The notes beneath the pieces were generated by a model that saw only the letters and a list, made by a program, of their open reading frames with translations, was not told the origin of the DNA and did not search any database. A stretch of DNA of 64,000 bases from Candidatus Limnocylindria bacterium (GTDB lineage Bacteria > Patescibacteriota > Saccharimonadia > Saccharimonadales > JAGQNK01): positions 73,931 to 137,930 of the forward strand of contig DATHJH010000018.1 of NCBI GenBank assembly GCA_035489815.1. Direction: 5' to 3'. Positions 1-64,000 of this stretch are shown here, in pieces (positions within the stretch are counted from its first letter, which is position 1; each line of letters opens with the position of its first letter). The position numbers were made by a program, and so were the translations under genes.

Positions 1-27
1 GATGCTTATGGTTATTTTATCATATAA

Positions 28-56
28 AAACCAGCCGATTTCTCGGCTGGTTTTGG
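28..56. terminator. Rho-independent terminator hairpin (stem CCAGCCGA/TCGGCTGG, loop TTTC) flanked by an A-run and a T-run, just downstream of pilA
   Basis: Perfect 8-bp GC-rich stem with T-run read directly in the sequence; the minus-strand pilin ORF ends at 75. Confidence 0.6.
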
Positions 57-74
57 TAGCTCTAATGCTATCTA

Positions 75-497
75 CTAGTTCACACTGTTGAGGACGTAGG
101 CACCTCCGGCACCTGCATCAGGGTCCTCGGTGTTTTCCAGTGCAGCAGAGAGGGTGAATGAAGAACATCCGGCGGTATCACACGTTCCGGTGCCAGTATA
201 TGTGTAGGCGTCGTTTCGCGGACCAGTTGTTTCTTCTGTGCCGGTAATGTCAAGGTCTGTTGCCAGGTTGGCAGTGAGCGGGTAGTGTCCGTCGTCGTTA
301 AAGCTTGTTTCAAGCTTTTGTTGTAAGTTTTTGAGCTCGTTCTTACGATCGGTGTCCCGGCCGCGGGCCTGGGCGCTAAACAGGTTAGGCAGAGCCAAGG
401 CAACCAGTATGCCGATGATGACGATCACAACCAAAAGCTCGATGATTGTAAAGCCCTTCTGGCCCTTTAATTGATCTTTAGACAAATTTTTACGCAT
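75..497 (-). CDS. pilA: Type IV pilin (prepilin with N-terminal cleavage/methylation domain)
   Basis: N-terminus MRKNLSKDQLKGQKG|FTIIELLVVIVIIGILVA: Gly-1/Phe+1/Glu+5 class III signal followed by a hydrophobic helix; 140 aa. Confidence 0.85.
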   Translation of the reverse strand: MRKNLSKDQLKGQKGFTIIELLVVIVIIGILVALALPNLFSAQARGRDTDRKNELKNLQQKLETSFNDDGHYPLTANLATDLDITGTEETTGPRNDAYTYTGTGTCDTAGCSSFTLSAALENTEDPDAGAGGAYVLNSVN

Positions 498-640
498 TTA
501 TCCACTCCTTAAATGCTAGTTTTTACTTTTTTTAGTACTACCCTAAAAATATACGCTTAAGCTTAACTTGTCAACTACTATAAGGTTCAAAGCTGAGACC
601 TATCCACAGCCTTTTGAGTCATTTGTTAAAATCCAAAGTA

Positions 641-670
641 TTGACAATGTCTATACAATAGTAATACAAT
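641..670 (+). promoter_or_regulatory. Sigma70-like promoter TTGACA-N18-TACAAT ending 6 nt before the relB ATG, implying a leaderless mRNA
   Basis: TTGACA at 641-646, TACAAT at 665-670, ATG at 677; direct ATACAATA repeats in the spacer could be an operator. Confidence 0.4.
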
Positions 671-676
671 ATAAAC

Positions 677-952
677 ATGAATACGGCAATTTTGAATATC
701 AAGACAGACCCAGAAACCAAAGAACAGTTGAAAAAGTTTGCGGCGCAGCTGGGCTTGCCGGTATCTGCACTTATGAACGCGCAGATCAAGCAGATGTTGC
801 GCACCCGCAAGGTGGAATTTGGTTCCCCCCTGGAGCCTACCCCTTACCTGGAGGAGATCATTAAAGAAGCTGAAGCTGATTACCAGGCCGGCCGCAACAT
901 TATTACGACCAAAACAGACAAAGAGACTTTGGACTTCTTGCGCTCGATATGA
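677..952 (+). CDS. RelB/DinJ-family antitoxin
   Basis: 91-aa protein with an N-terminal ribbon-helix-helix-like region; its stop overlaps the start of the downstream RelE/YafQ toxin (ATGA). Confidence 0.7.
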   Translation: MNTAILNIKTDPETKEQLKKFAAQLGLPVSALMNAQIKQMLRTRKVEFGSPLEPTPYLEEIIKEAEADYQAGRNIITTKTDKETLDFLRSI

Positions 953-1209
953 AAACTACATTCCATAAACGGTTTGTAAAGCAGTATGCTAAATTGCCGG
1001 TTGCCCAAAAGAGGCGTTTTGAAAAAGCGATACTACTTTTTAGGAACGAGCCGAATCACACGAGTTTATACAACCACTCATTAACTGGCGACTGGACGGG
1101 CTATCGCTCCATTGCATTCGGTGGGGATTGGCGGGCGCACTATCTTCCTAAAGGCAAAGACGAGGCACTCTTCGTTGCTATTGGTACGCATAGCCAGCTT
1201 TATAAGTAG
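949..1209 (+). CDS. RelE/YafQ-family mRNA interferase toxin
   Basis: 86 aa; motif GDWTGYRSIAFGGDWRAHY...IGTHSQLY matches the YafQ/RelE core (GxWxGYR...DW...TGTH). Confidence 0.8.
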   Translation: MKTTFHKRFVKQYAKLPVAQKRRFEKAILLFRNEPNHTSLYNHSLTGDWTGYRSIAFGGDWRAHYLPKGKDEALFVAIGTHSQLYK

Positions 1210-1215
1210 CGAATT

Positions 1216-2433
1216 CTAAACAGCGCCTTGCAGGGAGATGATGGGCCCCAGGACGCTGGCGACGATGACGCCGACGACGCCGCCCAGGGCGACGATGAGG
1301 ATTGGTTCTATGATGGAGGCCAGGCTGTCGATGACGGTGTCTACCTCTTGTTCGTAGAATTCGGCCACTTTTTCCAGCACGGTGTCCAGCTGGCCGGTTT
1401 CCTCGCCCACAGCGGTCATCTGGATGATAATCTGCGGCATGACGTGGCTTTCTTCCAGGCTGTCGGCGATGTTTGACCCGTTCCGGATGCGGACAATGCT
1501 TTCCTGGATACCCTTTTTAATGACGGCATTGTTAAGCGAGCCGCTGGTAACATTGAGGGCTTCTATCACGCTCACGCCCGCACTGGCCAGGGAGCTGAAG
1601 GTCCGGGCAAAGCGGGCGACATTTACCTTCATAATGATCTTGCCAAAAATCGGCACCTTTAGCAGAACCTTGTGAAAGTTGTACTGGCCGCTGGGTGTCT
1701 TGATGTACCTCCGGAAGGCGACGGTACTAACGACAATGCCCACAATCAGGAAGGGCCACCCGTGTACCAGAAAGTTACTAAGCGCCAGGATAACTTTTGT
1801 CTGGATGGGCAGTTCGACCTCGTTCTCTGTCAGGATGGTGGCGAGCTTGGGGATGACCCCGGTGAGCAAGAAGCCCACGGCGCCGATGGCTACGACCGTC
1901 ACGACCGCCGGATAGACCATTGCCCCCCGCAGCTTGCTTTTTATTTGGCTGTCTTTTTCCACCTGGTTGGCCAGGCGGACCAGGATCTGGTCCAGAATGC
2001 CGCCGGCCTCGCCGGCCCGGACCATGTTGACGTAGACCTCGGAAAAGATCCTGGGGTGCTGGCTCAGGGCGCCGGACAGCTGGCCGCCGCCCTGGACATT
2101 GGCGATGACCTGGTCTAAGGCTTCTTTAAGGGCTGCCGAATCGGTTTGGTCGCGCAGGGTGGATAGCGACCTCAGGATGGGCACCCCGGCGTTGATCATG
2201 GTGGAAAACTGGCGGGTAAAGATGACCAGGGCTTTGGGCTTGACGCCGCTCCGGCCGGGCAGTTTGATGTTTTTGCCAAAGCCGCTGCCGCCGACTGGTT
2301 TGACTGTGATCGGGCGGAGGCCTTTTTGTTTTAGCAACGCGATGGCTGCTTGCTGGGAGTTGGCGGTGATTGTTCCGTTTTGCGGGTCGCCGGATTTGGT
2401 CCGGGCAACGTAAGTAAATGATGAGGTTGCCAT
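1216..2433 (-). CDS. pilC: Type IV pilus assembly platform protein PilC (GspF family)
   Basis: 405 aa with two T2SS-F domains and three TM segments; immediately downstream of pilB. Confidence 0.9.
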   Translation of the reverse strand: MATSSFTYVARTKSGDPQNGTITANSQQAAIALLKQKGLRPITVKPVGGSGFGKNIKLPGRSGVKPKALVIFTRQFSTMINAGVPILRSLSTLRDQTDSAALKEALDQVIANVQGGGQLSGALSQHPRIFSEVYVNMVRAGEAGGILDQILVRLANQVEKDSQIKSKLRGAMVYPAVVTVVAIGAVGFLLTGVIPKLATILTENEVELPIQTKVILALSNFLVHGWPFLIVGIVVSTVAFRRYIKTPSGQYNFHKVLLKVPIFGKIIMKVNVARFARTFSSLASAGVSVIEALNVTSGSLNNAVIKKGIQESIVRIRNGSNIADSLEESHVMPQIIIQMTAVGEETGQLDTVLEKVAEFYEQEVDTVIDSLASIIEPILIVALGGVVGVIVASVLGPIISLQGAV

Positions 2434-2445
2434 TGTTGTCCGGAC

Positions 2446-4272
2446 CTATCCCTCTCCTGTTGTAGTGACGCGCAGGAGTTCCTCTATTGACGTCTGGCCG
2501 CGCAGGGCTTTGATGAAACCGTCCAGCTGCATAGTTACCATGCCTTCTTTGATGGCCTGGTTTTGTATGTCGGCGCTGGTGGCATTGGCCACAATAAGTT
2601 TTTGCACGTTTTCAGAGTTGGACAATACTTCGTAAATGCCGACCCGGCCTTTGTAGCCGGTGCGGCCGCAGGTTTCGCAGCCGTTTTCGTGGACCTTCCA
2701 GAGGCGGGTGATTTTAGCCGGCGTAGTACTAAGCTGGTCGGTCTTTTCAGACTTGCCCGGATTGTTACTACTGGTTTTGCCAATGCCGCCCTCCAGCGCC
2801 TGCTTTTCCAGGTCGTGGACGTACTGCATGACGGAACTGTTGTCTGTTTTGAATATCTCTGCCAGCTGCTTTAGTGTGGCCGCATCCGGCACGTAAGGGG
2901 TACGACAATCAACGCAGAGCCGGCGTACCAGGCGCTGGCCCACGACGGCCCGGACGGTGCTGGCAATCAGGAAAGGTTCTATCCCCATGTCCAGCAGGCG
3001 CGGCAGACAGGTAGCGGCGTTGTTAGTGTGCAGCGTGGCAAAGACCAGGTGCCCGGTCAGGGCGGCCTGCACTGCTAATCCGGCTGTTTCGACGTCGCGG
3101 ATCTCTCCGACCATGATGATATTCGGGTCCTGGCGCAGCAGGGCGCGCAGGCCGTTGGCAAAAGTCATACCGGCCTTGGGGTTAACCTGAGTTTGGTTGG
3201 CCCCCGGGATTTTGTATTCCACCGGATCCTCTACGGTAGAGATGTTGACACTTGGTTTGTTCAGCAAGCTCAGGGTGCTAAAGAGGCTGGTGGACTTGCC
3301 GGACCCGGTCGGACCGGTGACCAGGATCATGCCATGCGGCTGGGTAATGGCCTGGTTGATGTGCGCCAGGGCCGGACCCCAGTAGCCCAACTCTTCCAGT
3401 GTCAAGGCCTCGCTGGACTCGCTCAGGATGCGCATGACCACCTTTTCGCCTTCGCTGATGGGCAGGGTAGATACGCGCAGGGCATAGACGGCGCTGCCGA
3501 TCTGGATTTTGAACCGGCCGTCTTGCGGTACGCGACGTTCGTCCAGTTTGAGGTTGGACAGGATTTTGATGCGGGACACCAAGGCGCTGTGGACTTTCTT
3601 AGGCAGTTTGTTAGCTTCTTTCAAAATGCCGTCTACGCGGTAGCGAACACTGATGTAACTGTCCCGCGGTTCAATGTGGATGTCGCTGGCACCGCTGCGG
3701 ATGGCGTATTCGATCAGCAGGTTGACGGTCTGGGCAATGGGCGAATCTTCGGCCAGGTCGGCCTCGTCAACCTCCTCCTCTTTGCCTGCCTCTTCTTCGT
3801 CGCTGGCGGTCACCACCTGGGTCAGTTCGCTGCTGATGTTGCCGCGGTAGAGGTCCAGCGCAGTGCGAATATCGGTGGTGGTTGCCACATGGACTTTGAT
3901 GTTGTCCCCCAGTTGCTTCTGCAGGAAGTTGACGGCCTGGATGTCGTCCGGGTCCTCCATGGCCAACAGCTTGGAACCGTCCCCTTCGACGTCAAACAGT
4001 ACCACGCCGTACTGTTTGGCAATACGTTCGGGAATGAGTTTGAGGACCTCCCGGTTAATGCCCGTAGCGTCGACTTCTGTAAACGGAATGTCTATTTCTT
4101 TGGCGTAGAGTTTGGTCAGGTCCTTTTCAGATATGACCTCGTTTTTAATCACGATGTCCTGCAGGGGCTTTTTCTCGGCCTTTTCCTGGTCCTTCAATTC
4201 AGCCAGCTTCTCCGCAGAGACCTTTTTTGCGGCCACCAACAACTTTTCCACCAATGAATCAGAGATACGCAT
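2446..4272 (-). CDS. pilB: Type IV pilus assembly ATPase PilB (GspE family)
   Basis: 608 aa; N-terminal GSPII_E_N domain, Walker A GPTGSGKST, Asp/His boxes, tetracysteine CVDCRTP...CETCG. Confidence 0.92.
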   Translation of the reverse strand: MRISDSLVEKLLVAAKKVSAEKLAELKDQEKAEKKPLQDIVIKNEVISEKDLTKLYAKEIDIPFTEVDATGINREVLKLIPERIAKQYGVVLFDVEGDGSKLLAMEDPDDIQAVNFLQKQLGDNIKVHVATTTDIRTALDLYRGNISSELTQVVTASDEEEAGKEEEVDEADLAEDSPIAQTVNLLIEYAIRSGASDIHIEPRDSYISVRYRVDGILKEANKLPKKVHSALVSRIKILSNLKLDERRVPQDGRFKIQIGSAVYALRVSTLPISEGEKVVMRILSESSEALTLEELGYWGPALAHINQAITQPHGMILVTGPTGSGKSTSLFSTLSLLNKPSVNISTVEDPVEYKIPGANQTQVNPKAGMTFANGLRALLRQDPNIIMVGEIRDVETAGLAVQAALTGHLVFATLHTNNAATCLPRLLDMGIEPFLIASTVRAVVGQRLVRRLCVDCRTPYVPDAATLKQLAEIFKTDNSSVMQYVHDLEKQALEGGIGKTSSNNPGKSEKTDQLSTTPAKITRLWKVHENGCETCGRTGYKGRVGIYEVLSNSENVQKLIVANATSADIQNQAIKEGMVTMQLDGFIKALRGQTSIEELLRVTTTGEG

Positions 4273-4355
4273 AGTTTGAAATCATTATATAGGAATAGGA
4301 AAGCCGTAAGCAATTTAAGTACTTCAAAAAGGAGGTTAATGCGGAAAGGGGCTGG

Positions 4356-4817
4356 CTACGGTAGGATTTTTGGCGTAACAGCGTCACAGTTCGGCAGCCG
4401 GGCAAGGATAGCTTCTGGATCGAGCGTAAAAATTTGCTGGGGCGTTTCATCCTTGCTGCCCTCCATATGGAGTAGGGCTGTGAAGCCTGTTTCGTTGTCT
4501 GCGTTCTGGGCCAGAACTATCTGCAGGTCACCTACCTCCTCTGAGGTAGCTCTGCAAAGTGCAGTCACAACTTCCCCGGCCTTTAAAAAGCCGGCATAGC
4601 CTTGGAGGTTATTTGGTGTGGTCATTTCCTCATCAACAAACAGCGCAAGGTCAGTAGTCAATGCCGGATTGACCGTAAGGTCAAGCTCCCCTACTGATTC
4701 AAGGGCCGTAGTTCGGGTAGTTTCTTGTGCTGCGTTATCCGCGGGGTCGCCCTCCGATGAGCAGCCGCCAAATACCATCGCCGCAGATGTTCCTACAATT
4801 GCCAAACCCATCTTCAT
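4356..4817 (-). CDS. Hypothetical lipoprotein
   Basis: Signal peptide with lipobox (VFGG|C); acidic, Thr-rich mature part with no recognisable domain. Confidence 0.45.
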   Translation of the reverse strand: MKMGLAIVGTSAAMVFGGCSSEGDPADNAAQETTRTTALESVGELDLTVNPALTTDLALFVDEEMTTPNNLQGYAGFLKAGEVVTALCRATSEEVGDLQIVLAQNADNETGFTALLHMEGSKDETPQQIFTLDPEAILARLPNCDAVTPKILP

Positions 4818-5124
4818 TGTGTGTATACTCCTTAGTAATCTGCGTAAGTAATAGCAAGCTTATACGCCTCGGGCCTATAGGATATCGCACAGAAATCAAA
4901 GAATCTGATCCCTAACAGATGGGGATTTTGCAAGGCTGGGCCGTTCTGAGACCTAGGACCTAGAGGTCGGGCCTCTAACAGATGGGAAATACGCAAGTTT
5001 ACCGCCAAGTCAGTCCGGTGCACTGCACTTAGATATGTAAAAATTACCGATGATGGGTATTCGGCGGGTTTGCTATACTTAAGCAGAATAAAGAAATAGG
5101 GTGGATTAAGGGTATAAGAAACGA

Positions 5125-6180
5125 ATGGCAAAGAAAGAACCAAAGGCAGATCCGACAAAAGAGCCTAAGGCAGAGGACGCGGGCGGCAGGTCCAAGGCCT
5201 TGGGGCTGGCGATGGAGACGATTGAAAAGAACTTTGGCAAAGGGTCTATTATGAAACTGGGCGATGCCCATAAGACGGCGGTAGAGACCATCCCCACCGG
5301 GTCGCTCAGCCTGGACATTGCCCTGGGCGGCGGTCTGCCCAAAGGCCGGGTGATTGAAGTTTACGGCCCGGAAAGCTCCGGCAAAACCACTCTTACGCTT
5401 CATGCTATTGCCGCTATACAGAGACAGGGTGGCACAGCTGCGTTCATAGATGCCGAACATGCCTTGGACCCGGCCTATGCCCAGCGCATCGGCGTAGATA
5501 CAGCTAATTTACTGATTTCCCAGCCGGACAACGGCGAACAGGCTTTGGAAATTACCGAAACCCTGGTGCGCTCCAACGCCGTCGACCTGGTGGTGGTAGA
5601 CTCCGTAGCCGCCCTGGTACCGCGGGCAGAGATAGAAGGCGACATGGGTGACAGTCTGCCTGGCCTGCAGGCCAGGCTGATGAGCCAGGCCCTGCGTAAA
5701 CTGACCGGCGTTATTTCCCGCTCCAAAACGACCGTTATATTCATCAACCAGATACGCATGAAGATTGGCGTGATGTTTGGCAATCCAGAGACAACAACCG
5801 GCGGTAACGCGCTCAAATTCTATGCCAGCGCCCGCATGGACATCCGCCGTATTTCCCAGATCAAACAGGGCGAGGAAATCATCGGCAACCGCACCCGGGT
5901 AAAAGTGGTCAAGAACAAGATTGCGCCGCCCTTCCGGGTAGCCGAGTTTGACATCATGTACAACGAAGGTATTTCCATGACCGGCGACGTGCTGGATCTG
6001 GCTACCGAACGCGGTATTGTAGAAAAGGCCGGCGCGTGGTTTAGCTACAAAGACGCCAAAATCGGCCAGGGCCGCGAAGCCACCAAGGCTTACCTGAAAG
6101 CAAACCCCAAAGTCCTGGACGAAATAGAAAAAAAGGTTCGCGAAAACGCCGAAGCCGCAGCCACTGCGGCCAAGGGATAG
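5125..6180 (+). CDS. recA: Recombinase RecA
   Basis: 351 aa; Walker [10 protein letters not shown], RecA L1/L2 loops, highly conserved throughout. Confidence 0.97.
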
Positions 6181-6181
6181 T

Positions 6182-6475
6182 ATGGCTCACCAGCAAATAG
6201 TTGTGGTTGACGAGAACGACCAACCGGTCGGTGTCTTTCCAAAGGAAGAAGTGTGGGCAAAGGGCCTGTCGCACCGCATCGTACATATCATGCTGGAGGA
6301 TGATCAGGGCAACCTGCTGCTGCAAAAACGCTCCATGCAAATGGATACCGCTCCAGGTTGTTGGGACCATGCGGCTGCCTGGATGAAGTCAAACAACTCA
6401 TCCGTAGCCACCCCAACCAAGTTACCGATGGTCTTGCGCTGGTTATGGACAGGCACTATACGCCAAGGGGTCTAG
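6182..6475 (+). pseudogene. NUDIX/Idi-like N-terminal fragment (probable frameshifted remnant)
   Basis: VVVDENDQPVG...LLLQKRS...PGCWD matches the Idi/NUDIX N-terminus but no NUDIX box follows; the +2 frame continues with GCLDEVKQLIRS, suggesting an indel near 6375. Confidence 0.35.
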
Positions 6476-6545
6476 CACGCACTGGGCAAGAGATCTCTTG
6501 ATATAGCGTACATACTTATGTACAATTTTAAGTACAAGGAGTAGT

Positions 6546-6812
6546 ATGATGAATATAACCTCAGTCTCGGAACTGCGAAAAAATACCAAGAAATACTTTG
6601 ACCGGGTGGCAGACGATGAAGAAATTATTATCGTGACTCGGCCCAATGGGAGGTCAGTCGTGCTCATGTCAATGGATGCATACAACGATATAGACACGAC
6701 CGACTACCTAAGCAGTAGCGTAACAAATCGACTTCGTCTGCTAAAGTCGCTTGAACAGGCCCGTGCTGGCAAAGTCATCCCAAAGACAACTCAGGAACTA
6801 AAAGGTGACTAA
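6546..6812 (+). CDS. yefM: YefM/Phd-family antitoxin
   Basis: 88 aa; upstream TGTACA-N7-GTACA operator-like repeats (6518-6535); overlaps the yoeB start. Confidence 0.8.
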   Translation: MMNITSVSELRKNTKKYFDRVADDEEIIIVTRPNGRSVVLMSMDAYNDIDTTDYLSSSVTNRLRLLKSLEQARAGKVIPKTTQELKGD

Positions 6813-7074
6813 ACGACTACTCACTTTTACGCCGATTGGGTGGGAAGACCATATATACTGGCAGGAACACGACAAAAAACTGGCGCGTAAGATCAAGCTA
6901 ATTTTAGAAGTACTGAAAACGCCATTTACGGGAAGCGGAAAGCCAGAACCGCTGAAGTCCGATTATGCCGGCTACTGGTCTCGGCGTATTGATAAAGAGC
7001 ATCGTCTTATCTACAGTGTTTCTGACGAACATATTTTAGTGGCGCAGTGTCGGTTTCACTACGACAGAAAATAA
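6805..7074 (+). CDS. yoeB: YoeB/Txe-family toxin (ribosome-dependent mRNase)
   Basis: 89 aa; EDHIYWQEHDKKLARKI...PFTGSGKPEPLKSDYAGYWSRRIDKEHRLIYSV is near-identical in pattern to E. coli YoeB. Confidence 0.9.
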   Translation: MTKRLLTFTPIGWEDHIYWQEHDKKLARKIKLILEVLKTPFTGSGKPEPLKSDYAGYWSRRIDKEHRLIYSVSDEHILVAQCRFHYDRK

Positions 7075-7101
7075 CAGGCCCAGAGTATAAGGGAGCAATC
7101 T

Positions 7102-7701
7102 ATGAAGATTACTGCGATCAAACAACAGATCAAACGGCAGGATCGCTACTCTATTTATGTAGATGACAAGTATCTGTTTTCTTTTTCTGAAAATGAGTTG
7201 ATTGGTTCTGGGTTGAAGGTAAACCAGGAACTGTCAGAACGGGAGTTGCTGGCGCTCAAGGACCAGGCTGTTCTGGGTAAGGCCTACGACCGCGCCTTAA
7301 ACCTCATTTCTCACCGTCCCCGGAGCGAATGGGAACTGCGCGACTACCTGAAGCGCAAGGACTACGATGAAGACGTTATAACCAGCACGATTGAACGGCT
7401 GCATGATCGCGGCTATGTAAATGATCTGGATTTTGCCCGGCGTTGGGTGCAGTCGCGGCGGCTGCTCAAAAGCACCAGCAAACGCAGATTGTCCCAGGAG
7501 CTCCGCCAAAAACGCATCGCAGACGATGTCATCAGCCAGGTGCTGGAGGCAGACGAAACCGACGAACGGCAAGTCCTGCGCGAACTCATAGAACGAAAAC
7601 GCAAACAAACCAAATACCAGGACAACCTCAAACTCATGCAGTATTTATCGCGCCAGGGCTTTAACTATGATGATATTAAAATAGCACTGGCAAAAGAGTA
7701 A
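7102..7701 (+). CDS. recX: RecA regulator RecX
   Basis: 199 aa with three RecX repeat units (YDRALNLISHRPRSEWELRDYL...); sits downstream of recA. Confidence 0.8.
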   Translation: MKITAIKQQIKRQDRYSIYVDDKYLFSFSENELIGSGLKVNQELSERELLALKDQAVLGKAYDRALNLISHRPRSEWELRDYLKRKDYDEDVITSTIERLHDRGYVNDLDFARRWVQSRRLLKSTSKRRLSQELRQKRIADDVISQVLEADETDERQVLRELIERKRKQTKYQDNLKLMQYLSRQGFNYDDIKIALAKE

Positions 7702-7795
7702 CTTGCTATACGGTCCGGCGGAGTCGGGTGGGTGGGAGCCACGGCTTGCGATAAATCGGCGGTTTCTTGTTTTGCCTTTTCGTACTTTTTAGCTC

Positions 7796-8608
7796 TTAGT
7801 TCGGTGAGCGGGTGCGGAACAGGCGGACGGATACAAAGACGCTGACCAGCAAAATGCCGGTGCACCAGGCCAGGGCTTTCCAGCCGTAGTCGCCAATGGG
7901 GGTGCCGACCAGCAGGGCGCGGATGGCTTCGATCACCTGGGTGACGGGCTGATTCTCTGCAAAAATGCGCAGGTATTTGGGCATGCCGTCGGTCGGGACA
8001 AAGGCGCTGCTGGCGAAGGTAATGGGGAAGACAAACACAAAGGTCATCCACTGGACGGCCTCTACGCTTTTGGCAAACAGGCCCATGATGGCCGACAGCC
8101 AGGACATGGCAAAGGTAAACAGCAGTAAAATGGCAAAGACCAATATCCATTCCAGGAAACTGGCGGCCGGGCGAAAGCCCACGGCCAGTCCGACCAGGAT
8201 CATGATGATGCTGGATACGGTGTTACGCACCAGGTCTGCCACGGTGTGCCCAACCAGTACGGCAGAGGGCAGCATAGGCAGGGATTTGAACCGGTCCACA
8301 ATGCCGCGCTGCATGTCGGTAGCAATGCCAAGCGCGGTGTAGCTGGCGCCAAAGGCAGCGCTTTGTACCAAAATACCGGCTACCAGGAAGTTAACATAGG
8401 TGGTACCTTCGGTTTTGATGGCGCCGCCAAAGACGTAGCGGAACAGCAGCATGAACATGATTGGCTGAAAGGCCACAGACATCAGCTGGTCCGGGTTTTT
8501 TATGATGTGCTTGGCGCTGCGGACAATAAGCGTACCGCAGTTGCTGAGCGCCCAGTACAGTTCAGAGTGTTTTTGCGGCTTAAAGGCAGTCTCAGTGGAA
8601 GTTGCCAT
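7796..8608 (-). CDS. ABC-2 type transporter permease
   Basis: 270 aa with six TM segments; overlaps the upstream ABC ATPase stop. Confidence 0.75.
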   Translation of the reverse strand: MATSTETAFKPQKHSELYWALSNCGTLIVRSAKHIIKNPDQLMSVAFQPIMFMLLFRYVFGGAIKTEGTTYVNFLVAGILVQSAAFGASYTALGIATDMQRGIVDRFKSLPMLPSAVLVGHTVADLVRNTVSSIIMILVGLAVGFRPAASFLEWILVFAILLLFTFAMSWLSAIMGLFAKSVEAVQWMTFVFVFPITFASSAFVPTDGMPKYLRIFAENQPVTQVIEAIRALLVGTPIGDYGWKALAWCTGILLVSVFVSVRLFRTRSPN

Positions 8609-9597
8609 TACTTTTTCCTCCTTCCGGCGGGTTCGTCTTCGGGTTCGGTTTCCTGTGACGAGTCGGCGGTTTGTTTGCCGGTGAGGGTCAGGAAGACGTC
8701 GTCCAGGGTCGGTTTATGCAGGGCCAGGGTTTCTACGGTAATTTTGGCTTTTTCAAGTTCAATCAACAGGTTTTTGACCTGGGTGGCGCCGCCGTTGTTG
8801 GCGATGGACAGCTTCCGTTGGTCTTCGTCGACTTGCAGGGCTTCGCCGTCAACGATCTGTTTGGCTTTACTGAAATTGCTCTTTTCGCTGATGGTCAGTT
8901 CCAGCCGTTCGTTGCCGACCTTTTGTTTCAGTTGGTCGGCGGTACCTTCGGCAATGACTTTGCCGCCGTCAATCACTACGATCTTGTCCGCCAACAGATC
9001 TGCTTCTTCCAGGTACTGGGTGGTCAGGAGGATGGTGGTGCCCTGGGCAACCAGGTTCTTGATGATGTCCCACATGGCAATGCGGCTGCGGGGATCCAGG
9101 CCGGTGGTTGGTTCATCCAGAAACAGAATAGGCGGCGTGGCAATCAGACTGGCAGCCAGGTCCAGCCGGCGGCGCATACCGCCGGAATAATTTTTAGCAA
9201 TCCGGTCCGCTGCTTTGACCAGGTCAAACTGTTCCAGCAGTTGTTGGGCACGCTTGGCGGCGTCCTGTTTGCTGAGGCGGTACAGCCGGCCCATCATTTC
9301 CAGGTTTTCGCGCCCCGAAAGGTATTCGTCCACGGCGGCGTACTGGCCGGTCAGGCCAATGACTTCCCGGACTTTTGCTGGTGATTCGTGCACGTCAAAG
9401 CCGTTGACTTTTATGGTGCCGCTGTCGGCCTTTAGCAAGGTACTGAGAACGCGGACAATGGTGGTCTTGCCGGCACCGTTCGGGCCCAGCAGGGCAAAGA
9501 CATTGCCCGTTTCGACGGTCAGGTTGACGCCCTCCAGGACTTTTAACTTTCCAAATGATTTATGTAGATCTTTGACTACAATCGCAGTTTTTGGCAC
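8608..9597 (-). CDS. ABC transporter ATP-binding protein (DrrA-like)
   Basis: Walker A GPNGAGKTT, signature YSGGMRRRL, Walker B ILFLDEPTTGLD. Confidence 0.9.
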   Translation of the reverse strand: MPKTAIVVKDLHKSFGKLKVLEGVNLTVETGNVFALLGPNGAGKTTIVRVLSTLLKADSGTIKVNGFDVHESPAKVREVIGLTGQYAAVDEYLSGRENLEMMGRLYRLSKQDAAKRAQQLLEQFDLVKAADRIAKNYSGGMRRRLDLAASLIATPPILFLDEPTTGLDPRSRIAMWDIIKNLVAQGTTILLTTQYLEEADLLADKIVVIDGGKVIAEGTADQLKQKVGNERLELTISEKSNFSKAKQIVDGEALQVDEDQRKLSIANNGGATQVKNLLIELEKAKITVETLALHKPTLDDVFLTLTGKQTADSSQETEPEDEPAGRRKK

Positions 9598-9779
9598 GCA
9601 GGTACGTCTCCCTAAATTTTTTAATTGTCCAAGTTAGACCTTAATTGTATCACTTTTTACTTCGGTGTGCATCTGTTACTGGTGCTTTTGTGTGCGGCAA
9701 GTACCCTGCAACCAGTCGACTATCACCAACCGGGAGAGTTTTACAGCGACAATATAGACCAAAAACCGAACAAAACATA

Positions 9780-9818
9780 TCACCAATGTGTCCGGCTGGA
9801 CACATTGGTGATATGTTT
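9780..9818. terminator. Bidirectional terminator hairpin (17-bp perfect stem ATATCACCAATGTGTCC/GGACACATTGGTGATAT, loop GGCT, T-rich on both sides)
   Basis: Read directly in the sequence; lies between convergent and adjacent minus-strand genes. Confidence 0.55.
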
Positions 9819-9869
9819 TTGCGGAACTGCCAGTAGTATTGCATATTGCCACTAATGGGGTACTAAAGC

Positions 9870-10403
9870 TTAAGCGGCGGGCGAGGTTGCGGTCAGCGGA
9901 GCTTTCTGGCCCTTCAGGATTTCCTGAATGATGATTTTTTTGTTGGTGATTTCAGTGATTTGCGATCGGTCTACACTTAGCTGTCCGCCGCCCAGGCTTT
10001 TTAAAATGCTTTGGGTGATATAGAGTTTTTGGATATAGAAGGTGGTGGTTTCTGCGGCAAAGTCAGATACTTTGCCGATTTTTTGTTTGCTGGTGGTAAC
10101 TACCTGTTTGCCAATCAGCTGGAAGTCAAGCTGCATGATGTCCTGCAGCCGGACCAGTTCGGCCGGTTCGGCCAGTACCTCGTAGTCGTTGACCACGTAG
10201 CCTTGCGGCAGGGTGTCGCGGATGTCCTGGGTTAGTAAAATGAGTGGTCGTTTCTCAAACCGGTCCTCACAGTAAAACCCTTCAATCTTCAGATTATTGG
10301 GGTTAATAATAGGACGGGAAACAGTGGCCACAGGACCGCCCGTGCGCAAGGACATAACTTGTTTATTCAGAAGGCTATTGCTCAGCTGTAGCATACCATT
10401 CAA
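9870..10403 (-). CDS. Hypothetical protein, possibly a tandem PRC-barrel-like domain protein
   Basis: 177 aa; two repeats of the pattern IGKxVxDxxG typical of PRC-barrels; weak assignment. Confidence 0.35.
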   Translation of the reverse strand: MNGMLQLSNSLLNKQVMSLRTGGPVATVSRPIINPNNLKIEGFYCEDRFEKRPLILLTQDIRDTLPQGYVVNDYEVLAEPAELVRLQDIMQLDFQLIGKQVVTTSKQKIGKVSDFAAETTTFYIQKLYITQSILKSLGGGQLSVDRSQITEITNKKIIIQEILKGQKAPLTATSPAA

Positions 10404-10510
10404 GTATATAGGACTTTGGCGCTTGAAAGGAGATGGGTTCGACCTATTTAGGCCGCGTCACCGGCAGTATACAGATCAGTGTCTGTGCGGTGCTAGAATA
10501 GCCATATGAA

Positions 10511-10972
10511 ATGGGTTCAATGAAACTTCAGATTAGTACTACCGGTGCCGGGCAGACCGAAGCCATAGCAGAAAAGATCGGCAGGGCTCTACGCGGCGGT
10601 GAGGTGATAGAACTTGTCAGTGATCTGGGGGGTGGCAAAACCACGTTTACCCGCGGCCTGGCCCGCGGCGCAGGTAGCCCTGACCGGGTGGCCAGCCCGA
10701 CTTTTACCATTAGTAAGGTATACCGGGGCACAAACCTGGAAATTCACCATTTTGATTTTTACCGCCTGGCAGACGCCGGCCTGATGGAGCACGAGCTGCA
10801 TGATGTGATCGGTGATCCGGGAGTGGTAGTGGTTGTAGAGTGGGGCGATGTGGTGGCTCATGTGCTACCGGACGATCGGCTGACTATTCAGATCAGGCAT
10901 ACTGGCGATGATAGCCGCGGGTTTGAGCTGTCCCATCCCGAAGAGTTGACTTACCTTGTGGAGGGCCTATGA
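10511..10972 (+). CDS. tsaE: tRNA t6A37 biosynthesis protein TsaE (YjeE)
   Basis: P-loop VSDLGGGKTTFTRGLARG, ~150 aa; stop overlaps the tsaB start. Confidence 0.85.
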   Translation: MGSMKLQISTTGAGQTEAIAEKIGRALRGGEVIELVSDLGGGKTTFTRGLARGAGSPDRVASPTFTISKVYRGTNLEIHHFDFYRLADAGLMEHELHDVIGDPGVVVVVEWGDVVAHVLPDDRLTIQIRHTGDDSRGFELSHPEELTYLVEGL

Positions 10973-11367
10973 TTTTGACTATCAGAACTGACAAACCAGA
11001 GGCAGAAATCGGCCTGTTTGACGGCCGAAAAAAGGTTGCCTACCAAACCTGGCAAGCCCACCGCCAGCTGGCCGAAACCATCCACCAAAAAATGCACAAA
11101 ACCCTCTCTGTTAAGGGTCGAACCCTAGAAGATCTAGAAGATGTGACGGGTGTTGTAGTGTACAAGGGGCCGGGGAGTTTTACGGGGCTGCGTATTGGTA
11201 TGAGCGTGGCCAATGCTTTGGCGTATAGTCTGGATATTCCTATCGTAGCAACTGCGGGCGACGACTGGATTGCTGCGGGCATCACCTCTATCCTGGCGAA
11301 CCCTTCAAAAATTCCCGTCATGCCCAAATATGGCTCATCCGTTCACACGACGCAGCCGCGTAAGTAA
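10969..11367 (+). CDS. tsaB: tRNA t6A37 biosynthesis protein TsaB (YeaZ), short form
   Basis: 132 aa; YeaZ N-terminal ASKHA fold (VVVYKGPGSFTGLRIGMSVANALAYSLDIPIV); operon partner of tsaE. Confidence 0.7.
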   Translation: MILTIRTDKPEAEIGLFDGRKKVAYQTWQAHRQLAETIHQKMHKTLSVKGRTLEDLEDVTGVVVYKGPGSFTGLRIGMSVANALAYSLDIPIVATAGDDWIAAGITSILANPSKIPVMPKYGSSVHTTQPRK

Positions 11368-11390
11368 CCGTAATCGCGAGCCGGGTTCAT

Positions 11391-11420
11391 AGAACCTATC
11401 CAAGATCTTGGATAGGTTCT
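11391..11420. repeat. 30-bp perfect palindrome AGAACCTATCCAAGATC|TTGGATAGGTTCT; minimal member of the TIR repeat family
   Basis: Read directly; the same ~23-bp arm recurs as terminal inverted repeats at 32021-32090 and 57001-57182. Confidence 0.65.
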
Positions 11421-11422
11421 TA

Positions 11423-11671
11423 CTACTCGCCGTTTTGCACATCCTGGTTGTAAAGTGCCTGGAGCCCCAAAACTTCCTTCTCACTGGTTGTGATGAGAGA
11501 CTTGGTAGGCTTTGATTCACCCAGTAGAGTAAAGCGGGTAATTGCGCCCGCTGGTCGTGACATAACCTGGCGGGCAATGACGTGCACCTCGTTGTCATGC
11601 GCTTCGTCGTCCGGGCCTGTAACACTCAAAAACAACTCAGGTTCCGACCAGGCTGGAGGTTCGCTTTCCAT
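11423..11671 (-). CDS. Hypothetical acidic protein
   Basis: 82-aa ORF convergent with tsaB and ending at the palindrome; no recognisable domain. Confidence 0.3.
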   Translation of the reverse strand: MESEPPAWSEPELFLSVTGPDDEAHDNEVHVIARQVMSRPAGAITRFTLLGESKPTKSLITTSEKEVLGLQALYNQDVQNGE

Positions 11672-11852
11672 CCCTTCAGCTTACTACACATTGACCACAG
11701 CGGCGCGAAAACCTATAATGAGACCAGGATTAACTACGCTTTTTGAGAGCAGAGTCCGATTTATAAATTTTTGTATACCTAGGTTTCGCTTAGACTAATG
11801 AAGTGAAAGTGATCGTCAGGCAGAAATCCTAGACCGATAGGAAGGAACAAGC

Positions 11853-13367
11853 ATGGAAATACTAGCCGTTTTGCTGGCAGTTGCTGGTATTGGCGTGGGG
11901 TTTGGCGCAAGCAACTATACCACCAGGAAAAAGATTGGTTCGGCCGAAGAAGCCGCCGAAAAAGAACTAAAAAGAGCTAAAAAAGAAGCCGAAAAGGCCC
12001 TGTCGGACGCCCGCGAAGAAGCCGCCCAGCTGGGCGACCAGGCCCGCAGGGACGAAACCACCCGCCGCAAGGAACTGAAGGAGATAGAACAGCGCCTCCT
12101 GGACCGCGAAGAGGCTCTGGACAAAAAGCTGGATCAAATAGACAAGCGTACAGAGACGCTCCGAAAAAGCGAGGCAGAAGTAGAAGACCTTAAAAATGAA
12201 ATCCGCGACATCCGCAAAAAACAGCAGGAAAAGCTGGAAAAAGTCGCCAAACTGAGCAAAGAGGATGCCGCCCAAAAGCTGATGCAGATGACAGAGAGGG
12301 ACATTCGGGGCGACCTGACCGGACTCGTCAGCAAATTGCAAAACGAAGCCCGGGAGCTGGGCGAGGAAAAGGCCGGCGCCATCATCGTCGAAGCCATGGA
12401 GCGCATGGCCAGCGAGGTCACGGCAGAACGCACGGTCACAGCGGTCAAGCTGGGTGACGAAGAAATGAAGGGCCGCATCATCGGCAAAGAGGGCCGCAAC
12501 ATCCAGGCCCTGCAACGCGCTACTGGTGTGGACATTATGGTGGATGACACCCCGGGCATGATTATCCTCAGCAGCTTTGACCCGGTTCGCCGGGAGGTTG
12601 CCCGGCAGGCCCTGGAAATGCTTATGAAAGACGGACGTATCCACCCCGGCCGTATAGAAGAGATAGTGGAGAAGGCCCAAAAGAACGTCCAGAAAGACGT
12701 CATGCGCGCCGGCGAAGATGCCGCCCGTGAGGTAGGCGTCATAGGTATCCCGCGTGAGGTTCTGCAGCTGTTGGGCGAGCTCAAGTTCCGAACTAGTTAT
12801 GGTCAGAATGTGCTGAAACACAGCACCGAAATGGCCCACATTGCCGGCATCATCGCCGAAGAAGTCGGCGCCAACGTAAAGATCGTCAAGTACGCTGCCC
12901 TGGTCCACGATCTTGGCAAAGCGCTGACCCACAAAATGGAGGGCAAGCACCACCACATTTCTGGTGAGATGCTGCGCAAATACGGCGCCCCGGAAGAGGT
13001 CGCCCTGGCCGCCGAACAGCACCATGACGATGTTGAAGCCACCACCACAGAGGCCATCATCGTCCGGGTGGTAGACGCCATCAGCGCCTCCCGTCCGGGT
13101 GCCCGCAACATCAGTGCAGAGAACTTTGCCGAACGCATGAAGGACCTGGAGAATGTGGCCAATGGTTTCCCCGGCATAGACAAGTCCTACGCCATCAGCG
13201 CCGGCCGCGAAGTCCGCGTGTTTGTAAAACCTGGCCAGATTGACGACCTGAGCGCCATCAAGCTGGCCCGGGACATAGCCACCAAAATAGAGTCCACCAT
13301 GCAGTACCCCGGAACGATCAAGGTCAACGTCATCCGCGAAACCCGTGCCATAGAATTTGCCAAATAA
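11853..13367 (+). CDS. rny: Ribonuclease Y
   Basis: N-terminal TM, coiled coil, KH domain (GRIIGKEGRNIQAL), HD domain (HDLGKA...); 504 aa. Confidence 0.93.
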   Translation: MEILAVLLAVAGIGVGFGASNYTTRKKIGSAEEAAEKELKRAKKEAEKALSDAREEAAQLGDQARRDETTRRKELKEIEQRLLDREEALDKKLDQIDKRTETLRKSEAEVEDLKNEIRDIRKKQQEKLEKVAKLSKEDAAQKLMQMTERDIRGDLTGLVSKLQNEARELGEEKAGAIIVEAMERMASEVTAERTVTAVKLGDEEMKGRIIGKEGRNIQALQRATGVDIMVDDTPGMIILSSFDPVRREVARQALEMLMKDGRIHPGRIEEIVEKAQKNVQKDVMRAGEDAAREVGVIGIPREVLQLLGELKFRTSYGQNVLKHSTEMAHIAGIIAEEVGANVKIVKYAALVHDLGKALTHKMEGKHHHISGEMLRKYGAPEEVALAAEQHHDDVEATTTEAIIVRVVDAISASRPGARNISAENFAERMKDLENVANGFPGIDKSYAISAGREVRVFVKPGQIDDLSAIKLARDIATKIESTMQYPGTIKVNVIRETRAIEFAK

Positions 13368-13415
13368 TGTAGTATAGTATCTATAGTATGTCGTAGTATT
13401 CCCTCAGGAGAACCG

Positions 13416-13787
13416 ATGACAGACACTCTACTCACACCCACAGAACGCGCAAGCGATGAACAAGACCTCATCCTGGGTCCACCGCTCCCCAAAAGGCACC
13501 AGGTACTGGAAAGAGGAGGCTGGGAATTAGTCGTGAGATATTGCCCGGCAGCAGGAGGCACGAAACTGCCGCACGACAAAGTGCAAGCTGGACTGATCAT
13601 GGGGGCTCTGGATCTGGAGCGAGTATCCTCAGAAAGCGGCCTATGGCGCGAAGCGTGGTATGTCAATCCAAAACAGCCCCAGCTCGCAGAAGCCTGTGCC
13701 GTTGCTGAAAATATATGCATGGTGGTTCAGAGCATGGGGGAACTCGTGACCAATGTAGAGTTTGGCCCTCAGTTCAAAGCTTTATAA
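13416..13787 (+). CDS. Hypothetical protein
   Basis: 123-aa ORF with coding-like composition and no recognisable motif. Confidence 0.35.
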   Translation: MTDTLLTPTERASDEQDLILGPPLPKRHQVLERGGWELVVRYCPAAGGTKLPHDKVQAGLIMGALDLERVSSESGLWREAWYVNPKQPQLAEACAVAENICMVVQSMGELVTNVEFGPQFKAL

Positions 13788-13840
13788 GGCTGATGTTTCT
13801 GACCCGCATGCACATTAAAATTCACCCCCGTTCCTGTCAT

Positions 13841-13925
13841 GCCGCACTAGATGCGGCATCCAGTCCATTTAAGAAGTTGATTTTTTCCCACTGGATTCTG
13901 AATCAAGTTCAGAATGACAAAGTGC
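13841..13925. repeat. Structured intergenic repeat (ATCCAGT ... ACTGGAT, hairpin TTCTGAA-TCAAG-TTCAGAA, ATGACA); family member A
   Basis: Shares ACTGGAT + hairpin + ATGACA architecture with 43921-44000 and 59733-59815; hairpin stems covary. Confidence 0.5.
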
Positions 13926-14002
13926 ACGCGGGTCAGCTGATGTTTTGGTGGCGTTTCCGGTAGTGCTAAAATGAGGGCAGATATATAAGAACCGGAATCT
14001 AT

Positions 14003-14269
14003 ATGGCCAAGCAAAACGAACGCGAAATTTTAAAAGACATCCTCCATGGCATACGCGACCTGATCCGTCAGACTCGCACTAACCGCCAGGAACTTCAGAA
14101 ACTGGAGGCCGAGATAGTACAGCTGCACGACGCCGGCCATATGTCTGATTTGTTTTACGACATAGAAATGGAACGGGCCCGCCGGGCGCACAAAAGCGTC
14201 AACTACTGTATGAAAAGCCTGGAACGCCAGAAAAAAGTGGCCCTCTGGCAGCTCAAAGAACTCGAATAA
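14003..14269 (+). CDS. Hypothetical coiled-coil protein
   Basis: 88 aa, charged and helical, no known domain. Confidence 0.4.
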   Translation: MAKQNEREILKDILHGIRDLIRQTRTNRQELQKLEAEIVQLHDAGHMSDLFYDIEMERARRAHKSVNYCMKSLERQKKVALWQLKELE

Positions 14270-14541
14270 TCCTTCATCCTCCAGATTTTTGCACCAAATA
14301 ACACCATTGAACCCATCACAAAACTCTTCCCCACTGCAAACCCTACCTGGTGCACTATATGACTGTTTTGCTTCGCAGAGTAGCTACGGCTACTCTTTGT
14401 CACAAGAACAGCCATATGGCACTACCAGGACAGGCTTTTCGTATTTGGGAGGAGTTTTGCAATGGGTTCATAGAAGTACGTCTTCTAGGATTTCTGGCAT
14501 CCAGTAGGCCCTAAAGTACCGTCTGCCGTATACTAGACAGT

Positions 14542-15180
14542 ATGAAACTAACCAAATTCGTCCACTCCTGCTTACTGGCAGAAACGGCAGATCAGACTGT
14601 TTTGTTTGACCCCGGGGAATTCAGCTGGGAGTCCGGTTTATTTGATATAGCAAAGTTGGGTAAACTGGACGCCGTGGTCATCACCCACGAACACCCGGAT
14701 CATTTTAATGAAGAGTTTGTAAAAGCGATTGCCAAATCGTTCCCCGAGGCGTGCTTCATTGCGCCGCCGTCAGTCGTGGCTGTGCTTCAGAAAATGGGTA
14801 TACCAAACGCTTTTTGCGAATCAACAGACAGTATCAGAGTCTTTTCCACTAAGCGCCACGCCAGTATGGAGCCGCTGGCGCCCCCTCCGCCGGAGAACAT
14901 TGCTGTACACTTTGCCGGCCAGCTGACTGTTGGCGGGGACCGGCATGATCTGGAGGAGTCTATGGAGATTCTGGCTCTGCCAATCACCGCTCCGTGGGGT
15001 AGCGTCCGGGAGGGCGCGGAAATGGTCATGCGGCTTAAACCAAAATATGTCATTCCCATCCATGATTGGCCCTGGAATACTAGCGCCCGGCAGGATGAGT
15101 ACGACCGTTCCAGCAGCGTCTACAAGCAGCACGGCATCACCTTTATCAAACCGGTAGACGGCCAGGTATTTGAGATCTAA
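14542..15180 (+). CDS. MBL-fold metallo-hydrolase
   Basis: Motif VITHEHPDHF (HxHxDH), 212 aa. Confidence 0.75.
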   Translation: MKLTKFVHSCLLAETADQTVLFDPGEFSWESGLFDIAKLGKLDAVVITHEHPDHFNEEFVKAIAKSFPEACFIAPPSVVAVLQKMGIPNAFCESTDSIRVFSTKRHASMEPLAPPPPENIAVHFAGQLTVGGDRHDLEESMEILALPITAPWGSVREGAEMVMRLKPKYVIPIHDWPWNTSARQDEYDRSSSVYKQHGITFIKPVDGQVFEI

Positions 15181-15780
15181 ATGCAGACCGAGATAGAGGC
15201 TAAGTTCCTCAATGTCAATCATGATAAACTTCGTGCCAAATTAAAAGAGCTCGGTGCCGAGTGCGCACAGCCGATGCAGGTTCTGACGCGCGTAAATATG
15301 GATTTCAAAGACAAATCACTCTCGGAAAAAGGCGGCTGGGTGCGTGTCCGTGGCGATGGAAAAAAGGCCACCCTGGCATACAAGGAACTGGGCAGCTGGA
15401 CGTTGCACGGTGTCAAAGAAATAGAGGTCAATGTGTCGGATTTTGCTGACACACAAAAGCTACTAGAGGCAATCGGGCTCGAAGTCTACGCCTACCAGGT
15501 GACAAAGCGCGAAACCTGGGAATACAAAGGCGCAGAAATTGTCCTGGACATCTGGCCGTGGGTAAAACCATTTATAGAAATAGAGGGACCGTCAGAAGAA
15601 AACGTACGTGAAGTCGCCGGCGAACTGGGGTTTGAGTGGGACAAGGATGCGGTGTTTGGCAGTGTAGAACCGGTTTACCTGGCTGATTTTGACATCACTA
15701 ACGAGCAGTTTTATACGCTTGATAAAATGACATTCGATGACAGGCCGCCAGAGTGGCTGGAAAAGAAGAGGCGCGGGTGA
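15181..15780 (+). CDS. CYTH-domain protein (class IV adenylyl cyclase / triphosphatase family)
   Basis: N-terminal EIEAKF signature (ExExK) and ~200 aa size typical of CYTH. Confidence 0.8.
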   Translation: MQTEIEAKFLNVNHDKLRAKLKELGAECAQPMQVLTRVNMDFKDKSLSEKGGWVRVRGDGKKATLAYKELGSWTLHGVKEIEVNVSDFADTQKLLEAIGLEVYAYQVTKRETWEYKGAEIVLDIWPWVKPFIEIEGPSEENVREVAGELGFEWDKDAVFGSVEPVYLADFDITNEQFYTLDKMTFDDRPPEWLEKKRRG

Positions 15781-15886
15781 ATCCCGTTACAACCCAAAAG
15801 ACACCCAGAATACACAGAACGGTTGAATCTGACTCTGTACTTCAGCCGTCTATGGGACGTACGGTAAGTAAGTGGGTTGTAAGGGG

Positions 15887-16681
15887 ATGAATATTCTCTA
15901 CATTGGCGACATCATGGGCGAGCCGGGGATTGAGACGGTCCGTCAGCTGCTGCCCCGGCTTAAAAAAGATCACAAAATTGACCTGGTGATTGCCCAGGCA
16001 GAGAACGTGACCGAAGGCAAGGGGCTGTCAAAGGCCGACTTCAAGCGCCTCAGGGACATGGGTATAGATTTCTGCACCGGTGGCAACTGGACTGCACATC
16101 GTCCAGAGATAGAAGACTACTTGAGCGATCCGCAGCAGCCGGTTATTCGGCCGGCCAACTACCCGGCCGACACACCCGGCCGGGGCTGGAAATATATTGA
16201 CGTAAAGGGGGGCAAGGTTCTGGTCATCAGCTTGCTGGGCAAGATTGTCGGCAAAGACTCGGACAAGCCGGTAGATAATCCCCTGAAAGTCATTGACGCT
16301 ATTTTAGAAAAAAACAAAGGTGTGGAGCGTCTGGCGACAGTAGTGAATTTTCACGGTGACTACAGCAGTGAAAAACGGGTCATTGGCTATCACCTGGACG
16401 GCCGGGTGACGGCCGTGATAGGTGATCACTGGCATGTGCCAACGGCAGACGCCATGGTGCTGCCAAAAGGCACAGCGCATATAACCGATGTCGGTATGTG
16501 CGGCAGCCTGCATTCCAGCCTAGGCGTAAAACTGGACAGCATCCTGCCCCGCTGGCGCGACGGCCAGATCAACCGCAACGAACTGGAAACCGCTCGCCCT
16601 TACCAGTTCAACGCCGTCCTCATCAAAACCACCCCCGCCGGCCTTGCCCAATCCATCGACCCGATTCAAATAATTGTGTAA
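15887..16681 (+). CDS. ymdB: YmdB-family metallophosphoesterase (2',3'-cyclic-nucleotide phosphodiesterase, TIGR00282)
   Basis: MNILYIGDIMGEPG...VIAQAENVTEGKG..., SD AAGGGG before the ATG at 15887; rny-ymdB linkage is common. Confidence 0.85.
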   Translation: MNILYIGDIMGEPGIETVRQLLPRLKKDHKIDLVIAQAENVTEGKGLSKADFKRLRDMGIDFCTGGNWTAHRPEIEDYLSDPQQPVIRPANYPADTPGRGWKYIDVKGGKVLVISLLGKIVGKDSDKPVDNPLKVIDAILEKNKGVERLATVVNFHGDYSSEKRVIGYHLDGRVTAVIGDHWHVPTADAMVLPKGTAHITDVGMCGSLHSSLGVKLDSILPRWRDGQINRNELETARPYQFNAVLIKTTPAGLAQSIDPIQIIV

Positions 16682-16687
16682 CTGGTT

Positions 16688-17224
16688 CTAATGTCTTTCG
16701 GGCGCGCGATACATCATCTGCCTAAAAGCCTGGTCGGCAGTTTCTTGTGGCAGTGGCGACAAAGGATCGCCTCCATGCAAAGATACGCGGCCAATATGCA
16801 TGCTTGTCAGGTCCTCATCCCTGAAAGCTTCATGGCAGTCATACCAATCAACGTTTAGTTCTGGTCGTCCAGAGCCTCCTGGCAGCACATCTACAGTACC
16901 TTCTTCTGTGTAACCAATGCGGGATGTCACGACCGCAAAACTCGGGTGTGCAAGCGACAAGAGAAAACGTTGTGGATCAGGACTTCTTTCTATAGCCTCA
17001 TCTAATGTTGGTGGCTCGCCGGAAGCGGGATGATAGGCGTCAAAAAGATCAATAACGTTTACGCCTGGGTAATCTGGTTCGGGAGCAGTGTGCACTCGCT
17101 TATAGTGGCCCATTTCTAGTGCGTACCAGCGATGCGCCAGTACTCTTGGGCCGTCGGTTGTACTAACCTTTAGCGAATAAACCTTATCACCAAGTAGGGG
17201 GACCGTATCCACAAATTCTGCCAT
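16688..17224 (-). CDS. Hypothetical protein
   Basis: 178-aa ORF, no recognisable motif. Confidence 0.4.
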   Translation of the reverse strand: MAEFVDTVPLLGDKVYSLKVSTTDGPRVLAHRWYALEMGHYKRVHTAPEPDYPGVNVIDLFDAYHPASGEPPTLDEAIERSPDPQRFLLSLAHPSFAVVTSRIGYTEEGTVDVLPGGSGRPELNVDWYDCHEAFRDEDLTSMHIGRVSLHGGDPLSPLPQETADQAFRQMMYRAPERH

Positions 17225-17431
17225 AATTATAACTCCTTATTCAGCCCATTGTATGTTTCTGAGATACAAAAGCAAGTACTGGGCGCAAAACCTCTGTTTT
17301 TTCTGGGGCTGTACTGCTTGTGGGGTGAAAGGGCAAAGCACGCCTAGGCGTCATGCTCCCCGGCTGTCTTTCAGACAGCCGGGTGCGCGCGATAGTTAAC
17401 GACCGAACCTTCGACTTACTCTAACCAATGA

Positions 17432-17463
17432 AAAAGACTGTCAGAAAAGACAGTCTTTTTCAT
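17432..17463. terminator. Terminator hairpin (AAAAAGACTGTC-AGAAAA-GACAGTCTTTTT) at the 3' end of tRNA-Pro
   Basis: 12-bp perfect stem with A/T runs, immediately after the tRNA CCA end on the minus strand. Confidence 0.55.
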
Positions 17464-17540
17464 TGGTCGGGGTGAAAGGACTCGAACCTTCGACCTCCGC
17501 GTCCCAAACGCGGCGCGCTAGCCAACTGCGCCACACCCCG
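17464..17540 (-). tRNA. tRNA-Pro (anticodon TGG), CCA encoded
   Basis: Manual cloverleaf: acceptor CGGGGTG/CACCCCG (C1-G72), anticodon loop TTTGGGA, T-loop TTCGAGT, 77 nt. Confidence 0.9.
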
Positions 17541-17660
17541 GCGTCGAGGTGTAATGGTCAGGTAGCTGAAGTGCTGGCAAAACAAGTTTGCCCATCACTT
17601 CTAGCTACCTGACCAAGCCCTCTCCTCTACAAATTCGAGAATCCTCTCTCGAATTTGGAC
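17541..17660. repeat. tRNA-upstream conserved structured element, copy 1: ~60-nt imperfect hairpin with core TGGCAAAACAAGTTTGCC, box ACCAAGCCCTCTCCTCTACAAA, small hairpin TTCGAGA-ATCC-TCTCGAA
   Basis: Same architecture directly 5' of tRNA-Pro(CGG), tRNA-His and tRNA-Arg(CCG); outer stems differ but stay complementary. Confidence 0.6.
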
Positions 17661-17689
17661 TGGCTTCATTTTGTTAAGGACGCTGTGCT

Positions 17690-17775
17690 TACTGGCAAAA
17701 CAAGTTTGCTCGGCACTTCTAATAACACACCAAGCCGCTCCTTATCAAAATTGCGGATCCTCTCGCGTTTTGGGC
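17690..17775. repeat. Degenerate tandem second copy of the tRNA-upstream element (TGGCAAAACAAGTTTGCT...CACACCAAGCCGCTCCTTATCAAAATTGCGGATCCTCTCGCGTTTTGGG)
   Basis: Shares the core and pyrimidine box with copy 1 but the outer stem is eroded. Confidence 0.45.
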
Positions 17776-18101
17776 CTACGTGTCGAGTCTATTTTAACAG
17801 ATTAGGCCCAGGGATCAAAGCTTTGTGGTTTTCTTAAAGAGGATCACCAACGTAGGTCACGGCAAGGTAGTTATTTGTTGCACTGCGAAGGGTGCCACAG
17901 TTGCTAGATCAAGTTAGAGGGTGCGGGTGCTTGCTTGAACCTTCGACTCTATATCAATGCCTGCTATACTGCTAAGGTTTTTAACCCCGCTAGACCAAAG
18001 TTTGGCGGGCCTTGTACGGTTCTTCCTTCTGGGCCCCGCGAACACTTCGCCGAGCAGAAGTTCTGTGCAGGGATTTTTGTTTTACCAAAATCAGGAGGAC
18101 T

Positions 18102-18530
18102 ATGGGCGAAGGAATCGAGGCAGTAGAAATAGCGATGCATAAGCACCTTTTGAGTGGCATTGATGACAGTTTGCGGCAGCTAAATGGCCAGGGCTTAGCC
18201 GAACTGGCGACCCATAATCCCTCGGGTGCCTATGCAGTCCTGCGCGCGGGCGTTATAAAATATGCTGAGAGTACTGAATCTATTGAGGGGTCGTTTGCAG
18301 CCACGCGCACAGATGATGGCGAGCAGGCAACCACCGGCCTGGCCAAGCAGTCTATAGCAGCTCACCTGCCAGAGCCCGACACTCAGGCTGTAGAGGTGGT
18401 ACTATCAACATTTTCCAGACGGGCTCATCGAGGACTTATCAGTATTCGCGAGCCCGGAGCTTGGGGCGATGGTCCTGTCCCTACCCAGCTGATTAGGTTC
18501 CAAGTTGTCCCGCCCAACCTTGGCCCATGA
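18102..18530 (+). CDS. Hypothetical protein
   Basis: ORF with SD AGGAGG 7 nt before the ATG at 18102; no recognisable domain; start uncertain (ORF track starts at 18012). Confidence 0.4.
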   Translation: MGEGIEAVEIAMHKHLLSGIDDSLRQLNGQGLAELATHNPSGAYAVLRAGVIKYAESTESIEGSFAATRTDDGEQATTGLAKQSIAAHLPEPDTQAVEVVLSTFSRRAHRGLISIREPGAWGDGPVPTQLIRFQVVPPNLGP

Positions 18531-18588
18531 TGACTGCGCCGCCGATGTTTTTCGTTTTTGGTTCGTACTGACAGGGTCCCAACAGGGG

Positions 18589-19323
18589 TTATTTCTTTCG
18601 ACAGACAAAGAACGGGCGCCAGTTGGGGTCTGTTGGTTCCAGGTTTCGTACGTCAACGATGTCTTCTACGGTAAACAGTTCTGAAAGTTCTTTTTGGATG
18701 TCCTCTACCGGGAAAGAGACCTCGTGGATCATGTCCTGGTGCAGGGCGTAGCGGCCGTCTTTTTCCTGCTGGAATATTTTGACATCCCAGTTGAACTTTT
18801 CGTCCTCTTTTTGGACGCCCATAACCATGTAATCGTTGCCGAGTTGTTTACTAAAAGGCGGGTTGTTGGCCAGCCACTCCAGACGCTGGATGGTGTTGAT
18901 GTCAAATATAAAAAGCCCGCCATCGTTGAGATGCTTGTGGACGTTCTGAAACATCTGGCGCCAATCATCCCACTTTTCCAGGTGGTTAACTGAATCAAAC
19001 ACGCAGAGCACCACGTCAAACGTTTTGCCAAAGTCAGTAGCGGCCATATCACCAACCTTGAATTTAACGCCCGGTAACTTCTTCCTGGCAATGTCAATCA
19101 TCTCTGGTGACAGATCCAGGCCGGCAACATCGTAGACGCTGGACAGTTCTTTTGTAATGATCCCCGTGCCGCAGGCCATCTCCAAGAGCGTTTGGGCTTC
19201 TGGTGCATGTTCGCGCAGGAGCTTTTTCAGAAAAGTGACTTTGTCGCTCATGTCACCCATGGCGGCATCATAAAACGGCGCAAACACGCTATAACTAGAG
19301 TTTGTTTTGGACATAGACCCCAT
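18589..19323 (-). CDS. Class I SAM-dependent methyltransferase
   Basis: Motif I LEMACGTGIITKEL, motif II VLCVFDSVNHL; 244 aa. Confidence 0.8.
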   Translation of the reverse strand: MGSMSKTNSSYSVFAPFYDAAMGDMSDKVTFLKKLLREHAPEAQTLLEMACGTGIITKELSSVYDVAGLDLSPEMIDIARKKLPGVKFKVGDMAATDFGKTFDVVLCVFDSVNHLEKWDDWRQMFQNVHKHLNDGGLFIFDINTIQRLEWLANNPPFSKQLGNDYMVMGVQKEDEKFNWDVKIFQQEKDGRYALHQDMIHEVSFPVEDIQKELSELFTVEDIVDVRNLEPTDPNWRPFFVCRKK

Positions 19324-19413
19324 TGTAGCAGCAAAACCTGGCTTTTACGGTTGTGCTAAACACGGTGCAGTATCTATACTCATATACAGATCCAATCAAA
19401 AAGAAAGCGCAAC

Positions 19414-20688
19414 ATGGAACCACAAAACACTCCACCACAGAACCAACCGCCCTTGCAGCCCACCGGGCCGTCTTTTAACCCAATCGCCAGTAGCGAGACC
19501 CCCGGCCTGCCGCCAAAAAATAGACCAGGCCGCAAAAAGCTGGTCTTAGGAATACTGCTCTGTATCATCGTGCTGGGCGGAGCCGCTGGCACGTGGTTTG
19601 CCATGAACCGCGATAAGCCTCAGCCAGCCGCGCAGCCCGCAAACAACCAGACAGTTCAGGAACCGGCCGAGCGCCAGCTTGTTCCGAGCACTCTAGTCTA
19701 TGCTGCGGGTGATGTCTCTAAGGGAGAGGCGGGGTTTCGGATCAACCAGCTTGGTTCTGACATATACGCGGTCACTCACAAGCTGGCCAAAGACGTGACT
19801 CCCTATGGAGCGACTGTCTATAAAAACCAAGTAGCCGTAATAGCGGTGCCGCATGCGGCCAACAAGGAAGGGTTGAGCGTCTTATACAGTAAAGATAGCG
19901 GCAAAACTTACCAAAGCATATTTACCGGGACACCCGCCAAGGGGGCAGCCCTGGGGGATCAAATCACCAGTATAGACTTTTCTGACGATGGCACTAAACT
20001 ACTCATCGCGCTTTTGCCAGAAGCTGGCGGCAAAAATACCGTAAAGGAATTGGACCCAGCCACCAAGGTTACCAAAGACCTGTTCACCGCCTCTGAAAGC
20101 GGGGTGTTCGTAGAAGCCTACAGTCCTGCAAAGAAGGAGATCTACTACTACGCCGGTTGCTATAACTGTGATGGCAACCCGTTTAACAAGCTCCTAAAAA
20201 GAGACCTCGCCACCAACAAAGAGACCACTGCCTACGAAGACCGTGCCCATACGGGCCTGAAGACGGTACTGAGCCATGACCTCTCCAGGGTACTCCTCCT
20301 GAAAGGAAGCGAGCAAACCGGCATAGAGAGCGGCCCGCCGTACGACCTGGTAGAGGTTGACCTAAAGTCTAAGGCTTCTACCGCTCTATTTTCTAACTAC
20401 AAGGCCGGTCTGGACTATCCAGAAGTCGGATACCTTGAAGGATCAGACACGGTGTACTACACCAAGGGCAAGGACTTGTACCAGTATAAGAGTGGCAGTG
20501 CTACCGTACTATTCACCAGCACTCAGGAACTGCAGGACGTCCATTTTGTAAACGAATCCACAGCTGTAGTGACCAGCGGCGATCAGAAGACCAGTATGGT
20601 TTCAAGCGTTGATCTAAAGACCAAAAAGAGCACTCGTATGCTGGACGCCGACGGAAATACCTTCGTCTTCGGCGTCAGCTGGCAGTAG
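19414..20688 (+). CDS. Hypothetical membrane-anchored protein with a probable beta-propeller (TolB-like) ectodomain
   Basis: Pro/Gln-rich N-terminus, single TM (LVLGILLCIIVLGGAAG), then ~330 aa of repeated beta-strand-rich units. Confidence 0.45.
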   Translation: MEPQNTPPQNQPPLQPTGPSFNPIASSETPGLPPKNRPGRKKLVLGILLCIIVLGGAAGTWFAMNRDKPQPAAQPANNQTVQEPAERQLVPSTLVYAAGDVSKGEAGFRINQLGSDIYAVTHKLAKDVTPYGATVYKNQVAVIAVPHAANKEGLSVLYSKDSGKTYQSIFTGTPAKGAALGDQITSIDFSDDGTKLLIALLPEAGGKNTVKELDPATKVTKDLFTASESGVFVEAYSPAKKEIYYYAGCYNCDGNPFNKLLKRDLATNKETTAYEDRAHTGLKTVLSHDLSRVLLLKGSEQTGIESGPPYDLVEVDLKSKASTALFSNYKAGLDYPEVGYLEGSDTVYYTKGKDLYQYKSGSATVLFTSTQELQDVHFVNESTAVVTSGDQKTSMVSSVDLKTKKSTRMLDADGNTFVFGVSWQ

Positions 20689-20813
20689 TGCAGACCTTGC
20701 GATTTTAGTAAGGCAGAGAGATGTCAGTTAGCTCTAGCACCTCATCCCCACACCCTGACGGGTCTGCTCACCCAGGAAACAGCACCAGGCGCCCCTGGGC
20801 AACCATCTGGCTG

Positions 20814-21203
20814 TCAGTTCATGGGAGATGAGGCACTAGGCGGCTGAGCTTTGCTGCAGTACTTTTTAGCCCATTTTTTGAGTTCATGAAGGGCGGCTTT
20901 TAGTTCATGGGCTTTTTCGGTCAGGCGGTATTCGGTGCGGGGCGGGAACTCTTTGTATTCGCGTTTTTCTATCAGGCCGGCGGCTTCCAGCATGTGCAGG
21001 CGCTGGGTCAGGGTCCGGGGGTTGATGCCCTGGGTCTTGTTCTGGATGTCTACAAAGCGCCGGGGGTGGTCAAACAGGCACAGCAGGACCAGGCCGGACC
21101 ATTTGTCGCCCAAAATACCCAGGGCCGTTTTGAACTCGGCATATTCCTGGGGATTCTTTTTCAAGTGCTGGCGTATTTCCTCTGAGGACATAGGTAAAAC
21201 CAA
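20814..21203 (-). CDS. HxlR-family (MarR-like wHTH) transcriptional regulator
   Basis: LGILGDKWSGLVLLCL...RFVDIQNKTQGINPRTLTQRLHMLEAAGLIEKREY; divergent from the MFS gene. Confidence 0.8.
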   Translation of the reverse strand: MVLPMSSEEIRQHLKKNPQEYAEFKTALGILGDKWSGLVLLCLFDHPRRFVDIQNKTQGINPRTLTQRLHMLEAAGLIEKREYKEFPPRTEYRLTEKAHELKAALHELKKWAKKYCSKAQPPSASSPMN

Positions 21204-21335
21204 AAAGTTGCAGCGTTACTTTACATAGTATAGTCACATGTGTATAGTAGGCTGCATAACTATACAAAGTATAGTATAGCACAAATCCCTACCCTTGGTA
21301 AGGGGTACGCTGTTGTACTGCCAAAAGGAGAATCT

Positions 21336-22901
21336 ATGGCTATAAAGCTTCTAAAAACTAAAGACTATGTGCCGGAGAAGGTCTACGCCCGGCGTTGGTG
21401 GATCCTTGGGGTGCTGTGTTTGTCGCTGCTGGTGGTTATGATTGGAAATACCTCTTTGAATGTTGCGCTGCCAGTGCTGAGCCGGGAGCTAAATGCTACA
21501 AACTCTCAGTTGCAATGGATGGTTGACGCTTACTCACTGGTCTTTGCCGGGTTGCTGTTTACGGCCGGAGCGCTAGGCGACAGGTTCGGTCGCAAGGGTA
21601 TTTTGCAGATCGGCCTGGTGCTGTTCGGGCTGGCGTCTGCCTATGCGGCGTTTGCGGCTGATAGCGCCGGGGCACTGGTGGGTGCACGGGCAGTTATGGG
21701 GATGGCCGGTGCATTCATTATGCCGGCAACCTTGTCCATCCTCACCAATATCTTCCCGCCCAAGGAGCGGGCCAAGGCAGTGGGTATCTGGGCGGGTGTA
21801 ACCGGTGCCGGGGTGGCGCTGGGACCGCTGCTGACCGGTTTTGTGCTGGAGCACTTTTCGTGGCCGGCAGTGTTTACAATAAATCTGCCGGTTATCATCC
21901 TGACCATGCTGGCGGTAGGCTTATTGGTACCCAGAACGGCTGATCCCAAGCATACCAGCCTGGACCCGGCCGGGGCTTTGCTGTCCATCGCCGGTCTGAG
22001 CGCGGTAGTCTATGCAATTATCGAGGCGCCGGTGCACGGCTGGCTGTCCGGCAGCACACTGGCCATCGGCGCAGCCGGCCTGGCAGCATTGGCGATGTTT
22101 GTCTGGTGGGAGCTGCGGGTCAAACATCCCATGCTTGACGTCCGGCTGTTCAAACTCCCCGCCTTTGGCATCAGCGCGCTGTCCCTGACACTGGTATTCT
22201 TTGCCCTCATGGGTATGTTCTTTAACCTGGCTATGCTCATGCAACTGGTCTATGGATATTCGCCGCTTTCCTCGGCTGTCAGGATGCTGCCGGTGGCCTT
22301 TACCCTGATGGTGGCAGCTCCGCTGTCTACCCCTTTGGCAGCCCGATTTGGCAAACGGCGCAGCGTTGCCGCTGGTATGTTGATTGTGGCCGTTGGTACG
22401 GCACTGCTTTCTACCGTCGGTGTTGACTCCACATACTTGCATGTTGTGCTGGGGATGGTAGTGATGGCGTTTGGTATGGGGGTGGCTATGTCGCCTACAA
22501 CTGACTTGTTGATGTCCGCTGTTCCGCGTGAACGCGCCGGCATGGGGTCGGCCATGAATGACACAACACGTGAACTAGGCGGTGCGCTCGGCATTGCCGT
22601 GCTGGGCAGCCTGGGTGCCTCGCAGTACAGCGCCAGGATTGCTCCGGCTATAGCCGGCCTGCCAGAAGCCGCTAAATCGGCCGCCGAACAATCATTAGCG
22701 GGGGCTATGATGGTCGCCCAGCGTATGGGAACAGAGGGGCAGCCGCTACTGGTGGCTGCCAAAGACGCCTGGATGAGCGGCTATCACCGGGCGTTCCTGA
22801 CGGGCACGGTGCTGATAGTGGCCGCCGCAATCATTGCCTACATTGGCCTGCCAGATAAAGCGGCTGATCATATTCCAGAAGAAGGTAATTTCGAGGTTTA
22901 G
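21336..22901 (+). CDS. MFS transporter, DHA2 (EmrB/QacA-like, 14-TM) family
   Basis: Start at ATG 21336 with SD AAAGGAG; motifs GALGDRFGRK and multiple TM segments, ~520 aa. Confidence 0.85.
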   Translation: MAIKLLKTKDYVPEKVYARRWWILGVLCLSLLVVMIGNTSLNVALPVLSRELNATNSQLQWMVDAYSLVFAGLLFTAGALGDRFGRKGILQIGLVLFGLASAYAAFAADSAGALVGARAVMGMAGAFIMPATLSILTNIFPPKERAKAVGIWAGVTGAGVALGPLLTGFVLEHFSWPAVFTINLPVIILTMLAVGLLVPRTADPKHTSLDPAGALLSIAGLSAVVYAIIEAPVHGWLSGSTLAIGAAGLAALAMFVWWELRVKHPMLDVRLFKLPAFGISALSLTLVFFALMGMFFNLAMLMQLVYGYSPLSSAVRMLPVAFTLMVAAPLSTPLAARFGKRRSVAAGMLIVAVGTALLSTVGVDSTYLHVVLGMVVMAFGMGVAMSPTTDLLMSAVPRERAGMGSAMNDTTRELGGALGIAVLGSLGASQYSARIAPAIAGLPEAAKSAAEQSLAGAMMVAQRMGTEGQPLLVAAKDAWMSGYHRAFLTGTVLIVAAAIIAYIGLPDKAADHIPEEGNFEV

Positions 22902-22959
22902 GCTCCTTGCTACTCTAGCTATCCTCTTTCAATAAAAACCTCCCTATGCGGGGAGGTTT

Positions 22960-23280
22960 TTATTGGCGCGTGACTTCCAGGTCGTGTGTATGGCGTTTTT
23001 TGCGGACGCGGAAAAGCAGAACAGTACCGGCAAGTATCATGAGGGCGGGGACGCCAACGGCCAGCGCCTGCCCCGTGTTAACCAGCCCGTCATCCGTGGT
23101 GGCAGCGCCGCAGACCCCACCGTTGTCGTAGGTACCGGCTCCGTAGGCCCCGCAGTTATAGTCTGCCGCCCGGACAGATTGCAGCTGAGCAGGCAAGAGG
23201 CACAGGCAAAACACCAGAACAGTAGCGAGTATCCGGCGTGCAGGTATGGTTGCTGCGTGTCTTTGAAAAGCCATAAGCAT
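22960..23280 (-). CDS. Small secreted protein with a sortase-type C-terminal sorting signal (LVNTG + TM + RVRKKRH)
   Basis: Signal peptide, ~27-aa Gly/Cys-rich mature segment, LVNTG, 19-aa hydrophobic stretch, basic tail; start taken at MLMAF. Confidence 0.4.
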   Translation of the reverse strand: MLMAFQRHAATIPARRILATVLVFCLCLLPAQLQSVRAADYNCGAYGAGTYDNGGVCGAATTDDGLVNTGQALAVGVPALMILAGTVLLFRVRKKRHTHDLEVTRQ

Positions 23281-23408
23281 ACTTATTTTGTAAGTATAGC
23301 AGATGACTTTTCCACAGGAATCCAAACAAGAGGTAACCCTACTAGGCAAATAAAAGTAAGCGGTTTATACTAAAAATACAAAAGCTAACAAAAACGGTTA
23401 AGTCAAAA

Positions 23409-23603
23409 ATGAGAGAACAAATAGACGAACTTTTTAACAAGGAAATGTCACGCAAAGAGTTCCTGCAACATATTGTGTCAGGCCTCCTTATCCTCTTTGG
23501 TATGAGTGGCGTGATCAAAGCGCTTACTCAGCAGAGTGGGCACCCGGGCCGCCGGGCTATTGGCGGCTATGGCTCCAGCGCCTATGGCGGTATGAAGAAA
23601 TAG
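23409..23603 (+). CDS. Hypothetical small membrane protein
   Basis: 64 aa with a central TM (LLILFGMSGVI) and a Gly-rich tail. Confidence 0.3.
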   Translation: MREQIDELFNKEMSRKEFLQHIVSGLLILFGMSGVIKALTQQSGHPGRRAIGGYGSSAYGGMKK

Positions 23604-23782
23604 CCTTACCCACCCGCACCTTTCACCCCAAAGAGACGCTCCGCGCGGGGTCCGTCTTTGGCGGACTCCGGCTTCACACTTCGTCAGCCTCTTTGGAGGC
23701 AAAAGGTGCGGGCGGGTCAGTAGCCTGGGATTGCGCTATTGGTTCTATGTTATACTTCTATATGAACCAATAAGGAGAAGAA

Positions 23783-23980
23783 ATGTTTGGATTAGGAATG
23801 GGCGAACTGATTATTATTCTGGTCATCCTATTGCTCCTGTTTGGCAGCACCAAACTGCCTAAACTGGCCAAGAGCATTGGCGAATCAGCTGGCGAACTAC
23901 AAAAGGGCTTTGACGGTGCCAAGACGTCTGCAAAAACCAGCAAAGACAAGTCTGACTCAAAGCAAAAAGCTGCCAGCTAA
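23783..23980 (+). CDS. tatA: Twin-arginine translocase TatA/E
   Basis: MFGLGMGELIIILVILLLLFGSTKLPKLAKSIG: canonical TatA TM + amphipathic helix. Confidence 0.88.
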   Translation: MFGLGMGELIIILVILLLLFGSTKLPKLAKSIGESAGELQKGFDGAKTSAKTSKDKSDSKQKAAS

Positions 23981-23999
23981 CTAAGGGAGCGGGGGCAAG

Positions 24000-25154
24000 G
24001 TGGCTGTAGCGACAACCCATCCCAGCGCAGTCGCTGACGCGGGCTCTAAGCTTACGTTTGCTCAGCATGTGTACGAGCTGCGCAAGCGCCTGATGTGGTC
24101 GCTATTGTTTGTGGGGATTGGTGCCGGCATAGGCTATGCCCTGAATGACGCCATCCTGACCATTTTGCAGCATCCTTTGCATGAAAAGCTTTACTACACG
24201 ACGCCTACCGGGGCCTTCAGTTTCATTATAAAAGTCTGTTGTGTGTTTGGGTTTGTGGTGTCGCTGCCGGTGGTGGTGTATCAGGTTTTTGGCTTTTTTG
24301 GACCGCTCCTGCCGGTCCGGACCCGGCGGTCATTTGTGCTGTATAGTTTTCTGTCGGTATTTCTGGCATTGATGGGGGTCGCTTTTGCGTACTTTGTCAG
24401 CCTGCCGGCCTCGCTGCGTTTCCTGGTAAACTTCGGCAGCGGCAGCGGTAACATCCAGGCGCTCATCACCGCGGATGAGTATTTCAACTTTGTGCTAACC
24501 TACATTGCCGGTTTTGCGGCACTTTTCCAGTTGCCGCTGGTTGTAACTTTCATAAACAAAATCAAGCCGCTAAAACCAACGCAGCTGCTGGGCTATACGC
24601 GCTATGTGATCCTGGGCAGTTTTATTGTGTCGGCAATCATAACACCTACGCCTGACCCTTTGAACCAGGCGCTTATGGCCGGTCCGATCATCCTGCTGTA
24701 CTTTTTCTCTGTCGGCGTGGTAGCCGTGGCCAATCGGGCCCGGCGCCGTAAGAACTCAGCCAAAACCGGTCTGAGTCAGAGAAAAAGATTTTGGATGCGT
24801 TCTAAGGCGGAGCCAGTCGTGCCCGAACTGTCAGCAGCCAGCATAGAAGCAGTACTCGCCGACGAAGATTCCCTGCGTCCGTTCAGTCCAACAGCACCAA
24901 CAGTACCAGCATTACCAGTGGCGCCGGTACCTACTCAACCGGTGGGCCTTGAGATCCGCCCGCTCGGCCGGGTGAGTGTCCAGGGGCCTGCTCCCCGGCG
25001 CATGGTCTCTGACGTCGTGCGTCCGTCGGGACGCAATCAACCCCTGGCTCCCTTTGCCCGGTCACAGCCGGCAAGTCCAGTGGTGCCACGGACTGCTCCC
25101 CGTCCCATGCGCATGAGAGTAATATCTGATTTTATTCCGGCTACGGAGCAGTAG
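24000..25154 (+). CDS. tatC: Twin-arginine translocase TatC with a ~130-aa Pro/Ala/Val-rich C-terminal extension
   Basis: Six TM segments with TatC motifs in the first ~250 aa; then a low-complexity P/A/V/R-rich tail; GTG start. Confidence 0.85.
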   Translation: MAVATTHPSAVADAGSKLTFAQHVYELRKRLMWSLLFVGIGAGIGYALNDAILTILQHPLHEKLYYTTPTGAFSFIIKVCCVFGFVVSLPVVVYQVFGFFGPLLPVRTRRSFVLYSFLSVFLALMGVAFAYFVSLPASLRFLVNFGSGSGNIQALITADEYFNFVLTYIAGFAALFQLPLVVTFINKIKPLKPTQLLGYTRYVILGSFIVSAIITPTPDPLNQALMAGPIILLYFFSVGVVAVANRARRRKNSAKTGLSQRKRFWMRSKAEPVVPELSAASIEAVLADEDSLRPFSPTAPTVPALPVAPVPTQPVGLEIRPLGRVSVQGPAPRRMVSDVVRPSGRNQPLAPFARSQPASPVVPRTAPRPMRMRVISDFIPATEQ

Positions 25155-25497
25155 GCCCTTGTAACCCGTCGGGATTTCCGCCGATACCCATTTGCCGAAA
25201 GATTCCGGACAGGTTCTGCAATTCGGCAGTTCCCATTACTTCATCGGATTGTTCCGGTGTGGTGAGGTCCAGGTCGCCTGTTGGCGGTATTGGTGGTCCG
25301 GCTGTTTCTGCGTGTAGGAATTCCGTTGCTGCTACCTCCGTACCAGCCGGGTCCTGGCTTTGTAAAAAAGTCCTCCAGGGCTCTGCCGCAACTTCGTCAA
25401 ACGGTATATCAGCTGGATTGTGAGGTCCCTTTTCCAGGGGCTCAAAAGGTTCTGAACCTGTTGTCATATGAACTCCTATTGATTTTAGTACCTCCAT
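25141..25497 (-). CDS. Hypothetical acidic protein
   Basis: 118-aa ORF convergent with tatC; no known domain. Confidence 0.3.
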   Translation of the reverse strand: MEVLKSIGVHMTTGSEPFEPLEKGPHNPADIPFDEVAAEPWRTFLQSQDPAGTEVAATEFLHAETAGPPIPPTGDLDLTTPEQSDEVMGTAELQNLSGIFRQMGIGGNPDGLQGPTAP

Positions 25498-25560
25498 ACT
25501 CTATCAGCCGGCAAAATAAGTCAACGGGCTGTGAAGCTGGACTGGTTTTGGGCACCCTGG

Positions 25561-26193
25561 TTATGATGCTGTTTCCTGATGAAAGTACTCCGGGTGGGCA
25601 TCCAGTAAGGCCCGGACTTCTTCGTAGTACTTAGCAATAATCGGGTGACTATGCGCTTTAGTACGATGCGCCTCCAGGCTTTTATTGTAGTTGGCCAGGG
25701 TCACTTTGCGCTCAAGGAATAGTTTGCCTTCGTCCATGAAGTCAAAGGCGCAGGCAATGTATTTGTCCAGGGCATACACAAATTTGGCTTCATCCGTGTC
25801 TTTGCGCTCATACGCCTCAATAGTCTGGATGATCCAGGGAAAATGGGCAAATTCTTTGGTGATGCGTTCCAGGGCCTGTTCCTCCCGCTCTACCTTTGAG
25901 GCCAAGTGTTCCTGGCTTGCAAAAGTTGAAGTATCGTCAGCGTAGACTTCCACCAGATCATGGGCAGTAGCAAACTGGCAGATCTTGCCCACATCCAGGG
26001 CGGGGTCCACTTCCGGGGCCAGGCTGCAGGCCAATAAGGCCAGGGACCAGGAATGTTCGGCGTCGTTTTCCCAGCGGCGATCGTCGCCAGGCAGCGGGTT
26101 GTCCCGCTTTATGTGGTAGAAGGGCAGAACCAGCTTGCGCAGCAGGTCTTCAATTTGATTATGAGTAGGATGCGGCACGAGTCTATTATACAA
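25561..26193 (-). CDS. HD-domain phosphohydrolase (YfbR-like 5'-deoxynucleotidase family)
   Basis: Motifs NDAEHSWSLA and ATAHDLVEVYADD; ~200 aa. Confidence 0.8.
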   Translation of the reverse strand: MYNRLVPHPTHNQIEDLLRKLVLPFYHIKRDNPLPGDDRRWENDAEHSWSLALLACSLAPEVDPALDVGKICQFATAHDLVEVYADDTSTFASQEHLASKVEREEQALERITKEFAHFPWIIQTIEAYERKDTDEAKFVYALDKYIACAFDFMDEGKLFLERKVTLANYNKSLEAHRTKAHSHPIIAKYYEEVRALLDAHPEYFHQETAS

Positions 26194-26371
26194 ACCCTCG
26201 ATGTTTATTTTTATCCAGCTTTTAATTTATGCGCTAATCTCTCTAGTAAAACTTTGTGAAATTCAGTCATGAAGGGTTCCAGAGCATGTAGGGACGTTTG
26301 CGTTTGACGATAAGGTCAATAATTTCGTCTGATTCAACCCCTACAAATGCTTGCAGCGCCAAATGGCTTAC

Positions 26372-26447
26372 TGGTCGGAGTGGGCGGACTTGAACCGCCG
26401 ACCTCAGCGTCCCGAACGCTGCGCGCTACCAACTGCGCCACACTCCG
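26372..26447 (-). tRNA. tRNA-Pro (anticodon CGG), CCA encoded
   Basis: Manual cloverleaf: acceptor CGGAGTG/CACTCCG, anticodon loop TTCGGGA, T-loop TTCAAGT, 76 nt. Confidence 0.9.
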
Positions 26448-26607
26448 GAGTCGACGTGTGATGGTGGGGTGACCAATTTGCCGGCAAAACAAGTTTGCCC
26501 GGCAAATGCGCTCACCCCACCAAGCCCTCTCCTCTCAAAATCGCGAATCCTCTCGCGTTTTTGGCTTTTATCTGTCCAAACAGCCGGCAAGCGGCTTGGT
26601 TTGGGGT
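26448..26607. repeat. tRNA-upstream conserved structured element, copy 2 (long hairpin GGTGGGGTGACCAATTTGCCGGCAAAACAAGTTTGCCCGGCAAATGCGCTCACCCCACC, box CAAGCCCTCTCCTCTCAAAA, hairpin TCGCGA-ATCC-TCTCGCG-TTTTT) plus distal hairpin GTCCAAACAGCCGGCAAGCGGCTTGGTTTGGGG
   Basis: Directly abuts the 5' end of tRNA-Pro(CGG); same architecture as copies at 17541, 29996 and 61337. Confidence 0.6.
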
Positions 26608-26680
26608 TATAAACCAAGTGCAATAACAAGGATAGTATAGTTCTTCAGGGACGGAAGGTAAATGCTGTTACAATGGACTC

Positions 26681-27334
26681 ATGGTCGGCCCTTTGCTTGG
26701 ATTAGGCGGCGTTGCCGCGATTTTATTTTGCTCTGAGTTTTTGTGGCGTACCCGGTTGTTTAAAAGGGCGGAAACGCCGCGCAAACTGGTGCACATTCTG
26801 ACAGGTACCTACATAGCTTTTTGGCCGCTGCTTATGAGCCTTCGTTGGGTCCAGATCCTCAGCCTGGTCCTTTTTGCAGTGGTGTTTGCCTCTAAAAAGC
26901 TGCATCTTTTCCGGTCTATCCATAGCGTGGACCGTCCAACCTACGGCGAGCTGCTTTTCCCCGTGGGTGTACTGGTGGCTGCCACGTTTGCCCGGTCCGG
27001 CTGGGTGTACATGGCGGCTGTATTGCATTTAAGCCTGGCAGACGGCATTGCCGCGTTAGTAGGCATACGGTACATGAAAAAGTTTGGGTATAAAGTCTTT
27101 GGCCAGCCAAAGACGGTCATTGGCACAGCCGCCTTCTACATAGTGTCGCTCGGCATCCTGACTACGACTATGCTGTTGGACCCAGCGGCATACGGCAGTA
27201 GCGCCGCGCTGGTTATTCTGCTGCTTCCGCTGGGGACGACACTTATTGAAAACCTGGCTATTTACGGTACGGACAATTTGTTTGTGCCGATTGCCGTCAT
27301 TGTTATACTTGACACGTTAAGAGTGGTTACTTAA
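26681..27334 (+). CDS. Polytopic membrane protein, CdsA/dolichol-kinase-like cytidylyltransferase family (tentative)
   Basis: Six TM segments; LADGIAALVG resembles the CTP-transferase SDxxA motif; weak. Confidence 0.4.
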   Translation: MVGPLLGLGGVAAILFCSEFLWRTRLFKRAETPRKLVHILTGTYIAFWPLLMSLRWVQILSLVLFAVVFASKKLHLFRSIHSVDRPTYGELLFPVGVLVAATFARSGWVYMAAVLHLSLADGIAALVGIRYMKKFGYKVFGQPKTVIGTAAFYIVSLGILTTTMLLDPAAYGSSAALVILLLPLGTTLIENLAIYGTDNLFVPIAVIVILDTLRVVT

Positions 27335-27443
27335 ACATAAACCGACAAAACGTACCACCAAATGGTCCGGCCGGACCATTTGGTGGTACGTTTTTAGGGG
27401 TGGGTCAGGGGGGAAGGTTCGGGATGGGTGCTAAGGTGTTAGA

Positions 27444-28004
27444 ATGTTAGTAAAGCCTATGAGTATCATAAACAAAGTTAAACAGCATCTTGAAGATTAC
27501 CTAAGTGAATTTGTCTACGGCGGCATTGACGGCGCAGTTACGACCTTTGCGGTGGTGGCTGGCGCCACTGGCGCGCGGTTTGACATCAAAATCATTCTGG
27601 TGCTGGGGTTTGCCAACCTTATTGCCGACGGGTTTTCTATGGGCGTGGGATCTTATCTATCCACCAAGTCTGAACAGGAGCTGATGGTTAAAAAGGGTGA
27701 GTCCATAGCAGATGAACCTTCGCCTGTCATAAACGGTGCTACAACTTATGTTTCATTCATCCTGGTTGGCCTGGTGCCCTTGCTGGCTTATACGGTAGAT
27801 GTAGTCTTTGACCTGAACCTCTCCAACGTATTTGGTATTGCCACGGCACTTACGGCTCTGGCATTTATTGGCATTGGTTTGCTGAAGAGTCGGGTGGCAA
27901 AGTCCGATGTCACACGGGCGATCACTGAAACCCTGATCCTCGGTGCCATTGCCGCCTCTGCCGCCTATGCCCTTGGTGATGTCCTGGAGCGCATCATCAC
28001 CTAG
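27444..28004 (+). CDS. VIT1/CCC1-family iron/manganese transporter
   Basis: Motif YGGIDGAVTTFAVVAGATGA and five TM segments; 186 aa. Confidence 0.8.
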   Translation: MLVKPMSIINKVKQHLEDYLSEFVYGGIDGAVTTFAVVAGATGARFDIKIILVLGFANLIADGFSMGVGSYLSTKSEQELMVKKGESIADEPSPVINGATTYVSFILVGLVPLLAYTVDVVFDLNLSNVFGIATALTALAFIGIGLLKSRVAKSDVTRAITETLILGAIAASAAYALGDVLERIIT

Positions 28005-28016
28005 GCGCTTCTATGC

Positions 28017-29256
28017 CTAAAGCTGGGTAGACGGCTGGCCGGTTTCTGCCGGCTCGGCGGCTGGATGGTGTTTGCCCAAGCGGTACTTTCTGCCCATAAA
28101 TGCAAGAAGCAGGAAGACGAACAGCCAAAAAGCACCATAGGCACCGATGGAAAATCGTTCACTACTGAGTGCTGCGCCCTTGCCAATAATCACATAAGCC
28201 AGCGCTCCGAACATGCCAGACGCCAGGCCTGGAATAGAACCGATGGTAGCCCGCTCGTCCCCTTCTGCGGCGTCCTGGATATGGTGCTGGAACAGTGCCC
28301 GGAACAATTGAAAGAGCAGGCTAAAGAGCAAGAGTAACAGGCTTCCACCAGCTCCGCCGAAATATAATCCCATGAGCAACAGCCCGACCCCCCTGCCATA
28401 ACCAGCATTTGTTTAGGCAAAGAAAAGTGCACAAATGACTCCAGCCGGGTTAGCACCAGTACAGTAACTACCAAGGCAACGGCGAGCAAAAGGGAAATGG
28501 TGCTTTCGCCCAGGCCGAAGGCCGCATACAGCCGCGGCAGCAGCTCCTCAGCTACGCCAATCACCATAATGACGGCAAACAACCCGTAGCAGATGTAGCG
28601 CAGCAATTTGGAACGAGCAACTTCCCGGAGCCCGGCCATGAGAGTCTTCAGGTAGGAGTCCTGCTTTCTATAAGGATGTTCTGGGGTGGTCAGCAGGACA
28701 ATGGAAAACAAAAGGGAAGTTGCGGCACTGACCCCAATAAGTAAATGCGTATGTTTGAGCGTTAGTGCTGATGCCGCCCATATCCCACCAGTCGGCCGAG
28801 CCAATGGGCAGACATGGTCCAGCCAAAGTATCTGGTGTATTTTTTGCCTTGTCCTATCGTATCCAGTTCAGTATGCAAATAGGCGGCAATTGCCCCGGAT
28901 GTGCAGGCGATCATGCAGCCCCACAGGGAAAAGCCTATAGCATACCCTGTAAAACTTGGCCACAGCATCCAGAACGCAAAGCCGACGCTGCGTACCACTC
29001 CGCCCAGCATGATGACGTATTTTCTGGACCAGTAGTCGGCCAGCACACCGCTGGGTAGTTCGGTTACCAGGTAAGCCAGCGACCAAATAGAAAACAGCAC
29101 ACCGATCTGCTCGAAGGACAGCCCGCCGACCCGTTCAAACATAATGGCGTACAGGGCCATGATTGGTACAAACCCTTCCAGAAATTGCTGGAGGGAAAGC
29201 ACCCTCACGATCCGGGGCGCTGCCCGGAACTGGGTTAAGCCCAATCGGTTCATCAT
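28017..29256 (-). pseudogene. MFS transporter gene split across three reading frames (probable pseudogene)
   Basis: Three consecutive minus-strand ORFs (28762-29256, 28190-28804, 28017-28379) each carry MFS-like TM helices; junctions are frameshifted. Confidence 0.55.
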
Positions 29257-29336
29257 TACCCTTTAGTATACAGCCAAGTATTCTACTGGACGGCAAGATC
29301 TATGGGTACTTACCAATCGGGTGTTCAATGAATGGT

Positions 29337-29771
29337 TTAGCGGGGCGGTTGGGCTTCAAGCGCGGCCAGGGCAACCGTCAGAAAGGGCGGTACGTTGCAG
29401 CTCTGCCATGATCGGTCAGAAAAGGGAAGTATCTCAATGACCGGGCTGGCCCGCCCGGCGTCCGGGTTTTCTCCAGAAAAGCAAATCCGGCCAAGAGGGT
29501 GTACGACCTGGGTCTGGTCCTTTCCGTGCAAAAACATCTCGCAGCCAGCATCGGAATATAAAACAGCGGGCCGAATGTCCAGTGAGGGCGCGGCTTCAGA
29601 GATATTTTCTGGGTTTGGCACCTTGACCCACTCAAGCTCAAGAGGCTCATTGTTGTAGACAGGTATGGACTCAGGCCTGAATCTTTGCAGCTGGGAATGA
29701 AGGGAGTTCCGCTGGGCAACAACCTCGGCGGGGGGATTTTGCTCACCATGCAGGAACCCAAAAAGTGTCAC
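29337..29771 (-). CDS. Hypothetical protein
   Basis: 144-aa ORF, no recognisable motif. Confidence 0.3.
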   Translation of the reverse strand: MTLFGFLHGEQNPPAEVVAQRNSLHSQLQRFRPESIPVYNNEPLELEWVKVPNPENISEAAPSLDIRPAVLYSDAGCEMFLHGKDQTQVVHPLGRICFSGENPDAGRASPVIEILPFSDRSWQSCNVPPFLTVALAALEAQPPR

Positions 29772-29916
29772 ACATTAAATTGTAATTAAATATGCTGCAT
29801 AAGGCAAAATAGTTTCAGCACAGACTCAGGGGCCTGGCATGGTGTGTAAGTGGGGCATGTCTCCCATCATAGCAACAAAAAAGACTTCCAGGCAGGAAGT
29901 CTTAATCTTACATATA

Positions 29917-29995
29917 TGGGGTGCCTGATGGGATTCGAACCCACGATCTCCGGAACCACAACCCGGCGCATTAGGCCAACTATGCTACAGGCACC
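29917..29995 (-). tRNA. tRNA-His (anticodon GTG) with genome-encoded G-1 and CCA
   Basis: Manual cloverleaf: G-1 + GTGCCTG/CAGGCAC, discriminator C73, D-stem GCAT/ATGC, anticodon loop TTGTGGT. Confidence 0.9.
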
Positions 29996-30110
29996 TCGTC
30001 GGCGTGTAATGGTTGGGTAGCCAATTTGTCGGCAAAACAAGTTTGCCCGACAAAAAAGGCTACCCAACCAAGCCGCCTCCTCTACAAAATCGCGAATCCT
30101 CTCGCAATTT
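29996..30110. repeat. tRNA-upstream conserved structured element, copy 3 (hairpin GGTTGGGTAGCCAATTTGTCGGCAAAACAAGTTTGCCCGACAAAAAAGGCTACCCAACC, box AAGCCGCCTCCTCTACAAAA, hairpin TCGCGAATCCTCTCGCA-TTTT)
   Basis: Directly abuts the 5' end of tRNA-His; stems covary relative to copies 1 and 2. Confidence 0.6.
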
Positions 30111-30159
30111 TGGCTGGAAACTGTCAAGCAGCAAAGCTGCTTGACTTGAAAAACTGAGT

Positions 30160-30285
30160 GGCTACATTTTGTTAAGAGTGACTTTGGCAATCTTACCAAG
30201 TCTTTTTTGCAAATCCGAGACTGACGCTCGCAATTTGGTTTTTCAAGTCGTCCAAACAGCCGGCAAGCGGCTTGTTTGGGATTTT
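30160..30285. repeat. Degenerate second copy of the tRNA-upstream element plus distal hairpin GTCCAAACAGCCGGCAAGCGGCTTGTTTGGG
   Basis: CATTTTGTTAAG and the distal hairpin are shared with 17668 and 26570 respectively. Confidence 0.45.
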
Positions 30286-30372
30286 AATTTCTGGCTACAG
30301 TGGCTACGGCCAGAAACAGGGGTGATTATACTTGTTTTTTGGGAATTTGGCTAGTCTAATGATCTTTAATAC

Positions 30373-30418
30373 TCGACTGTTAACAAATATACACGATCGT
30401 GTATATTTGTTAACAGTC
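30373..30418. repeat. 46-bp perfect palindrome (CGACTGTTAACAAATATACACGA|TCGTGTATATTTGTTAACAGTCG) flanked by 8-bp direct repeats TCTAATGA (30355-30362 and 30434-30441)
   Basis: Read directly; located 12 nt past the reconstructed rdgB stop; the second direct repeat overlaps the stop codon. Confidence 0.7.
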
Positions 30419-30429
30419 GAAGGGCGGTA

Positions 30430-30979
30430 TTACTCTAATGACTCCAGGAACTCTTTGAATTGGGCGAAGGGGCGGATTTGCAGGTAGACCTTTTGGTAGT
30501 CTTCCTTGCCCAGTTCGGCCCGGGTAACGTTATAGCCGTCGGGGATAAATAGCTTGTCTCAGCCAAAGCCGTTTTCTCCGGCTGGTTGATTGGCAGGCAA
30601 TCTGACCTGACAGCACGCCCTCAAAAAATTCCAACCGTTGGCCGTCGTAATAGCCGAACATGCACCGGCCGGTGGCGGAGCGGTCTTTGCCGTCCAGGAG
30701 CGAACATATCTGGCCAAGCTCTATCTCCTCCAAAAACCATTTGATGAACGGGCCTGGCAGGCGGCCAAGGGCGGTGAACTCCAGTGACACATCCTCTACC
30801 AAAACCGGCTTTTTGATCTGCGCGTAAGCCTGCCAGACCTTGTGCTCCACAATCTGCCTCAGGTCCAGCGACTGGATCTCATCTAGATCCAGTTTGACGT
30901 GATCAACCGGATACCCCAGATACCTGGCTAAATAATCCGCCTTATTCTGATTGCCGGTAATAAAAGTAACGTTGCTCAT
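30430..30979 (-). pseudogene. rdgB: dITP/XTP pyrophosphatase RdgB/Ham1 disrupted by a frameshift (~30595) and an in-frame TGA
   Basis: N-terminal VTFITGNQNKADY... is intact; after GQIA the frame changes; the other frame reads PAGENGFG-TGA-DKLFIPDGYNVTRAEL..., matching the RdgB C-terminus through a stop at the conserved W/Y position. Confidence 0.6.
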
Positions 30980-31127
30980 AGGTAGAATGGTACAGCATTG
31001 TTGCAGGGGTTAGAACCATTTTAATAAGTTACGCTGTATAGAAATGTTCTGGGTGTTCATCATAATAAAGAGCATTAAGGATTCGAACTAAAATAACAGA
31101 TACAGCAAACTATAGTGGCTTGCCTAT

Positions 31128-31670
31128 CTACTCAAAACCAAGCCACTTCAGCCACTTGGAGGACTGCAGGTTGTATTTGCTGGCGCCAAACCAGTGGCCC
31201 AGGAGTTTGGACTCCAGGCACATAAATTGTTTGGCGTGGTGCTGTAGGGCATCGCGGAGCTTTTTGCTGTGGCGGTAGAGGAAAATCCTGTCGCGCCTGG
31301 CGACAAACAAAAGAACCTTCACGTGCTTGAGGCGGTGGGCATTCTGCAAGGGGGAAAACAGGCTGGCTGCTTTTTCTACCTCCTCCAGCTTTTTGCCGGC
31401 CAGGAATTTCTCTACGTAGCCCTTGGGTACCTTGCGGGTTGGTCCAAAGTCAAAAAGATTGGTAATAGGGTCGGCGTACGGGACGTTCAGGACCAGGCCT
31501 TTGACGCGCTTGGAGGACACGGCCAGCCTGGTTGCCGGCAACGAGCCGAGGCTGACACCTGCTACCAGAACTTTTTTATCAGGCGGCAGCTCAGCTAATC
31601 GCTTGGCTGCGTCCGCGTAAGCGCCTTCAACTGTCTGCAATCGCCTTAGACGCCAATGCTTACCGGGCAC
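31128..31670 (-). CDS. Alpha/beta-hydrolase-fold protein (possibly N-terminally truncated)
   Basis: Nucleophile elbow GVSLGS; 180 aa. Confidence 0.45.
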   Translation of the reverse strand: MPGKHWRLRRLQTVEGAYADAAKRLAELPPDKKVLVAGVSLGSLPATRLAVSSKRVKGLVLNVPYADPITNLFDFGPTRKVPKGYVEKFLAGKKLEEVEKAASLFSPLQNAHRLKHVKVLLFVARRDRIFLYRHSKKLRDALQHHAKQFMCLESKLLGHWFGASKYNLQSSKWLKWLGFE

Positions 31671-31738
31671 TGGATGATGGCAATCTAAAAATTGCCAACT
31701 ATAGTAAAACTACAGCCCAGCTTGGCCTGCCGGTTCCT

Positions 31739-32023
31739 GTGCTTGGAGAGCTATACCATGGTGTGTTTTTGGGAAGTAACTACGAAAAGAATCTGAGCAA
31801 TCTTAACCGTTTCCTGACACTGCCACGCCTGGAAATCCTGCATATAGATGAGTCAACAGCTAAACTGTTTGGTGAGATCGCAACCGAACTAAGGCGCGCG
31901 GGCCGTCCAATGCAACAAAATGATATATGGATTGCGGCCTTATGCAAGCAGTATGACTACAAACTTGCCACCAACGATACTGGCTTTGAGAATGTTTTAG
32001 GCCTGGAAGTTATTGTCTTTTAG
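31739..32023 (+). pseudogene. PIN-domain VapC toxin, C-terminal portion only
   Basis: ELYHGVFLGSNYEKNLSNLNRFL...HIDESTAKLFGEIATELRRAGRPMQQNDIWIAA...LATNDTGFENV matches the VapC C-terminal half; the N-terminal acidic core and the antitoxin are absent. Confidence 0.5.
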
Positions 32024-32090
32024 AGCCCATCCAAGATCTTTTCTCCTTGCCGTGGTCGGGGTCAGAGGAAAAGATTTTGGATGGGCTCTT
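32021..32090. repeat. MITE-like element, 70 bp: TIRs TAGAGCCCATCCAAGATCTTTTC / GAAAAGATTTTGGATGGGCTCTTA around a 26-nt core
   Basis: Arms near-identical to the 11391 palindrome and the 57001-57182 element; core matches the outer core of the 57-kb copy. Confidence 0.55.
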
Positions 32091-32119
32091 AAGAACCACC
32101 CGCGTGTATACTGAGGCCT

Positions 32120-32560
32120 ATGGGAAAAGCAGCCAGAGCAATTATTATCGAAGGCGACAAGATTTTGGTCATGCACCGCCACAAACACGGCAGCGAATAT
32201 TTTACGCTGGTCGGCGGCCGTACCAATGGCGAGGAAACGCCGGAACAAGCGCTGGTACGCGAAGTCAGGGAAGAAACGGGGATGGACATCGCCTCCGCCC
32301 GGCTGGTATTTGTTGAAGAGCATGCCGCTCCCTCTAACGAACAGTATATATTCTTATGCACGGTAGCACCCCACCAGGACATTGCCGTTCAGGATACATC
32401 GGAGGAAGCATTTATGAACCGGCTGGACGCCAACATCCATAAGCCGTTGTGGGTAGAGGCCAACGCTTTTGCCCGGCTCTATTTCCGCACCCCCCAGCTC
32501 CAGGAAGCAATCGTAAAAGGCCTTAAAAAAGGTTTTCCTGCCGAACCCGTAAAGCTTTAA
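32120..32560 (+). CDS. NUDIX hydrolase
   Basis: NUDIX box GGRTNGEETPEQALVREVREETG. Confidence 0.85.
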   Translation: MGKAARAIIIEGDKILVMHRHKHGSEYFTLVGGRTNGEETPEQALVREVREETGMDIASARLVFVEEHAAPSNEQYIFLCTVAPHQDIAVQDTSEEAFMNRLDANIHKPLWVEANAFARLYFRTPQLQEAIVKGLKKGFPAEPVKL

Positions 32561-32754
32561 TCTTATATCAAGCTGATACAATTTATACCAGATGACTCAG
32601 AACCCATTTCAACCCTCACCATCCGGCCTGAAATCATCCAGGCTTGGCCCAAATCTGCCTGAGGCTAGTCAACGTACCTACGGGTATGCCTCCTCACCTC
32701 AAACAGATTTTGACTCAAGCCTGGAGCAATTTCAGCCTGGAAGGGAGAATTGAA

Positions 32755-34488
32755 ATGGGTTCTAATATTGTTAAAACGCTGGGCCTCATGCGCAGCCTCA
32801 GACCCCTGATTGTCGCGAATGTGGTGGTGGCCGCGATTGTCGGCGGTCTGACCGCCTTTTTGCCGTTTTCGATCAAGTTGGTACTGGATAAGCTGATCAA
32901 CTCATTGGATTCGGGGATAACCCTGCAGGATATCCTGCTGGGGCCATTGCTGATCTGGCTGGCTCTCCGGGTTACTTTGATTATTGCCGAGTATGTCCAT
33001 AACTTTGTGTGGGATCGGCTGATGCCGCGGGCGATTGCTTTGCTGCGGGAAATTACCTACGAAAAGTCACTTAGTTTGTCGCTGGAATACTACGAAAAGG
33101 TCCGCGTGGGCGAGATCACCCACCTGACCATGAACGCCCCGTTAGAGTTTATGCCGGAGTTTTTGCGGGAAATGAGCGAGAACATGCTGCCTAAACTGAG
33201 CGCTATCACGGTCGCGTTGGTGCTGCTGGCTGGCATTTCGCCGTCGGCGGCGCTGGTTGCTTTTTTGGCTTTTGCTGTACTGCTCGCCATTAATTATCAC
33301 AAACTCAAGCTCACCAAAGTTTTGCGATACGAACGGAACGAACACGTCAAGGAAATGAACGGCTACGTAAATGAGGGGTATTCGTTGGTCCGGCACCTGT
33401 TTGCCATGGGTGAACTACGGGCCCGGAGCGGCTATGTCCGGGAAAAGTCCCAGTCGATCATCAAGATCGCTGATCGGTTGCATGGGCTGGAGCGGCGGTA
33501 TAACGTGATTTTTGGCATCATCAACTTGAGTGTGTTCTTTGCGGTGTTTGTGCTGACGATCAACGAGATACTGCGGGGCCGTCAATCGCCGTCAATTATC
33601 CCAATGATCGCCGTATATCTGGGCCTGTTCACCGAATCAGCCCTGGCCTTTAGCAGATTCCTGGGCCGGGCTGCTGACGTAGAAGCCACGCAGCAACAGC
33701 TCCATGAGCTGCTGGCCCAGACGACTTCAGTTATCGATCGGCCGGATGCCAAGCCACTGAAGAGTATACAGACGGTTGAGCTCCGGGATGTGTACTTTGC
33801 CTACGACAAAAACGAGGCTCTTAGGGGTGTCAGCTTCAAGGTCGAAAAGGGCCAAAAGCTGGCCTTGATCGGTATGAGCGGGGCAGGCAAGAGCACTATC
33901 ATCAAACTGCTGCTGCGGTTCTATGATGTCGACAGCGGAGCCATCCTGATCAATGGAGAGGACATTCGGAACTATGCCCAAGAGGACGTGCGGCGATGCT
34001 TCGGCACAGTGCTGCAAGACGTGGCCTTATTTAACGATACGGTGGAGGAAAACGTCCGGATGGTAAAGCCCAAAGCATCTGATAGTGAAGTCAAAAAGGC
34101 CGCAGAGTCAGCCCACGCAACCGCCTTTATTCAGAATCTGCCAGAAGGTTTTAAGACTGTTGTGGGTGAAAGGGGGGTAAAGCTCAGCGGCGGTCAACAG
34201 CAGCGTATAGCCATTGCCCGGGCCATGCTGCGTAAACCAACGGCTGTCATCCTGGACGAAGCAACCAGCGCCCTGGATACGGAAAGCGAACGGGCAGTCC
34301 AGGCCGGCCTAGAAGAACTCCTGGAAGGCAGGCTCAGTATTGTGATCGCCCATCGCCTCAGCACCGTGCGGAACGCAGACACTATAGTGGTACTGGAAAA
34401 CGGCCAGGTAGCAGAAATCGACAATCACGCCGGCTTGCTCAAACGCCAAGGCTACTACGCCCGGCTGGTAAAAATGCAGGCTGCTTAA
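32755..34488 (+). CDS. ABC exporter, fused TMD-NBD (MsbA-like type I exporter)
   Basis: Six N-terminal TM segments; Walker A GMSGAGKST, signature LSGGQQQRIAIARA, Walker B ILDEATSALD; start chosen at ATG 32755 with SD GGAAGGGAG. Confidence 0.85.
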   Translation: MGSNIVKTLGLMRSLRPLIVANVVVAAIVGGLTAFLPFSIKLVLDKLINSLDSGITLQDILLGPLLIWLALRVTLIIAEYVHNFVWDRLMPRAIALLREITYEKSLSLSLEYYEKVRVGEITHLTMNAPLEFMPEFLREMSENMLPKLSAITVALVLLAGISPSAALVAFLAFAVLLAINYHKLKLTKVLRYERNEHVKEMNGYVNEGYSLVRHLFAMGELRARSGYVREKSQSIIKIADRLHGLERRYNVIFGIINLSVFFAVFVLTINEILRGRQSPSIIPMIAVYLGLFTESALAFSRFLGRAADVEATQQQLHELLAQTTSVIDRPDAKPLKSIQTVELRDVYFAYDKNEALRGVSFKVEKGQKLALIGMSGAGKSTIIKLLLRFYDVDSGAILINGEDIRNYAQEDVRRCFGTVLQDVALFNDTVEENVRMVKPKASDSEVKKAAESAHATAFIQNLPEGFKTVVGERGVKLSGGQQQRIAIARAMLRKPTAVILDEATSALDTESERAVQAGLEELLEGRLSIVIAHRLSTVRNADTIVVLENGQVAEIDNHAGLLKRQGYYARLVKMQAA

Positions 34489-34616
34489 CCCACCCCAAAT
34501 AATATTCCAACCCCAATTTCCTAACGAAATACTGTACCACCCCACACTTCGTCATGCCGGACCCATGGTCAAGGCATTCAGTTATAAGGAAGCATAAGGT
34601 CTCACCCTGAGAGGTG

Positions 34617-35297
34617 TTATTTTGTGTCATATAAATTCGGTTCGCTCACTGGATAAAGAAAATTGCGTAAAAACAGTCTGCCAAGTTCGGATTTTTCGGG
34701 GTGAAATTGTACGCCGTAGATGTGCCGGTTTGCTACGCGTATTATCTGGTTTTCACAACCCGTAGAAATGTCTCCGTCCGGGAGCGACCGTGCCAACCGT
34801 ATCAGTTGGGGTGCGTCTTTGATCGAAATTGAAGCCCAGTGAAGGCTGACGACCTGGAAACTCTTTCCCAAGCCTGTAAAAATCGGATCATTTTGCTGAT
34901 CCTCCATAACCTCTACGGTGATGGTACCTTTTTCTACTTCTTCGTTACGTCTCATGCTTGCCCCAAAGCTTAGCCCTATGGCCTGGTGCCCCAAGCAGAT
35001 ACCGAGTATTGGTACCTCAATTTTCAGCAACCACGGTTCCAGGAATGATTGTAGTTCTTCTGCGGACTCAGATGGATGGTGTGTCGGGATGCCGCCCACA
35101 ATGATTCCACGAGAAGCCTTCATGAGCTCGATTTTGGCATGGGCCTCACGACCGGGCACAAGTATTGACTCAACTCCAAGTTCGCTCAGTGCGTCGGTAA
35201 GGTCATTATTGAAATCCTTGTCTTCGGGAAGGGTGCTGTCAATGATTACTGCATACGCCATTGGACAGATACTACTCTCAAAATATGTGCTCCTCAA
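34617..35297 (-). CDS. Class I glutamine amidotransferase (GATase1 / peptidase C26-like)
   Basis: Catalytic Cys in ILGICLGHQAIG; His/Glu follow; 226 aa. Confidence 0.75.
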   Translation of the reverse strand: MRSTYFESSICPMAYAVIIDSTLPEDKDFNNDLTDALSELGVESILVPGREAHAKIELMKASRGIIVGGIPTHHPSESAEELQSFLEPWLLKIEVPILGICLGHQAIGLSFGASMRRNEEVEKGTITVEVMEDQQNDPIFTGLGKSFQVVSLHWASISIKDAPQLIRLARSLPDGDISTGCENQIIRVANRHIYGVQFHPEKSELGRLFLRNFLYPVSEPNLYDTK

Positions 35298-35460
35298 TAA
35301 TAAAGAATTCTATGCTCTTCACTCTCATCAAGAACTGTTTGCGATTTATAGGTGTGGTACGCTCACTGGATAAAGGTGGAACCACATTATATCCCCTGGT
35401 TGCTCAAGTCTTGCTCAAGTCTAGGGTATAGTTCGAAGTTAGAACCACTTCAGGGCATCA

Positions 35461-35802
35461 CTAGTCGGTAGGATGAGTAAATAACTGGCGTATTTCTGTG
35501 AGTATTTGCTGTAACTTTGAAGAACTAACAGTACCGTACACTTTGTGTACCATTGATTGGTCGGCAGTAAATAATTTGTCTGGACGTACATAGCTGTCAA
35601 GAGGCAGTTTGCCCTCTGCGAAGTCCGAAATTGCTAATCTGACAGGCTTAGAACTTGAATATGCTTTTGAGGTAATCTGACAAAGAATGACATCATCGAA
35701 ATCCCCAATTGCTACCACAAGAGCAGGCCTCAGTTTTTTGGTGGTGAGGTCTGAGAACGGGAAAGCGCTAGAAACTACTTGGCCTACTGCAAGCTTGCCC
35801 AT
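35461..35802 (-). CDS. mazF: MazF/PemK-family endoribonuclease toxin
   Basis: KLRPALVVAIG...SYVRPDKLFT... pattern of MazF/PemK; 113 aa; overlaps the upstream antitoxin. Confidence 0.8.
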   Translation of the reverse strand: MGKLAVGQVVSSAFPFSDLTTKKLRPALVVAIGDFDDVILCQITSKAYSSSKPVRLAISDFAEGKLPLDSYVRPDKLFTADQSMVHKVYGTVSSSKLQQILTEIRQLFTHPTD

Positions 35803-36020
35803 GCTTCATCCTCTTCGGGCCGCAGCCAGTCCCTGGCCAGTACTTTTTCTGATAACAACATGGTTTCGGAAATTCTTTTGTTTGGCTTCGCAGCTATAAT
35901 GCTGATCTTGCCTTTCACGGCTTTAAGCTCAACGCTGCCAGATAGCCCGCTTTCCTCAAGCAAGGGCTTGGGTATGCGGATACCCTTTGAATTGCCAATA
36001 GTGATAATGGATGCCTTCAT
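35784..36020 (-). CDS. mazE: MazE/AbrB-family antitoxin (SpoVT-AbrB domain)
   Basis: ITIGNSKGIRIPKPLLEE swapped-hairpin motif; 78 aa; overlaps mazF by 19 nt. Confidence 0.7.
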   Translation of the reverse strand: MKASIITIGNSKGIRIPKPLLEESGLSGSVELKAVKGKISIIAAKPNKRISETMLLSEKVLARDWLRPEEDEAWASLQ

Positions 36021-36078
36021 AGTGATTACATTATAGATACATTTTAATTGCCGATCAAGCTCTTAAGCATAAGCAATT

Positions 36079-36155
36079 TGGTACCCCCGGTAGGATTCGA
36101 ACCTACGACCTCGACGTTAGAACCGTCTTGCTCTAATCCACTGAGCTACGGGGGC
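36079..36155 (-). tRNA. tRNA-Arg (anticodon TCT), CCA encoded
   Basis: Manual cloverleaf: acceptor GCCCCCG/CGGGGGT, anticodon loop GTTCTAA (one stem mismatch), T-loop TTCGAAT, 77 nt. Confidence 0.8.
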
Positions 36156-36189
36156 GCACTGCTAGATTACCTCATATTGTACGGATACG

Positions 36190-36672
36190 CTACCCTGGTG
36201 GCCGCTGGTCCTGCAGGGCGGCAAATGCGCCAGCCGCCCATACCAGCATAGAGCGTTTATCGCCGGGGATTACCCCTGGTGTTCCTGCTTCCGGGGCCAG
36301 GAGCCAAAGGCCGCGCTGCGCAGTGGCGCTTACCATACTCTGGTAAATATCAGCGTTGCCCGTTATTGGGGTAATGGCTATTGGAGGTATTGGGTTGTCT
36401 CTGCATAGTATTCCGAGCGCTATGGGCCATTCCTGAGAGGAAGGACTATCGCCCTGTTGATACGGAAAACTTCCGTCCAGTGCAACCAGTCCGACTGTAC
36501 TCAAACGTCCACTGTCCGCCAAGTCTTGAAGGGCGACGGTATTGCCAACTCGTTCAACGGGCAATTGTAGCTTTTCAAAAGGCCGGCACAGCCAATCTGC
36601 CGGTCCCCCAATGAGGTGGGCGTCTTCGTCATCAACTATCAACACATGTGTTCGCGGGGTCTCTGTTGTCAT
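36190..36672 (-). CDS. Hypothetical protein
   Basis: 160-aa ORF; no confident domain. Confidence 0.35.
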   Translation of the reverse strand: MTTETPRTHVLIVDDEDAHLIGGPADWLCRPFEKLQLPVERVGNTVALQDLADSGRLSTVGLVALDGSFPYQQGDSPSSQEWPIALGILCRDNPIPPIAITPITGNADIYQSMVSATAQRGLWLLAPEAGTPGVIPGDKRSMLVWAAGAFAALQDQRPPG

Positions 36673-36832
36673 AATCTGCCCAAGTTTACCACATGGTGCG
36701 GGATGGGGTAGTCGAAACCCCGTCTGAAGTTTGGAAAACTTCCATATTAACCGCTATACGAATCCCGCATGTTCTATAAAACAGGGGTAATTATACCAGA
36801 TTCAGAGAATTTGAACAGATTCTAAGCTGGTT

Positions 36833-38665
36833 CTAGTTACTTGCAGCCGCAAAGAGTGCCTCGGCTGCGGGTTTTGGACTGTAACTGCCGTCTTCATTCT
36901 TCTGCCAAGGGGCGTCGTTGCCGTATTGCGGGGGCGGAATACTGTACCTGTCGTCAGGTTCGGACGTGAAGTAAAATTCATTGCTGGCCAGCCCCCAGAA
37001 GTTGACGCTTATACAGTTCTTAGCACCCAGTGCTGTGCGCACAATCTTTTCCGCCATCTGGGCCTGCTGGTCGGGGTCGGCGCCTTCTATGCTGAGTTCA
37101 GAAACGCGGACCTTCAACCCCATATCTTCCAACTGTTTAAAGCGCTCGGCCAGGATGTCTGAGCCGAGCAGCTCGTTGATGTCATCCGAGTCCAGGTGGG
37201 CCTGGAAGCCAATACCATGTACAGGCACGCCTTCTGCCTGAAGATCGGTGAGTAGGCGGATGAGTGCATCCCAACGATCCGGATCATGTTCCAGCCCCCA
37301 GTCATTCAGAAACAGCAGGGCATTTGGATCGGCCTCGTGCGCAGCCCGAAAAGCTTCACTAATATAGCCTTCACCCATTGCGTTATACCACAGGTTGGGC
37401 CGGAATTTGCTCCAGTCGTCTTCGTCAAAAGGTTCATTTACAACGTCTACAGTAGCGAACTGGCCCCTGTATCGAGTGAGGGGTTCTTGGATATCGGCGC
37501 GCATAATTGCCCGCGCTTCTTCGGGAGAAGCGGTGGTGAGGGCTGCTTCTTTCCAGGCGGGGTTTGCCTCGCCAAAGACGGTAGTGTGGTAGTGAAGCTG
37601 CTTGCCGTGCCGACGCCCTAGGTCCACAAAAGCATCTAGCTCGCTCCACACCCGTGCATTTGATTCTGGTTGCCAAGCCTGGGGTTTGGCTAGCATTTCA
37701 GGTACTAGCCCACCAGCGTTAGCAGTGACCAGTCGGGCATAATTTTGGTCGTAGGTAAAGGCGGTCAGGTCGATTGCTGTGCTGATAACCAGGTCCGGGC
37801 GTACTCTGGCAACGGTGGCTTGTAGTCCATTCGGATCAAGCTCGCCCAAGTTAACTTGAGCACTGTCAACGACCTCAAGCTCGTTTTCTCCGAGTGGGTA
37901 AGCTGTTAGTTCCACGACATTCCATTGCTTGGCGGCGTCCATGCCAAACCACAACTGGCCGGACTCAAAGACTTTGGCTTCTGGGAACTCTATCTTTTGA
38001 TCATCATTGACGTGGACCACCAGTCCGCCGGCGGTTTGCTCTAGCCTTAGCTCGACCGCATCAATCGGCGTGCCTAGGTCGATTGCCTCTGTCTCGTCCG
38101 GCTGCTCACCGGTGCCATACCACAAGTTGGCGGTTATAACAGAGCCCTCTACGGTGACGCCCATACCTGCTTGTTGGTAGATGCGCTCATCGTAGCGGAG
38201 CGTGGGTCCACTTAGGACCTGCAGCGAAGCCCGGCCGGATATGTCGCTTAACCGGGCCCGAACACCCACATTGCCATCTGCCTGGCTCATTTCTACGTGC
38301 GTCCAGGGATTACCGGGGGTGACAGGGAAATACTCTGGTGTGTCTGGGTCCGCCCAGGCGCCCTGTTCTTTGCGCAGAGCAAGGCCGGTATGGGCTACGG
38401 TAAGGGTGCCGTTTTCTGATGTTACACCTGGCGTGAAGCTCCAGTTCGCCTCATCCAGGAGGTTGGTTTCTGGGCCTTTGGGGTCGAGTTCAGCTTGCAT
38501 AGGTGTCTCTCCTTCCGGGTGGTCTTGCTCGGTGCCTGACCCACCTCCTGACGAACATGACACGGTAAGGATACTGGCAGCCAGCAAAACAGCCATGCCA
38601 CGACGACCTATAGGAAAGCCTCGTCGGCCTTCGTCTACTTGTGGCTCGGCGGGAATGTGGTCCAT
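36833..38665 (-). CDS. Secreted/lipoprotein glycoside hydrolase family 10 (endo-beta-1,4-xylanase-like) with N-terminal beta-sandwich domain
   Basis: Lipobox LTVSC|SSGG; GH10 acid/base motif DVVNEP (FATVDVVNEPF) and nucleophile region RVSELSIEG (TELD-like). Confidence 0.8.
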   Translation of the reverse strand: MDHIPAEPQVDEGRRGFPIGRRGMAVLLAASILTVSCSSGGGSGTEQDHPEGETPMQAELDPKGPETNLLDEANWSFTPGVTSENGTLTVAHTGLALRKEQGAWADPDTPEYFPVTPGNPWTHVEMSQADGNVGVRARLSDISGRASLQVLSGPTLRYDERIYQQAGMGVTVEGSVITANLWYGTGEQPDETEAIDLGTPIDAVELRLEQTAGGLVVHVNDDQKIEFPEAKVFESGQLWFGMDAAKQWNVVELTAYPLGENELEVVDSAQVNLGELDPNGLQATVARVRPDLVISTAIDLTAFTYDQNYARLVTANAGGLVPEMLAKPQAWQPESNARVWSELDAFVDLGRRHGKQLHYHTTVFGEANPAWKEAALTTASPEEARAIMRADIQEPLTRYRGQFATVDVVNEPFDEDDWSKFRPNLWYNAMGEGYISEAFRAAHEADPNALLFLNDWGLEHDPDRWDALIRLLTDLQAEGVPVHGIGFQAHLDSDDINELLGSDILAERFKQLEDMGLKVRVSELSIEGADPDQQAQMAEKIVRTALGAKNCISVNFWGLASNEFYFTSEPDDRYSIPPPQYGNDAPWQKNEDGSYSPKPAAEALFAAASN

Positions 38666-38691
38666 GCTGTTATGCTTTCTAGCTTGATTGT

Positions 38692-39339
38692 TTAACGGAA
38701 AACAATCTGGTGGCTAGCAACATCGCTAGCATCCATAGAGGCAATATCGGTGTACTGGGTGGTAATTTGTTTGAAGCTGCCATCATGGTCGCGCCGGACA
38801 GTACCTAGGCCATACCAAGTGTTATCATCGCCCTGATGTACGGCAACTATGAGCTCATCGGGATTGCATGGATTGGTCTGGAGCTCGTCGACAGGAAGAA
38901 TGCCTGCCTCTGGTGACGGATCGTTATCACCGCCGTTGTCATAAATAATTGCAGCGTACTCAACATCGGAATACAGAGATTTATCTACTGTCATAACTAC
39001 GGCTGTAGGTGTATCTTCTAAATCCAGGTATTCGGCATCTGGATCTCCTTTGACCATCTCGCCCTGTACACGTACGTCACCGGTAAACATCAATGCAGTT
39101 GGCTTGAATCCCCACTCGGCATCGCCTTCTATCGGTGCGGCACCAACTTGACTAGCTTCGCAGTCTAGCGGACCTTCGTCGCCATCCATTATAAAAGAGG
39201 CTGCTAGTAAACCTAGGCCTGTTGTTACTGCTGCGCCTGCTAGGAGCCTCGGCCACCTACGTTTTGTTTCAATAGGGCCTTGGCCTTGCTGCGGTGCTTC
39301 TGCTTCTGGCGATGGTGAATCGAATTGTTTCATAGGCAC
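38692..39339 (-). CDS. Hypothetical secreted/membrane-anchored acidic protein
   Basis: N-terminal TM (LLAGAAVTTGLGLLAASFI), Asp-rich ectodomain, 215 aa. Confidence 0.4.
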   Translation of the reverse strand: MPMKQFDSPSPEAEAPQQGQGPIETKRRWPRLLAGAAVTTGLGLLAASFIMDGDEGPLDCEASQVGAAPIEGDAEWGFKPTALMFTGDVRVQGEMVKGDPDAEYLDLEDTPTAVVMTVDKSLYSDVEYAAIIYDNGGDNDPSPEAGILPVDELQTNPCNPDELIVAVHQGDDNTWYGLGTVRRDHDGSFKQITTQYTDIASMDASDVASHQIVFR

Positions 39340-39446
39340 TTAGGATAACAAAACGCGGCTCGCTTCGCAATGCTACATAATTGCTTTGACAATCATACAT
39401 TATTGAGTTATTCGTTCAACTTTTTTATAATCCGCCTTGGTACCCC

Positions 39447-40073
39447 ATGAGTGAGATCGGCTATACTTATGGCTATATGAAAATGCCTACGCTGCGGCAG
39501 GTAAACAACGGATTGAGTCTACTGGTCATTGGACTGTGCCTCTATATCCTGCTGGCGCCGCTGTGGCCGCAGGCAACGTTGCGGCTAAAGGATGCTCCGC
39601 CTCTGGTTGTGGCAGAAGAGAAGGTTGGCCCAAAGCGACCAGATCCACCGCCCAAAGAAAACACCTTAGTCGTGCCGCGTATGAAATTACAGCAGACCGT
39701 TTTTGAAAGCCAGACCGGCTACCCGGCGCTTAACAAAGGCATCTGGCATCACCCCCAGAGCGGCACGCCGGGCCGGGGTAAAAACACGGTGCTGATCGGG
39801 CATCGGTTTACCTACGGCGGCCCGGCGGTGTTTTACCACCTGGACAGGGTCCGGGCTGGCGATCAGATTGTGCTGTATTGGCAGCAAAAAAGACATGCAT
39901 ATACAGTAGAAAAGGTGCTGGTAGTGCCGCCCAGCGCGACCGACATAGAAAAAGCAGATGTGGGCGGGGAGCGCCTGACTATCTACACTTGTACACCACT
40001 TCTGACAGCCCGGGACCGGCTGGTTATCCAGGCAACGCCGTTGGATGAGACGACGGAAGGAGCAATCCCATGA
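39447..40073 (+). CDS. Sortase (transpeptidase), copy 1
   Basis: N-terminal TM; His in LIGHRF, catalytic Cys in LTIYTCTP (TLxTC), downstream Arg; 208 aa. Confidence 0.75.
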   Translation: MSEIGYTYGYMKMPTLRQVNNGLSLLVIGLCLYILLAPLWPQATLRLKDAPPLVVAEEKVGPKRPDPPPKENTLVVPRMKLQQTVFESQTGYPALNKGIWHHPQSGTPGRGKNTVLIGHRFTYGGPAVFYHLDRVRAGDQIVLYWQQKRHAYTVEKVLVVPPSATDIEKADVGGERLTIYTCTPLLTARDRLVIQATPLDETTEGAIP

Positions 40074-40183
40074 AAGAATGGCACCGAACAGTTATACTGG
40101 CTGTCTTTTTGATCATCGCACTCGGGCTTATATTTCTAGCACGCCGAATGCCAGAAGCTGTACTCGTCACCTGAATCGTCAGG

Positions 40184-41473
40184 TCAGCCTGTAACAACCT
40201 GCCGGCCCACGCGCTGGGGTGAAACCCAGGTGCTCTTTTGGTCCTGCTGACCAACCAGGCGGTGCGTGCGCATCAGGCATTTGACGACCGCAATGAACTG
40301 GATGAGGTCCATGAGGTAGAAGATAAAGTACAGAAACGGCGTATAACAACTGAGACGCAAGCAGTACAGCTTGGGGAGGTGTTCGTCGTACCAAAGGGTC
40401 AGAAGCGTATAGATGGTGATAGTCAGGTAGGCGCCTGCGAACAGCTGCAGGCTGTGGGTGGCAAGACTGATATAGACGACGTAACCCCAGAGCAGGGGCG
40501 CACATAGAATGGCAAACTCGCCAATAATAGCCATAGGCAGCCGGTACCAGGTAAGCCGCCGCGTGAAGCGTTTGTCCAGGTTGAAGATCAGGTGACGATA
40601 TTTCACCACGTTTTGCAGGCTGCCGTATTTCCAGCGGAACCGTTGTTTGAGCAGGCCCCGAAAGGTGGCCACACCTTCTGTCAGGGCGGTGACGTCGGCG
40701 GCATAGATAATTTTGTAGTTACGGTTCCCCATGTTGCTGATGATCTTGATGCTCAGGCCAATGTCTTCAGTCCAGGTATCGGTGTCATAAAAGCCGACTT
40801 CCTTGAGGACCTCCATGCGATAGGTCGAGGCTACGCCGCCAATGACAAATTCGCTCTTAGTCAGCGAGTAAGTTTTTTTAGAACGGTAACCGATCATGTG
40901 TTCAAACTTTTGCAGGATGCCGAGTATAGTGGGCTCTTCAATAATCCGCACGTTAGCTGCCACGCCGACAATAGAAGGGTCGTCAAAATATGACACGGCG
41001 TTCTTGATCGTGTCATGCTCTAACATAGAGTCGGCGTCAAGCGTCATAACCAGCTTGCCCTTGGCGCGGTGCTGCAGGGCGTAGTTCAGCCCCTGGCCCT
41101 TGCCGACGTTTTTGTACCGACGGACAATACTTAGATCAGTGTCAGGGTGTTCCCGCTTGTATTCCAGGACCAGATTGTAGGTGTTGTCTTTGGACGCGTC
41201 ATCTATGACGATAATCTGGAGGTTCTGGTGGCTGCCAGCCCGTATGGATTGCAGGCAGCGCAAAATAACCTTTTCTTCGTTGTGGGCGGGGATGAGCAGG
41301 GAAACGAGCGGTTCAGCATGTGCGCTATGGCGCCGGGCAGCGGCCAGATGATGCCGCCGCTTGAACTGCCACATGTCGTAAAAATTGGCCCCCACCAGGT
41401 ACATGCCAAAATGCATAACATACATGGCGCTGGTCGCTGCAAAAAGATAGAAAAGGATTAAGCCCCCATCCAT
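40184..41473 (-). CDS. Processive family-2 glycosyltransferase (PgaC/IcaA/NodC/cellulose-synthase-like), copy 1
   Basis: DDASKD, DADS, and Q(R)xRW (QRFRWKYG) motifs; N- and C-terminal TM helices; 429 aa. Confidence 0.85.
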   Translation of the reverse strand: MDGGLILFYLFAATSAMYVMHFGMYLVGANFYDMWQFKRRHHLAAARRHSAHAEPLVSLLIPAHNEEKVILRCLQSIRAGSHQNLQIIVIDDASKDNTYNLVLEYKREHPDTDLSIVRRYKNVGKGQGLNYALQHRAKGKLVMTLDADSMLEHDTIKNAVSYFDDPSIVGVAANVRIIEEPTILGILQKFEHMIGYRSKKTYSLTKSEFVIGGVASTYRMEVLKEVGFYDTDTWTEDIGLSIKIISNMGNRNYKIIYAADVTALTEGVATFRGLLKQRFRWKYGSLQNVVKYRHLIFNLDKRFTRRLTWYRLPMAIIGEFAILCAPLLWGYVVYISLATHSLQLFAGAYLTITIYTLLTLWYDEHLPKLYCLRLSCYTPFLYFIFYLMDLIQFIAVVKCLMRTHRLVGQQDQKSTWVSPQRVGRQVVTG

Positions 41474-41474
41474 A

Positions 41475-41717
41475 TCAAGTTTGCTCCTCGGCCCGGGGTT
41501 TATTCCACGTACTTATTTGGGTGACTGGCGGAAACTGGCCGGATCTGGACAGTTTTTTGGTACGCATGTGGTACATCATCCGCACAGCACTCCGCATGAA
41601 GGCTGTAGCCAGGACCATGCTCCAGCTCCCTATACTTACGATTGCTAAAAACACCAGCAGTGCCCGAAAAGAATGCGTTGGCACATACGTGGCACTAACT
41701 ATAGACAGAAGTTGCAT
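41475..41717 (-). CDS. Small membrane protein co-transcribed with the GT2 gene
   Basis: 80 aa, two TM segments; starts 2 nt after the GT2 ORF on the same strand. Confidence 0.3.
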   Translation of the reverse strand: MQLLSIVSATYVPTHSFRALLVFLAIVSIGSWSMVLATAFMRSAVRMMYHMRTKKLSRSGQFPPVTQISTWNKPRAEEQT

Positions 41718-41934
41718 ACTTTGTTCCCATATTTAAACACCCTAAAGCGATCCCCAACTTACCTGATTCGTACAATACCATAGCTATTTCATAATAAGAA
41801 CTTTAATGGCTTAAGTGTTGCAAAAACTACTTTAATATGTGGATAAGTCTTGACGGAAGCCTGCTGTGGCGGACTGGTATTCATGCTACTATAGGGTCCT
41901 AAGGATAAGAGGGGTATATGAGGGGGAAAACAGG

Positions 41935-43695
41935 GTGAAGTTCTGGAGCAAACTGCCTACCGTTCCGCGCGAAACTTTTCTAAGCGTGGGGGTGCTTGGC
42001 GTCATAGGACTGGGTATACTCTCTTTTAACGCTATGAAAGACATGTTTATTGATACCGGCACAGATGGTGTGACGCAAGGCGTATCATCTTACGAGCCGG
42101 ATTTGCTTGATGGCCAGTGGGCCTTCATGCCCGGGGTTACTCATGATGACCAGGGTCTGCGAATCATGCCAACGAAGCTCACTATTGTTGAGCAGGATGG
42201 TTCTGGCGGTCAGGCTAATCCGCCTGTGAACTTGTTTGGCAGTCACCTGGAAGAGGTAACAGACTTTACTATGCACACCAGGCTGGAAGACCTCAAAGAC
42301 AAAGGGATCATTCAGCTGTACGGCCAGGCACCGGTTATTGCCGATGAGTTTCGGGTGGAGCGAAAAAGCATTCGTTTGACGGTGTCATCCAACTCCTTGC
42401 AGGCGGATTGGTGGAACGGTGCCGGCCAGCAGCCTGCAGCCACGCAGTCTTTTGCTTTTGATCAGCAACCTGATCAGCAGTCATCAGTTGACCTGAAGCT
42501 GGTATATAAAGCAGGCGTTGTAACCTTCTGGGTCGATGGCAAAGAGCTTGGCACCCTGGCAGCCGCAGACGTGTTTGCGGACAAGAAGGTGTGGATCGGC
42601 TTGGACGGCACCGACAGCTGGCTGCTGTCCCGGCTGGAAGCCCGGGGCGTGGACGGGTCAGAGCTGGTCCAGGTTGATGCCTCTCAGCTTAGGGTGTCCG
42701 CACAGGGAGACGAAGGTCTACAGGCAGCGGTAGCAAAAAAACGTTCCGATTTTCTGATTGGCACGGCTGCAGCTTTAGGGCCGCTTACTACTGATCCGGC
42801 CTACGCCCGGACCGCGCTGGGCGGTACGTTTGGACTGTTCACCACTGAAAACGCGCTTAAGTGGCAGTTTGTCCACCCCAAACCGGATGAGTACGCCTTC
42901 CAGGAGGCAGATGCGCTGGTTGCCCTGGCTGAAAGACATCAGGTAAAAGTCCATGGGCACACTCTGGTCTTTGGCGAGGCTAACCCGCGCTGGGTGCAGG
43001 ACCTGCCGGTTGGCGACGTGGAAAAGACCATGCTGGACCATATCAAACAGGTTGTCGGCCGGTACCAGGGACGCATGCACAGCTGGGATGTAGTTAACGA
43101 GCCCATTGCTGACTATGATGAATTTGAGCGGGGCGATGCTGAACTGCGCAAACACAAGTGGTTCCAGGCTATGGGCGAGGCCTATATAGCTAAAGCCTTC
43201 CGGGCGGCCCGCGCCGCTGACCCCAAGGCTCAGTTGTTTATGAATGAATACGGGCTGGAGGGAAGCGTGGGCGACGAAGACACCGAACGCTGGGATGCCT
43301 TCCTGGAACTTATCCAGCGGCTACTTGACCAGAAGGTGCCGATTAACGGCGTGGGTTTTCAGGCCCATGTCTATGCGCCGGAGGATCGGATCGACACCAG
43401 GGTGCTAAGGTCCCGTATTCGGATACTGGAGGAGTTGGGGCTGAAAGTACGGATTTCCGAGATGGATGTCTACAGTGACGAAGGTCCAGAGGTACAGGCT
43501 GCCCAGTATGCCGAGGTCCTGCAGGCTTGCGTCGCCGAACCTGGCTGTGCTTCCTTTACTACATGGGGGATTTCGGACAGGTATAACTTTTGGCGGGATG
43601 ATGACGGGTCCCTGCAGCAGGGCGAGGATTTTTTGTGGGACAAAGCTATGCACCCCATTGCAGCTGTCACCAAGATGCTGGAAATTCTCCAATAG
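41935..43695 (+). CDS. Membrane-anchored GH10 family glycoside hydrolase, copy 2
   Basis: TM anchor then beta-sandwich domain; GH10 motifs HSWDVVNEP and RISEMDV; tentative GTG start at 41935 (ORF track ATG at 41866). Confidence 0.78.
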   Translation: MKFWSKLPTVPRETFLSVGVLGVIGLGILSFNAMKDMFIDTGTDGVTQGVSSYEPDLLDGQWAFMPGVTHDDQGLRIMPTKLTIVEQDGSGGQANPPVNLFGSHLEEVTDFTMHTRLEDLKDKGIIQLYGQAPVIADEFRVERKSIRLTVSSNSLQADWWNGAGQQPAATQSFAFDQQPDQQSSVDLKLVYKAGVVTFWVDGKELGTLAAADVFADKKVWIGLDGTDSWLLSRLEARGVDGSELVQVDASQLRVSAQGDEGLQAAVAKKRSDFLIGTAAALGPLTTDPAYARTALGGTFGLFTTENALKWQFVHPKPDEYAFQEADALVALAERHQVKVHGHTLVFGEANPRWVQDLPVGDVEKTMLDHIKQVVGRYQGRMHSWDVVNEPIADYDEFERGDAELRKHKWFQAMGEAYIAKAFRAARAADPKAQLFMNEYGLEGSVGDEDTERWDAFLELIQRLLDQKVPINGVGFQAHVYAPEDRIDTRVLRSRIRILEELGLKVRISEMDVYSDEGPEVQAAQYAEVLQACVAEPGCASFTTWGISDRYNFWRDDDGSLQQGEDFLWDKAMHPIAAVTKMLEILQ

Positions 43696-43708
43696 ATATA
43701 GATATATA

Positions 43709-43843
43709 GGGGCCGGCTCACCCTCCTATGCGTGTTTTAAAGGCTCCAAGCGAAGTGCAGCCGGGTTAATTTTTGACCCTGTGGCAAAAATTAACCGCGC
43801 GAAACGGTCTTTACAAACACGCATAGGAGGGTGAGCCGGCCGG
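43709..43843. repeat. Nested inverted repeat: perfect 27-bp arms GGCCGGCTCACCCTCCTATGCGTGTTT/AAACACGCATAGGAGGGTGAGCCGGCC enclosing an inner 12-bp inverted repeat GGTTAATTTTTG/CAAAAATTAACC
   Basis: Read directly; begins 14 nt after the GH10 stop. Confidence 0.65.
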
Positions 43844-43920
43844 CTTCATAGCAGCTACATACTATTTGCGACAAAACCTGACCCTCAAAACCCCAACCCT
43901 CCACTGTCATTCCCAACTAG

Positions 43921-44000
43921 ACCCAGGAATCCAGTAGATACAAGTAATTAACTTTTCTTTATTGACTGGATACCCGGGTCTGGCCCGGTATGACACGATT
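43921..44000. repeat. Structured intergenic repeat, family member B (ATCCAGTAGATA ... TTGACTGGAT, hairpin CCGGG-TCTGG-CCCGG, ATGACACG)
   Basis: Same architecture as 13841-13925 and 59733-59815. Confidence 0.5.
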
Positions 44001-44150
44001 GGAGGTTTTGAGATTCAGGTCGACAAAGCGTTGTATAAATTGTATTGCTATTGCTTTTTAGGGTTATTTAGGATATTATCTAAACTAAAGTTTTAGTTTT
44101 AGGAACTTGAGAGATTAAGCTATATTAACGGGTGGTGCGAGGAGTGTGGA

Positions 44151-46400
44151 ATGAAGCGCATTAAATTTAATGGTCTTTTGGCGATGACCCTGTTAACACT
44201 GGTTGCCCTGGGCAGTTCACTGGTCCGCCAGGCGACTGTGACTGCGGCTGTATTGCCAAATGCACCTACCGGACAGGTGTCTTTTACCTTTGACGACGGG
44301 TTTTCTACCTTTGCCACTAAGGCGGCTCCAGCTTTGGCGGCCCATAACCAGAAGGGCACATTGTACCTGTCAACCGGCTGTGTTGACGGCACAGGAACCT
44401 GCCGCCAGAACGTTGACCCGGCCGCAGAGTACCTGACCTGGGACCAGGTGCAGACACTTAAGAATACTTATGGGTGGGAAATTGGCGCCCACACTGCCAA
44501 CCACCCGCTTATGACCGAAATTACGCCAGCTCAGCTGGAGGCAGAATTTACTGCCAGCAATCAAGCTTTTGCGGCGCATGGTTTGGCACCGACAGCCTTT
44601 GCCACACCTTATGGCGACTACAACAGTTCAGTAGTAGCAGCCATTGCCAGGAACTACACCTCACACCGTGGTTTTCATGACATCGGCTACAATGCCTGGC
44701 CAGCCAATCGCTACCTCTTGCAGGTACAGCAGGTTCAGGCCGGCGTGAGTGTTGCCACCGTCAAGGGCTATATTGATCAAGCCAAGGCTAACAACACCTG
44801 GTTGGTGCTGGTTTTCCACGATATACAGGACAACCCTAGCAGTGACCCTGAAGACTATCAGTTTAGTACTGCTAACCTGGAAGCTGTTGCAGCCTATGCC
44901 CAGGCCCAGAATATCAAAAATGTCAACGTGACCGAAGGTCTGACCACTGGCCAGAGTAACCTGCTGCCTAACAGTGGCTTTGCTAACGGCCTCGGTAGTG
45001 GCTGGAAGACCAACACTCCCGCTAACGTCGTAGCCAACACCGCCGGCAACGGCGCCGTGGCTTCACCGGCTAACTCTGTTGCTATGACTGCCGCCGCCGA
45101 TCAGAACGTCTACCTGTTCTCGCCGACTATCAATATAGACCCCACCCGCCGCTACTGGCTCTCTGCCTACGTAAATACAGTGACTCGTACGAGCGGCGAA
45201 GTAGCCTTCTACGTAGACGAATACGACACCGCCGGCAACTGGATCAGCGGCCAGTATAAGCAAGCTCTGACGGTGCCGGAGTTCAAAGACGCTTCGTTTA
45301 TCTATCAGCCTACCTCTGCGCAGGTTAAAAAGGCCAGCGTGCAAGTAATTGTCACCGCTGGCTCGGGTATCACGACTTACATTGACAACGTCGAATGGTA
45401 TGGCCTGGACGCTGCTGCCGACCCAGATCCTAACCCCACGCCTACGAACCTTAACCTGCTCCCTAATAGTGGCTTCAATAACGGCGTAGGTGATGGATGG
45501 ACAACTGACAATGCTGCAGCTATAGCCAGCGACACCGCCAATCACGGCAGCCCGGCCAGCCCCTCGCACTCTGTCAAGCTGACGGCACCTGCATCTGGCA
45601 ATGCCCACTTGTTTGCGCCAAAGGTAAATGTACAGTCCGGCACGACATATATTGTTAAAGCCTTCCTGAACATCCTGACCCTGAACACCGGCGAAGTAGC
45701 CTTCTACGTAGACGAATACGACACCGCCGGCAACTGGATCAGCGGCCAGTACTTGTTTGCAAAGCGCAATGAAGGTGAAGAGCAGGTAGAGTTTACCTAC
45801 ACTCCTACCTCAAGTAACGTAGCCCGGGCCCAGTTGCAGGTCATCCTGACCGGCAACTCCGGCATCAACGGCTACCTGGATGAGGTTCAGTTCCTGGCAC
45901 CTCAGGGCACGCCTCCTCCGGTTGTTGATCCACCCGCGCCCACACCAACCACGACAGTTCTAGAGACTGCTTTTGCTAACGGCATTGCCGATGGCTGGCA
46001 CACCGATACTGCGACTGCCATTACCGCAGACGCAGCTGGTAACGGCGCTGCCGACGAACCACAGCACTCTGTCAAGTTGGTATCTGGTACTGCTAACGCT
46101 CAGCTGTTTTCACCAAACGTGAACGTGAGCGTAGGCACTACCTACACCCTTGAGAGCTATCTGAATATTGTGCAGTTGGCAAGCGGCGAAGTAGCCTTCT
46201 ACGTAGACGAATACGACACCGCCGGCAACTGGATCAGCGGCCAGTACTTGTACGCCCGCCGTACCGCTGGTACGGTAAACGTCAGCTTCAATTACACGCC
46301 TACTTCGGCTGCAGTTGCTCAGGCGAGCCTGCAGGTCATCCTGACAGGCAACTCTGGCATTACTGCCTACCTGGACAGTATCAAGTGGTTAAGCGCCTAA
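44151..46400 (+). CDS. Secreted polysaccharide deacetylase (CE4/NodB domain) followed by three tandem ~160-aa carbohydrate-binding-module-like repeats
   Basis: Signal peptide; CE4 motifs FTFDDGF, LTWDQV, GWEIGAHTANHP; three repeats each containing GEVAFYVDEYDTAGNWISGQY, encoded by 62-nt identical tracts at 45195, 45700 and 46185. Confidence 0.85.
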   Translation: MKRIKFNGLLAMTLLTLVALGSSLVRQATVTAAVLPNAPTGQVSFTFDDGFSTFATKAAPALAAHNQKGTLYLSTGCVDGTGTCRQNVDPAAEYLTWDQVQTLKNTYGWEIGAHTANHPLMTEITPAQLEAEFTASNQAFAAHGLAPTAFATPYGDYNSSVVAAIARNYTSHRGFHDIGYNAWPANRYLLQVQQVQAGVSVATVKGYIDQAKANNTWLVLVFHDIQDNPSSDPEDYQFSTANLEAVAAYAQAQNIKNVNVTEGLTTGQSNLLPNSGFANGLGSGWKTNTPANVVANTAGNGAVASPANSVAMTAAADQNVYLFSPTINIDPTRRYWLSAYVNTVTRTSGEVAFYVDEYDTAGNWISGQYKQALTVPEFKDASFIYQPTSAQVKKASVQVIVTAGSGITTYIDNVEWYGLDAAADPDPNPTPTNLNLLPNSGFNNGVGDGWTTDNAAAIASDTANHGSPASPSHSVKLTAPASGNAHLFAPKVNVQSGTTYIVKAFLNILTLNTGEVAFYVDEYDTAGNWISGQYLFAKRNEGEEQVEFTYTPTSSNVARAQLQVILTGNSGINGYLDEVQFLAPQGTPPPVVDPPAPTPTTTVLETAFANGIADGWHTDTATAITADAAGNGAADEPQHSVKLVSGTANAQLFSPNVNVSVGTTYTLESYLNIVQLASGEVAFYVDEYDTAGNWISGQYLYARRTAGTVNVSFNYTPTSAAVAQASLQVILTGNSGITAYLDSIKWLSA

Positions 46401-46863
46401 GGCGTCGCACCACATTTAGAACCCATCTCATATCTCCATCCCATCCCAAAACCGCCCATTCCGGCGTCAATCCGCCCCAGCTTCCCGGCCGTACCTACAG
46501 GTACGCTCTGGAAAACTGGAACGAATCGCTGCTTGCTTTCTAAAGGAAATGGATCAATTTTGGCATCGGGAGCGAGATATGAAATGGGTTCATAGAAGTT
46601 CTCGGCCAAGCCGGGGACTTTTATTTTATGTTCCTATACCCCATGAAACAGGTTTCAGGGGGACCCCGGGTCTTGGTACCCGGCACGAACCTGTCGCCCA
46701 AAGGGGCTAAAGTAATATGATAAAATAAGCTTTACAATATAACATAAAAGTAGTAATATATAAGTTAGAGGGATCTCGATGATCTTCTGGTTGATCGCTT
46801 TGGCGGCCTTCCAGGGGTCACATCGGGTCCTTTATTTTATTAACCGATCTAAGGAGTAATGGG

Positions 46864-47037
46864 ATGTACCAAGACGGACTAGGCGCCTCAGGCGTTGTTG
46901 CCGGTGCAGTTGTTTTGCCTAACACAGGCGGAAACAGCGTGCTTATGGTAGCTGCTTACACCAGCATTGTTGTTGGCGCAGCAATTTTGCTTACATCGGC
47001 AGTTCGTTTTGTCGCTAAGCGGGCTACTAAGGCCTAA
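46864..47037 (+). CDS. 57-aa ORF consisting essentially of an LPXTG-type sorting signal (MYQDGLGASGVVAGAVV-LPNTG-GNSVLMVAAYTSIVVGAAILLTSAV-RFVAKRATKA)
   Basis: Below the 60-aa ORF-track cutoff; strong SD AAGGAG 7 nt upstream of the ATG; hairpin + T5 after it; sortase and GT2 follow on the same strand. Confidence 0.5.
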   Translation: MYQDGLGASGVVAGAVVLPNTGGNSVLMVAAYTSIVVGAAILLTSAVRFVAKRATKA

Positions 47038-47062
47038 ATAGAGACAGACGAAGATACGGGGA

Positions 47063-47105
47063 GGGAGGACCGCGGCGGTTTATCCGTTTCGGACCTCCCT
47101 TTTTG
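47063..47105 (+). terminator. Intrinsic terminator/attenuator between the LPNTG mini-ORF and the sortase gene (stem GGGAGGACCG/CGGACCTCCC, then TTTTTG)
   Basis: 10-bp GC-rich stem with one mismatch, 17-nt loop, T-run, read directly. Confidence 0.5.
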
Positions 47106-47141
47106 TTTGAAATTGTTTGAAGCTTATTCGAAAAAGGTGGT

Positions 47142-47729
47142 TTGACTATGAAAATAACGAGACTTATAAACCTTATCGGCGGTACCCTGGTACTGGCCGG
47201 AACAGTGGTAGTGCTGTACGGCATGTATGCGCGTAGTGCAAATGCGCGTGTCCAGGCGCAGCCGCAAATTACCGCCCAGAACAGTGTCCGTCCACAAATC
47301 ACTGAAGAAAACGTGATTCAGGGTGAACCGGCTGAGCTGGCTATTCCAGGTCTGGGCATAAAAAACTCAGTTATAGCTGGTGTTTTTAACAGCCAGAACG
47401 GACAGTGGACCCTGACGCTGGACAAAGTGCAGCATGCCATCATAACTCATACCCCCAATGACAGCCGGGGCGTTACCTTTCTGTATGGGCATAACCGCCC
47501 GGAGGTCTTTGCCCGCCTGCCGCAGATACAGCCAGGAGCAGAGGCAGTCATAAAGACCAAGAACGGCCACACTTTCCGCTACCGGTTCAAGGACAGCCGG
47601 ACGACTTCTCCGGCAGATGTGTCGGTGTTTGAGTACGACGGACCACCCATCCTGGTACTGCAGACCTGTACGGGAGTTTTCTTCCAGCACCGGCAGCTTT
47701 TTACCTTTGAATTTGTAGGAGTGAAATAA
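47142..47729 (+). CDS. Sortase (transpeptidase), copy 2
   Basis: N-terminal TM; His in LYGHN, catalytic Cys in LVLQTCTG, Arg in HRQLF; 195 aa; 3-nt gap to the GT2 start. Confidence 0.75.
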   Translation: MTMKITRLINLIGGTLVLAGTVVVLYGMYARSANARVQAQPQITAQNSVRPQITEENVIQGEPAELAIPGLGIKNSVIAGVFNSQNGQWTLTLDKVQHAIITHTPNDSRGVTFLYGHNRPEVFARLPQIQPGAEAVIKTKNGHTFRYRFKDSRTTSPADVSVFEYDGPPILVLQTCTGVFFQHRQLFTFEFVGVK

Positions 47730-47731
47730 TC

Positions 47732-49084
47732 ATGGTTGCAGACGCATTTTTCTACACTTTTATGGCTCTCAGCCTGCTGTATACAATTCATATGGGCCTC
47801 TATATTGTGGGCGCCAATATCTATGATATATGGCAGTACAGCCGCCGTGCCCGCCTGGCAAAAATTCCGCGGCCTCACCGCCGCCGACCGCTGGTCAGCG
47901 TGATCATTCCGGCTTATAACGAGCAGTACAACATTACCCGTACGCTGGATTCAGTGCGGGCCAGTTCTTATAAAAAGATTGAAATAATCGTGGTGGATGA
48001 TGGTTCCAGCGACCAGACTTCCCCGGTGGTACGCGAGTACATCAAGGCGTTGCCGGGCTTTAAAACCTCTTCCTACGTGAAACGCTATGGCAAGAGTGCT
48101 AAACTGTGCCGCCGGTTTGTGCGGGCAGAGGTGGATCGCATCCGCATGATATTGGTGACGCAGAATAACGACGGCAAAGCATCAGCGGTTAATAACGGCG
48201 TCAAAAACCACGCCCATGGCGACCTTATCATGACACTGGACGCCGACTCTATGCTACAGTCAGACGCCATTGGCAATGCCGTACGCTACTTTGAAAACCC
48301 GCGGGTAGTTGGTGTGGCCGCGAATGTCCGGGTGGCTGGCAGCAATACTGCCCTGAGCATCCTGCAAAAGATCGAACACATGATCGGCTACCGGTCCAAG
48401 AAGTTCTACACTATGACCAACTGCGAATTCATCGTGGGCGGCGTGGCTTCGACTTACCGGACAGAGGTACTGAAGGAAGTCGGCTTTTATGACACCGACA
48501 CCCTGACCGAAGACATTGGCCTGAGCATGAAGATCGTAGCCCAAAAAGGCAACCGCGACTGGCGCATTGTCTACGCCGCCGATGTAGTGGCTGGCACCGA
48601 AGGCGTGCAGACCTACAAAGCCCTCTTCAAACAGCGCTATCGCTGGAAGCTGGGTATGCTGCAGAATCTGTTCAGGAATATCGCGCTGACCGGTAACCGG
48701 GACAAAAAGTACAGCCGTATGCTGACCATGTATCGTATTCCTATGGCTTTTCTGGGCGAAGTAATCCTGATGATTGAACCGGTCATGCTGGGCTACATCA
48801 TCTACCTCAGCGTGCTGCATATGACACCGCAGGCTCTGCTGGGTGCCTACGCCACTATTACCCTGTACGTACTGTGGACGCTGTGGCCGGACGAGTATCT
48901 GACGCTGCGGGACAAAATACGCTTCAGTTTCATTGCACCATTTATGTACTTTACCTTTTACATCATGAATGCCGTGCAGATCGTAGCTGTCATCCGCTGC
49001 ATACGAAACTACAAAAAGGTACTTGGCAAAGTAGAAACCGTTGGTCGCTGGATATCGCCTGAACGCGCCAACGCCAGTTCTTAA
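47732..49084 (+). CDS. Processive family-2 glycosyltransferase, copy 2 (paralog of 40184-41473)
   Basis: VDDGSSDQ, DADS, QRYRWKLG motifs; alignable with copy 1 along its full length; 450 aa. Confidence 0.85.
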   Translation: MVADAFFYTFMALSLLYTIHMGLYIVGANIYDIWQYSRRARLAKIPRPHRRRPLVSVIIPAYNEQYNITRTLDSVRASSYKKIEIIVVDDGSSDQTSPVVREYIKALPGFKTSSYVKRYGKSAKLCRRFVRAEVDRIRMILVTQNNDGKASAVNNGVKNHAHGDLIMTLDADSMLQSDAIGNAVRYFENPRVVGVAANVRVAGSNTALSILQKIEHMIGYRSKKFYTMTNCEFIVGGVASTYRTEVLKEVGFYDTDTLTEDIGLSMKIVAQKGNRDWRIVYAADVVAGTEGVQTYKALFKQRYRWKLGMLQNLFRNIALTGNRDKKYSRMLTMYRIPMAFLGEVILMIEPVMLGYIIYLSVLHMTPQALLGAYATITLYVLWTLWPDEYLTLRDKIRFSFIAPFMYFTFYIMNAVQIVAVIRCIRNYKKVLGKVETVGRWISPERANASS

Positions 49085-49087
49085 AGC

Positions 49088-50608
49088 TTATAGCTCATTC
49101 ATGACCGTGATGCGGGCGCCGACGGAGTTGAGGCGTTCGGCCAGGTCCTCATAGCCGCGGTTGATGGAGTAGACGTTTCGGAGTATAGAAATGCCATCCG
49201 CAGCCAGCATGCCGATCAGCAGCAGTACGGCCGGGCGCAAGGCTGGCGGGCAGACGATGTCCGCGGCGCTGAACTTGGTCGGGCCGTCAATGTAGGCCCG
49301 GTGCGGGTCGGCCAAGGTGACATTGGCACCCAGTTTGCGCATTTCGGTGTAGTACAACGCGCGTTCCTCGTATACCCAGTCGTGTATGAGTGTGCGGCCT
49401 TTGGCTACCGCGGCAATTGGCACAAAGTAGGGGAGGTTGTCTATATTGAGACCCGGGTATGGACGGGCATAGATCTTTTCCTCCAGCGCAATGAGCTGAC
49501 CGTCGTGCTTGCGGATGGTGACGTCAGCCAGATTGGTGTGGCCGTTGTCCGCTTTGTACCATTCACTGATGTTGTACTTGAGCCCCATGTGCTTGAGCTT
49601 GGTCAACTCCAGCTCTATAAACTCAATCGGTGCCCGGGCAATAGTCAGCTGAGAGTTGGTGGCTATGGCCGCTGAGATGAAGGTCATGGCTTCTACTGGA
49701 TCTTCGGCAGGGTAGTAGGTGACGTTTTTCTTGATGTCCCGTACGCCTTTTATGCGCAGCGTGGTAGTGCCTACGCCATCGACTTTGACCCCGAGTTTGC
49801 GAAGGAAAAAGCAAAGGTCCTGGACCATGTAGTTGGCACTGGCCATTTTGATGGTTACTTCGTGCTCAAATCTGGCGGCGGCCATCAGGACGTTTTCGGT
49901 CACCGTGTCGCCGGATTCGTACAGCACAATTTCTGCGGGCTTTTTCCTGGCGATTTTGACGTTATAGTGGCCGGTTTTGGCCACAACGTCTACGCCGAAT
50001 TCTTCCAGGGCAAACAGGTGCGGCCGAACGGTGCGGGTACCTAGTTTACAGCCCCCGGCGTAGGGGATTTTGAACTCCGGGAACAGGTGCATGAGCGGGC
50101 CAAGCATCATCAGGACGGACCGGGTCCGGCGGGCGGCCTGCTTGTCCATTTTGTCCATTTGCAGTTTTTCCGGCGGTTTGATCTCCAGGTCGTTATTGTC
50201 GTGCCATTTGACGCCGACGCCGATACTGACCAGCACTTCAATAATGCGGTTGACCTCCTCTATGCGCGGCATGTGCTTGAGCCGGGTGGTGCCTTTGTTC
50301 AGCAGGGCGGCAAACAGCAGGCAGACCGCGGCGTTTTTGGATACCCGGGTCTTAATGGTCCCTTTTAGTTCATGCCCGCCCTCTATGCGCAAGTTTACGG
50401 CGCTGCCGGTCAGGCTGATGAGCGGCTTTTTCAGCACGTCGCTGATGCGTCCCAGCGTTTCCAGGCTGAGGTTTTGTCTGCCGTGCTCTATACGGTTGAC
50501 GGCGGATTGGCTGGTGCCCAGTTTGCGGGCAAACTCTGCCTGGGTAAGGCCCCTGTCTTGTCTTATCTGATGAATTAGATGGCCTATTTTCTCGTTTGTT
50601 GTGTTCAT
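49088..50608 (-). CDS. murA: UDP-N-acetylglucosamine 1-carboxyvinyltransferase MurA with an N-terminal XRE-type helix-turn-helix domain
   Basis: N-terminal ~65 aa IRQDRGLTQAEFARKLGTSQSAVNRIEHGRQNLSLETL (HTH_XRE), then EPSP-synthase-fold MurA with the active-site loop AGGCKLGTR; alternative start at 50629. Confidence 0.85.
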   Translation of the reverse strand: MNTTNEKIGHLIHQIRQDRGLTQAEFARKLGTSQSAVNRIEHGRQNLSLETLGRISDVLKKPLISLTGSAVNLRIEGGHELKGTIKTRVSKNAAVCLLFAALLNKGTTRLKHMPRIEEVNRIIEVLVSIGVGVKWHDNNDLEIKPPEKLQMDKMDKQAARRTRSVLMMLGPLMHLFPEFKIPYAGGCKLGTRTVRPHLFALEEFGVDVVAKTGHYNVKIARKKPAEIVLYESGDTVTENVLMAAARFEHEVTIKMASANYMVQDLCFFLRKLGVKVDGVGTTTLRIKGVRDIKKNVTYYPAEDPVEAMTFISAAIATNSQLTIARAPIEFIELELTKLKHMGLKYNISEWYKADNGHTNLADVTIRKHDGQLIALEEKIYARPYPGLNIDNLPYFVPIAAVAKGRTLIHDWVYEERALYYTEMRKLGANVTLADPHRAYIDGPTKFSAADIVCPPALRPAVLLLIGMLAADGISILRNVYSINRGYEDLAERLNSVGARITVMNEL

Positions 50609-50729
50609 TGCAAGAAAGATTATACCCTCCATGATATAAATAACAAGCACTTTTTAGCTGTCCGGTCCTCACTTTTTCACCTCCAAAGAAGCTGACGAAG
50701 TGTGAAGGCGGAGTCCGCCTTTTTCAGAT

Positions 50730-51638
50730 TTATCTTTTATATTTCCTGAATTCCTGCTTGAGATCAGCTTGTTCCTGGCGGAATTCGGCCATGACGTCTT
50801 TGGCTGCTTCTTTGGTTGTGTACCGCCTGGAAGGAACCTGGGTAATGGTCTCCGGGCCAACCAACCTTTCGATTCTGGCCAAAGCCAAAGCAGCGCCCGT
50901 CTGGACGCGCAGCAGGCGTGAGTCCGGCCTATAGCCCGGCAGGTCGTGGGGTCCGCCCTCATCTTCTTCTTCCGGCTTGGCGCCAATGGCTTCAGTGGTG
51001 CGCACCATCACTGCATCAGCCGGGTCGTCCGGCAGTATGTGGGATGAGACATATTGGGCGGGGTGACGTTGCTCTAAAGTGCGGTAGAGTCCTGCAAGAA
51101 TAATGCCACTTACCTGTGGCACGCCATCTTCGGTATCAACCCTGTCCTGGACATTGGGCATGACATACCCTTCGCGGAAATGGACGTACCGTCTGTGGCT
51201 GATGGCGCGGCCGATTGGTGCGGGCAGCTCTCGTTTTGGGGGAACCAACATCTTGGTCCAGCATTCTATAGGCGCGAGGGGTCCTTTGAGATGAGTGGCT
51301 GAGGTGTTGTTAGAGGTCAGCACGCCGCTGATAGCGTCGCCATTTGCGGCAAAAGTAACAGCTACCTGGGGTTGGCGATGCAGCTGATCCTTGTTCCAGC
51401 CCGCACCTACCAGCTGCTGGGGCTTAGCCCGGGACTCCTGGTAGGCTGACAAATTTTTTCGGTTCACAATCACCTCGGCCCGGTCCCATTCGCTCCGGGG
51501 CAAGTCGGACATTATAGATTCCAGATGAGCAGTTTGGAGGGGACGCCACAGTTCGGCAGGTACAGCCGGCGCATCATAGACCACTGTATGCAGGCCGTCC
51601 ATGCCGGTTACGTTGATAGTGGGCTCTCTTTCTGGCAT
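50730..51638 (-). CDS. Hypothetical protein
   Basis: 302-aa ORF upstream of murA on the same strand; no recognised domain. Confidence 0.45.
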   Translation of the reverse strand: MPEREPTINVTGMDGLHTVVYDAPAVPAELWRPLQTAHLESIMSDLPRSEWDRAEVIVNRKNLSAYQESRAKPQQLVGAGWNKDQLHRQPQVAVTFAANGDAISGVLTSNNTSATHLKGPLAPIECWTKMLVPPKRELPAPIGRAISHRRYVHFREGYVMPNVQDRVDTEDGVPQVSGIILAGLYRTLEQRHPAQYVSSHILPDDPADAVMVRTTEAIGAKPEEEDEGGPHDLPGYRPDSRLLRVQTGAALALARIERLVGPETITQVPSRRYTTKEAAKDVMAEFRQEQADLKQEFRKYKR

Positions 51639-51889
51639 GTGCGGGTCTCCGTTTTGTTACAGATAGTATACCAGTTTAAGCAGTTCACGTCTGGCCCGGG
51701 CAGAGAACTATCCTGGACCTATAGACATCACACTTTGTCTTGCCATCAGAGCTGGCTGATGATCGCTGAACTAAAACTGCTCTTTGCGACTGAAGCATAT
51801 CCATAGATATGTTGAAGGAGTAAAGAGCAGTTTTAGTCAGTGAGGGCAGTCAGATTGGGGCAAGTCAGAGTGTGATGTCTATAAGTTCG

Positions 51890-52486
51890 CTATTCGTCTG
51901 CAGAAACAGCCTCAATCAAGAGACCTACGTCTCTCCTCAGCGCCTCTTCCACACCAGGTATAAAGGCGATGTTGCCTTCTCCTCTCAGCGGCCCTGGGGG
52001 GCCAACACAGTGCATATTTACAAATCCGTGGTTGTCGCCGAAGATTTGCCAAAAGGTGCTTTCACCGGAAGCACTGGTTGCGTAATTAAGGCCAAATCCC
52101 TCGGCTGACTGTTCACCGTATACGCTGCCGCTCAGCGCCAGGGCATCAGGGTGATTTTGTGTAAGCTCATCTAATGGTACACCATAGCGCCGGGTAAATA
52201 GATCTGTCAGGTGGGTATGTTTCAGCTGGCGCAGTCTCACGGGCATACCAGTAACGCCAGCTGCCTGCAGTTGTAGGGCGAGTTCTCCAGCGTAGGAGGC
52301 AACTCCTTGTTGACGCTCTACTGCTTCACTTCTGCCCGTCGCTATGCTTTCAACTTCCGCCGGACTAAAGAACAGGCCGGCAGCTGCTGCCACGGTCTGG
52401 CTGTCTCCCCCTTTTTCTGATAAATATGCCTCCAGAGGGTCTACTCCGCCCGGTGGACGGCATCCCTCAAGGTCGCGAAGTTGCAT
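51890..52486 (-). CDS. Hypothetical protein
   Basis: 198-aa ORF; no recognised domain. Confidence 0.4.
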   Translation of the reverse strand: MQLRDLEGCRPPGGVDPLEAYLSEKGGDSQTVAAAAGLFFSPAEVESIATGRSEAVERQQGVASYAGELALQLQAAGVTGMPVRLRQLKHTHLTDLFTRRYGVPLDELTQNHPDALALSGSVYGEQSAEGFGLNYATSASGESTFWQIFGDNHGFVNMHCVGPPGPLRGEGNIAFIPGVEEALRRDVGLLIEAVSADE

Positions 52487-52603
52487 GGGTTGCTATACCT
52501 CCAAAGTTTGCTTCATGTTATGCCATCTCATAGTTTTGCAATTTTACCACAGACCCGGACAGGCTGGTGCGGTATACTTCTACTACAATAGGGGCTGCCA
52601 GCT

Positions 52604-53884
52604 ATGAAAGATTCAACAATTCTAAAACTCATCCAGGCAGAGGAAAAGCGCCAGCGCGAGGGCCTGGAACTGATCCCTTCAGAAAATTATGTCAGCCGTG
52701 ACGTGCTGGAGGCTATGGGGAGCGTGTTTACCAACAAGTATTCAGAGGGCTATCCGCACCGGCGGTACTACGGCGGCCAGGAAAATACTGACAAGATAGA
52801 AGAGCTGGCCATAGAGCGGGCCAAGCAGTTGTTTAAGTGTGATCATGCCAACGTCCAACCTCATTCTGGTGCGCCAGCTAACGAGGCGGTCTACAGCGCC
52901 TGGCTGGAACCAGGTGACACGGTGCTGGCCATGGACCTCAGCCACGGCGGGCACTTGACCCACGGCGCACCGGTTACCAGAAGCGCCAAGCTGTACAACT
53001 TTATCCGCTACAAGATGAAAGATCCGCATACCGGAGAGATAGACTACGACGAGCTGCGCGAACTTGCCATAGAACACAAGCCAAAGATCATCCTGGCCGG
53101 TTTTAGCGCCTACCCGCGGGAACTGGACTATGCCAAATTTGCGGCCATAGGCAACGAAGTCGGAGCGCTATTGATGGCCGATATGGCACATATTGCCGGG
53201 CTGATTGTCGGCGGTGTGGCCAAAAATCCCTTTGACTACGGCTTTCATGTGATCACGTCCACGACCCATAAGACACTGCGCGGACCGCGCGGCGGGCTGA
53301 TCCTGAGTAACGGGGTAGTGGGCAATCCGCTGAGGAAGGTCGAAAAGACCCTGGAAAACATCCCGACACTCATTGACCGGGCAGTCTTCCCGGGTATGCA
53401 GGGTGGTCCGCACATGCATATCATTGCGGCCAAAGCCGTGGCCTTTGGCGAGGCGCTGCAGCCTGAGTTCCGTGACTACGCCGTGCAGATTGTTAAAAAT
53501 GCCCGGGCACTGAGCGATGCGGTGTTAGCCAAAGGTTTTCAGCTGATTACAGGCGGAACAGATAATCACTTGCTGTTGGCAGACGTGCACGGCGCCTTTG
53601 GCATAGACGGCAAGGTGGCCGAAGAGGCGCTGGACGCCATTGGCCTGACACTTAATAAAAACGCTATTGCCGATGACCCGTTGCCGCCGTTTCGGCCCAG
53701 CGGCATCCGCTTTGGCACGCCGGCTATTACCACGCGCGGCCTGCAGGAAAAGCATATGGCCCAGCTGGCCGATTGGATGTACCAGGCAGTTACTCGCCAT
53801 GAAGATGTTACGTTGCTGCAAAAACTCCGTGGTGAGGTAACCGACTTTGCCTTACAGTTTCCGCTCCCCAGCGATAGCACTTAA
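52604..53884 (+). CDS. glyA: Serine hydroxymethyltransferase
   Basis: Conserved SHMT motifs including the PLP-binding TTHKTLRGPRGG; 426 aa. Confidence 0.96.
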   Translation: MKDSTILKLIQAEEKRQREGLELIPSENYVSRDVLEAMGSVFTNKYSEGYPHRRYYGGQENTDKIEELAIERAKQLFKCDHANVQPHSGAPANEAVYSAWLEPGDTVLAMDLSHGGHLTHGAPVTRSAKLYNFIRYKMKDPHTGEIDYDELRELAIEHKPKIILAGFSAYPRELDYAKFAAIGNEVGALLMADMAHIAGLIVGGVAKNPFDYGFHVITSTTHKTLRGPRGGLILSNGVVGNPLRKVEKTLENIPTLIDRAVFPGMQGGPHMHIIAAKAVAFGEALQPEFRDYAVQIVKNARALSDAVLAKGFQLITGGTDNHLLLADVHGAFGIDGKVAEEALDAIGLTLNKNAIADDPLPPFRPSGIRFGTPAITTRGLQEKHMAQLADWMYQAVTRHEDVTLLQKLRGEVTDFALQFPLPSDST

Positions 53885-53904
53885 TACTACTTAGGCTGTA
53901 GCCC

Positions 53905-54636
53905 CTATAAGTCATTTTGAACGTTGAAGGCTTCTCTGACGAGCTGTGCGCTGACAGCGTAACGGGCATCCATGGCAACGACCGCCGCAACCTCTGGAAG
54001 AGTTGCGGCGTCATTTTCGTCCAGCATATAACCACAGCCTAATACAAAAGCAGCCCCACTGAACTCTGCCCCAATTCGAATATCCTCCACGCCGGCTGCG
54101 TGACAGATAGCGCCGTAAGTCATAGCACGACACCCCAATTCTTCGTGAACAAAATCTGCACCAGTCCATCGGGCTGACCAGTCGTCAACAACGGCGGGGA
54201 CTTTGGGCTCTTCGGCAGATGCTTCGACCCTGTGTCTGACTGCCCGCTGGACAGATTCAACATAATTTAATCCAGAGACAACCCTATCTTGCTCAGTGGG
54301 CGTTGCGAGGCGCTTGTCAAGTATGGGCAGGACGGTAGCGGTAAGCCACACTTCGCGGTCGCGTGCAACGGGGTCTGTAAGGTATTCGCCATAACATTCT
54401 CGTAGGGTGTGGACCAGTCCGCTTTCTGCACTCATATAGTCTCCTGAAATTGTAATAACCAAGGAGTTACCTTGGTTTTTGGCTTCGGCAAAATTCCTGG
54501 CAGGAACCCTGAAGAAGGTATCACTTAGCATACGCTTTTGTCCTGAAATGTCCAATAAATTATTTCGAATTTTAATGAACAATCCGAAGACTACGACTTC
54601 GAGAAAATAAGGAAGAGTATCATATTTTATGAACAC
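53905..54636 (-). CDS. Hypothetical protein
   Basis: 243-aa ORF; the real start is probably internal; no recognised domain. Confidence 0.4.
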   Translation of the reverse strand: MFIKYDTLPYFLEVVVFGLFIKIRNNLLDISGQKRMLSDTFFRVPARNFAEAKNQGNSLVITISGDYMSAESGLVHTLRECYGEYLTDPVARDREVWLTATVLPILDKRLATPTEQDRVVSGLNYVESVQRAVRHRVEASAEEPKVPAVVDDWSARWTGADFVHEELGCRAMTYGAICHAAGVEDIRIGAEFSGAAFVLGCGYMLDENDAATLPEVAAVVAMDARYAVSAQLVREAFNVQNDL

Positions 54637-54841
54637 CAGCTGCCTTTCGGCATGAAACTATACTGCATGCCATGCCTCCTGAAACTAGCTGGGGCCCGAC
54701 GGAAAAAACTTGTGCCCAATCACTCCGCAGACGATACGTGGAAGGCCGGGTATACACAAGTTTTGTAAGATCAGTTATTCGAAGCGGTAGATTCTTACGG
54801 GAACACAAAACTTAAATCGTCGTCTACTATCCATTGCCTGT

Positions 54842-55615
54842 ATGCTGAACTTACGCATGAAAACAACAAGGCACACAATAAGTATCAACGGTTTGGACGT
54901 GGCTTATTACCAGTTTGGCCACGGAACACCACTGCTATTTTTGCATGGCGGACGGGTGCGGGCACTGACATTCAAGCGTTCACTCGAACAGTTGTCAAAG
55001 CGGTATACAATCATTGCGCCGGACATTCCAGGCTATGGGGCTTCAGCAACCCCAAAAGGCGAGTGGTCATACTCGGATTATGCGGTATTTTTTAATAGCT
55101 TTCTAGACAAACTGGAATTGGACGACGTTACTCTCGTAGGCTACTCAATGGGTGGTGGCATCGCGTTCAACCTTGCCGCAATAAACAGTCAAGTTGCCCG
55201 GTTGGTGCTTGTAGACTCCTCGGGGCTACATGCCGTTAACAAAAGATCCAACCCTCATGATTTGCGTCGCCTTTCGTTCTACCTTAAGCATCCGCCCTAC
55301 TACAGTACGTTAGCTGTACTCCTGAGGGAATATTTGCAATTTATATGGAAACATAGGGGTGACTATTCACACATGCAGCACATACGTCAGTCGTGCCGCA
55401 AAACATCGTATGAAAAAGGGCTCCGGAAGGTTTCCGTTCCCACGCTTCTAGTATGGGCGCAGGACGACCGGATTATCCCAGTCGCAACTGCAAACGTATT
55501 CCAAAAGCGTATTCCAAAAGCCGTACTGAAAACCGTTAAAGGGAACCACGACTGGCCGCTTTATAAGCCTGCGCCCCTGGTAAAAAGTATCCTAACTTGG
55601 ACCAAAACTACTTAA
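54842..55615 (+). CDS. Alpha/beta hydrolase
   Basis: HGG oxyanion motif (LLFLHGG), nucleophile elbow GYSMGG, C-terminal His; 257 aa. Confidence 0.75.
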   Translation: MLNLRMKTTRHTISINGLDVAYYQFGHGTPLLFLHGGRVRALTFKRSLEQLSKRYTIIAPDIPGYGASATPKGEWSYSDYAVFFNSFLDKLELDDVTLVGYSMGGGIAFNLAAINSQVARLVLVDSSGLHAVNKRSNPHDLRRLSFYLKHPPYYSTLAVLLREYLQFIWKHRGDYSHMQHIRQSCRKTSYEKGLRKVSVPTLLVWAQDDRIIPVATANVFQKRIPKAVLKTVKGNHDWPLYKPAPLVKSILTWTKTT

Positions 55616-55648
55616 TGTAGTATCGTATCGGTCCTGATATAAAGTAAA

Positions 55649-56728
55649 ATGAGGCGTATGTCTTCTGGCTCACTTGGCGGCAAGCATGACACTGGATACG
55701 GTCTATATGGTAGACCCGACTATTACAATGCACTAGCTGAAAAGATCGGCAAAACAAAAAAAGGTGATCGTATTGTTGTTGCGACTATGACCCTCAGCCT
55801 TAAGGACCCGTTTGTGCAGCGAATAATGCATGAGCTTCACACAGCAAGCAAACGTGGTGCTTTTGTGTACATGCTCGTAGACGCTCTTACTTTTATTGCC
55901 TACAAAGGATTCATGCCAAAGTATCCATTGCATTTAAAGCAATGGGCTACGTCGGCTCGATCTCGGGAAGTGCAGTCCTTGCAAAAGTTGGCCAAGCTTG
56001 GCGGCTACTATTCAATACTTAACTGGCCGGAGAGGTCGCAAGTAAATCCGTTCGCGCATCGCTCACATCTTAAGTTTGCCGTTGTGGGAAATTCTGTGTT
56101 CCTGGGAGGCGCCAACCTTACCACCTCCACGGTCACAGACTGCATCGTGGGATGGGAAGATGCCGCGAGCGCAGATTGGTTGTTCGGACAAGCCACGGAG
56201 ATTGCGGCAGAAAAGGATGTAAGTAGAGCCTTGGATTTGCATGATGTGGTTTTCCCGATCTCTGATTCCTCGCAGATTTTATTGGATGCCGGCTTGAAAA
56301 GGCAGTCAATGATTCTTCAAAGAGCGCTTGGGCTTGTGGACGCCGCGAAGCGAGAAGTGTGGATTACGAGTCAATTCTTCCCTAACGGCCGTATGGCTCG
56401 TCACCTGTCAGAAGCTATATCGCGCGGTGTGCATGTCAGGGCCTTTTATAACAGCCCCGCCAAGCATAACCCGCTGATTGCAGCCTGGCAGCGTGCTGTA
56501 ATCGCTACCGCCCAAAGAGCTTTATCACCAGATTTGTTTACTAACCAGCTGCCAAGCCAATCTGATTTTTTACATGCAAAAGTCCTCGCTACAGAACGCA
56601 GTGTCATGATCGGCAGCCATAACTATCTAGATAAAGGCGTTATGTTCGGCACGGCTGAAATCGCATTACAGAGTAATGATCCTAGATTGCACAAACAGAC
56701 TATGGATATGCTCAAGAAACTCGCGTAA
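55649..56728 (+). CDS. Phospholipase D-family protein with two HKD motifs (cardiolipin-synthase/PLD-like)
   Basis: HKD motifs HLKFAVVGNSVFLGGANL and HAKVLATERSVMIGSHNY. Confidence 0.75.
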   Translation: MRRMSSGSLGGKHDTGYGLYGRPDYYNALAEKIGKTKKGDRIVVATMTLSLKDPFVQRIMHELHTASKRGAFVYMLVDALTFIAYKGFMPKYPLHLKQWATSARSREVQSLQKLAKLGGYYSILNWPERSQVNPFAHRSHLKFAVVGNSVFLGGANLTTSTVTDCIVGWEDAASADWLFGQATEIAAEKDVSRALDLHDVVFPISDSSQILLDAGLKRQSMILQRALGLVDAAKREVWITSQFFPNGRMARHLSEAISRGVHVRAFYNSPAKHNPLIAAWQRAVIATAQRALSPDLFTNQLPSQSDFLHAKVLATERSVMIGSHNYLDKGVMFGTAEIALQSNDPRLHKQTMDMLKKLA

Positions 56729-57000
56729 CAATTGAACTACGCATCCTAGTACCCCGTCAACCATCCCTTGACGGGTCTGCCCTCCCAGAACCAGCACCAA
56801 ACAGCCCGGCTGCCCTGAAGGGTAGCCAAGGCTACGCTTCAGGAACATCCAGACTGCCTGGCACTACTTCTGGAAAGGCATCTAGCTGTCAGAGTATGGT
56901 TGACGGGGTACTAGTGCGCTTCCGTAAAGATGTCCGCAATCGCTTTTATCTTTCCGCTTTGCACAAGGATCATAGACCAGTCGGACCGCTCAATAATCCT

Positions 57001-57182
57001 TAGAACCTATCCAGGATCTTTTCACCACGGCCGAGAGCAGTTTTCGGGTGTGAGCCGGCTGTTTTTTGATTTGAAAGGTACCTGTAAGAAGGTACCTTTC
57101 GGAGCGATAGTCTATCAGAAGGCAGGTGGATTGCGTCTGAAAGGTGGTCGGAGTCAGAGGAAGAGATCCTGGATGGGTTCTT
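57001..57182. repeat. MITE-like element, 182 bp: TIRs TAGAACCTATCCAGGATCTTTTC / AAGAGATCCTGGATGGGTTCTTA with a structured core that includes the palindrome AAAGGTACCT-GTAAGAA-GGTACCTTT
   Basis: The TIRs match the 11391 palindrome and the 32021-32090 element; the outer core (CACCACGG...GGTGGTCGGAGTCAGAGG) is shared with the 32-kb copy. Confidence 0.55.
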
Positions 57183-57393
57183 AGAACCCGGAATTGGTTC
57201 TGTAGTAGGTTACCTCTCTATTCAAACGCTTTTAATTTGGACTTGGAGAACAATAGTTGTCTAATCATCATTGTTCTGCTTCTCGTCCTTTGTTGCGCTG
57301 TTTGCATCAGCTTCGTCTGGCTCCACCCGTATTAAATTCTATAATCGTCCCATATATCTCTGGGACGGAATCCGGGAAATAATACCTGTGGCT

Positions 57394-58422
57394 TTAGGCG
57401 ATAAGTTCTGGTTCCTGGACGAGAGTCACGTTGAATTTTTGCTGCACGGCACCTACAATTTTTTGCTTGAACTGCAATAGGTCTGCGGTTTTCCTGGCGT
57501 GTTCGTTGACTAATACGAGTGGTTGTTTTCCCCAAGTGGCCATGCCGGTTTCGGGGTCGTGAACGTCCTTAAAGCCGGTTTGTTCCAGCAGCCAGGCGGC
57601 AGACAGCTTGGTGTTTTCACCGTCAACTGCCCAGTGTGGCATAGCGGGGTAGGTTTCCAGCAGTTGGGCTGCCTGGTCAGACGGGATAATGGGGTTATGA
57701 AAGAAGGATCCATTGTTGGCGACCTGGGACGGGTCTGGCAGCTTGCTGGAGCGGATGGCAATCACGGCATCGCGAATAACTTGCGGCGTGTAGCTTGTTC
57801 TGCCGTGGGTTTCCAGGTAGCTTTGAAGGGCAGGGTAGAACGGGGGTTGGGGGTTGGTTTTAGTTACATGCAAGGTGATGGACGTGATGAAGAATCGGCT
57901 CTTGTCCTCCGCCTTGAACCGGCTGGTGCGGTACCCAAACTTGCACTCATCTGCCCGAAGGTTCACCAGCTGCTTGGCCTGCGTGTCGTAGGCTTCGACT
58001 GTCACTAAGACATCTTTGATTTCACGGCCGTAGGCACCCACGTTCTGAATGGGTGTGGCGCCCGCCGTGCCAGGAATGAGAGACAGCTGTTCAATGCCAC
58101 TGTAGCCCAGGTCAACCGTTTTTCGGACGGTTTCGTCCCAGTTTTCGCCCGCACCAACCACAACATACATATCCGCGTCGTCCTGTTGGAGCGGTTCGAA
58201 TCCCATGATTTTATTCACCAGGACGAGTCCGGGGAAACCCCCATCGCCCCAGATAATATTGCTGCCGCTGCCGATCATCATGACGGGCAACTGGTGCTGT
58301 TCGGCCCAGGCCACTGCTTCGGCAATCTCAAACCTGTCAGTAATGTCTGCCAGGTAGCGCGCCGGACCGCCGAGGCGCATGGTCGAGTGCTGGCTGAGAG
58401 GGACGTTTTCCTGGATTTGCAT
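57394..58422 (-). CDS. murB: UDP-N-acetylenolpyruvoylglucosamine reductase
   Basis: FAD-binding N-terminal domain (STMRLGGPARY...IGSGSNII) and MurB C-terminal domain; 342 aa. Confidence 0.9.
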   Translation of the reverse strand: MQIQENVPLSQHSTMRLGGPARYLADITDRFEIAEAVAWAEQHQLPVMMIGSGSNIIWGDGGFPGLVLVNKIMGFEPLQQDDADMYVVVGAGENWDETVRKTVDLGYSGIEQLSLIPGTAGATPIQNVGAYGREIKDVLVTVEAYDTQAKQLVNLRADECKFGYRTSRFKAEDKSRFFITSITLHVTKTNPQPPFYPALQSYLETHGRTSYTPQVIRDAVIAIRSSKLPDPSQVANNGSFFHNPIIPSDQAAQLLETYPAMPHWAVDGENTKLSAAWLLEQTGFKDVHDPETGMATWGKQPLVLVNEHARKTADLLQFKQKIVGAVQQKFNVTLVQEPELIA

Positions 58423-58484
58423 GAGATCATTGTATCAGCTACACCTTGATCACTGCGAGTAACAGGAGTACCATATAGCAACGT

Positions 58485-59036
58485 ATGAGTGAGAAGCAAA
58501 AGAAGGAGTATCCTTATCAAACCCTGGGCATGTGGCTCAAACGCATGCGTGAGAAAAAGCAGGAGAGCCTGGCAGAAGTCTCTGGAGCGGTAGAGATTGA
58601 TACTGACCTGTTGTCTGACATGGAGCGCGGTGTCAGACGGCCGGGCGAAGACATCCTTATGCTGCTCATCAGCTATTTTGCGGTCAAGGAAGAAGACGCC
58701 GTAGAGATCTGGGAAATGGCCGGCTATTCCAGGCCGGATGAGGCGGACGCCGCAATTGGACCAGATACTGTTGTCCAGCCCGTGCTGGTTATGCCCATGG
58801 ACGCGCGTATTGTCTATACCGATATGGTGCACCTTACCACTACGCAATACGGTGTTACGATTAACTTTTTGCAGTCGGACGGCATCGGTAGCCAACCGCT
58901 GGCCGTGTCCCGCGTGGGGATGAGCCACGAACACGCCGTAAAACTCCTCGGAACGCTGGAAAAGGCGCTGCGGCCCAAAGAACCAAAACTCCTGCCGGCA
59001 CCAGAGTCAAAAACCGATACATCTCAGGACGGCTGA
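58485..59036 (+). CDS. Hypothetical protein with an N-terminal HTH-like segment
   Basis: 183 aa; LGMWLKRMREKKQESLAEVSGAVEIDTDLLSDMERG resembles an XRE-type HTH; weak. Confidence 0.4.
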   Translation: MSEKQKKEYPYQTLGMWLKRMREKKQESLAEVSGAVEIDTDLLSDMERGVRRPGEDILMLLISYFAVKEEDAVEIWEMAGYSRPDEADAAIGPDTVVQPVLVMPMDARIVYTDMVHLTTTQYGVTINFLQSDGIGSQPLAVSRVGMSHEHAVKLLGTLEKALRPKEPKLLPAPESKTDTSQDG

Positions 59037-59203
59037 AGCTAAGCCCACAGACACATTTATCCTCAAGACGCTTTCAGCTGGTGATACCCTCTTTGTTGTC
59101 AAAAATGCCGTGGGTCAGGTTGGAAATTATTACCAATAGGGGTACTATAGGCTTAAGCGTTTCATGATCATACATCAGATCACTAATGAGAAGGAGATTG
59201 TAC

Positions 59204-59524
59204 ATGAACCCAGACGCCGCTAACCCTAATCCCCAGGCCCCAAATGACCCTGTGTCCCCGGCTTCACCCGTTGTTCCGCCGGCCGCACCGGATGCCGGAG
59301 TACCGGCTCCAGTAGATTCCACGCCGGTCCCGCCTACGGGTCCAACTGAAACTCCGGCCGCACCGGTAGCAGAAACACCCTTTGCCACAGATCAACAAGT
59401 GCCAGCTGCGGGCATGCCGCCAGCGGCTCAGCCTGCCGTCCCGGACAAAAAGTTCATCATCATAGCCGGCGTCGCAGCGGTTGTACTGATCGCAGTACTT
59501 GCCGCGTTGATGCTTATGGGGTAG
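59204..59524 (+). CDS. Proline-rich tail-anchored membrane protein
   Basis: SD AAGGAG before the ATG at 59204; ~80-aa P/A/V-rich region, then C-terminal TM FIIIAGVAAVVLIAVLAALMLMG. Confidence 0.4.
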   Translation: MNPDAANPNPQAPNDPVSPASPVVPPAAPDAGVPAPVDSTPVPPTGPTETPAAPVAETPFATDQQVPAAGMPPAAQPAVPDKKFIIIAGVAAVVLIAVLAALMLMG

Positions 59525-59732
59525 ATCACCCAAGCGTAGATAAGAAAAGGTTACTCCAAGCTTGTATCTGAGAGCTAATCCAATTCTCCCTGTCCGCCAA
59601 AACTGAAGGTCTATGGAGAGGAATCTGGTATAGTAACTGAAATGAATGAACCGTTATATCTGGCACAAGTGCCTGAGTCCAGGCGCTGGTCCCAGCCAGG
59701 GGTAGGGGGGGGTCGGCAGTAGTTGAATTTCT

Positions 59733-59815
59733 TAATTGACTGGATCCCGAATCAAGTTCGGGATGACACGGGGAAGCCGAACGTCATATCAGCTTGACTG
59801 GGTATCCAGTAGAAA
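59733..59815. repeat. Structured intergenic repeat, family member C (TTGACTGGAT, hairpin CCCGAA-TCAAGT-TTCGGG, ATGACACGG ... ATCCAGTAGA)
   Basis: Same motif set as 13841-13925 and 43921-44000 with covarying hairpin stems. Confidence 0.5.
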
Positions 59816-59964
59816 ATAAGGTTCGGTACTTCTACGGTTGCGGGGTTACTGCGTACGGTATTTGAACGACATTTTTGCCAAGGTTTTTGTTCGTCAATGA
59901 CATTGGTTACAATAAGTTACCAGGGCACCTTGTGCAATATGGTACCAATCGGTACCATGGTTGT

Positions 59965-60324
59965 ATGGCAGATACTATTTTTGACGCTGAATGTCCAACC
60001 CGTGAGGTGCTGGAAAACATTTCCAAAAAATGGGCAGCAGTAGCACTGTGCCTGCTGAGCGAGCGACCTCACCGCTTTAGCGAACTCCTGCATGGTATGG
60101 GCGGCGTATCGCAAAAGGTTCTGACCCAAACGCTGCGCAACCTGGAACGCCACGGACTGATTACCAGAACAGTAAACGCTACGACCGTGCCGATATCTGT
60201 TATTTATGCGCTGACCGGGCTGGGTGAGTCGCTGGCCGAGCCCATCGGCGCCATGCGTCGCTGGACCGAACAGCACATTGATGAGGTGGTCCGCGCCCAA
60301 AAAGTTTACGATACCAGGGAATGA
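59965..60324 (+). CDS. HxlR-family transcriptional regulator
   Basis: ISKKWAAVALCLLSERPHRFSELLHGMGGVSQKVLTQTLRNLERHGLITR wHTH; start taken at ATG 59965. Confidence 0.75.
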   Translation: MADTIFDAECPTREVLENISKKWAAVALCLLSERPHRFSELLHGMGGVSQKVLTQTLRNLERHGLITRTVNATTVPISVIYALTGLGESLAEPIGAMRRWTEQHIDEVVRAQKVYDTRE

Positions 60325-60550
60325 CCCAGCATCTGTTACGAGGCCAGCACCCCACTCCACCTACTCCTACAGGTCTAACCAACAAGCTCATCTTGCCGAA
60401 GGCTTAGGTGCAGTGGGGTTGCTATAGATAGCCCGGAGTCCCTAGACCATTCGCGCGGTTCAAGTCCTTGCTCAAATATGACAGCATCCGCGCCACCTAG
60501 AAAGGACGTATTACCTTGGGCACGTATCCAGGCTGTTTCTGGCAGCCCTA

Positions 60551-61129
60551 TCACAGGACGCGTATTTTCTTCATGGTACTGCCTGATTCGCTCTTCCCTG
60601 GTTCACCTTGATGGTCCTCTATGAGTGGGCCAGAAACAAAGTGTGGATTGATTTGAAAATCGACTAAGCCAATGGCCTCAAAATTGCCAAGCTCTACAAT
60701 CGGCATATCATTAGTAGTCATGATGGTTGGACAGGCGACATTGCTGCCCGCGCTTGTGCCCATATAGCCAGCGCCATGTTTAACTTTTTGTTTAATGGCG
60801 TCAAGCAAATCGTTGTCCTGGAGCGCTTTGAGCAGCCGGAATGTGTTACCGCCTCCAATAAAGATTGCCTTTACGTCATGCGCCTCTATGGCCCTGCGAG
60901 GGTCAGGCGTTCGATGCAAAGAAATAAATGTCCCGCCGACAGTCGGGTCAAGTCCGGTAAAGAACGCCTGAGCTGTATCGGCGTAGCCGTCCAAGTCGTA
61001 CTCAGCGTATGGGGCAAACAAAACATGACCAGGCGGGCAGCTATCCAGAAACTCTTTTACGGTTGCCCGACAATGCTCCAGGTATTCCTCATCTCCTGAG
61101 TACGAACTACTGATTAGTAGTAAGTTCAT
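60551..61129 (-). CDS. pepE: Peptidase E (S51 family, alpha-aspartyl dipeptidase)
   Basis: FIGGGNTFRLL and catalytic Ser in GTSAGSNV; 192 aa. Confidence 0.8.
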   Translation of the reverse strand: MNLLLISSSYSGDEEYLEHCRATVKEFLDSCPPGHVLFAPYAEYDLDGYADTAQAFFTGLDPTVGGTFISLHRTPDPRRAIEAHDVKAIFIGGGNTFRLLKALQDNDLLDAIKQKVKHGAGYMGTSAGSNVACPTIMTTNDMPIVELGNFEAIGLVDFQINPHFVSGPLIEDHQGEPGKSESGSTMKKIRVL

Positions 61130-61185
61130 ATGCCAACTATAGCAAAGAAAACCTTATAACGAAGCCTCTTGAAACATAAGCAAAA

Positions 61186-61262
61186 TGGTGCCCGTGGTAG
61201 GATTCGAACCTACGACTTTCTGCTCCGAAGGCAGACGCTCTAATCCACTGAGCTACACGGGC
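61186..61262 (-). tRNA. tRNA-Arg (anticodon TCG), CCA encoded
   Basis: Manual cloverleaf: acceptor GCCCGTG/CACGGGC, anticodon stem TCTGC/GCAGA, loop CTTCGGA, 77 nt. Confidence 0.8.
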
Positions 61263-61336
61263 AAGTGATGCACGAGTTATTGTACCAGATATCACCCCTG
61301 TTTGTTATAATTACTCTGACTGCAGCCAGTCCCGTT

Positions 61337-61464
61337 GACCAAACCAAGCAGCTTTAGCTGCTGTTTGGGCGACGGAAGAGGAGAGGGCTTGGTTGGGTAG
61401 CTAGAAGTGATGGGCAAACTTGTTTTGCCATCACTTCAGCTGCCGAACCATCACACCTCGACGC
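61337..61464. repeat. tRNA-upstream conserved structured element, copy 4, on the + strand directly 5' of tRNA-Arg(CCG)
   Basis: Reads as the reverse complement of copies 1-3 in window coordinates but has the same orientation relative to its tRNA. Confidence 0.6.
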
Positions 61465-61541
61465 GCACCCGTAGCTCAGCTGGATAGAGCGTTGGTTTCC
61501 GGTACCAAAGGTCGTAGGTTCAAATCCTATCGGGTGTACCA
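61465..61541 (+). tRNA. tRNA-Arg (anticodon CCG), CCA encoded
   Basis: Manual cloverleaf: acceptor GCACCCG/CGGGTGT, anticodon loop TTCCGGT, T-loop TTCAAAT, 77 nt. Confidence 0.9.
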
Positions 61542-61645
61542 AATCAACGCATCAGATTGTTTTAGTTCTAGTTCTATCACTCTATAGTTTGCATCATCTG
61601 TTATTTTAGTTCGAATCCCGATTGCTCTTTGATACAATTGCTTAT

Positions 61646-62032
61646 ATGAAACAACTTGAACAGACATACATCATTCATGCACCGGTTGAAAAAGTATGGC
61701 AAGCCCTCACAGACGCTGCCACGGCAGAACAATGGGGCGCAGGTCCGGCAAAAATTGATGCGACCGTGGGTGGTGAATATAGTTTTTGGGATGGAGATAT
61801 TCATGGTGTATTTACGAAACTTGAGCCAAATACCAGAATTGAGCAAGACTGGTACGGCCATGACAATCCAGCTTGGAAATATAACGTAGTATTTGAGTTT
61901 GAAGGCGATGATAAGGTCACAAATGTTAAGTTGACATACTCCGGCGATATTCTTGATGAACAAAAAGACATTACTGACTGGCAAGATTACTATTTTGACC
62001 CAATTAAGAAACTGCTGGAGCGGCCAGAATAG
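61646..62032 (+). CDS. SRPBCC-superfamily protein (AHSA1/polyketide-cyclase-like)
   Basis: MKQLEQTYIIHAPVEKVWQALTD...WGAG pattern typical of the SRPBCC/Aha1 domain; 128 aa from ATG 61646. Confidence 0.7.
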   Translation: MKQLEQTYIIHAPVEKVWQALTDAATAEQWGAGPAKIDATVGGEYSFWDGDIHGVFTKLEPNTRIEQDWYGHDNPAWKYNVVFEFEGDDKVTNVKLTYSGDILDEQKDITDWQDYYFDPIKKLLERPE

Positions 62033-62149
62033 TTCTAACCTGTGCCAAAGCGCTGTACCATTTCAACGCAACAGATTACATTAGTTCGAGAATTTAAACT
62101 CATTTCAAAGTCTTATCTGTTATTCAGTTCGAATCTCGATAGGTGTCAA

Positions 62150-62917
62150 TTATTTTGACTGAACGGATTCCAATACCGCTTCTGCGTCAAAAGGTGGCCC
62201 CCAAACTGTTGCAGCCTTACCTGAATTAATGACTGTTGTCACATCTTTGTGACTTGATATCATGGTCAAGTTTTCGCCTAGCATTTGCTGATAGAGTGTC
62301 CAGCTTGGATTAAAGAGTATTGGACGTTTAGCTAGAACAAACAATGAGCTGTCTCCAACTGTATCACCCATGTGTACATCAAGATGGCTCGTATCGCCAT
62401 TTCGAGCATCTGCGTATTCAGTTGCTTTATCAATACTATGAGCCTCGTCCGTGAACAGTCCTTCACGAGCTACATAGGTACTTCCCATTAATGCCACAAA
62501 ACCCAAATCTTCAGTAAATGGACCCATCAGCCACTCTGGCATAAGTGAAATTGAAACTACATTATGAGTTGCGTGCAGTTTTTCTATAATTGCTGTGGTT
62601 ATATTCCAACGCCTATGTCGTTGCTGATTTGCAACAATACGAGCTGCTTCATTTAGTTGACTTACCGATTTTCCAGGTACCTGTTCAATAAAGAAACGAA
62701 CGAGTTGACCTAAATGGGCAGTATATTTTTGTTCGGTATTGTCGTTTTTCCATTCTTGCTTGGCTGCGGTTATTTCAAAGGGCATTGGATCAAATACAGA
62801 TTGTTGTGATAACCAATCTGTATAGGCTTCGAGTACAGTCATTTTGAAAACAGTGCCGTCCAAATCAAAAGTTGCATCGGGCAAATCTGGATTAATACCG
62901 CCATTAAGCTCAATCAT
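62150..62917 (-). CDS. Hypothetical protein, possibly HAD-superfamily hydrolase
   Basis: N-terminal FDLDGTVF resembles HAD motif I (DxDGT); otherwise unassigned; 255 aa. Confidence 0.35.
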   Translation of the reverse strand: MIELNGGINPDLPDATFDLDGTVFKMTVLEAYTDWLSQQSVFDPMPFEITAAKQEWKNDNTEQKYTAHLGQLVRFFIEQVPGKSVSQLNEAARIVANQQRHRRWNITTAIIEKLHATHNVVSISLMPEWLMGPFTEDLGFVALMGSTYVAREGLFTDEAHSIDKATEYADARNGDTSHLDVHMGDTVGDSSLFVLAKRPILFNPSWTLYQQMLGENLTMISSHKDVTTVINSGKAATVWGPPFDAEAVLESVQSK

Positions 62918-63058
62918 TCTCTAAATATAGCAAAGAAGCCTCCTCTAACTATAAGCACAACTGAGAAATAAAGTTCTAACCTGTGCCAAAGCGCTGTACC
63001 ATTTCGCTTATGTTTAAACCTATCAGATTTAGGTTTTTTTGTTTGATATGATGTACTT

Positions 63059-63517
63059 ATGCGAACTATCTATCGCGATATCGTTGCCGGTTTAGTAGCC
63101 TCCAAAGACAACAAGTTCCTGTTCGGCATGAAAGATCCGAAAGGTGGCGGAGTTTATGCCGACTGTTGGCATACTCCTGGAGGTGGTATTGAAGAAGGAG
63201 AGACTCAACTCGAAGCGCTGGCAAGAGAGATGCAGGAAGAAATGGGACTTGATACTTCGAAAGCAAAAGTTACATTACTTGATGATAAAGGCGAAGGCGA
63301 ATCAGAAAAGAAGCTGAAGGACACTTACGAAGTAGTGAAAGTTAAAATGAAGTTTTTTGTATACAAAATTGACTTTGATAAAAATGCTGAAGATATTGAT
63401 GTTAAACCTGGTGATGACATAGAGAAGCTGTCTTGGGTCGACTCCGCTAGGCTAAAAGACGCCAAACTCACTCCGCCGTCGGTTGAACTTTTTAGTAGGC
63501 TTGGCTGGTTGAAGTAG
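63059..63517 (+). CDS. NUDIX hydrolase
   Basis: NUDIX box GGGIEEGETQLEALAREMQEEMG. Confidence 0.8.
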   Translation: MRTIYRDIVAGLVASKDNKFLFGMKDPKGGGVYADCWHTPGGGIEEGETQLEALAREMQEEMGLDTSKAKVTLLDDKGEGESEKKLKDTYEVVKVKMKFFVYKIDFDKNAEDIDVKPGDDIEKLSWVDSARLKDAKLTPPSVELFSRLGWLK

Positions 63518-63673
63518 AGACCAGGATGGTTCTATTTTGTATATCCTGCTGTACCAAATTCATATGACACAAAATAACACCTCTCAAGGTGAGACCTTAT
63601 AAAACCTTATAAAAATAGGGGTAGTAAGCATAAGTAATTTGCATTCATACGTATGATTTGCTAAAGTATACGT

Positions 63674-63916
63674 ATGAAAACGAAACTTACACTGAGCGTT
63701 GACCAAGATCTGGTGCAGTTTGCACGGCAGCAGGCACGTGCTCATAAAAAATCCGTTTCAGGTATGTTTTCGGAGTTTCTGACACATCGCAGAGCACAGG
63801 TAGACAAAGTAGCCGTGCCAAGTATTGCCAGCATGGCAGGCTCTCTGAAACACTATGCTGTTGACGACTCAAAAGAAGCTATTCGCGCAGCTTATGCCAA
63901 AAAATATTCTCGTTGA
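63674..63916 (+). CDS. Putative type II antitoxin (VapB-like) preceding a PIN toxin
   Basis: 80-aa ORF overlapping the start of a PIN-domain ORF by 23 nt. Confidence 0.5.
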   Translation: MKTKLTLSVDQDLVQFARQQARAHKKSVSGMFSEFLTHRRAQVDKVAVPSIASMAGSLKHYAVDDSKEAIRAAYAKKYSR

Positions 63917-64000
63917 CCTCAACGTTATTTTAGACGTTTTGCTTGAGCGCCGAGGGTTTAAAGCGTCGCAGTCAGTCCTGGAACTGCAGGTATCCAATTC
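63894..64000 (+). CDS. vapC: PIN-domain VapC toxin, N-terminus only (truncated by the window end)
   Basis: MPKNILVDLNVILDVLLERRG: canonical PIN N-terminal strand with the catalytic Asp. Confidence 0.6.
   Translation, partial: MPKNILVDLNVILDVLLERRGFKASQSVLELQVSN

Follow-up and report, generated by a model that had tools for sequence, protein, structure and literature searches.

We analysed a window of 64 kb (64,000 nucleotides, the whole stretch of DNA presented above), which carries seven tRNA genes as predicted by ARAGORN. Four of these, for tRNA-Pro(TGG), Pro(CGG), His and Arg(CCG), have a full copy of an element of about 85 nt directly 5' of the gene and on its own strand, and two partial, degenerate copies sit farther upstream of full ones. 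The first-pass annotation had reported the element at these four genes on either genomic strand and its absence from tRNA-Arg(TCG) and Arg(TCT); both observations hold, and we likewise did not find it at the remaining window tRNA gene, Gly(TCC). The genes around the copies are unrelated housekeeping genes, with no mobile-element, transposase or recombinase gene found beside any window copy, and the window also encodes RNase Y. The serine hydroxymethyltransferase of the window is 82–84% identical to proteins named Saccharibacteria, Saccharimonadales or Patescibacteria, and we treated the window as a probable Saccharibacteria contig in a mislabelled bin (GenBank label Candidatus Limnocylindria). 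The features are listed below; H2 is the long hairpin next to the tRNA gene and H1 a second hairpin 5' of it, whose apex is of type X or type Y.

17464–17540 (−): tRNA-Pro(TGG), 3' of copy 1 (ARAGORN, Rfam tRNA)
17541–17628 (−): copy 1, comprising purine box, H2, GAC and the 2-nt linker GC (motifs, fold)
17630–17658 (−): H1 of copy 1, type Y, a covarying stem with loop GAGGAU (fold, H1 alignment)
17667–17684 (−): boxA-like sequence GCGTCCTTAACAAAATG (pattern match)
17685–17774 (−): half-module of H1-Y', purine box, 5' arm, apical hairpin and truncated 3' arm
17791–17818 (−): predicted promoter of the Pro(TGG) unit, TTGATC-16-TAAAAT, TG-extended (consensus scan)
26372–26447 (−): tRNA-Pro(CGG) (ARAGORN, Rfam)
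26448–26535 (−): copy 2, comprising purine box, H2, GAC and linker TC (covariance model, 95.7 bits)
26536–26563 (−): H1 of copy 2, type Y, terminator-like in a scan of the + strand (scan, H1 alignment)
26574–26604 (−): type X hairpin of copy 2, CCAAACCAAGCCGCTTGCCGGCTGTTTGG (repeat family D13)
26634–26662 (−): predicted promoter of the Pro(CGG) unit, TTTACC-17-TATACT (consensus scan)
29917–29994 (−): tRNA-His (ARAGORN, Rfam)
29995–30083 (−): copy 3, comprising purine box, H2 (P1 = GGCG/CGCC), GAC and linker GAG (covariance model, 102 bits)
30085–30112 (−): H1 of copy 3, type Y (H1 alignment)
30165–30177 (−): boxA-like sequence CTTAACAAAATG (pattern match)
30183–30285 (−): decayed half-module in the His leader, with a type X hairpin at 30250–30280 (repeat family D13)
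30315–30353 (−): predicted promoter of the His unit, TAGCCA-17-TATAAT, followed by the discriminator CACCCCTGTT (consensus scan)
61306–61311 (+): putative −10 box TGTTATAAT of the Arg(CCG) unit (sequence reading; a like arrangement is seen in locus L141)
61332–61375 (+): H1 of copy 4, type X, with outer stem CCGUUG/CGACGG and inner CCAAAC..GUUUGG (fold)
61376–61464 (+): copy 4, comprising purine box, H2, GAC and linker GC (covariance model, 101 bits)
61465–61541 (+): tRNA-Arg(CCG) (ARAGORN, Rfam)

All motifs quoted in the first-pass annotation lie where it had placed them. The 17-mer GGCAAACTTGTTTTGCC occurs exactly at 17576–17592(−), 26483–26499(−), 30031–30047(−) and 61413–61429(+), and with one mismatch at 17694–17710(−), where it forms the apical hairpin of the Pro(TGG) half-module as AGCAAACTTGTTTTGCC. 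These five matches in the window compare with 0.2 expected, and five were reached in none of 100 shuffles. All four full copies, whose folding z-scores against shuffles range from −5.0 to −8.5, contain the purine box and CCATYACACSYCGAC, and the +1 position of each tRNA as called by ARAGORN falls 2–3 nt past the final ..GAC. For tRNA-His, the final G of the linker GAG may be the encoded G−1, and the spacer would then be 2 rather than 3 nt.

Copy 1 illustrates the fold of H2, with a basal helix P1, an internal loop GCUU/AUUACA, a second helix P2 and the apical hairpin GGCAAA-CUUGU-UUUGCC (covariance-model match 17543–17637, 108 bits). We aligned 34 distinct H2 copies from many genomes, giving an almost gapless alignment of 95 nt; a shorter variant found later in L141 lies outside this set. 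RNAalifold predicts, from base to tip, a closing G-C pair, P1 of 4 pairs, an asymmetric internal loop (GCUU on the 5' side, AUYACA on the 3' side), P2 of 11 pairs, a 3/2 internal loop, a helix with two single-base interruptions, and the invariant apical hairpin, the whole forming a rod of near-constant length. Of the cells, 92.9% are paired, with double compensatory changes at 23 of 30 pairs, and the covariation score of 0.52 exceeds that of shuffled alignments (0.20; none of 500 as high) and of slid registers (at most 0.13). Variation is concentrated in the stems while the loops are nearly constant. Comparing the orthologous Pro(TGG) copies of the window and of L121, we found differences at 21 of 60 paired and 2 of 25 unpaired positions, with nine compensated pairs and one broken pair. 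The H2 stems matter solely as structure, and selection on RNA structure, claimed at the outset from the four window copies, is borne out by strong covariation in the larger set.

The same alignment indicates which strand is under selection. At paired positions read on the tRNA-sense strand, there are 55 G·U or U·G combinations and 17 A·C or C·A ones (p = 8e-6), and of 35 copies, 29 fold more stably as the tRNA-sense strand than as its opposite. Selection therefore acts on the structure of one strand with tRNA polarity, which judged from these sequences is most simply an RNA. The stems fall into a few types that are common to different tRNA loci and differ between orthologous loci, which points to exchange between copies; part of the covariation in H2 may accordingly reflect such exchange and not independent substitutions. 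The first-pass annotation had also described outer stems that differ between copies while remaining paired. The pairing stands, whereas the sequence given for the Arg copy, GGTTCGGCAGC, is the complement of its 3' arm and not its 5' arm; the true 5' arm, GGTTGGGTAGC, pairs with one mismatch, one G·U and one bulge.

H2 is the 3' part of a larger module, which runs from a sigma-70-type promoter with a C-rich discriminator through H1, the purine box, H2 and GACGN to the tRNA. The purine box GAAGAGGAG and H1 both lie 5' of H2. The stem base of H1 is conserved in position, and its apex is either type Y, with the loop GAGGAU, or type X, CCAAACCAAGC...GUUUGG; some leaders hold both. Type Y stems are 97.7% paired with double changes at 9 of 11 pairs. 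What had been noted as a distal hairpin is real, and is one of the two alternative apexes of this second conserved hairpin.

Some leaders are longer and open with a half-copy consisting of H1, purine box, 5' arm and apical hairpin. This long form occurs at the window Pro(TGG) and His genes and also in L124, L132, L136 and L145. The upstream copies that had been called degenerate are present and are really such half-modules. The one in the Pro(TGG) leader gives a weak covariance-model match (17673–17753, 22 bits); the one that had been placed at 30160–30285 in the His leader is recognisable by its X hairpin and boxA-like sequence alone, being too decayed for the model, with no match at E ≤ 1. 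Long leaders also contain a sequence resembling boxA, GCGUCCUUAACAAAAUG, which in the window Pro(TGG) leader lies 13 nt past the apical hairpin of the half-copy. The longer match there, GCGTCCTTAACAAAATG, shares 9 of 10 positions with TCTTTAACAA, the boxA core of Escherichia coli rrn, and the L136 leader has TCTTTAACAA itself. Compared with E. coli rrn TGCTCTTTAACAA or with the gammaproteobacterial consensus GYTCTTTAANA (PMC5725501), the boxA-like sequences match at 9–10 of 12 positions. The pattern has two matches in the window, both within leaders, against an estimated 0.015 expected by chance; it is found in some leaders only and is missing from the short ones.

We searched for relatives of the element in several ways. 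Scanning a genome collection with the 17-mer gave at least nine real copies, in metagenome-assembled genomes labelled Candidatus Saccharibacteria or simply 'bacterium', while most of the matches listed were chance. The 17-mer also appears in unrelated repeats at contig ends of Lentisphaeria and Sedimentisphaerales that belong to no Rfam family, which we treated as coincidence. A stricter pattern returned 29 metagenome loci, comprising 26 full copies, two chance matches and L118, which retains the 3' half only; no copy was found in the viral contigs searched. A covariance model, R1, searched against 304 kb of Saccharibacteria sequence gave 40 matches of at least 59 bits and three weaker partial or atypical ones (28–35 bits). 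Every match of at least 28 bits adjoins a tRNA or tmRNA gene, as the proposed association with tRNAs would have it, and below that score the list contains half-copies in decay, faint echoes of strong copies on the reverse strand and a single match, L129, that is probably due to chance. Rfam 15 contains no family that matches: tRNAs alone reach threshold in the window, and at E ≤ 10 over 17400–17900 the only further hits are sub-threshold, hairpin-like miRNA models.

Sense copies precede 36 tRNA genes, for Pro, His, Arg, Leu, Val, Lys, Ser, Tyr, Met, Gly, Ala and Glu, and in 29 of these cases exactly 2 nt separate ..GAC from tRNA +1. The gene that follows the L019 copy is tmRNA (Rfam, 68.5 bits). 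Organisms bearing the module encode a type A RNase P RNA, whose own gene has no leader, its 5' end lying about 7 nt past its TATAAT. We infer that the module accompanies RNAs that owe their 5' ends to RNase P. An invariant A at −4 fits the preference reported for the RNase P protein of Bacillus. Because the covarying P1 reaches no farther than −6, GACGN (−5 to −1) stays free and no leader position from −1 to −4 lies in a covarying helix, as it would in a hairpin that gates RNase P. For cleavage, bacterial RNase P requires a single-stranded leader of 4 nt or more, and sequestor hairpins block the enzyme (PMC7897497); given this requirement, P1 sits about as close as a helix can without blocking cleavage, and H2 would probably permit cleavage if the covarying P1 alone is counted. 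The invariant G-C pair, at which no covariation is possible, and a possible tandem G·A would together be the only pairs to reach −3.

Most units carry (TG)nTATAAT followed by CCCCTCTGTT farther 5' of H1, and a consensus scan placed promoter-like sites on the tRNA strand 5' of three of the four window copies. Together with the wobble-pair asymmetry, these sites bear out the proposal of a structured tRNA leader. The same −10 and CCCCTGTT motif lies only 11–25 nt before tRNAs that lack the module (window Gly(TCC), L136 His, L099 Gly), which indicates that the module is an insert between promoter and tRNA. This optional insert measures about 110–130 nt, or 250–330 nt in the long form. The suggestion that the element is itself a promoter did not hold: the 3' arm of H2 offers only an inner hexamer pair, TTGCCR-18-CATYAC, without the obligatory final T of a −10 box, and a far better conserved promoter lies upstream.

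Presence of the module varies from locus to locus. It is missing at Arg(TCG) in the window and carried there by L120 and L141, missing at Arg(TCT) in the window and carried by L099, and present at His in the window and missing in L099 and L136. This dispensability for a given tRNA (Arg(TCG), Arg(TCT), and His, where it is variable) counts against a reading as leader. Three glyA-anchored loci with 84–85% GlyA identity (L149, L150 and L152) have no copy at their 17 tRNA genes, and a fourth with 86% GlyA identity (L151) has one copy. Remnants include L149-His, with only ..CACGCTTCGACGtg| before the tRNA, L026-Ser, with H1 alone followed by ACGA|tRNA, the 3' half in L118 and a decayed 5' arm in L141. 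Comparing filled with empty orthologous sites, we found no flanking repeat around the module. Its left boundary falls 0 to about 30 nt after CTGTT and is not conserved, and we rejected an IS200/IS605-like insertion 3' of CTGTT on this ground.

L122 and L032 each have a copy antisense to a tRNA-Thr gene, its GACG end adjoining the CCA end of that gene. Both copies keep the 17-mer and have a common divergent internal loop (CGUGGAG / UGGAACG), while their P2 stems are unrelated in sequence and compensating. Each folds better in its own orientation than in the opposite one (−40.4 versus −29.2 kcal/mol for L122 and −49.5 versus −34.6 kcal/mol for L032). By sequence reading, L122 has a −10-like TGATAATGT upstream on the module strand; no −10 is visible upstream of the L032 copy, which lies within a Thr-Gly unit, and no consistent gene follows either antisense copy. 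A role solely as leader leaves these two copies unexplained and keeps alive readings as a trans-acting RNA, a DNA-level signal or a mobile element.

The reading that best accounts for these observations is that the element is the H2 core of a modular, transcribed 5' leader RNA, which in one subclade of Saccharibacteria precedes the tmRNA gene and many tRNA genes; we put its probability at roughly 0.55. Transcription would start at a sigma-70-type promoter (−10 TATAAT and C-rich discriminator) some 125–330 nt 5' of the tRNA. The nascent leader would fold into H1, with its GAGGAU loop or CCAAAC..GUUUGG apex, the purine box and the H2 rod, whose basal helix would stop 5 nt (G-A-C-G-N) before tRNA +1 and leave approximately the single strand that RNase P minimally needs. 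Cleavage by RNase P would then release the tRNA or tmRNA from its leader. Sequence-specific contacts, most likely with a protein, would be made by the invariant apical hairpin, both internal loops, the purine box and the GAC tail. Among the possible roles, we judge it likeliest that the leader loads an elongation or processing factor onto stable-RNA transcripts in a boxB-like manner, because the apical hairpin precedes the boxA-like sequence by 13 nt in long leaders. As part of this likeliest role, the element would also keep a long untranslated leader compact while it sets the access of RNase P, and a fully structured leader might evade Rho and nucleases.

A further-reaching proposal, which we hold only tentatively, is that the module represents a novel RNA class in bacteria, hairpins that bind protein and are integral to the precursors of RNase P substrates. 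Such a hairpin would either gate or time processing by RNase P across a whole set of tRNAs, as a global post-transcriptional control over tRNA supply in an epibiont with a reduced genome, or be set free by RNase P as a small RNA of very high abundance; its spread from one tRNA gene to another would depend on a process able to recognise the boundaries of these genes. Somewhat more doubtful is a reading in which the module encodes an abundant, stable small RNA that acts in trans and rides strong tRNA promoters. Cleavage by RNase P would give it a 3' end ..GACGN-OH, shielded from 3' exonucleases by H2, and its invariant loops, purine box and GAGGAU loop would bind a protein or another RNA. The fixed 2-nt tail, the single-stranded motifs that stay constant while stems drift, the many copies per genome and the own-orientation structure of the two copies with no sense tRNA after them are all consistent with such an RNA, and functional RNAs from tRNA spacers have a precedent in 3'ETS-leuZ (reviewed in PMC8166272). 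Possible targets point the other way, with sites complementary to the apical loop not enriched in the window: the five perfect ones all fall in copies of the element, and matches with one mismatch number 6 against 5.1 expected by chance. Nor would a trans-acting RNA need loss and regain locus by locus or absence from close relatives, and the antisense copy of L032 has no visible promoter.

We consider it improbable that selfishness or mobility accounts for the module, as a palindromic repeat (MITE, REP or PATE-like, or propagated by gene conversion) that is merely tolerated between the tRNA promoter and the tRNA, with its hairpin kept since the mobility machinery needs it. Such a repeat would fit the variable presence at orthologous loci and patchiness among relatives, the near-identical stem variants at different tRNAs, the partial or decayed copies (half-modules, L118 and L141) and the two inverted ones (L122 and L032); even the strand-specific G·T bias would fit recognition of single-stranded DNA as in IS200/IS605. 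The copies nevertheless show no target-site duplication and no terminal inverted repeats, have no conserved left edge, and in the window stand beside no transposase or recombinase. All copies found lie next to a tRNA or tmRNA gene, in most cases precise to the nucleotide despite differing tRNA sequences, their loops are constant across distant genomes, and orthologous stems change with compensation. Window copies moreover lie on both strands of apparently one replichore, as read from a near-monotonic cumulative GC skew, which argues against a mechanism acting on lagging-strand single-stranded DNA.

Very improbable in our view is a function at the level of DNA, with the quasi-palindrome GGCAAA-N5-TTTGCC acting as an operator for a regulator of stable RNAs or as a cruciform. 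Its half-sites are perfectly symmetric and the 17-mer is kept in both orientations relative to the adjacent tRNA, as an operator might be, yet the 5-nt centre CTTGT is asymmetric and invariant, the 55:17 bias of G·U over A·C is strand-specific, the stems vary freely if pairing is kept, and about 100 nt separate the site from the promoter upstream of it. A small RNA transcribed divergently on the opposite strand and ended by the small hairpin and T-run, as had been offered in the first-pass annotation, can hardly be sustained, since only one of the four window copies is terminator-like (26542–26557) and the other three are not, related copies have an H1 stem base CCGAUU/AAUCGG in place of the T-run, the opposite strand folds worse and would bear A·C mismatches, and its start would fall inside the tRNA gene.

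Several known types of RNA were tried as matches for the module and rejected. T-box leaders have no Rfam match here, and the element lies 5' of tRNAs themselves, with an internal loop that is constant across tRNA identities; for the same reason the loop holds no specifier-like codon. A mini-ORF (an SD-like GAGGAG followed by TTG-NNN-NGG-TAG) has start and stop codons that are not conserved in L026, L019 and L123. Pairing of the apical hairpin with RNase P RNA would involve an 11-nt match, including three G·U pairs, to the universally conserved J11/12 region, where covariation is uninformative, and its p of about 0.04 precedes correction for six queries. Pairing with P1 by either the GAGGAU loop or the 5' CCCCUCU shows no covariation when P1 changes. 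Likenesses to K-turns, Y RNAs, hairpin ribozymes and retrons lack Rfam support and the defining motifs.

The module shares single traits with several known systems. Like the leaders of rrn operons and the nut sites of phage lambda (boxB, boxA and boxC, with NusB-NusE), the module is an untranslated leader of stable-RNA genes; its long form places a conserved hairpin before the boxA-like sequence, as boxB precedes boxA in rrn operons, and it follows a promoter with a C-rich discriminator. Nut-type leaders serve rRNA operons, whereas the module stands before single tRNA genes and the tmRNA gene, its short leaders lack boxA, and its hairpin is the tip of a rod of about 85 nt beside an RNase P site. 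With the 3'ETS-leuZ sponge, the rtT RNA of tyrT and the stable RNAs 1 and 2 of phage T4 it shares co-transcription with tRNAs and predicted release by tRNA-processing nucleases; unlike these spacer RNAs it lies on the 5' side, is highly structured and forms one sequence family at many tRNAs. RNase III hairpins (rRNA stems and T7 R1.1-type sites) resemble it as interrupted double-stranded RNA of more than 25 bp with asymmetric internal loops in a stable-RNA precursor, and P2–P3, with 25 predicted pairs and two small interruptions, has the size of an RNase III substrate (about 20 bp or more). The module is nonetheless a local hairpin and not a leader-trailer duplex, has an invariant apical loop, and its cleavage by RNase III is hypothetical. 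A synthetic RNase P riboswitch (PMC7897497) similarly uses a hairpin 5' of a tRNA to set the length of the single-stranded leader; the module is natural and, counting the covarying P1 only, leaves 5 nt free. REP/BIME, Correia and RUP elements and IS200/IS605 PATEs are likewise multi-copy, hairpin-forming, variable in presence and homogenised in their variants, whereas the module is tied strictly to tRNA and tmRNA boundaries, has near-constant length, compensating stems and invariant loops, and comes without target-site duplication, terminal inverted repeats or a partner transposase.

Bacterial tRNA 5' leaders are usually treated as short, unconserved, throw-away sequence. Here one covarying leader with invariant loops extends across a set of tRNAs and tmRNA at a fixed distance from the predicted RNase P cut. 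Full-text literature searches yielded no description of such a leader, and a 2026 paper on tRNA introns of Patescibacteria does not mention leaders. Together our results establish the element as real, non-random and conserved, and largely support the main reading of the first-pass annotation. As far as sequence comparison goes, the module is a conserved cis-encoded leader RNA motif without an Rfam family, and it is a candidate family for Rfam and for the annotation of Saccharibacteria genomes. The boxA-like partner suggests Nus-type antitermination that would reach tRNA genes. If the cleaved leader acts on its own, it would constitute a new class of small RNA made by RNase P; if the leader controls transcription, processing or stability, it would give this lineage of ultra-small, host-dependent bacteria a lineage-wide handle on tRNA supply.

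The proteins encoded in the window are identical to GenBank HTE22xxx entries from a metagenome-assembled genome (MAG) labeled 'Candidatus Limnocylindria bacterium' (Chloroflexota). The nearest named homologues of its serine hydroxymethyltransferase, GlyA, are from Saccharibacteria or Patescibacteria, as are all relatives bearing the element (the structured leader hairpin 5' of four tRNA genes in the window); the contig was probably mis-binned or mislabeled.

Insertions resembling group I introns interrupt several tRNA genes 3' of the element, and ARAGORN missed these genes or misplaced them at the compared loci listed here.

Intron-like insertions in tRNA genes
L124, ~2765-3041
L127, ~1534-1969
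L138, ~1-130
L123, 367-546
L149, 4260-4500
L150, 1-300

Group I introns have been reported in Patescibacteria tRNA genes (PMC13011429), and the insertions listed above look like these.

We also observed possible traces of integration at tRNA genes. Positions 17404-17428 of the window, 79 nt downstream of the tRNA-Pro(TGG) gene, repeat 25 nt from the 3' part of that gene and would be like a remnant of integration at that tRNA. tRNA-Arg(TCG) forms a divergent pair with tRNA-Arg(CCG) in the window; in the close relative L151 (11068-12632), a large serine recombinase gene directly adjoins this tRNA, which suggests that an element integrated there.

The window holds a second repeat family, GGTCGGGGTCAGAGGAAAAGATTTTGGATGGGCTCT (~36-40 nt), for which we found no Rfam match.

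Copies of the second repeat family in the window
24768-24803, + strand
27397-27432, + strand
32054-32089, + strand
57146-57181, + strand

A perfect 34-nt direct repeat (62031-62064 and 62972-63005) lies on either side of a HAD-family ORF (62150-62917, - strand) and could be att-like or a cassette boundary. Within a 749-aa polysaccharide deacetylase family ORF (44151-46400), three tandem 495-nt repeats at 45144-46375 indicate a repeated protein domain.

The 17-mer encoding the element's apical hairpin, GGCAAACTTGTTTTGCC, also occurs, within a different structured context, in unrelated multi-copy repeats that match no Rfam family.

Unrelated repeats with the 17-mer
Lentisphaeria MAGs: L015, L022, L039, L081, L100, L103, L117
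Sedimentisphaerales MAG: L042, L060, L107

Contig ends hold most copies in the Lentisphaeria MAGs. This sharing may reflect chance or a common stable CUUG-type hairpin.

The type A RNase P RNA at L124 (283-655, - strand) carries GUGAAACGAGU in its J11/12 region, complementary to ACUUGUUUUGC of the apical hairpin through 8 Watson-Crick and 3 G.U pairs. One idea, drawn from this pairing, is that the apical hairpin might dock on J11/12; the complementarity is probably due to chance.

Finally, window ORF 11853-13367 (+ strand) encodes RNase Y, and its presence suggests that the organism's RNA decay machinery is of the RNase Y type, which bears on the route by which the leaders would be degraded.

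What the first reader, a model, noticed from the sequence alone, without database searches (positions are those of the whole stretch)
36833..49084. Cell-surface glycan locus: two sortase + processive-GT2 modules, a CE4-CBM deacetylase and two GH10 hydrolases
The order is GH10(-), secreted hypothetical(-), sortase1(+), GT2-1(-), small TM(-), GH10-2(+), CE4 with three CBM repeats(+), 57-aa LPNTG ORF(+), sortase2(+), GT2-2(+). GT2 with the QxxRW motif plus a CE4 NodB deacetylase is the PgaC/PgaB, IcaA/IcaB and NodC/NodB logic for poly-GlcNAc or chito-oligosaccharide synthesis and partial deacetylation. GH10 enzymes cut beta-1,4-linked backbones, and every protein is exported or membrane-bound. 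Sortases are not expected in such loci. Their twofold pairing with GT2 here parallels the exosortase/EPS-locus association in Gram-negatives. It suggests a sortase-coupled exopolysaccharide or glycan-decorated surface system that may mediate attachment to a host or substrate. No system of this kind is known to me, but I cannot run a search to confirm that.
Basis: partly seen in the sequence, partly recalled or inferred. Interest (0 to 1): 0.78.

Follow-up and report, generated by a model that had tools for sequence, protein, structure and literature searches.

The report
Sortase-coupled polysaccharide synthase operon in Saccharibacteria
This window carries a three-gene unit found in many Saccharibacteria (a 57-residue protein that is almost only a sortase signal, its own sortase, and a membrane polysaccharide synthase), which I found described in no paper and which may attach a short peptide to the wall or to the surface sugar polymer.

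Summary
All ten ORFs are at the stated coordinates, and every domain call (GH10 twice, sortase twice, GT2 twice, CE4 with three CBM4_9) passes Pfam thresholds.

- **Conserved pairing.** In 80 species-level genome loci, 58 of 79 GT2 homologues have a sortase directly upstream, mostly with a gap of -8 to +8 nt. All 58 also carry a 52-62 aa ORF that starts MY and has LPxT(G), one TM helix and a basic tail.
- **Real gene.** Codon-position entropy marks the mini ORF as coding. A terminator-like hairpin follows it in 45 of 54 loci.
- **Origin of the mini protein.** Its TM helix and tail are homologous (hhalign 95.6%) to the small single-pass protein encoded just upstream of sortase-less GT2 paralogues. 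These include GT2-1 of this window and operons in Arthrobacter and Geodermatophilus.
- **Not conserved.** The sortase-1/GT2-1 adjacency recurs in no other locus. GH10 is accessory (12 of 59 loci); CE4-CBM is nearly always nearby.
- **Unresolved.** The polymer is unknown: the synthase is PgaC-like, but the hydrolase belongs to the xylanase family.

The closest known analogue is the XrtG exosortase/GT2 system of Firmicutes. I rate it a new variant of a known kind. The chemical step catalysed by the sortase is inferred, not shown.

The parts
36833..38665 (-). GH10-1: lipoprotein-like signal (…LTVSC), ~200-aa N-terminal domain with no Pfam match, then a GH10 catalytic domain. Accessory hydrolase.
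   Evidence: Pfam PF00331, 189 bits. 32% identical over the full length to GH10-2, with the NEP and SE(L/M) catalytic-Glu motifs present. No Pfam hit for the N-domain.
38692..39339 (-). 215-aa membrane-anchored protein of unknown function. Not conserved with the module.
   Evidence: One hydrophobic segment at residues 32-50. No Pfam or NCBIfam hit. No homologue in any of the 80 loci.
39447..40073 (+). Sortase-1: membrane-anchored, class unassigned, monocistronic and convergent with GT2-1. An orphan with no substrate gene in the window.
   Evidence: Pfam sortase 81 bits; TIGR01076 54.6 bits (cut-off 39.35); no class model reaches its cut-off. No sortase-1-like ORF in the 80 GT2 loci. The metagenome scan found only distant relatives, none next to a GT2.
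40184..41473 (-). GT2-1: PgaC-like membrane synthase of the sortase-less clade B, which is shared with Arthrobacter, Pseudarthrobacter and Geodermatophilus.
   Evidence: Pfam and NCBIfam; NJ tree; QRFRW read in the sequence.
41475..41717 (-). 80-aa single-pass membrane protein, 1 nt upstream of GT2-1. Proposed partner subunit of the synthase, and a homologue of the TM helix and tail of the mini LPXTG protein.
   Evidence: Counterparts directly upstream of 11 other clade-B GT2 genes, including Geodermatophilus L058 and Arthrobacter L074. hhalign against the mini family: Prob 95.6%, E 1.3e-8, score 41.1; controls score 18.2 or less.
41866..43695 (+). GH10-2: membrane-anchored, with the same N-domain followed by a GH10 catalytic domain. 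Divergent from the partner/GT2-1 operon, as in other clade-B loci.
   Evidence: Pfam 246 bits. E 3e-49 to Streptomyces xylanase 3wuf. GH10 lies divergent upstream of clade-B GT2 in 9 loci.
44151..46400 (+). Secreted CE4 (NodB-type) deacetylase/esterase with three CBM4_9 repeats.
   Evidence: Pfam CE4 71 bits plus three CBM_4_9 stretches. Best NCBIfam hit is the holdfast deacetylase HfsH, 72 bits and below cut-off. TFDDG and HTANH motifs read in the sequence. A homologue lies within 1.6 kb of the mini gene in 40 of 51 loci.
46851..46856 (+). Shine-Dalgarno sequence AAGGAG, 7 nt before the ATG of the mini gene.
   Evidence: Read in the sequence.
46864..47037 (+). Mini LPXTG protein (57 aa): a 21-residue N-tail from Met1 to Thr21 (MYQDGLGASGVVAGAVVLPNT), cleavage motif LPNT|G, a TM helix and the tail RFVAKRATKA. 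Proposed dedicated substrate of sortase-2.
   Evidence: Homologue present in all 58 sortase-coupled loci. Codon-position entropy 1.00/0.79/1.63 bits. Counting the window's own copy: LPxT in 59 of 59 and Tyr2 in 56 of 59. 80 representative clusters, nearly all 50-96 aa.
47058..47109 (+). Terminator-like GC-rich hairpin followed by TTTTTGTTTG, between the mini gene and the sortase gene.
   Evidence: dG -31.3 kcal/mol, z -4.1. A hairpin plus T-run at dG <= -15 follows the mini gene in 45 of 54 loci, against 4.3% of random windows.
47142..47729 (+). Sortase-2 (the likely start is ATG 47148, after the SD AGGTGG). It has an N-terminal TM anchor and catalytic His117, Cys176 and Arg184. Dedicated sortase of the module.
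   Evidence: Pfam 62 bits. H117, C176 and R184 invariant in 30 homologues. Model pLDDT 90 with a sortase fold. Five of five divergent family members sit next to a GT2 and an LPXTG substrate.
47732..49084 (+). GT2-2: PgaC-like membrane-integrated synthase. Its ATG lies 2 nt after the sortase stop codon.
   Evidence: PgaC_IcaA 167.5 bits, in two stretches, below cut-off. Model pLDDT 89; Foldseek hits to hyaluronan synthases (TMq up to 0.70), BcsA and chitin synthases. More than 1500 homologues, mainly Saccharibacteria.
49088..50650 (-). Neighbour: an XRE-type HTH fused to a MurA-like enolpyruvyl transferase, convergent with GT2-2. A conserved neighbour whose membership in the module is not shown.
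   Evidence: Pfam HTH_3 plus EPSP_synthase. Convergent downstream of the sortase-coupled GT2 in 23 of 56 loci.

Best explanation
The locus joins two related synthase-dependent surface-polysaccharide modules of a Saccharibacteria (TM7) genome.

Module B (41717-40184 on the minus strand, with GH10-2 and CE4-CBM divergent from it) is a PgaC-like GT2 synthase translationally coupled to a small single-pass partner protein. It is served by CE4 deacetylase and GH10-type hydrolase. The same module occurs in Actinobacteria.

Module A (46864-49084) is the Saccharibacteria-specific derivative. Here the partner protein has gained an LPNTG motif at the outer end of its TM helix, and a dedicated sortase gene sits between it and the synthase gene.

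Proposed mechanism:
1. The 57-aa protein inserts N-out/C-in without a signal peptide (short uncharged N-tail, basic C-tail). This step is inferred.
2. It docks on the synthase through the TM helix and the RFxAK..Y.K tail that it shares with the module-B partner. This is inferred from homology.
3. Sortase-2, made together with the synthase, cleaves LPNT|G. It transfers the ~22-residue N-terminal peptide to an amine. This is inferred from the intact catalytic triad and the perfect co-occurrence of motif and enzyme.
4. The mini gene is followed by a terminator-like hairpin. It is therefore probably expressed in excess over the enzymes, as a consumable substrate rather than a 1:1 subunit.
5. My preferred reading is that this reaction gives the GT2 polymer a peptide handle that fixes it on the cell surface. 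The polymer is probably GlcNAc-based and partly deacetylated by the CBM-bearing CE4. The peptide would be joined either to peptidoglycan or to a glucosamine amine of the polymer. This last step is speculative.
For: - **Trio conservation.** 58 of 79 GT2 homologues have a sortase directly upstream on the same strand, mostly with a gap of -8 to +8 nt. All 58 have the mini LPXTG ORF.
- **Sortase side.** Five of five divergent members of the sortase-2 family lie next to a GT2 and an LPXTG substrate, in three different gene orders.
- **Motif tracks enzyme.** LPxT is present in 59 of 59 sortase-coupled small proteins (58 loci plus this window). It is absent from 13 of 13 small proteins next to sortase-less GT2s.
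- **No alternative substrate nearby.** Apart from the minis, the only sorting-signal ORFs within +-10 kb in the 80 loci are two exceptions (L007 and L078). There is none elsewhere in the window.
- **Real gene.** Codon entropy is 1.00/0.79/1.63 bits and a strong SD precedes the ATG.
- **Homology to the synthase partner.** hhalign Prob 95.6%, score 41.1. Controls: reversed 10.6, shuffled 18.2 or less, sortase TM 14.1, generic sorting signals 12.5. L039 looks like an intermediate, with a degenerate LPNAS and no sortase.
- **Terminator-like hairpin.** Present in 45 of 54 loci at dG <= -15, against 4.3% of random windows.
- **Sortase intact.** Catalytic residues are invariant and the model has a sortase fold.
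- **Synthase-type GT2.** All polymerase motifs are present, and the fold matches HAS, BcsA and Chs. The best family hit is PgaC/IcaA.
- **CE4-CBM adjacency.** Within 1.6 kb in 40 of 51 loci and within 10 kb in 52 of 59.
- **GH10 and CE4 act with the GT2.** In Arthrobacter and Geodermatophilus, GT2, CE4, (CE4-CBM) and GH10 form a tight co-directional cluster.
- **A stalked substrate variant.** In L103 the substrate is a 190-aa secreted protein with a Pro/Thr-rich stalk before LPDTG. This fits a glycan-carrier role.
- **Precedents (from my own knowledge, not checked here).** IcaD and PgaD are small membrane partners needed by IcaA and PgaC. In Actinomyces oris the glycosylated LPXTG protein GspA is anchored by the housekeeping sortase (Wu et al. 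2014, PMC4262642).
Against: - There is no experimental datum for any component.
- The acceptor of the sortase reaction and any peptide-polymer bond are pure inference. No enzyme that would link polymer to peptide is identified.
- The N-tail is poorly conserved apart from Met-Tyr. Lys occurs in only 31 of 59 members.
- Export of the N-tail without a signal peptide is assumed from topology rules.
- The hhalign match covers only 37 mostly hydrophobic columns.
- The hairpin could simply end a separate transcription unit.
- The polymer is unidentified. The GT2s miss the PgaC/IcaA equivalog cut-off (169 against 422 bits). GH10 is a beta-1,4-xylanase family, which does not fit beta-1,6-PNAG.
- GH10 accompanies only 12 of 59 sortase-coupled loci.
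- It was not shown that cultivated oral Saccharibacteria carry the operon. The Southlakia Tn-seq paper does not mention it.
Confidence: 0.6

Rival explanations
1. Sortase-dependent maturation or gating of the synthase. The mini protein is first of all the synthase's partner subunit. Sortase cleavage removes its extracellular N-tail, switching the synthase on or off or releasing it. This could tie polymer export to the supply of cell-wall precursor as nucleophile. The transferred peptide would be a by-product.
For: Homology of the TM helix and tail to the partner of sortase-less synthases. Sortase and synthase are translationally coupled. The N-tail is short and weakly conserved. In L039 the small protein persists without sortase or motif.
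Against: The terminator-like hairpin after the mini gene argues for an excess, consumable substrate rather than a 1:1 subunit. The L103 variant has a 150-aa passenger with a Pro/Thr-rich stalk, which looks like cargo. I know of no precedent for a sortase acting as a regulatory protease (own knowledge).
Confidence: 0.2
2. A peptide fibre or wall-peptide coat. The sortase polymerises, or attaches in bulk, the ~22-residue Gly/Ala/Thr/Val-rich peptides. Linkage would be through Lys or the N-terminus of the next unit, or onto peptidoglycan. This would give a minimal pilus-like or brush-like surface layer. The GT2 polymer would only be co-regulated with it.
For: The anatomy resembles pilin or precursor-peptide operons: a small, apparently highly expressed gene, an attenuator-like hairpin, then the enzyme genes. 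A Lys lies near the N-terminus (MYEGGKG) in 31 of 59 members. Class C pilus sortases are among the top structural matches.
Against: Lys is absent in 28 of 59 members, including the window's own copy. There is no pilin fold or pilin motif. Sortase classes C, E, D and A match about equally well, and no class model reaches its cut-off. This reading does not explain the homology to the synthase partner or the tight sortase-GT2 coupling.
Confidence: 0.1
3. No functional coupling. The GH10 and CE4-CBM enzymes are secreted xylan-degrading enzymes used for nutrition, the sortases are housekeeping enzymes, and the neighbourhood merely reflects inherited synteny in small genomes.
For: GH10, CE4 and CBM4_9 together are the classic xylanase, acetyl-xylan-esterase and xylan-binding set. 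GH10-2 matches Streptomyces xylanases at E 3e-49, and CE4 hits an acetyl-xylan esterase, 2cc0. The operon lies in a conserved housekeeping neighbourhood with MurA and SHMT.
Against: The trio survives three different rearrangements. The LPxT motif tracks sortase presence perfectly. Start and stop codons overlap between the coupled genes. GT2, CE4, CE4-CBM and GH10 form one co-directional cluster in distant Actinobacteria. No xylose transporter, xylosidase or isomerase is in the locus. The mini protein is homologous to the synthase partner.
Confidence: 0.05

Closest known systems
XrtG (exosortase G) / Firmicu-CTERM system of Firmicutes, with its XrtG-associated GT2 (NCBIfam TIGR03111). Defined in silico by Haft. 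Gene order in L. plantarum is LP_RS09090-09075 (PMC12854382).
   Same: The gene order is the same: sorting-signal protein, sorting enzyme, PgaC-like GT2. The signal is a C-terminal TM helix with a basic tail. TIGR03111 is the second-best NCBIfam hit of both GT2s, at 100 and 78 bits. As far as I know, neither system has been biochemically characterised.
   Different: The processing enzyme here is a true sortase (PF04203, extracellular beta-barrel on one TM anchor). It is not an exosortase, which is a polytopic membrane protein of unrelated fold. The motif is LPNTG. The substrate is only 52-62 aa and is homologous to a synthase partner protein. The GT2 scores are far below the TIGR03111 cut-off of 364. 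The host lineage is Saccharibacteria.
PEP-CTERM / exosortase EpsH systems linked to EPS loci in Gram-negative bacteria (Haft et al. 2006, PMC1569441).
   Same: A dedicated protein-sorting enzyme is genomically tied to exopolysaccharide biosynthesis. The sorting-signal architecture is analogous to LPXTG.
   Different: The enzyme family and the envelope type differ. Those systems have many PEP-CTERM substrates per genome, against a single mini substrate per operon here. Their EPS pathways are usually Wzx/Wzy-type rather than synthase-type (own knowledge).
PNAG systems: PgaCD-PgaB (E. coli) and IcaAD-IcaB (staphylococci).
   Same: A GT2 synthase is the best family hit (TIGR03937, 168-169 bits; aligned end to end for GT2-1). 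A small membrane partner is encoded next to the synthase. A CE4 deacetylase acts on the product.
   Different: The equivalog cut-off of 422 bits is not met. The partner is single-pass, encoded upstream and not detectably related to PgaD or IcaD. The hydrolase is GH10 rather than the PgaB C-domain or dispersin type. A sortase and an LPXTG motif are present. No c-di-GMP element was identified.
Actinomyces oris SrtA-GspA-LcpA pathway (Wu et al. 2014, PMC4262642; details from my own knowledge).
   Same: An LPXTG protein acts as the carrier of a glycopolymer, and a sortase anchors it to the wall. It occurs in the host phylum of Saccharibacteria.
   Different: GspA is a full-size secreted protein. 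Its glycan is transferred by an LCP enzyme. It uses the housekeeping sortase. There is no operon with a GT2 synthase.
Class C (pilus) sortase operons.
   Same: A dedicated sortase is encoded next to its substrate gene, and the substrate is probably made in excess. Class C sortase structures are among the best matches for the sortase-2 model.
   Different: There is no pilin fold, no pilin-motif Lys and no lid motif. The NCBIfam class C score for sortase-2 is 18 bits against a cut-off of 160.

Membership tests
Sortase (PF04203) | Sortase domain above the Pfam gathering score | tested here: met
   Sortase-1 81.1 bits and sortase-2 61.8 bits, against a cut-off of 26.6.
Sortase (PF04203) | Catalytic His, Cys (TLxTC-like) and Arg | tested here: met
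   H117, C176 (LQTC) and R184 are invariant in 30 sortase-2 homologues. In sortase-1 the corresponding GHRF, YTCT and RDR are read in the sequence.
Sortase (PF04203) | Eight-stranded beta-barrel sortase fold | tested here: met
   The AlphaFold model has pLDDT 90.3. Foldseek hits sortases C, E, D and A at E 2.5e-10 to 2e-8.
Sortase classes A-F | Score above an NCBIfam class model cut-off | tested here: not met
   Best scores: sortase-1 class C 64 bits (cut-off 160); sortase-2 SrtD 38.5 bits (cut-off 140). Both remain unclassified.
LPXTG cell-wall sorting signal | LPXTG pentapeptide, then a hydrophobic segment, then a basic tail at the C-terminus | tested here: met
   LPNTG, 24 hydrophobic residues and RFVAKRATKA. 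LPxT is present in 59 of 59 family members next to a sortase.
LPXTG surface protein (canonical) | N-terminal signal peptide and a passenger domain | tested here: not met
   Only 16 residues precede the LPNTG motif, and there is no signal peptide. The exception is the L103 variant: 190 aa with a signal peptide and a Pro/Thr-rich stalk.
Processive membrane GT2 synthases (BcsA, HAS, Chs, NodC, PgaC type) | D, DxD, TED and Q(R/Q)xRW motifs | tested here: met
   D94, D170/D172, T259-E-D261 and Q301-R-x-R-W305 are invariant in 77 sequences.
Processive membrane GT2 synthases (BcsA, HAS, Chs, NodC, PgaC type) | GT-A domain packed on a TM bundle that forms a channel | tested here: met
   Model pLDDT 89.1. 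Foldseek TMq 0.66-0.70 to hyaluronan synthases, with BcsA and chitin synthases also hit. The top hit by E-value, PcManGT, is by my recollection a minimal cellulose-synthase-like fold.
Processive membrane GT2 synthases (BcsA, HAS, Chs, NodC, PgaC type) | Processive polymerisation and secretion of a polysaccharide | not testable with these tools
   Needs biochemistry.
PgaC/IcaA PNAG synthase (TIGR03937 equivalog) | Score at or above the curated cut-off of 422.3 bits | tested here: not met
   169.2 bits (GT2-1, end to end) and 167.5 bits (GT2-2, in two stretches). Related, but not an equivalog.
PgaC/IcaA PNAG synthase (TIGR03937 equivalog) | PgaD or IcaD partner protein | tested here: inconclusive
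   A small TM partner gene is present. It has no Pfam or NCBIfam match and a different topology and position. It is an analogue, not a shown homologue.
Glycoside hydrolase family 10 | PF00331 above cut-off, with both catalytic Glu residues | tested here: met
   189 and 246 bits. The VVNEP and SE(L/M) motifs align between the paralogues. E 3e-49 to solved xylanases.
Glycoside hydrolase family 10 | Endo-beta-1,4-xylanase activity | not testable with these tools
   The substrate could be the GT2 polymer instead.
Carbohydrate esterase family 4 (NodB) | PF01522 above cut-off, with the metal and catalytic motifs (TFDD, HxxxH, LxH) | tested here: met
   71.1 bits. FTFDDG, HTANH and LVFHD are read in the sequence.
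XrtG exosortase system | Exosortase XrtG and a Firmicu-CTERM protein | tested here: not met
   None of the ten locus proteins hits an exosortase or CTERM model. The GT2s score 100 and 78 bits on TIGR03111, against a cut-off of 364. The system works like XrtG but is not a member.

The most novel reading that the evidence does not exclude
The sortase joins the ~22-residue peptide directly to the polysaccharide, for example to a glucosamine amine exposed by the CE4. Alternatively it anchors a peptide-primed polysaccharide to peptidoglycan. Either would be the first natural case of sortase-mediated attachment of a polysaccharide, using a minimal substrate that evolved from a synthase subunit. It would define a Saccharibacteria-wide surface-glycan anchoring machine that may act in attachment to host Actinobacteria, which carry the sortase-less version of the synthase module.
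Probability: 0.25. Interest if true: 0.9.

Novelty: new variant of a known kind. Interest (0 to 1): 0.72.

Why it matters
Saccharibacteria live attached to host bacteria, and their surface chemistry is almost unknown. This operon is one of their more widespread surface-related gene sets: more than 1500 GT2 homologues, and the trio in 58 species-level genomes out of the 80 loci sampled.

- **A new sortase job.** It suggests a role beyond anchoring folded proteins or building pili: processing a 57-residue protein that is little more than a sorting signal, in step with a polysaccharide synthase.
- **An independent parallel.** It is a second, independent example of the exosortase/EPS logic in a Gram-positive-type envelope.
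- **A candidate partner family.** It proposes a small partner-protein family for PgaC-like synthases, also present in Arthrobacter and Geodermatophilus, where it could be tested genetically.
- **An annotation gap.** The mini gene is called 'hypothetical' or not called at all.
- **Gene exchange.** The shared synthase/CE4/GH10 module points to gene transfer between Saccharibacteria and the Actinobacteria phylum that supplies their hosts.

Tried and rejected
1. **Sortase-1 as a second conserved GT2 partner: rejected.** No sortase-1-like ORF lies within +-10 kb of any of the 80 GT2 loci. A metagenome scan with sortase-1 gave only distant relatives (25-41 bits), none near a GT2, CE4 or GH10.
2. **Word-indexed search with the 57-aa protein.** It returned only 4 hits, so it is too insensitive for this short protein. 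The HMM search of the representative library was used instead.
3. **Assigning the sortases to a class.** This failed both by NCBIfam scores and by structure comparison.
4. **Naming the ~200-aa N-domain of the GH10 proteins and the 215-aa protein.** There is no Pfam hit even at E = 10.
5. **Naming the polymer.** PDB sequence and fold searches of GT2 and CE4 do not separate PNAG, chitin, hyaluronan and cellulose types, or N- from O-deacetylation.
6. **Literature.** Seven full-text searches and nine papers were checked. None describes a sortase/GT2/mini-LPXTG unit in Saccharibacteria or a GT2/CE4/GH10 synthase system.
7. **The hhalign match as a generic TM/basic-tail artefact: rejected.** Reversed, column-shuffled, block-shuffled, sortase-TM and generic-sorting-signal controls all score far lower.
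8. **Other RNA elements.** Rfam finds only tRNAs in the window.

Full report
**1. Observation**

Pfam confirms every domain call well above the gathering cut-offs:
- GH10: 189 and 246 bits.
- Sortase: 81 and 62 bits.
- GT2: PF00535 at 106-110 bits and PF13641 at 90-94 bits.
- CE4: 71 bits, with three CBM_4_9 stretches.

NCBIfam places both GT2s nearest to PgaC/IcaA, at 167-169 bits. GT2-1 aligns end to end and GT2-2 in two stretches. Both are far below the equivalog cut-off of 422 bits. The XrtG-associated GT2 family is the second-best hit.

The 57-aa ORF has LPNTG, a hydrophobic helix and a basic tail. It is the only sorting-signal ORF in the 64-kb window. All products carry a signal, an anchor or TM helices.

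The flanks are housekeeping genes: an ABC transporter, a GATase, MazEF and tRNAs on one side, and the HTH-MurA fusion, two hypothetical genes and SHMT on the other. The locus therefore runs from about 36.8 to 49.1 kb.

**2. Organism**

The identical proteins are deposited under the label 'Candidatus Limnocylindria' (Chloroflexota). However:
- The listed GT2 homologues that carry a name are mostly labelled Saccharibacteria or Saccharimonadales.
- The GT2 tree nests the window inside Saccharibacteria.
- The neighbourhood sortase, GT2, HTH-MurA, SHMT is shared with Saccharimonadales MAGs.

I treat the window as Saccharibacteria and the label as a probable binning or labelling error. I did not verify this further.

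**3. Synteny from the GT2 side**

An alignment of GT2 homologues retrieved 80 loci from species-representative genomes. I called ORFs in each locus and searched them with the window's proteins.

- Of 79 GT2 genes with at least 1 kb of upstream sequence, 58 have a sortase-2-like gene directly upstream on the same strand. The gaps are mostly -8 to +8 nt, which indicates translational coupling.
- 54 of these 58 have a detectable homologue of the 57-aa ORF 10-99 nt upstream of the sortase. The other four have a divergent copy found by motif search. The trio is therefore present in 58 of 58.
- CE4-CBM lies within 1.6 kb upstream of the mini gene in 40 of 51 loci, half on each strand, and within 10 kb in 52 of 59.
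- The HTH-MurA gene is convergent downstream in 23 of 56 loci.
- GH10 is present in only 12 of 59.

**4. Synteny from the sortase side**

Sortase-2 belongs to a divergent family in which His117, Cys176 and Arg184 are invariant. I looked up five distant members. Each sits next to a GT2 and an LPXTG substrate, but in different orders:
- The canonical order in L108 and L109.
- Mini(-) | GT2(+) sortase(+) in L105 and L106.
- Mini(+) sortase(+) convergent with GT2(-) in L107.
- In L103 the substrate is a 190-aa secreted protein with a Pro/Thr-rich stalk and an LPDTG...RFAVSTY tail.

Survival of the trio through rearrangements argues for function rather than inherited order.

**5. The mini protein**

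An alignment of 56 copies gives the pattern MY(E/G/Q)GG(K)G..., a Gly/Ala/Thr/Val-rich stretch, (V/L)LPNTG(G)N, a TM helix and R(F)VAK(K/R)AYKA.

- Codon-position entropy is 1.00/0.79/1.63 bits, the signature of a protein-coding gene under purifying selection.
- Counts over 59 sortase-coupled copies, including the window's: LPxT 59 of 59, LPxTG 56 of 59, Tyr2 56 of 59, Lys in the N-tail 31 of 59.
- The Met1-to-Thr segment is 14-33 residues long, median 22.
- A profile search of 1.84 billion representative proteins finds 80 clusters, nearly all 50-96 aa, and no large LPXTG proteins.
- The gene is annotated 'hypothetical' or not called at all.

**6. Operon anatomy**

In the window an AAGGAG Shine-Dalgarno sequence precedes the ATG at 46864. 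A hairpin of -31 kcal/mol with a T-run follows the stop codon. AGGTGG precedes the ATG at 47148 of the sortase. The GT2 ATG lies 2 nt after the sortase stop.

A hairpin plus T-run at dG <= -15 follows the mini gene in 45 of 54 loci. The same criterion is met by 4.3% of 300 random windows from the same loci. The arrangement recalls pilin or precursor-peptide operons, where the first product is needed in excess.

**7. Two GT2 clades and the partner protein**

An NJ tree separates three groups:
- A sortase-coupled majority, which includes GT2-2.
- Clade B, without a sortase, which includes GT2-1.
- A small group of solitary GT2 genes.

Clade B genes have a GH10 divergent upstream and a second CE4 of about 580 aa downstream. 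This clade includes Arthrobacter, Pseudarthrobacter and Geodermatophilus. In those genomes GT2, CE4, (CE4-CBM) and GH10 form a tight co-directional cluster.

Directly upstream of clade-B GT2 genes there is a 54-80 aa single-pass protein. It overlaps the GT2 start or lies within a few tens of nucleotides of it, and it is also present in Geodermatophilus and Arthrobacter. The window's 80-aa ORF is one of these.

A profile-profile comparison aligns the TM helix and tail of this family with those of the mini LPXTG family: Prob 95.6%, E 1.3e-8, score 41.1, over 37 columns. Controls:

| Control | Score |
|---|---|
| Reversed sequences | 10.6 |
| Column shuffles | 13.8 or less |
| Shuffles within the TM and tail blocks | 18.2 or less |
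| Sortase TM anchor | 14.1 |

L039 has a small protein with a degenerate LPNAS directly upstream of a GT2, and no sortase. LPxT is absent from all 13 sortase-less small proteins.

I conclude that the small protein is a conserved companion of this synthase family. In one lineage it gained a sortase motif together with a dedicated sortase gene.

**8. Enzymes**

- The GT2-2 model (pLDDT 89) matches hyaluronan synthases (TMq up to 0.70), BcsA and chitin synthases. All polymerase motifs are invariant.
- The sortase-2 model (pLDDT 90) has the sortase fold and no clear class.
- GH10-1 and GH10-2 are paralogues, 32% identical including an N-domain of unknown family, and both keep the catalytic Glu motifs.
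- CE4 has the NodB motifs. Its best named relative is the holdfast deacetylase HfsH, below cut-off.

**9. Mechanism**

*Shown:* the gene content, the conservation, the coupling, the intact catalytic residues and the homology of the small proteins.

*Inferred:*
- N-out insertion of the mini protein.
- Docking of the mini protein on the synthase.
- Cleavage at LPNT|G by sortase-2.
- Transfer of the N-peptide to an amine.

*Speculative:* that this gives the polymer a covalent handle on the wall or on itself.

The rivals are sortase-dependent maturation of the partner subunit, a peptide fibre or coat, and no coupling at all. They are scored in the rival section.

The polymer remains unidentified. 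The synthase's best family hit is PgaC-like, which suggests GlcNAc. The hydrolase belongs to a beta-1,4-xylanase family.

**10. Comparison and novelty**

The closest known arrangement is the XrtG/Firmicu-CTERM system: CTERM protein, exosortase, then GT2s (PMC12854382). More broadly it resembles the PEP-CTERM/EpsH systems (PMC1569441). Here a true sortase fills that role, with a minimal substrate derived from a synthase companion.

I found no description of this in the searchable literature. I rate it a new variant of a known kind, and of high interest for CPR surface biology and for sortase enzymology.

Noticed in passing
window 49088-50650 (-): A 520-aa fusion of an XRE-type HTH domain with a MurA-like enolpyruvyl transferase (EPSP_synthase family). 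It lies convergent downstream of the sortase-coupled GT2 in 23 of 56 loci. A DNA-binding domain fused to a UDP-GlcNAc-using cell-wall enzyme is unusual.
   Followed up: partly
L078 18113-20339: A second kind of module in a Saccharimonadales MAG. A 58-aa MYEQTGG...LPLTGGN mini protein sits directly upstream of a membrane-anchored CE4 (320 aa) and a different 355-aa GT2 (QIRRW), with no sortase between them.
   Followed up: partly
L103 3416-5733: A variant operon in which the sortase substrate is a 190-aa secreted protein with a Pro/Thr-rich stalk, LPDTG and an RFAVSTY tail. It is followed by a sortase and an overlapping GT2.
   Followed up: partly
L058, L074-L076, L079, L080 (Geodermatophilus, Arthrobacter, Pseudarthrobacter): Actinobacteria carry the sortase-less module: small TM protein, GT2, CE4, (CE4-CBM), GH10. 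Their GT2 is 46-49% identical to the window's GT2-2 and groups inside the Saccharibacteria clade B. This suggests gene transfer between Saccharibacteria and the Actinobacteria phylum that supplies their hosts; the direction is unknown.
   Followed up: partly
L108 2301-2474 (GCA_036279215.1): The mini LPXTG gene is present but not called in the deposited annotation. In the window's own record it is labelled 'hypothetical protein'.
   Followed up: yes
whole window: The identical proteins are deposited as 'Candidatus Limnocylindria bacterium' (Chloroflexota). Homologues, gene trees and synteny all point to Saccharibacteria, so this is a probable binning or labelling error.
   Followed up: partly
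window 36833-38665 and 41866-43695, residues ~65-270 of each protein: Both GH10 proteins share an N-terminal domain of about 200 aa with no Pfam match. It is also present in the Actinobacterial GH10 homologues, judging by their length.
   Followed up: partly
window 44151-46400: The three CBM4_9 repeats of the CE4 protein contain the identical segment GEVAFYVDEYDTAGNWISGQY three times. This suggests recent internal duplication or gene conversion.
   Followed up: no
window 35461-36020 (-) and 36079-36768: A MazF/PemK-MazE toxin-antitoxin pair, plus tRNA-Arg(TCT) and tRNA-Gly(TCC), lie immediately left of the locus. GH10-1, the 215-aa protein and sortase-1, which are not conserved with the module, lie between these tRNAs and the conserved part.
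   Followed up: no
L105/L106 58-1375: A second sortase (226 aa) is preceded by a 205-aa secreted protein that ends in a Gly/Ala-rich tail. It lies 1.4 kb upstream of the rearranged GT2-sortase pair.
   Followed up: no

Follow-up and report, generated by a model that had tools for sequence, protein, structure and literature searches.

The 64,000-nucleotide stretch of DNA analysed here, which we call the window, carries the same pair of inverted terminal repeats at three sites between genes: 11391-11420, 32021-32090, and 57001-57182. An earlier note had pointed out these sites, and on direct reading of the sequence all three are present as it described them. The first, 22 nt past the stop codon of tsaB, separates that gene from rny on the same strand, the second lies between same-strand PIN (by Pfam) and NUDIX genes, and the third between convergent genes; the suggestion that such copies often sit at convergent gene ends thus applies, among these three, only to the 57001 copy. 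The organism is labelled Candidatus Limnocylindria at NCBI, and MurB, RNase Y, and TatC of the window match proteins of a MAG so named with 100% identity. The label is probably wrong: the close homologues with plausible names belong to Saccharibacteria or Saccharimonadales (RNase Y at 85-92% and MurB at 66% identity, and TatC), gene content and order match Saccharibacteria contigs, and the host is probably a member of Saccharibacteria (TM7, CPR). With genomes of about 1 Mb, Saccharibacteria and other CPR bacteria are generally portrayed as having little mobile DNA.

Copies of the main family in the window

The copy at 57001 is full length with a small extra insert. The element occupies 57003-57180 (178 nt, with its well-folding strand on the plus strand), is flanked by TTA at 57000-57002 and again at 57181-57183, and matches the profile of the main family with an E-value of 6.6e-40 (nhmmer). 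Its ends are shared with the other two sites, its outer core (ACCACGGCCG... on the left and ...TGGTCGGAGTCAGAGG on the right) is related to that of the 32021 copy, and it contains the inner palindrome GAAAGGTACC-TGTAAGAA-GGTACCTTTC, all as first reported. Short-read contigs of the source organism (L104) have a breakpoint inside this copy.

The other two sites are shortened. At 32023-32088 (plus strand), an internal-deletion copy of 66 nt is flanked by TTA at 32020-32022 and 32089-32091; within 32021-32090, 25-nt arms that are 92% complementary surround a 26-nt core, CTCCTTGCCGTGGTCGGGGTCAGAGG. This copy retains 30 nt on the left and 36 nt on the right, which match the respective ends of full-length copies, and has lost ~98 nt of the hairpin tip, with deletion breakpoints that lie nearly opposite each other in the stem. 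The remnant at 11392-11419 (site 11389-11422, with ATA on its left and TTA on its right, and assigned to neither strand) consists of 28 nt of terminal repeats only, fused at their common AGATCT, which is self-complementary and therefore occurs as a direct repeat in both arms. As the earlier note had seen, the abutting repeats form a perfect 30-nt palindrome at 11391-11420, AGAACCTATCCAAGATCTTGGATAGGTTCT.

The same note listed exactly three copies, and the window holds more: five main-family loci and four loci of a sister family described below. One of the two additional main-family loci is a 51-nt deletion copy inside tatC (24752-24802, plus strand; site 24749-24805), with TAA on both sides. 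The other is a degenerate right-arm remnant at 27395-27434 (plus strand), which ends ...GGGTGC-TAA-G, adjoins a 48-nt perfect palindrome, and shares 65% identity with the right arm of the copy at 32021, which serves as reference for that repeat family. A 19-nt end pattern with up to three mismatches has eight matches in the window against 0.04 expected, and none of 100 shuffled sequences reaches eight.

The short forms of 28, 51, and 66 nt are each unique, and each is related by sequence to a master form of ~162-166 nt. The size series originally described as nested cores is better understood as one ~165-nt master with independent internal deletions; we infer that the long palindrome is unstable and that each short form is a separate deletion from it.

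The 48-nt palindrome beside the remnant, at 27347-27394, is one of two perfect palindromes of this length in the window, the other being at 30373-30420. With AAAA at its start and TTTTT after it, the 27347-27394 palindrome, which three relatives lack, resembles an intrinsic terminator acting in both directions.

Terminal repeats, target duplication, and target preference

Main-family elements begin with GAACCYATCCARGATCTTTTC and end with GGTTC, in arms of ~21-25 nt that are 92-100% complementary. We oriented 33 curated copies by their interiors and then compared the trinucleotides outside GAACC...GGTTC. The flanks are a direct duplication, TTA/TTA or TAA/TAA, that is perfect in 16 copies and has one mismatch in another 12, and they are palindromic (TTA/TAA) in three, one of which is a pair of abutting elements. 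Bases that belonged to the inverted repeat should be arranged palindromically; since direct arrangements are the more numerous, the bases here are a target-site duplication, and the outermost T(T/A)A, at first counted within the repeat, lies outside the element. With the interior in the same orientation, nine cases have TTA flanks and five have TAA flanks, so the element enters its asymmetric site either way round.

Two other parsings were considered and rejected. A duplication of TA only, one of the two candidates (TA and TTA) put forward at the outset, would imply that the ends are asymmetric in 14 of the 21 full-length copies that entered the comparison, leaving the 3-bp duplication TTA (or TAA) as the candidate that stands. 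An IS200/IS605-type parsing, with the target on the left only and a fixed orientation, conflicts with the occurrence of TTA and TAA around the same interior orientation. Immediately outside the duplication, at position -4, 44 of 66 ends have a C (left) or a G (right), and the two positions beyond it (-5 and -6) are pyrimidine-rich, giving a preferred target of YYC-TWA-GRR.

These features recall a known group of transposons. Maize PIF prefers the target CWCTTAGWG, PIF/Harbinger enzymes drive Tourist MITEs, and the IS5-family groups IS1031, IS427, and ISL2 have GA(G/A) ends and 2-4-bp duplications in the ISfinder tables. PIF/Harbinger elements and mPing make a 3-bp TTA/TAA duplication within a 9-bp extended target (PMC2836001), and the IS5 family is the prokaryotic relative of the PIF/Harbinger transposases (PMC12730594).

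Copies elsewhere in Saccharibacteria

The earlier note had proposed a wider search for the terminal repeat, and this search located about 40 metagenome loci and three MAG loci at unrelated sites. A 21-nt end pattern matched 51 stretches in the metagenome collection, the ~40 true members among them including 25 with paired ends 80-190 nt apart, many of these at a spacing of 145-190 nt, and one 294-kb contig with five family loci. Twelve metagenome loci (L105, L109, L112, L115, L116, L122, L136, L139, L140, L142, L148, and L151) were rejected as chance because they are matches in coding sequences of unrelated low-GC organisms, several of them encoding the motif RFWMGS. The commonest lengths of the metagenome members, measured from AGAACC to GGTTCT, are 164-168 nt; variants of 175-190 nt carry extra side inserts, and rare short forms measure 30, 33, 68, 80, and 94 nt. 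Over the whole range of 28-190 nt, no copy contains an ORF with a Pfam match. By their interiors the copies divide into subfamilies with little sequence in common and the same layout.

The 57001 copy is 93.5% identical to a metagenome copy (L150) whose flanks are entirely different, and apart from these repeats the metagenome loci have no DNA that can be aligned with the window. Copies within one contig differ by roughly 10%, and we therefore make no claim of recent activity; the main family may be old, or may be driven by a rare or lost enzyme.

Three Saccharimonadia MAGs in a 596-Gb genome collection carry real members (L022, L058, and L067). They were found with an 18-nt pattern, AGARCCYATCCARRATCT, that is too degenerate for a collection of this size, and the rest of its 103 matches are almost all single chance matches without a partner end. 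A scan of viral contigs gave 63 chance matches and none that fits the family profile, and BLAST of the fused ends against plasmids gave no match. Full-text searches found no paper linking Saccharibacteria or other CPR bacteria with MITEs, and the family is an ordinary kind of element that was previously undescribed in this group.

Presence and absence in related genomes

Contigs of relatives whose RNase Y is 92-94% identical keep the gene order tsaE-tsaB-rny...ymdB-tatA-tatC-(217 aa)-VIT1, which allows filled and empty junctions to be compared. The 28-nt remnant has no counterpart downstream of tsaB in L159, L161, and L162, and the sister-family copy at 14309 is absent upstream of the gene for a metallo-beta-lactamase-fold protein in L161 and L162. 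At the site of the 27395 remnant, the window has a 110-nt spacer before VIT1, as against 25-28 nt in L231, L161, and L162. The L231 contig, about 80% identical in nucleotide sequence to the window over roughly its 22-31 kb part, is without the copies of the window and has a truncated copy of its own, directly on the TAA stop codon of another ORF. In about 113 kb of relatives (the RNase Y contigs and the MurB relatives), nhmmer at E<=1 found no member of either family. The comparison of filled and empty sites thus holds at the level of gene junctions and, for tatC, of protein sequence; a nucleotide-exact empty site with a single CTWAG was not recovered among these relatives, the nearest of which are too diverged. 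The outcome that the earlier note had named as telling against mobility, three copies only and all at orthologous positions, is not what we see: there are more copies, and those of the window are absent at syntenic sites.

The neighbourhood of murB does not lend itself to a clean empty-site comparison, because SHMT abuts murB in relatives (L158) whereas the window has a 3.5-kb insertion there. This insertion, at 53905-57393, contains an unknown 243-aa ORF, an alpha/beta hydrolase, a PLD-like protein, and two hairpin elements.

Insertions at stop codons and within tatC

Both strands of the target CTWAG include a stop codon, and insertion restores TAG or TAA at the junctions. Of the 24 full-length elements examined, 8 have a junction that coincides with the stop codon of a neighbouring ORF of at least 70 aa. 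Two further cases involve shortened copies: the truncated copy in L231, and the PIN-domain ORF at 31739-32023, whose stop codon TAG is made up of the duplication and the first G of the 32021 element. Insertions exactly at gene ends therefore do no harm and build up in this gene-dense genome. Among copies within about 11 nt of a gene end, the transcript of that gene would contain the poorly folding strand in eight and the well-folding strand in four, so that no rule of orientation applies.

One copy lies within a coding sequence. In tatC, the 51-nt copy and one TAA add 54 nt in frame, translated as ...KNSAKTGLSQRKRFWMRS..., after the end of the TatC Pfam domain. The 17-18 inserted residues are absent from all 14 aligned homologues, including the TatC of P0242, which is 75% identical in the alignment and has nearly the same flanking residues without the insert. 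At the DNA level, alignment with L231 shows a clean gap, and nucleotide similarity ends at 24748, one base before the duplication.

A strand-biased hairpin

The master form of ~162-166 nt is predicted to fold as a single rod-like hairpin, and to do so much better on one strand than on the other. For the 57001 copy, the predicted RNA fold is -99.1 kcal/mol on the plus strand (z -10.7) and -65.3 kcal/mol on the minus strand, and all 22 distinct full-length copies fold better, by 12-36 kcal/mol, on the strand that is G/T-rich in both arms. On the well-folding strand of seven diverged lineages, we count 67 G·U pairs and 9 A·C single mismatches. In one subfamily, 23 of 68 predicted pairs have changed on both sides with the pairing preserved, and the tip hairpin covaries across subfamilies: GGTACC/GGTACC, GGTAGC/GCTACC, GCGTACC/GGTACGC, and CCCCGA/TCGGGG. 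A cut-and-paste transposon does not account for the strand bias and the compensatory changes in the interior.

A scan of 57001-57182 found no promoter-like motif and no terminator-like motif, and in particular no GC-rich hairpin followed directly by a T-run. By covariance-model search against Rfam, only tRNAs reach the gathering score in the window, and the element has no match at E<=10.

The sister family and other hairpin repeats

The sister family has the termini GAACCCATTTCAAATC and is represented in the window by three full copies and one lone end. The full copies are all on the minus strand: 14309-14469 (161 nt), a rod-like hairpin with termini GAACCCAT[TC]...; 32600-32762 (163 nt), with ends GAACCCATTTCAA...TTGAAATGGGTTC and flanks TCA and TAA, upstream of an ABC transporter gene; and 46419-46591 (173 nt), with flanks TTA and ATA. 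The lone terminal repeat, ATATGAAATGGGTTCAATGAA, at 10504-10524 on the plus strand, overlaps the start of tsaE. Copies elsewhere are found in L117 and L153. Members of this family are 161-176 nt long, and their tip hairpin is similar to that of the main family.

Read outward, the right end provides an ATG (GG-ATG-GGT-TCT) after a purine-rich stretch, AGAGGAAAAG, for example at 32745-32790 in the window and at 7751-7981 in L153. The ORFs of downstream genes extend back through this ATG in three cases, namely the ABC transporter of the window, a 450-aa ORF in L153, and tsaE at the lone end, so that the element may sometimes supply a start codon.

Two further hairpin elements, at 51714-51889 and 56746-56914, have different ends and yet a similar length and tip hairpin. 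The first, a 176-nt repeat, has ends GAMCYTATAGACATC, and its tip hairpin resembles the one in the main family. The second, a distinct element of 169 nt that adjoins the 57001 copy, has the ends C-TA-GTACCCCGTCAACC...GGTTGACGGGGTAC-TA-G, which look like a TA duplication in CTAG in the style of IS630/mariner; its bottom strand has a predicted fold of -124.7 kcal/mol. We also observed a 131-nt hairpin repeat with 27-nt perfect arms at 43711-43841 and one of ~150 nt at 43874-44020, which has a 76%-identical copy in the metagenome locus L146. The hairpin elements of the main and related families come to about 1.6 kb, or 2.5% of the window.

Search for a transposase

Pfam scans of 42 ORFs of the window, comprising every non-overlapping ORF of at least about 170 aa that was not identified otherwise, found only housekeeping or unknown proteins and no transposase domain, in agreement with the earlier note. 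None of the loci fetched has family ends 0.8-1.5 kb apart. Clustering of all ORFs of the Saccharibacteria loci gave no multi-copy transposase-like protein, and yielded only syntenic housekeeping genes and common families such as histidine kinases and ABC transporters. Neither the window nor roughly 0.8 Mb of related DNA yielded a transposase, and the window, the 51 metagenome loci, the ~113 kb of relatives, and the viral and plasmid collections gave no cognate autonomous IS whose ends match. A further 5.6 kb beyond the source contig, added from Logan contigs, contains pilus genes and neither an element nor a transposase.

Other features of the window

Four tRNA genes, Pro-tgg, Pro-cgg, His, and Arg-ccg, are each immediately preceded on the 5' side by a conserved block of ~120 nt with the palindrome GGCAAAACAAGTTTGCC; the four blocks are at 17542-17658, 26449-26565, 29997-30113, and 61377-61464. 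The block likewise stands beside tRNAs in the relatives L230 and L231, and may be a shared tRNA promoter or leader. The region 60000-64000 has a low GC content (0.45), a 34-nt perfect direct repeat (62031-62064 and 62972-63005) that flanks a HAD-hydrolase gene, and tRNA-like fragments that are repeated elsewhere (61582-61630 with 31067-31115); it may be an integrated element. At 44151-46400, three tandem repeats of 495 nt, 71-81% identical, lie in a 749-aa ORF and encode an internally repeated protein.

Discussion

We think it likely that these repeats are a Tourist-like MITE family in Saccharibacteria, and that the three sites that first drew attention are one full-length and two shrunken copies of it. 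The elements are short, lack a transposase gene, have terminal inverted repeats, a 3-bp target duplication, and a target preference, are dispersed to unrelated loci, and differ in presence between relatives, being absent at the matching junctions; the earlier reading of them as non-autonomous transposable elements is borne out by these properties. The mobilising enzyme would be of the IS5 / PIF-Harbinger type, as judged from ends that begin GAA or GAG, a TWA duplication of 3 bp, and a palindromic target that extends beyond it; with no cognate transposase found, these end and target features are the whole basis of the assignment. Such an enzyme would recognise the ~21-bp terminal repeats GAACCYATCCARGATCTTTTC, cut at the GA...TC ends, and insert the element at a staggered 3-nt cut in YYC-TWA-GRR, and repair of the stagger would leave TTA or TAA on both sides. 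Long palindromes are unstable, and loss of the hairpin tip could then produce the remnants of 66, 51, and 28 nt.

In mechanism, the family is closest to the Tourist or IS5 type, and its form most resembles that of the long-hairpin bacterial MITEs Correia, ERIC, and RUP. Like the Tourist MITEs (mPing; PIF/Harbinger) and IS5, it is small and non-coding, with terminal inverted repeats that begin GA(A/G), a 3-bp TTA/TAA duplication, and a target preference that extends ~3 bp to each side (here YYC-TWA-GRR); unlike Tourist, the whole element is one long strand-biased hairpin, and its host belongs to Saccharibacteria (CPR). Correia of Neisseria, ERIC of enterobacteria, and RUP of pneumococcus are similar in size (100-160 nt) and are imperfect palindromes over their whole length, with dispersed intergenic copies, a short A/T-rich duplication, and deletion variants; they fold in RNA and are cut by RNases (PMC10969869, PMC3184786). 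The Saccharibacteria family differs from them in that its sequence is unrelated, its target is different (TA for Correia and RUP), and no IHF site or promoter motifs were seen in it. The 54-nt tatC insertion resembles the Rickettsia palindromic elements (RPE) in being an in-frame palindromic element within a protein gene of a reduced genome; unlike RPE, it is a single in-frame case and a deletion derivative, and most Saccharibacteria copies are intergenic or at stop codons.

The strand bias raises the possibility that the elements, having spread by transposition, now persist as strand-specific structured RNAs maintained by the host or by themselves, perhaps as substrates or decoys of double-strand RNases or as stabilisers of mRNA ends. 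This explanation, which overlaps with the MITE reading, is unlikely in our judgement. The 12-36 kcal/mol advantage of one strand in every full-length copy, the excess of G·U pairs over A·C mismatches in diverged lineages, the pair-keeping changes of one subfamily, and the retention of about 161-176 nt and a similar tip hairpin by interiors with almost no common sequence are all consistent with it, and RNA effects of bacterial MITEs are documented for ERIC and for Correia with RNase III (PMC10969869). Near gene ends, however, the poorly folding strand would be the one transcribed in eight of twelve cases, neither promoter-like nor terminator-like motifs nor an Rfam match were found for the element, none of the copies can be essential given that they are missing from close relatives, and much of the variation may stem from master copies rather than having arisen in place.

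It seems rather improbable, though the strand bias is what suggests it, that the ~165-nt rod is a functional strand-specific nucleic acid, whether an RNA selected at many loci or a single-strand DNA intermediate of transposition. If it were, several Saccharibacteria repeat families with different ends would share a module of the same length and tip hairpin, and the elements would represent a new kind of mobile structured element, not a passive MITE.

Movement of the element in the form of a folded single strand of DNA, by way of a site-specific recombinase as for integron attC sites and IS200/IS605, is very unlikely; TWA would then be the crossover core and no repair duplication. It would fit a strand-specific hairpin that tolerates G·T and not A·C, and a target core, CTWAG, that is fixed and repeated at both junctions. 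However, strictly strand-specific insertion would not yield the nine TTA and five TAA cases with the same interior orientation, perfect terminal repeats of ~21 bp with a 3-bp duplication are the standard marks of a DDE transposase, and the copies are scattered among housekeeping genes and not in an integron-like array, with no integrase in the scanned ORFs and no integrase or Y1 transposase adjoining any copy.

That the repeats are non-mobile host sequences, either conserved transcription terminators or the REP/BIME-type repeats also suggested in the earlier note (a REPIN arrangement included), is hardly credible: they are stable hairpins and often lie at gene ends, but they have no T-run after the hairpin in a genome with a classical hairpin-plus-TTTTT at 27347-27399, they are absent at the matching junctions of relatives and in one case sit inside a coding sequence, and their units are about 165 nt rather than 20-40 nt, with flanking direct duplications and no REP-associated transposase (no Y1_Tnp domain) in the scanned ORFs.

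The main family marks assembly breakpoints, sits exactly on stop codons, and has added 18 codons to tatC, a gene of an essential pathway. Because it differs between related lineages, it is useful as a strain marker and as a source of variation in regulation and in proteins. With its Tourist-type target, TWA in CTWAG, it ties a bacterial MITE to the IS5 / PIF-Harbinger lineage, and the strand-biased fold offers a concrete, testable hypothesis.
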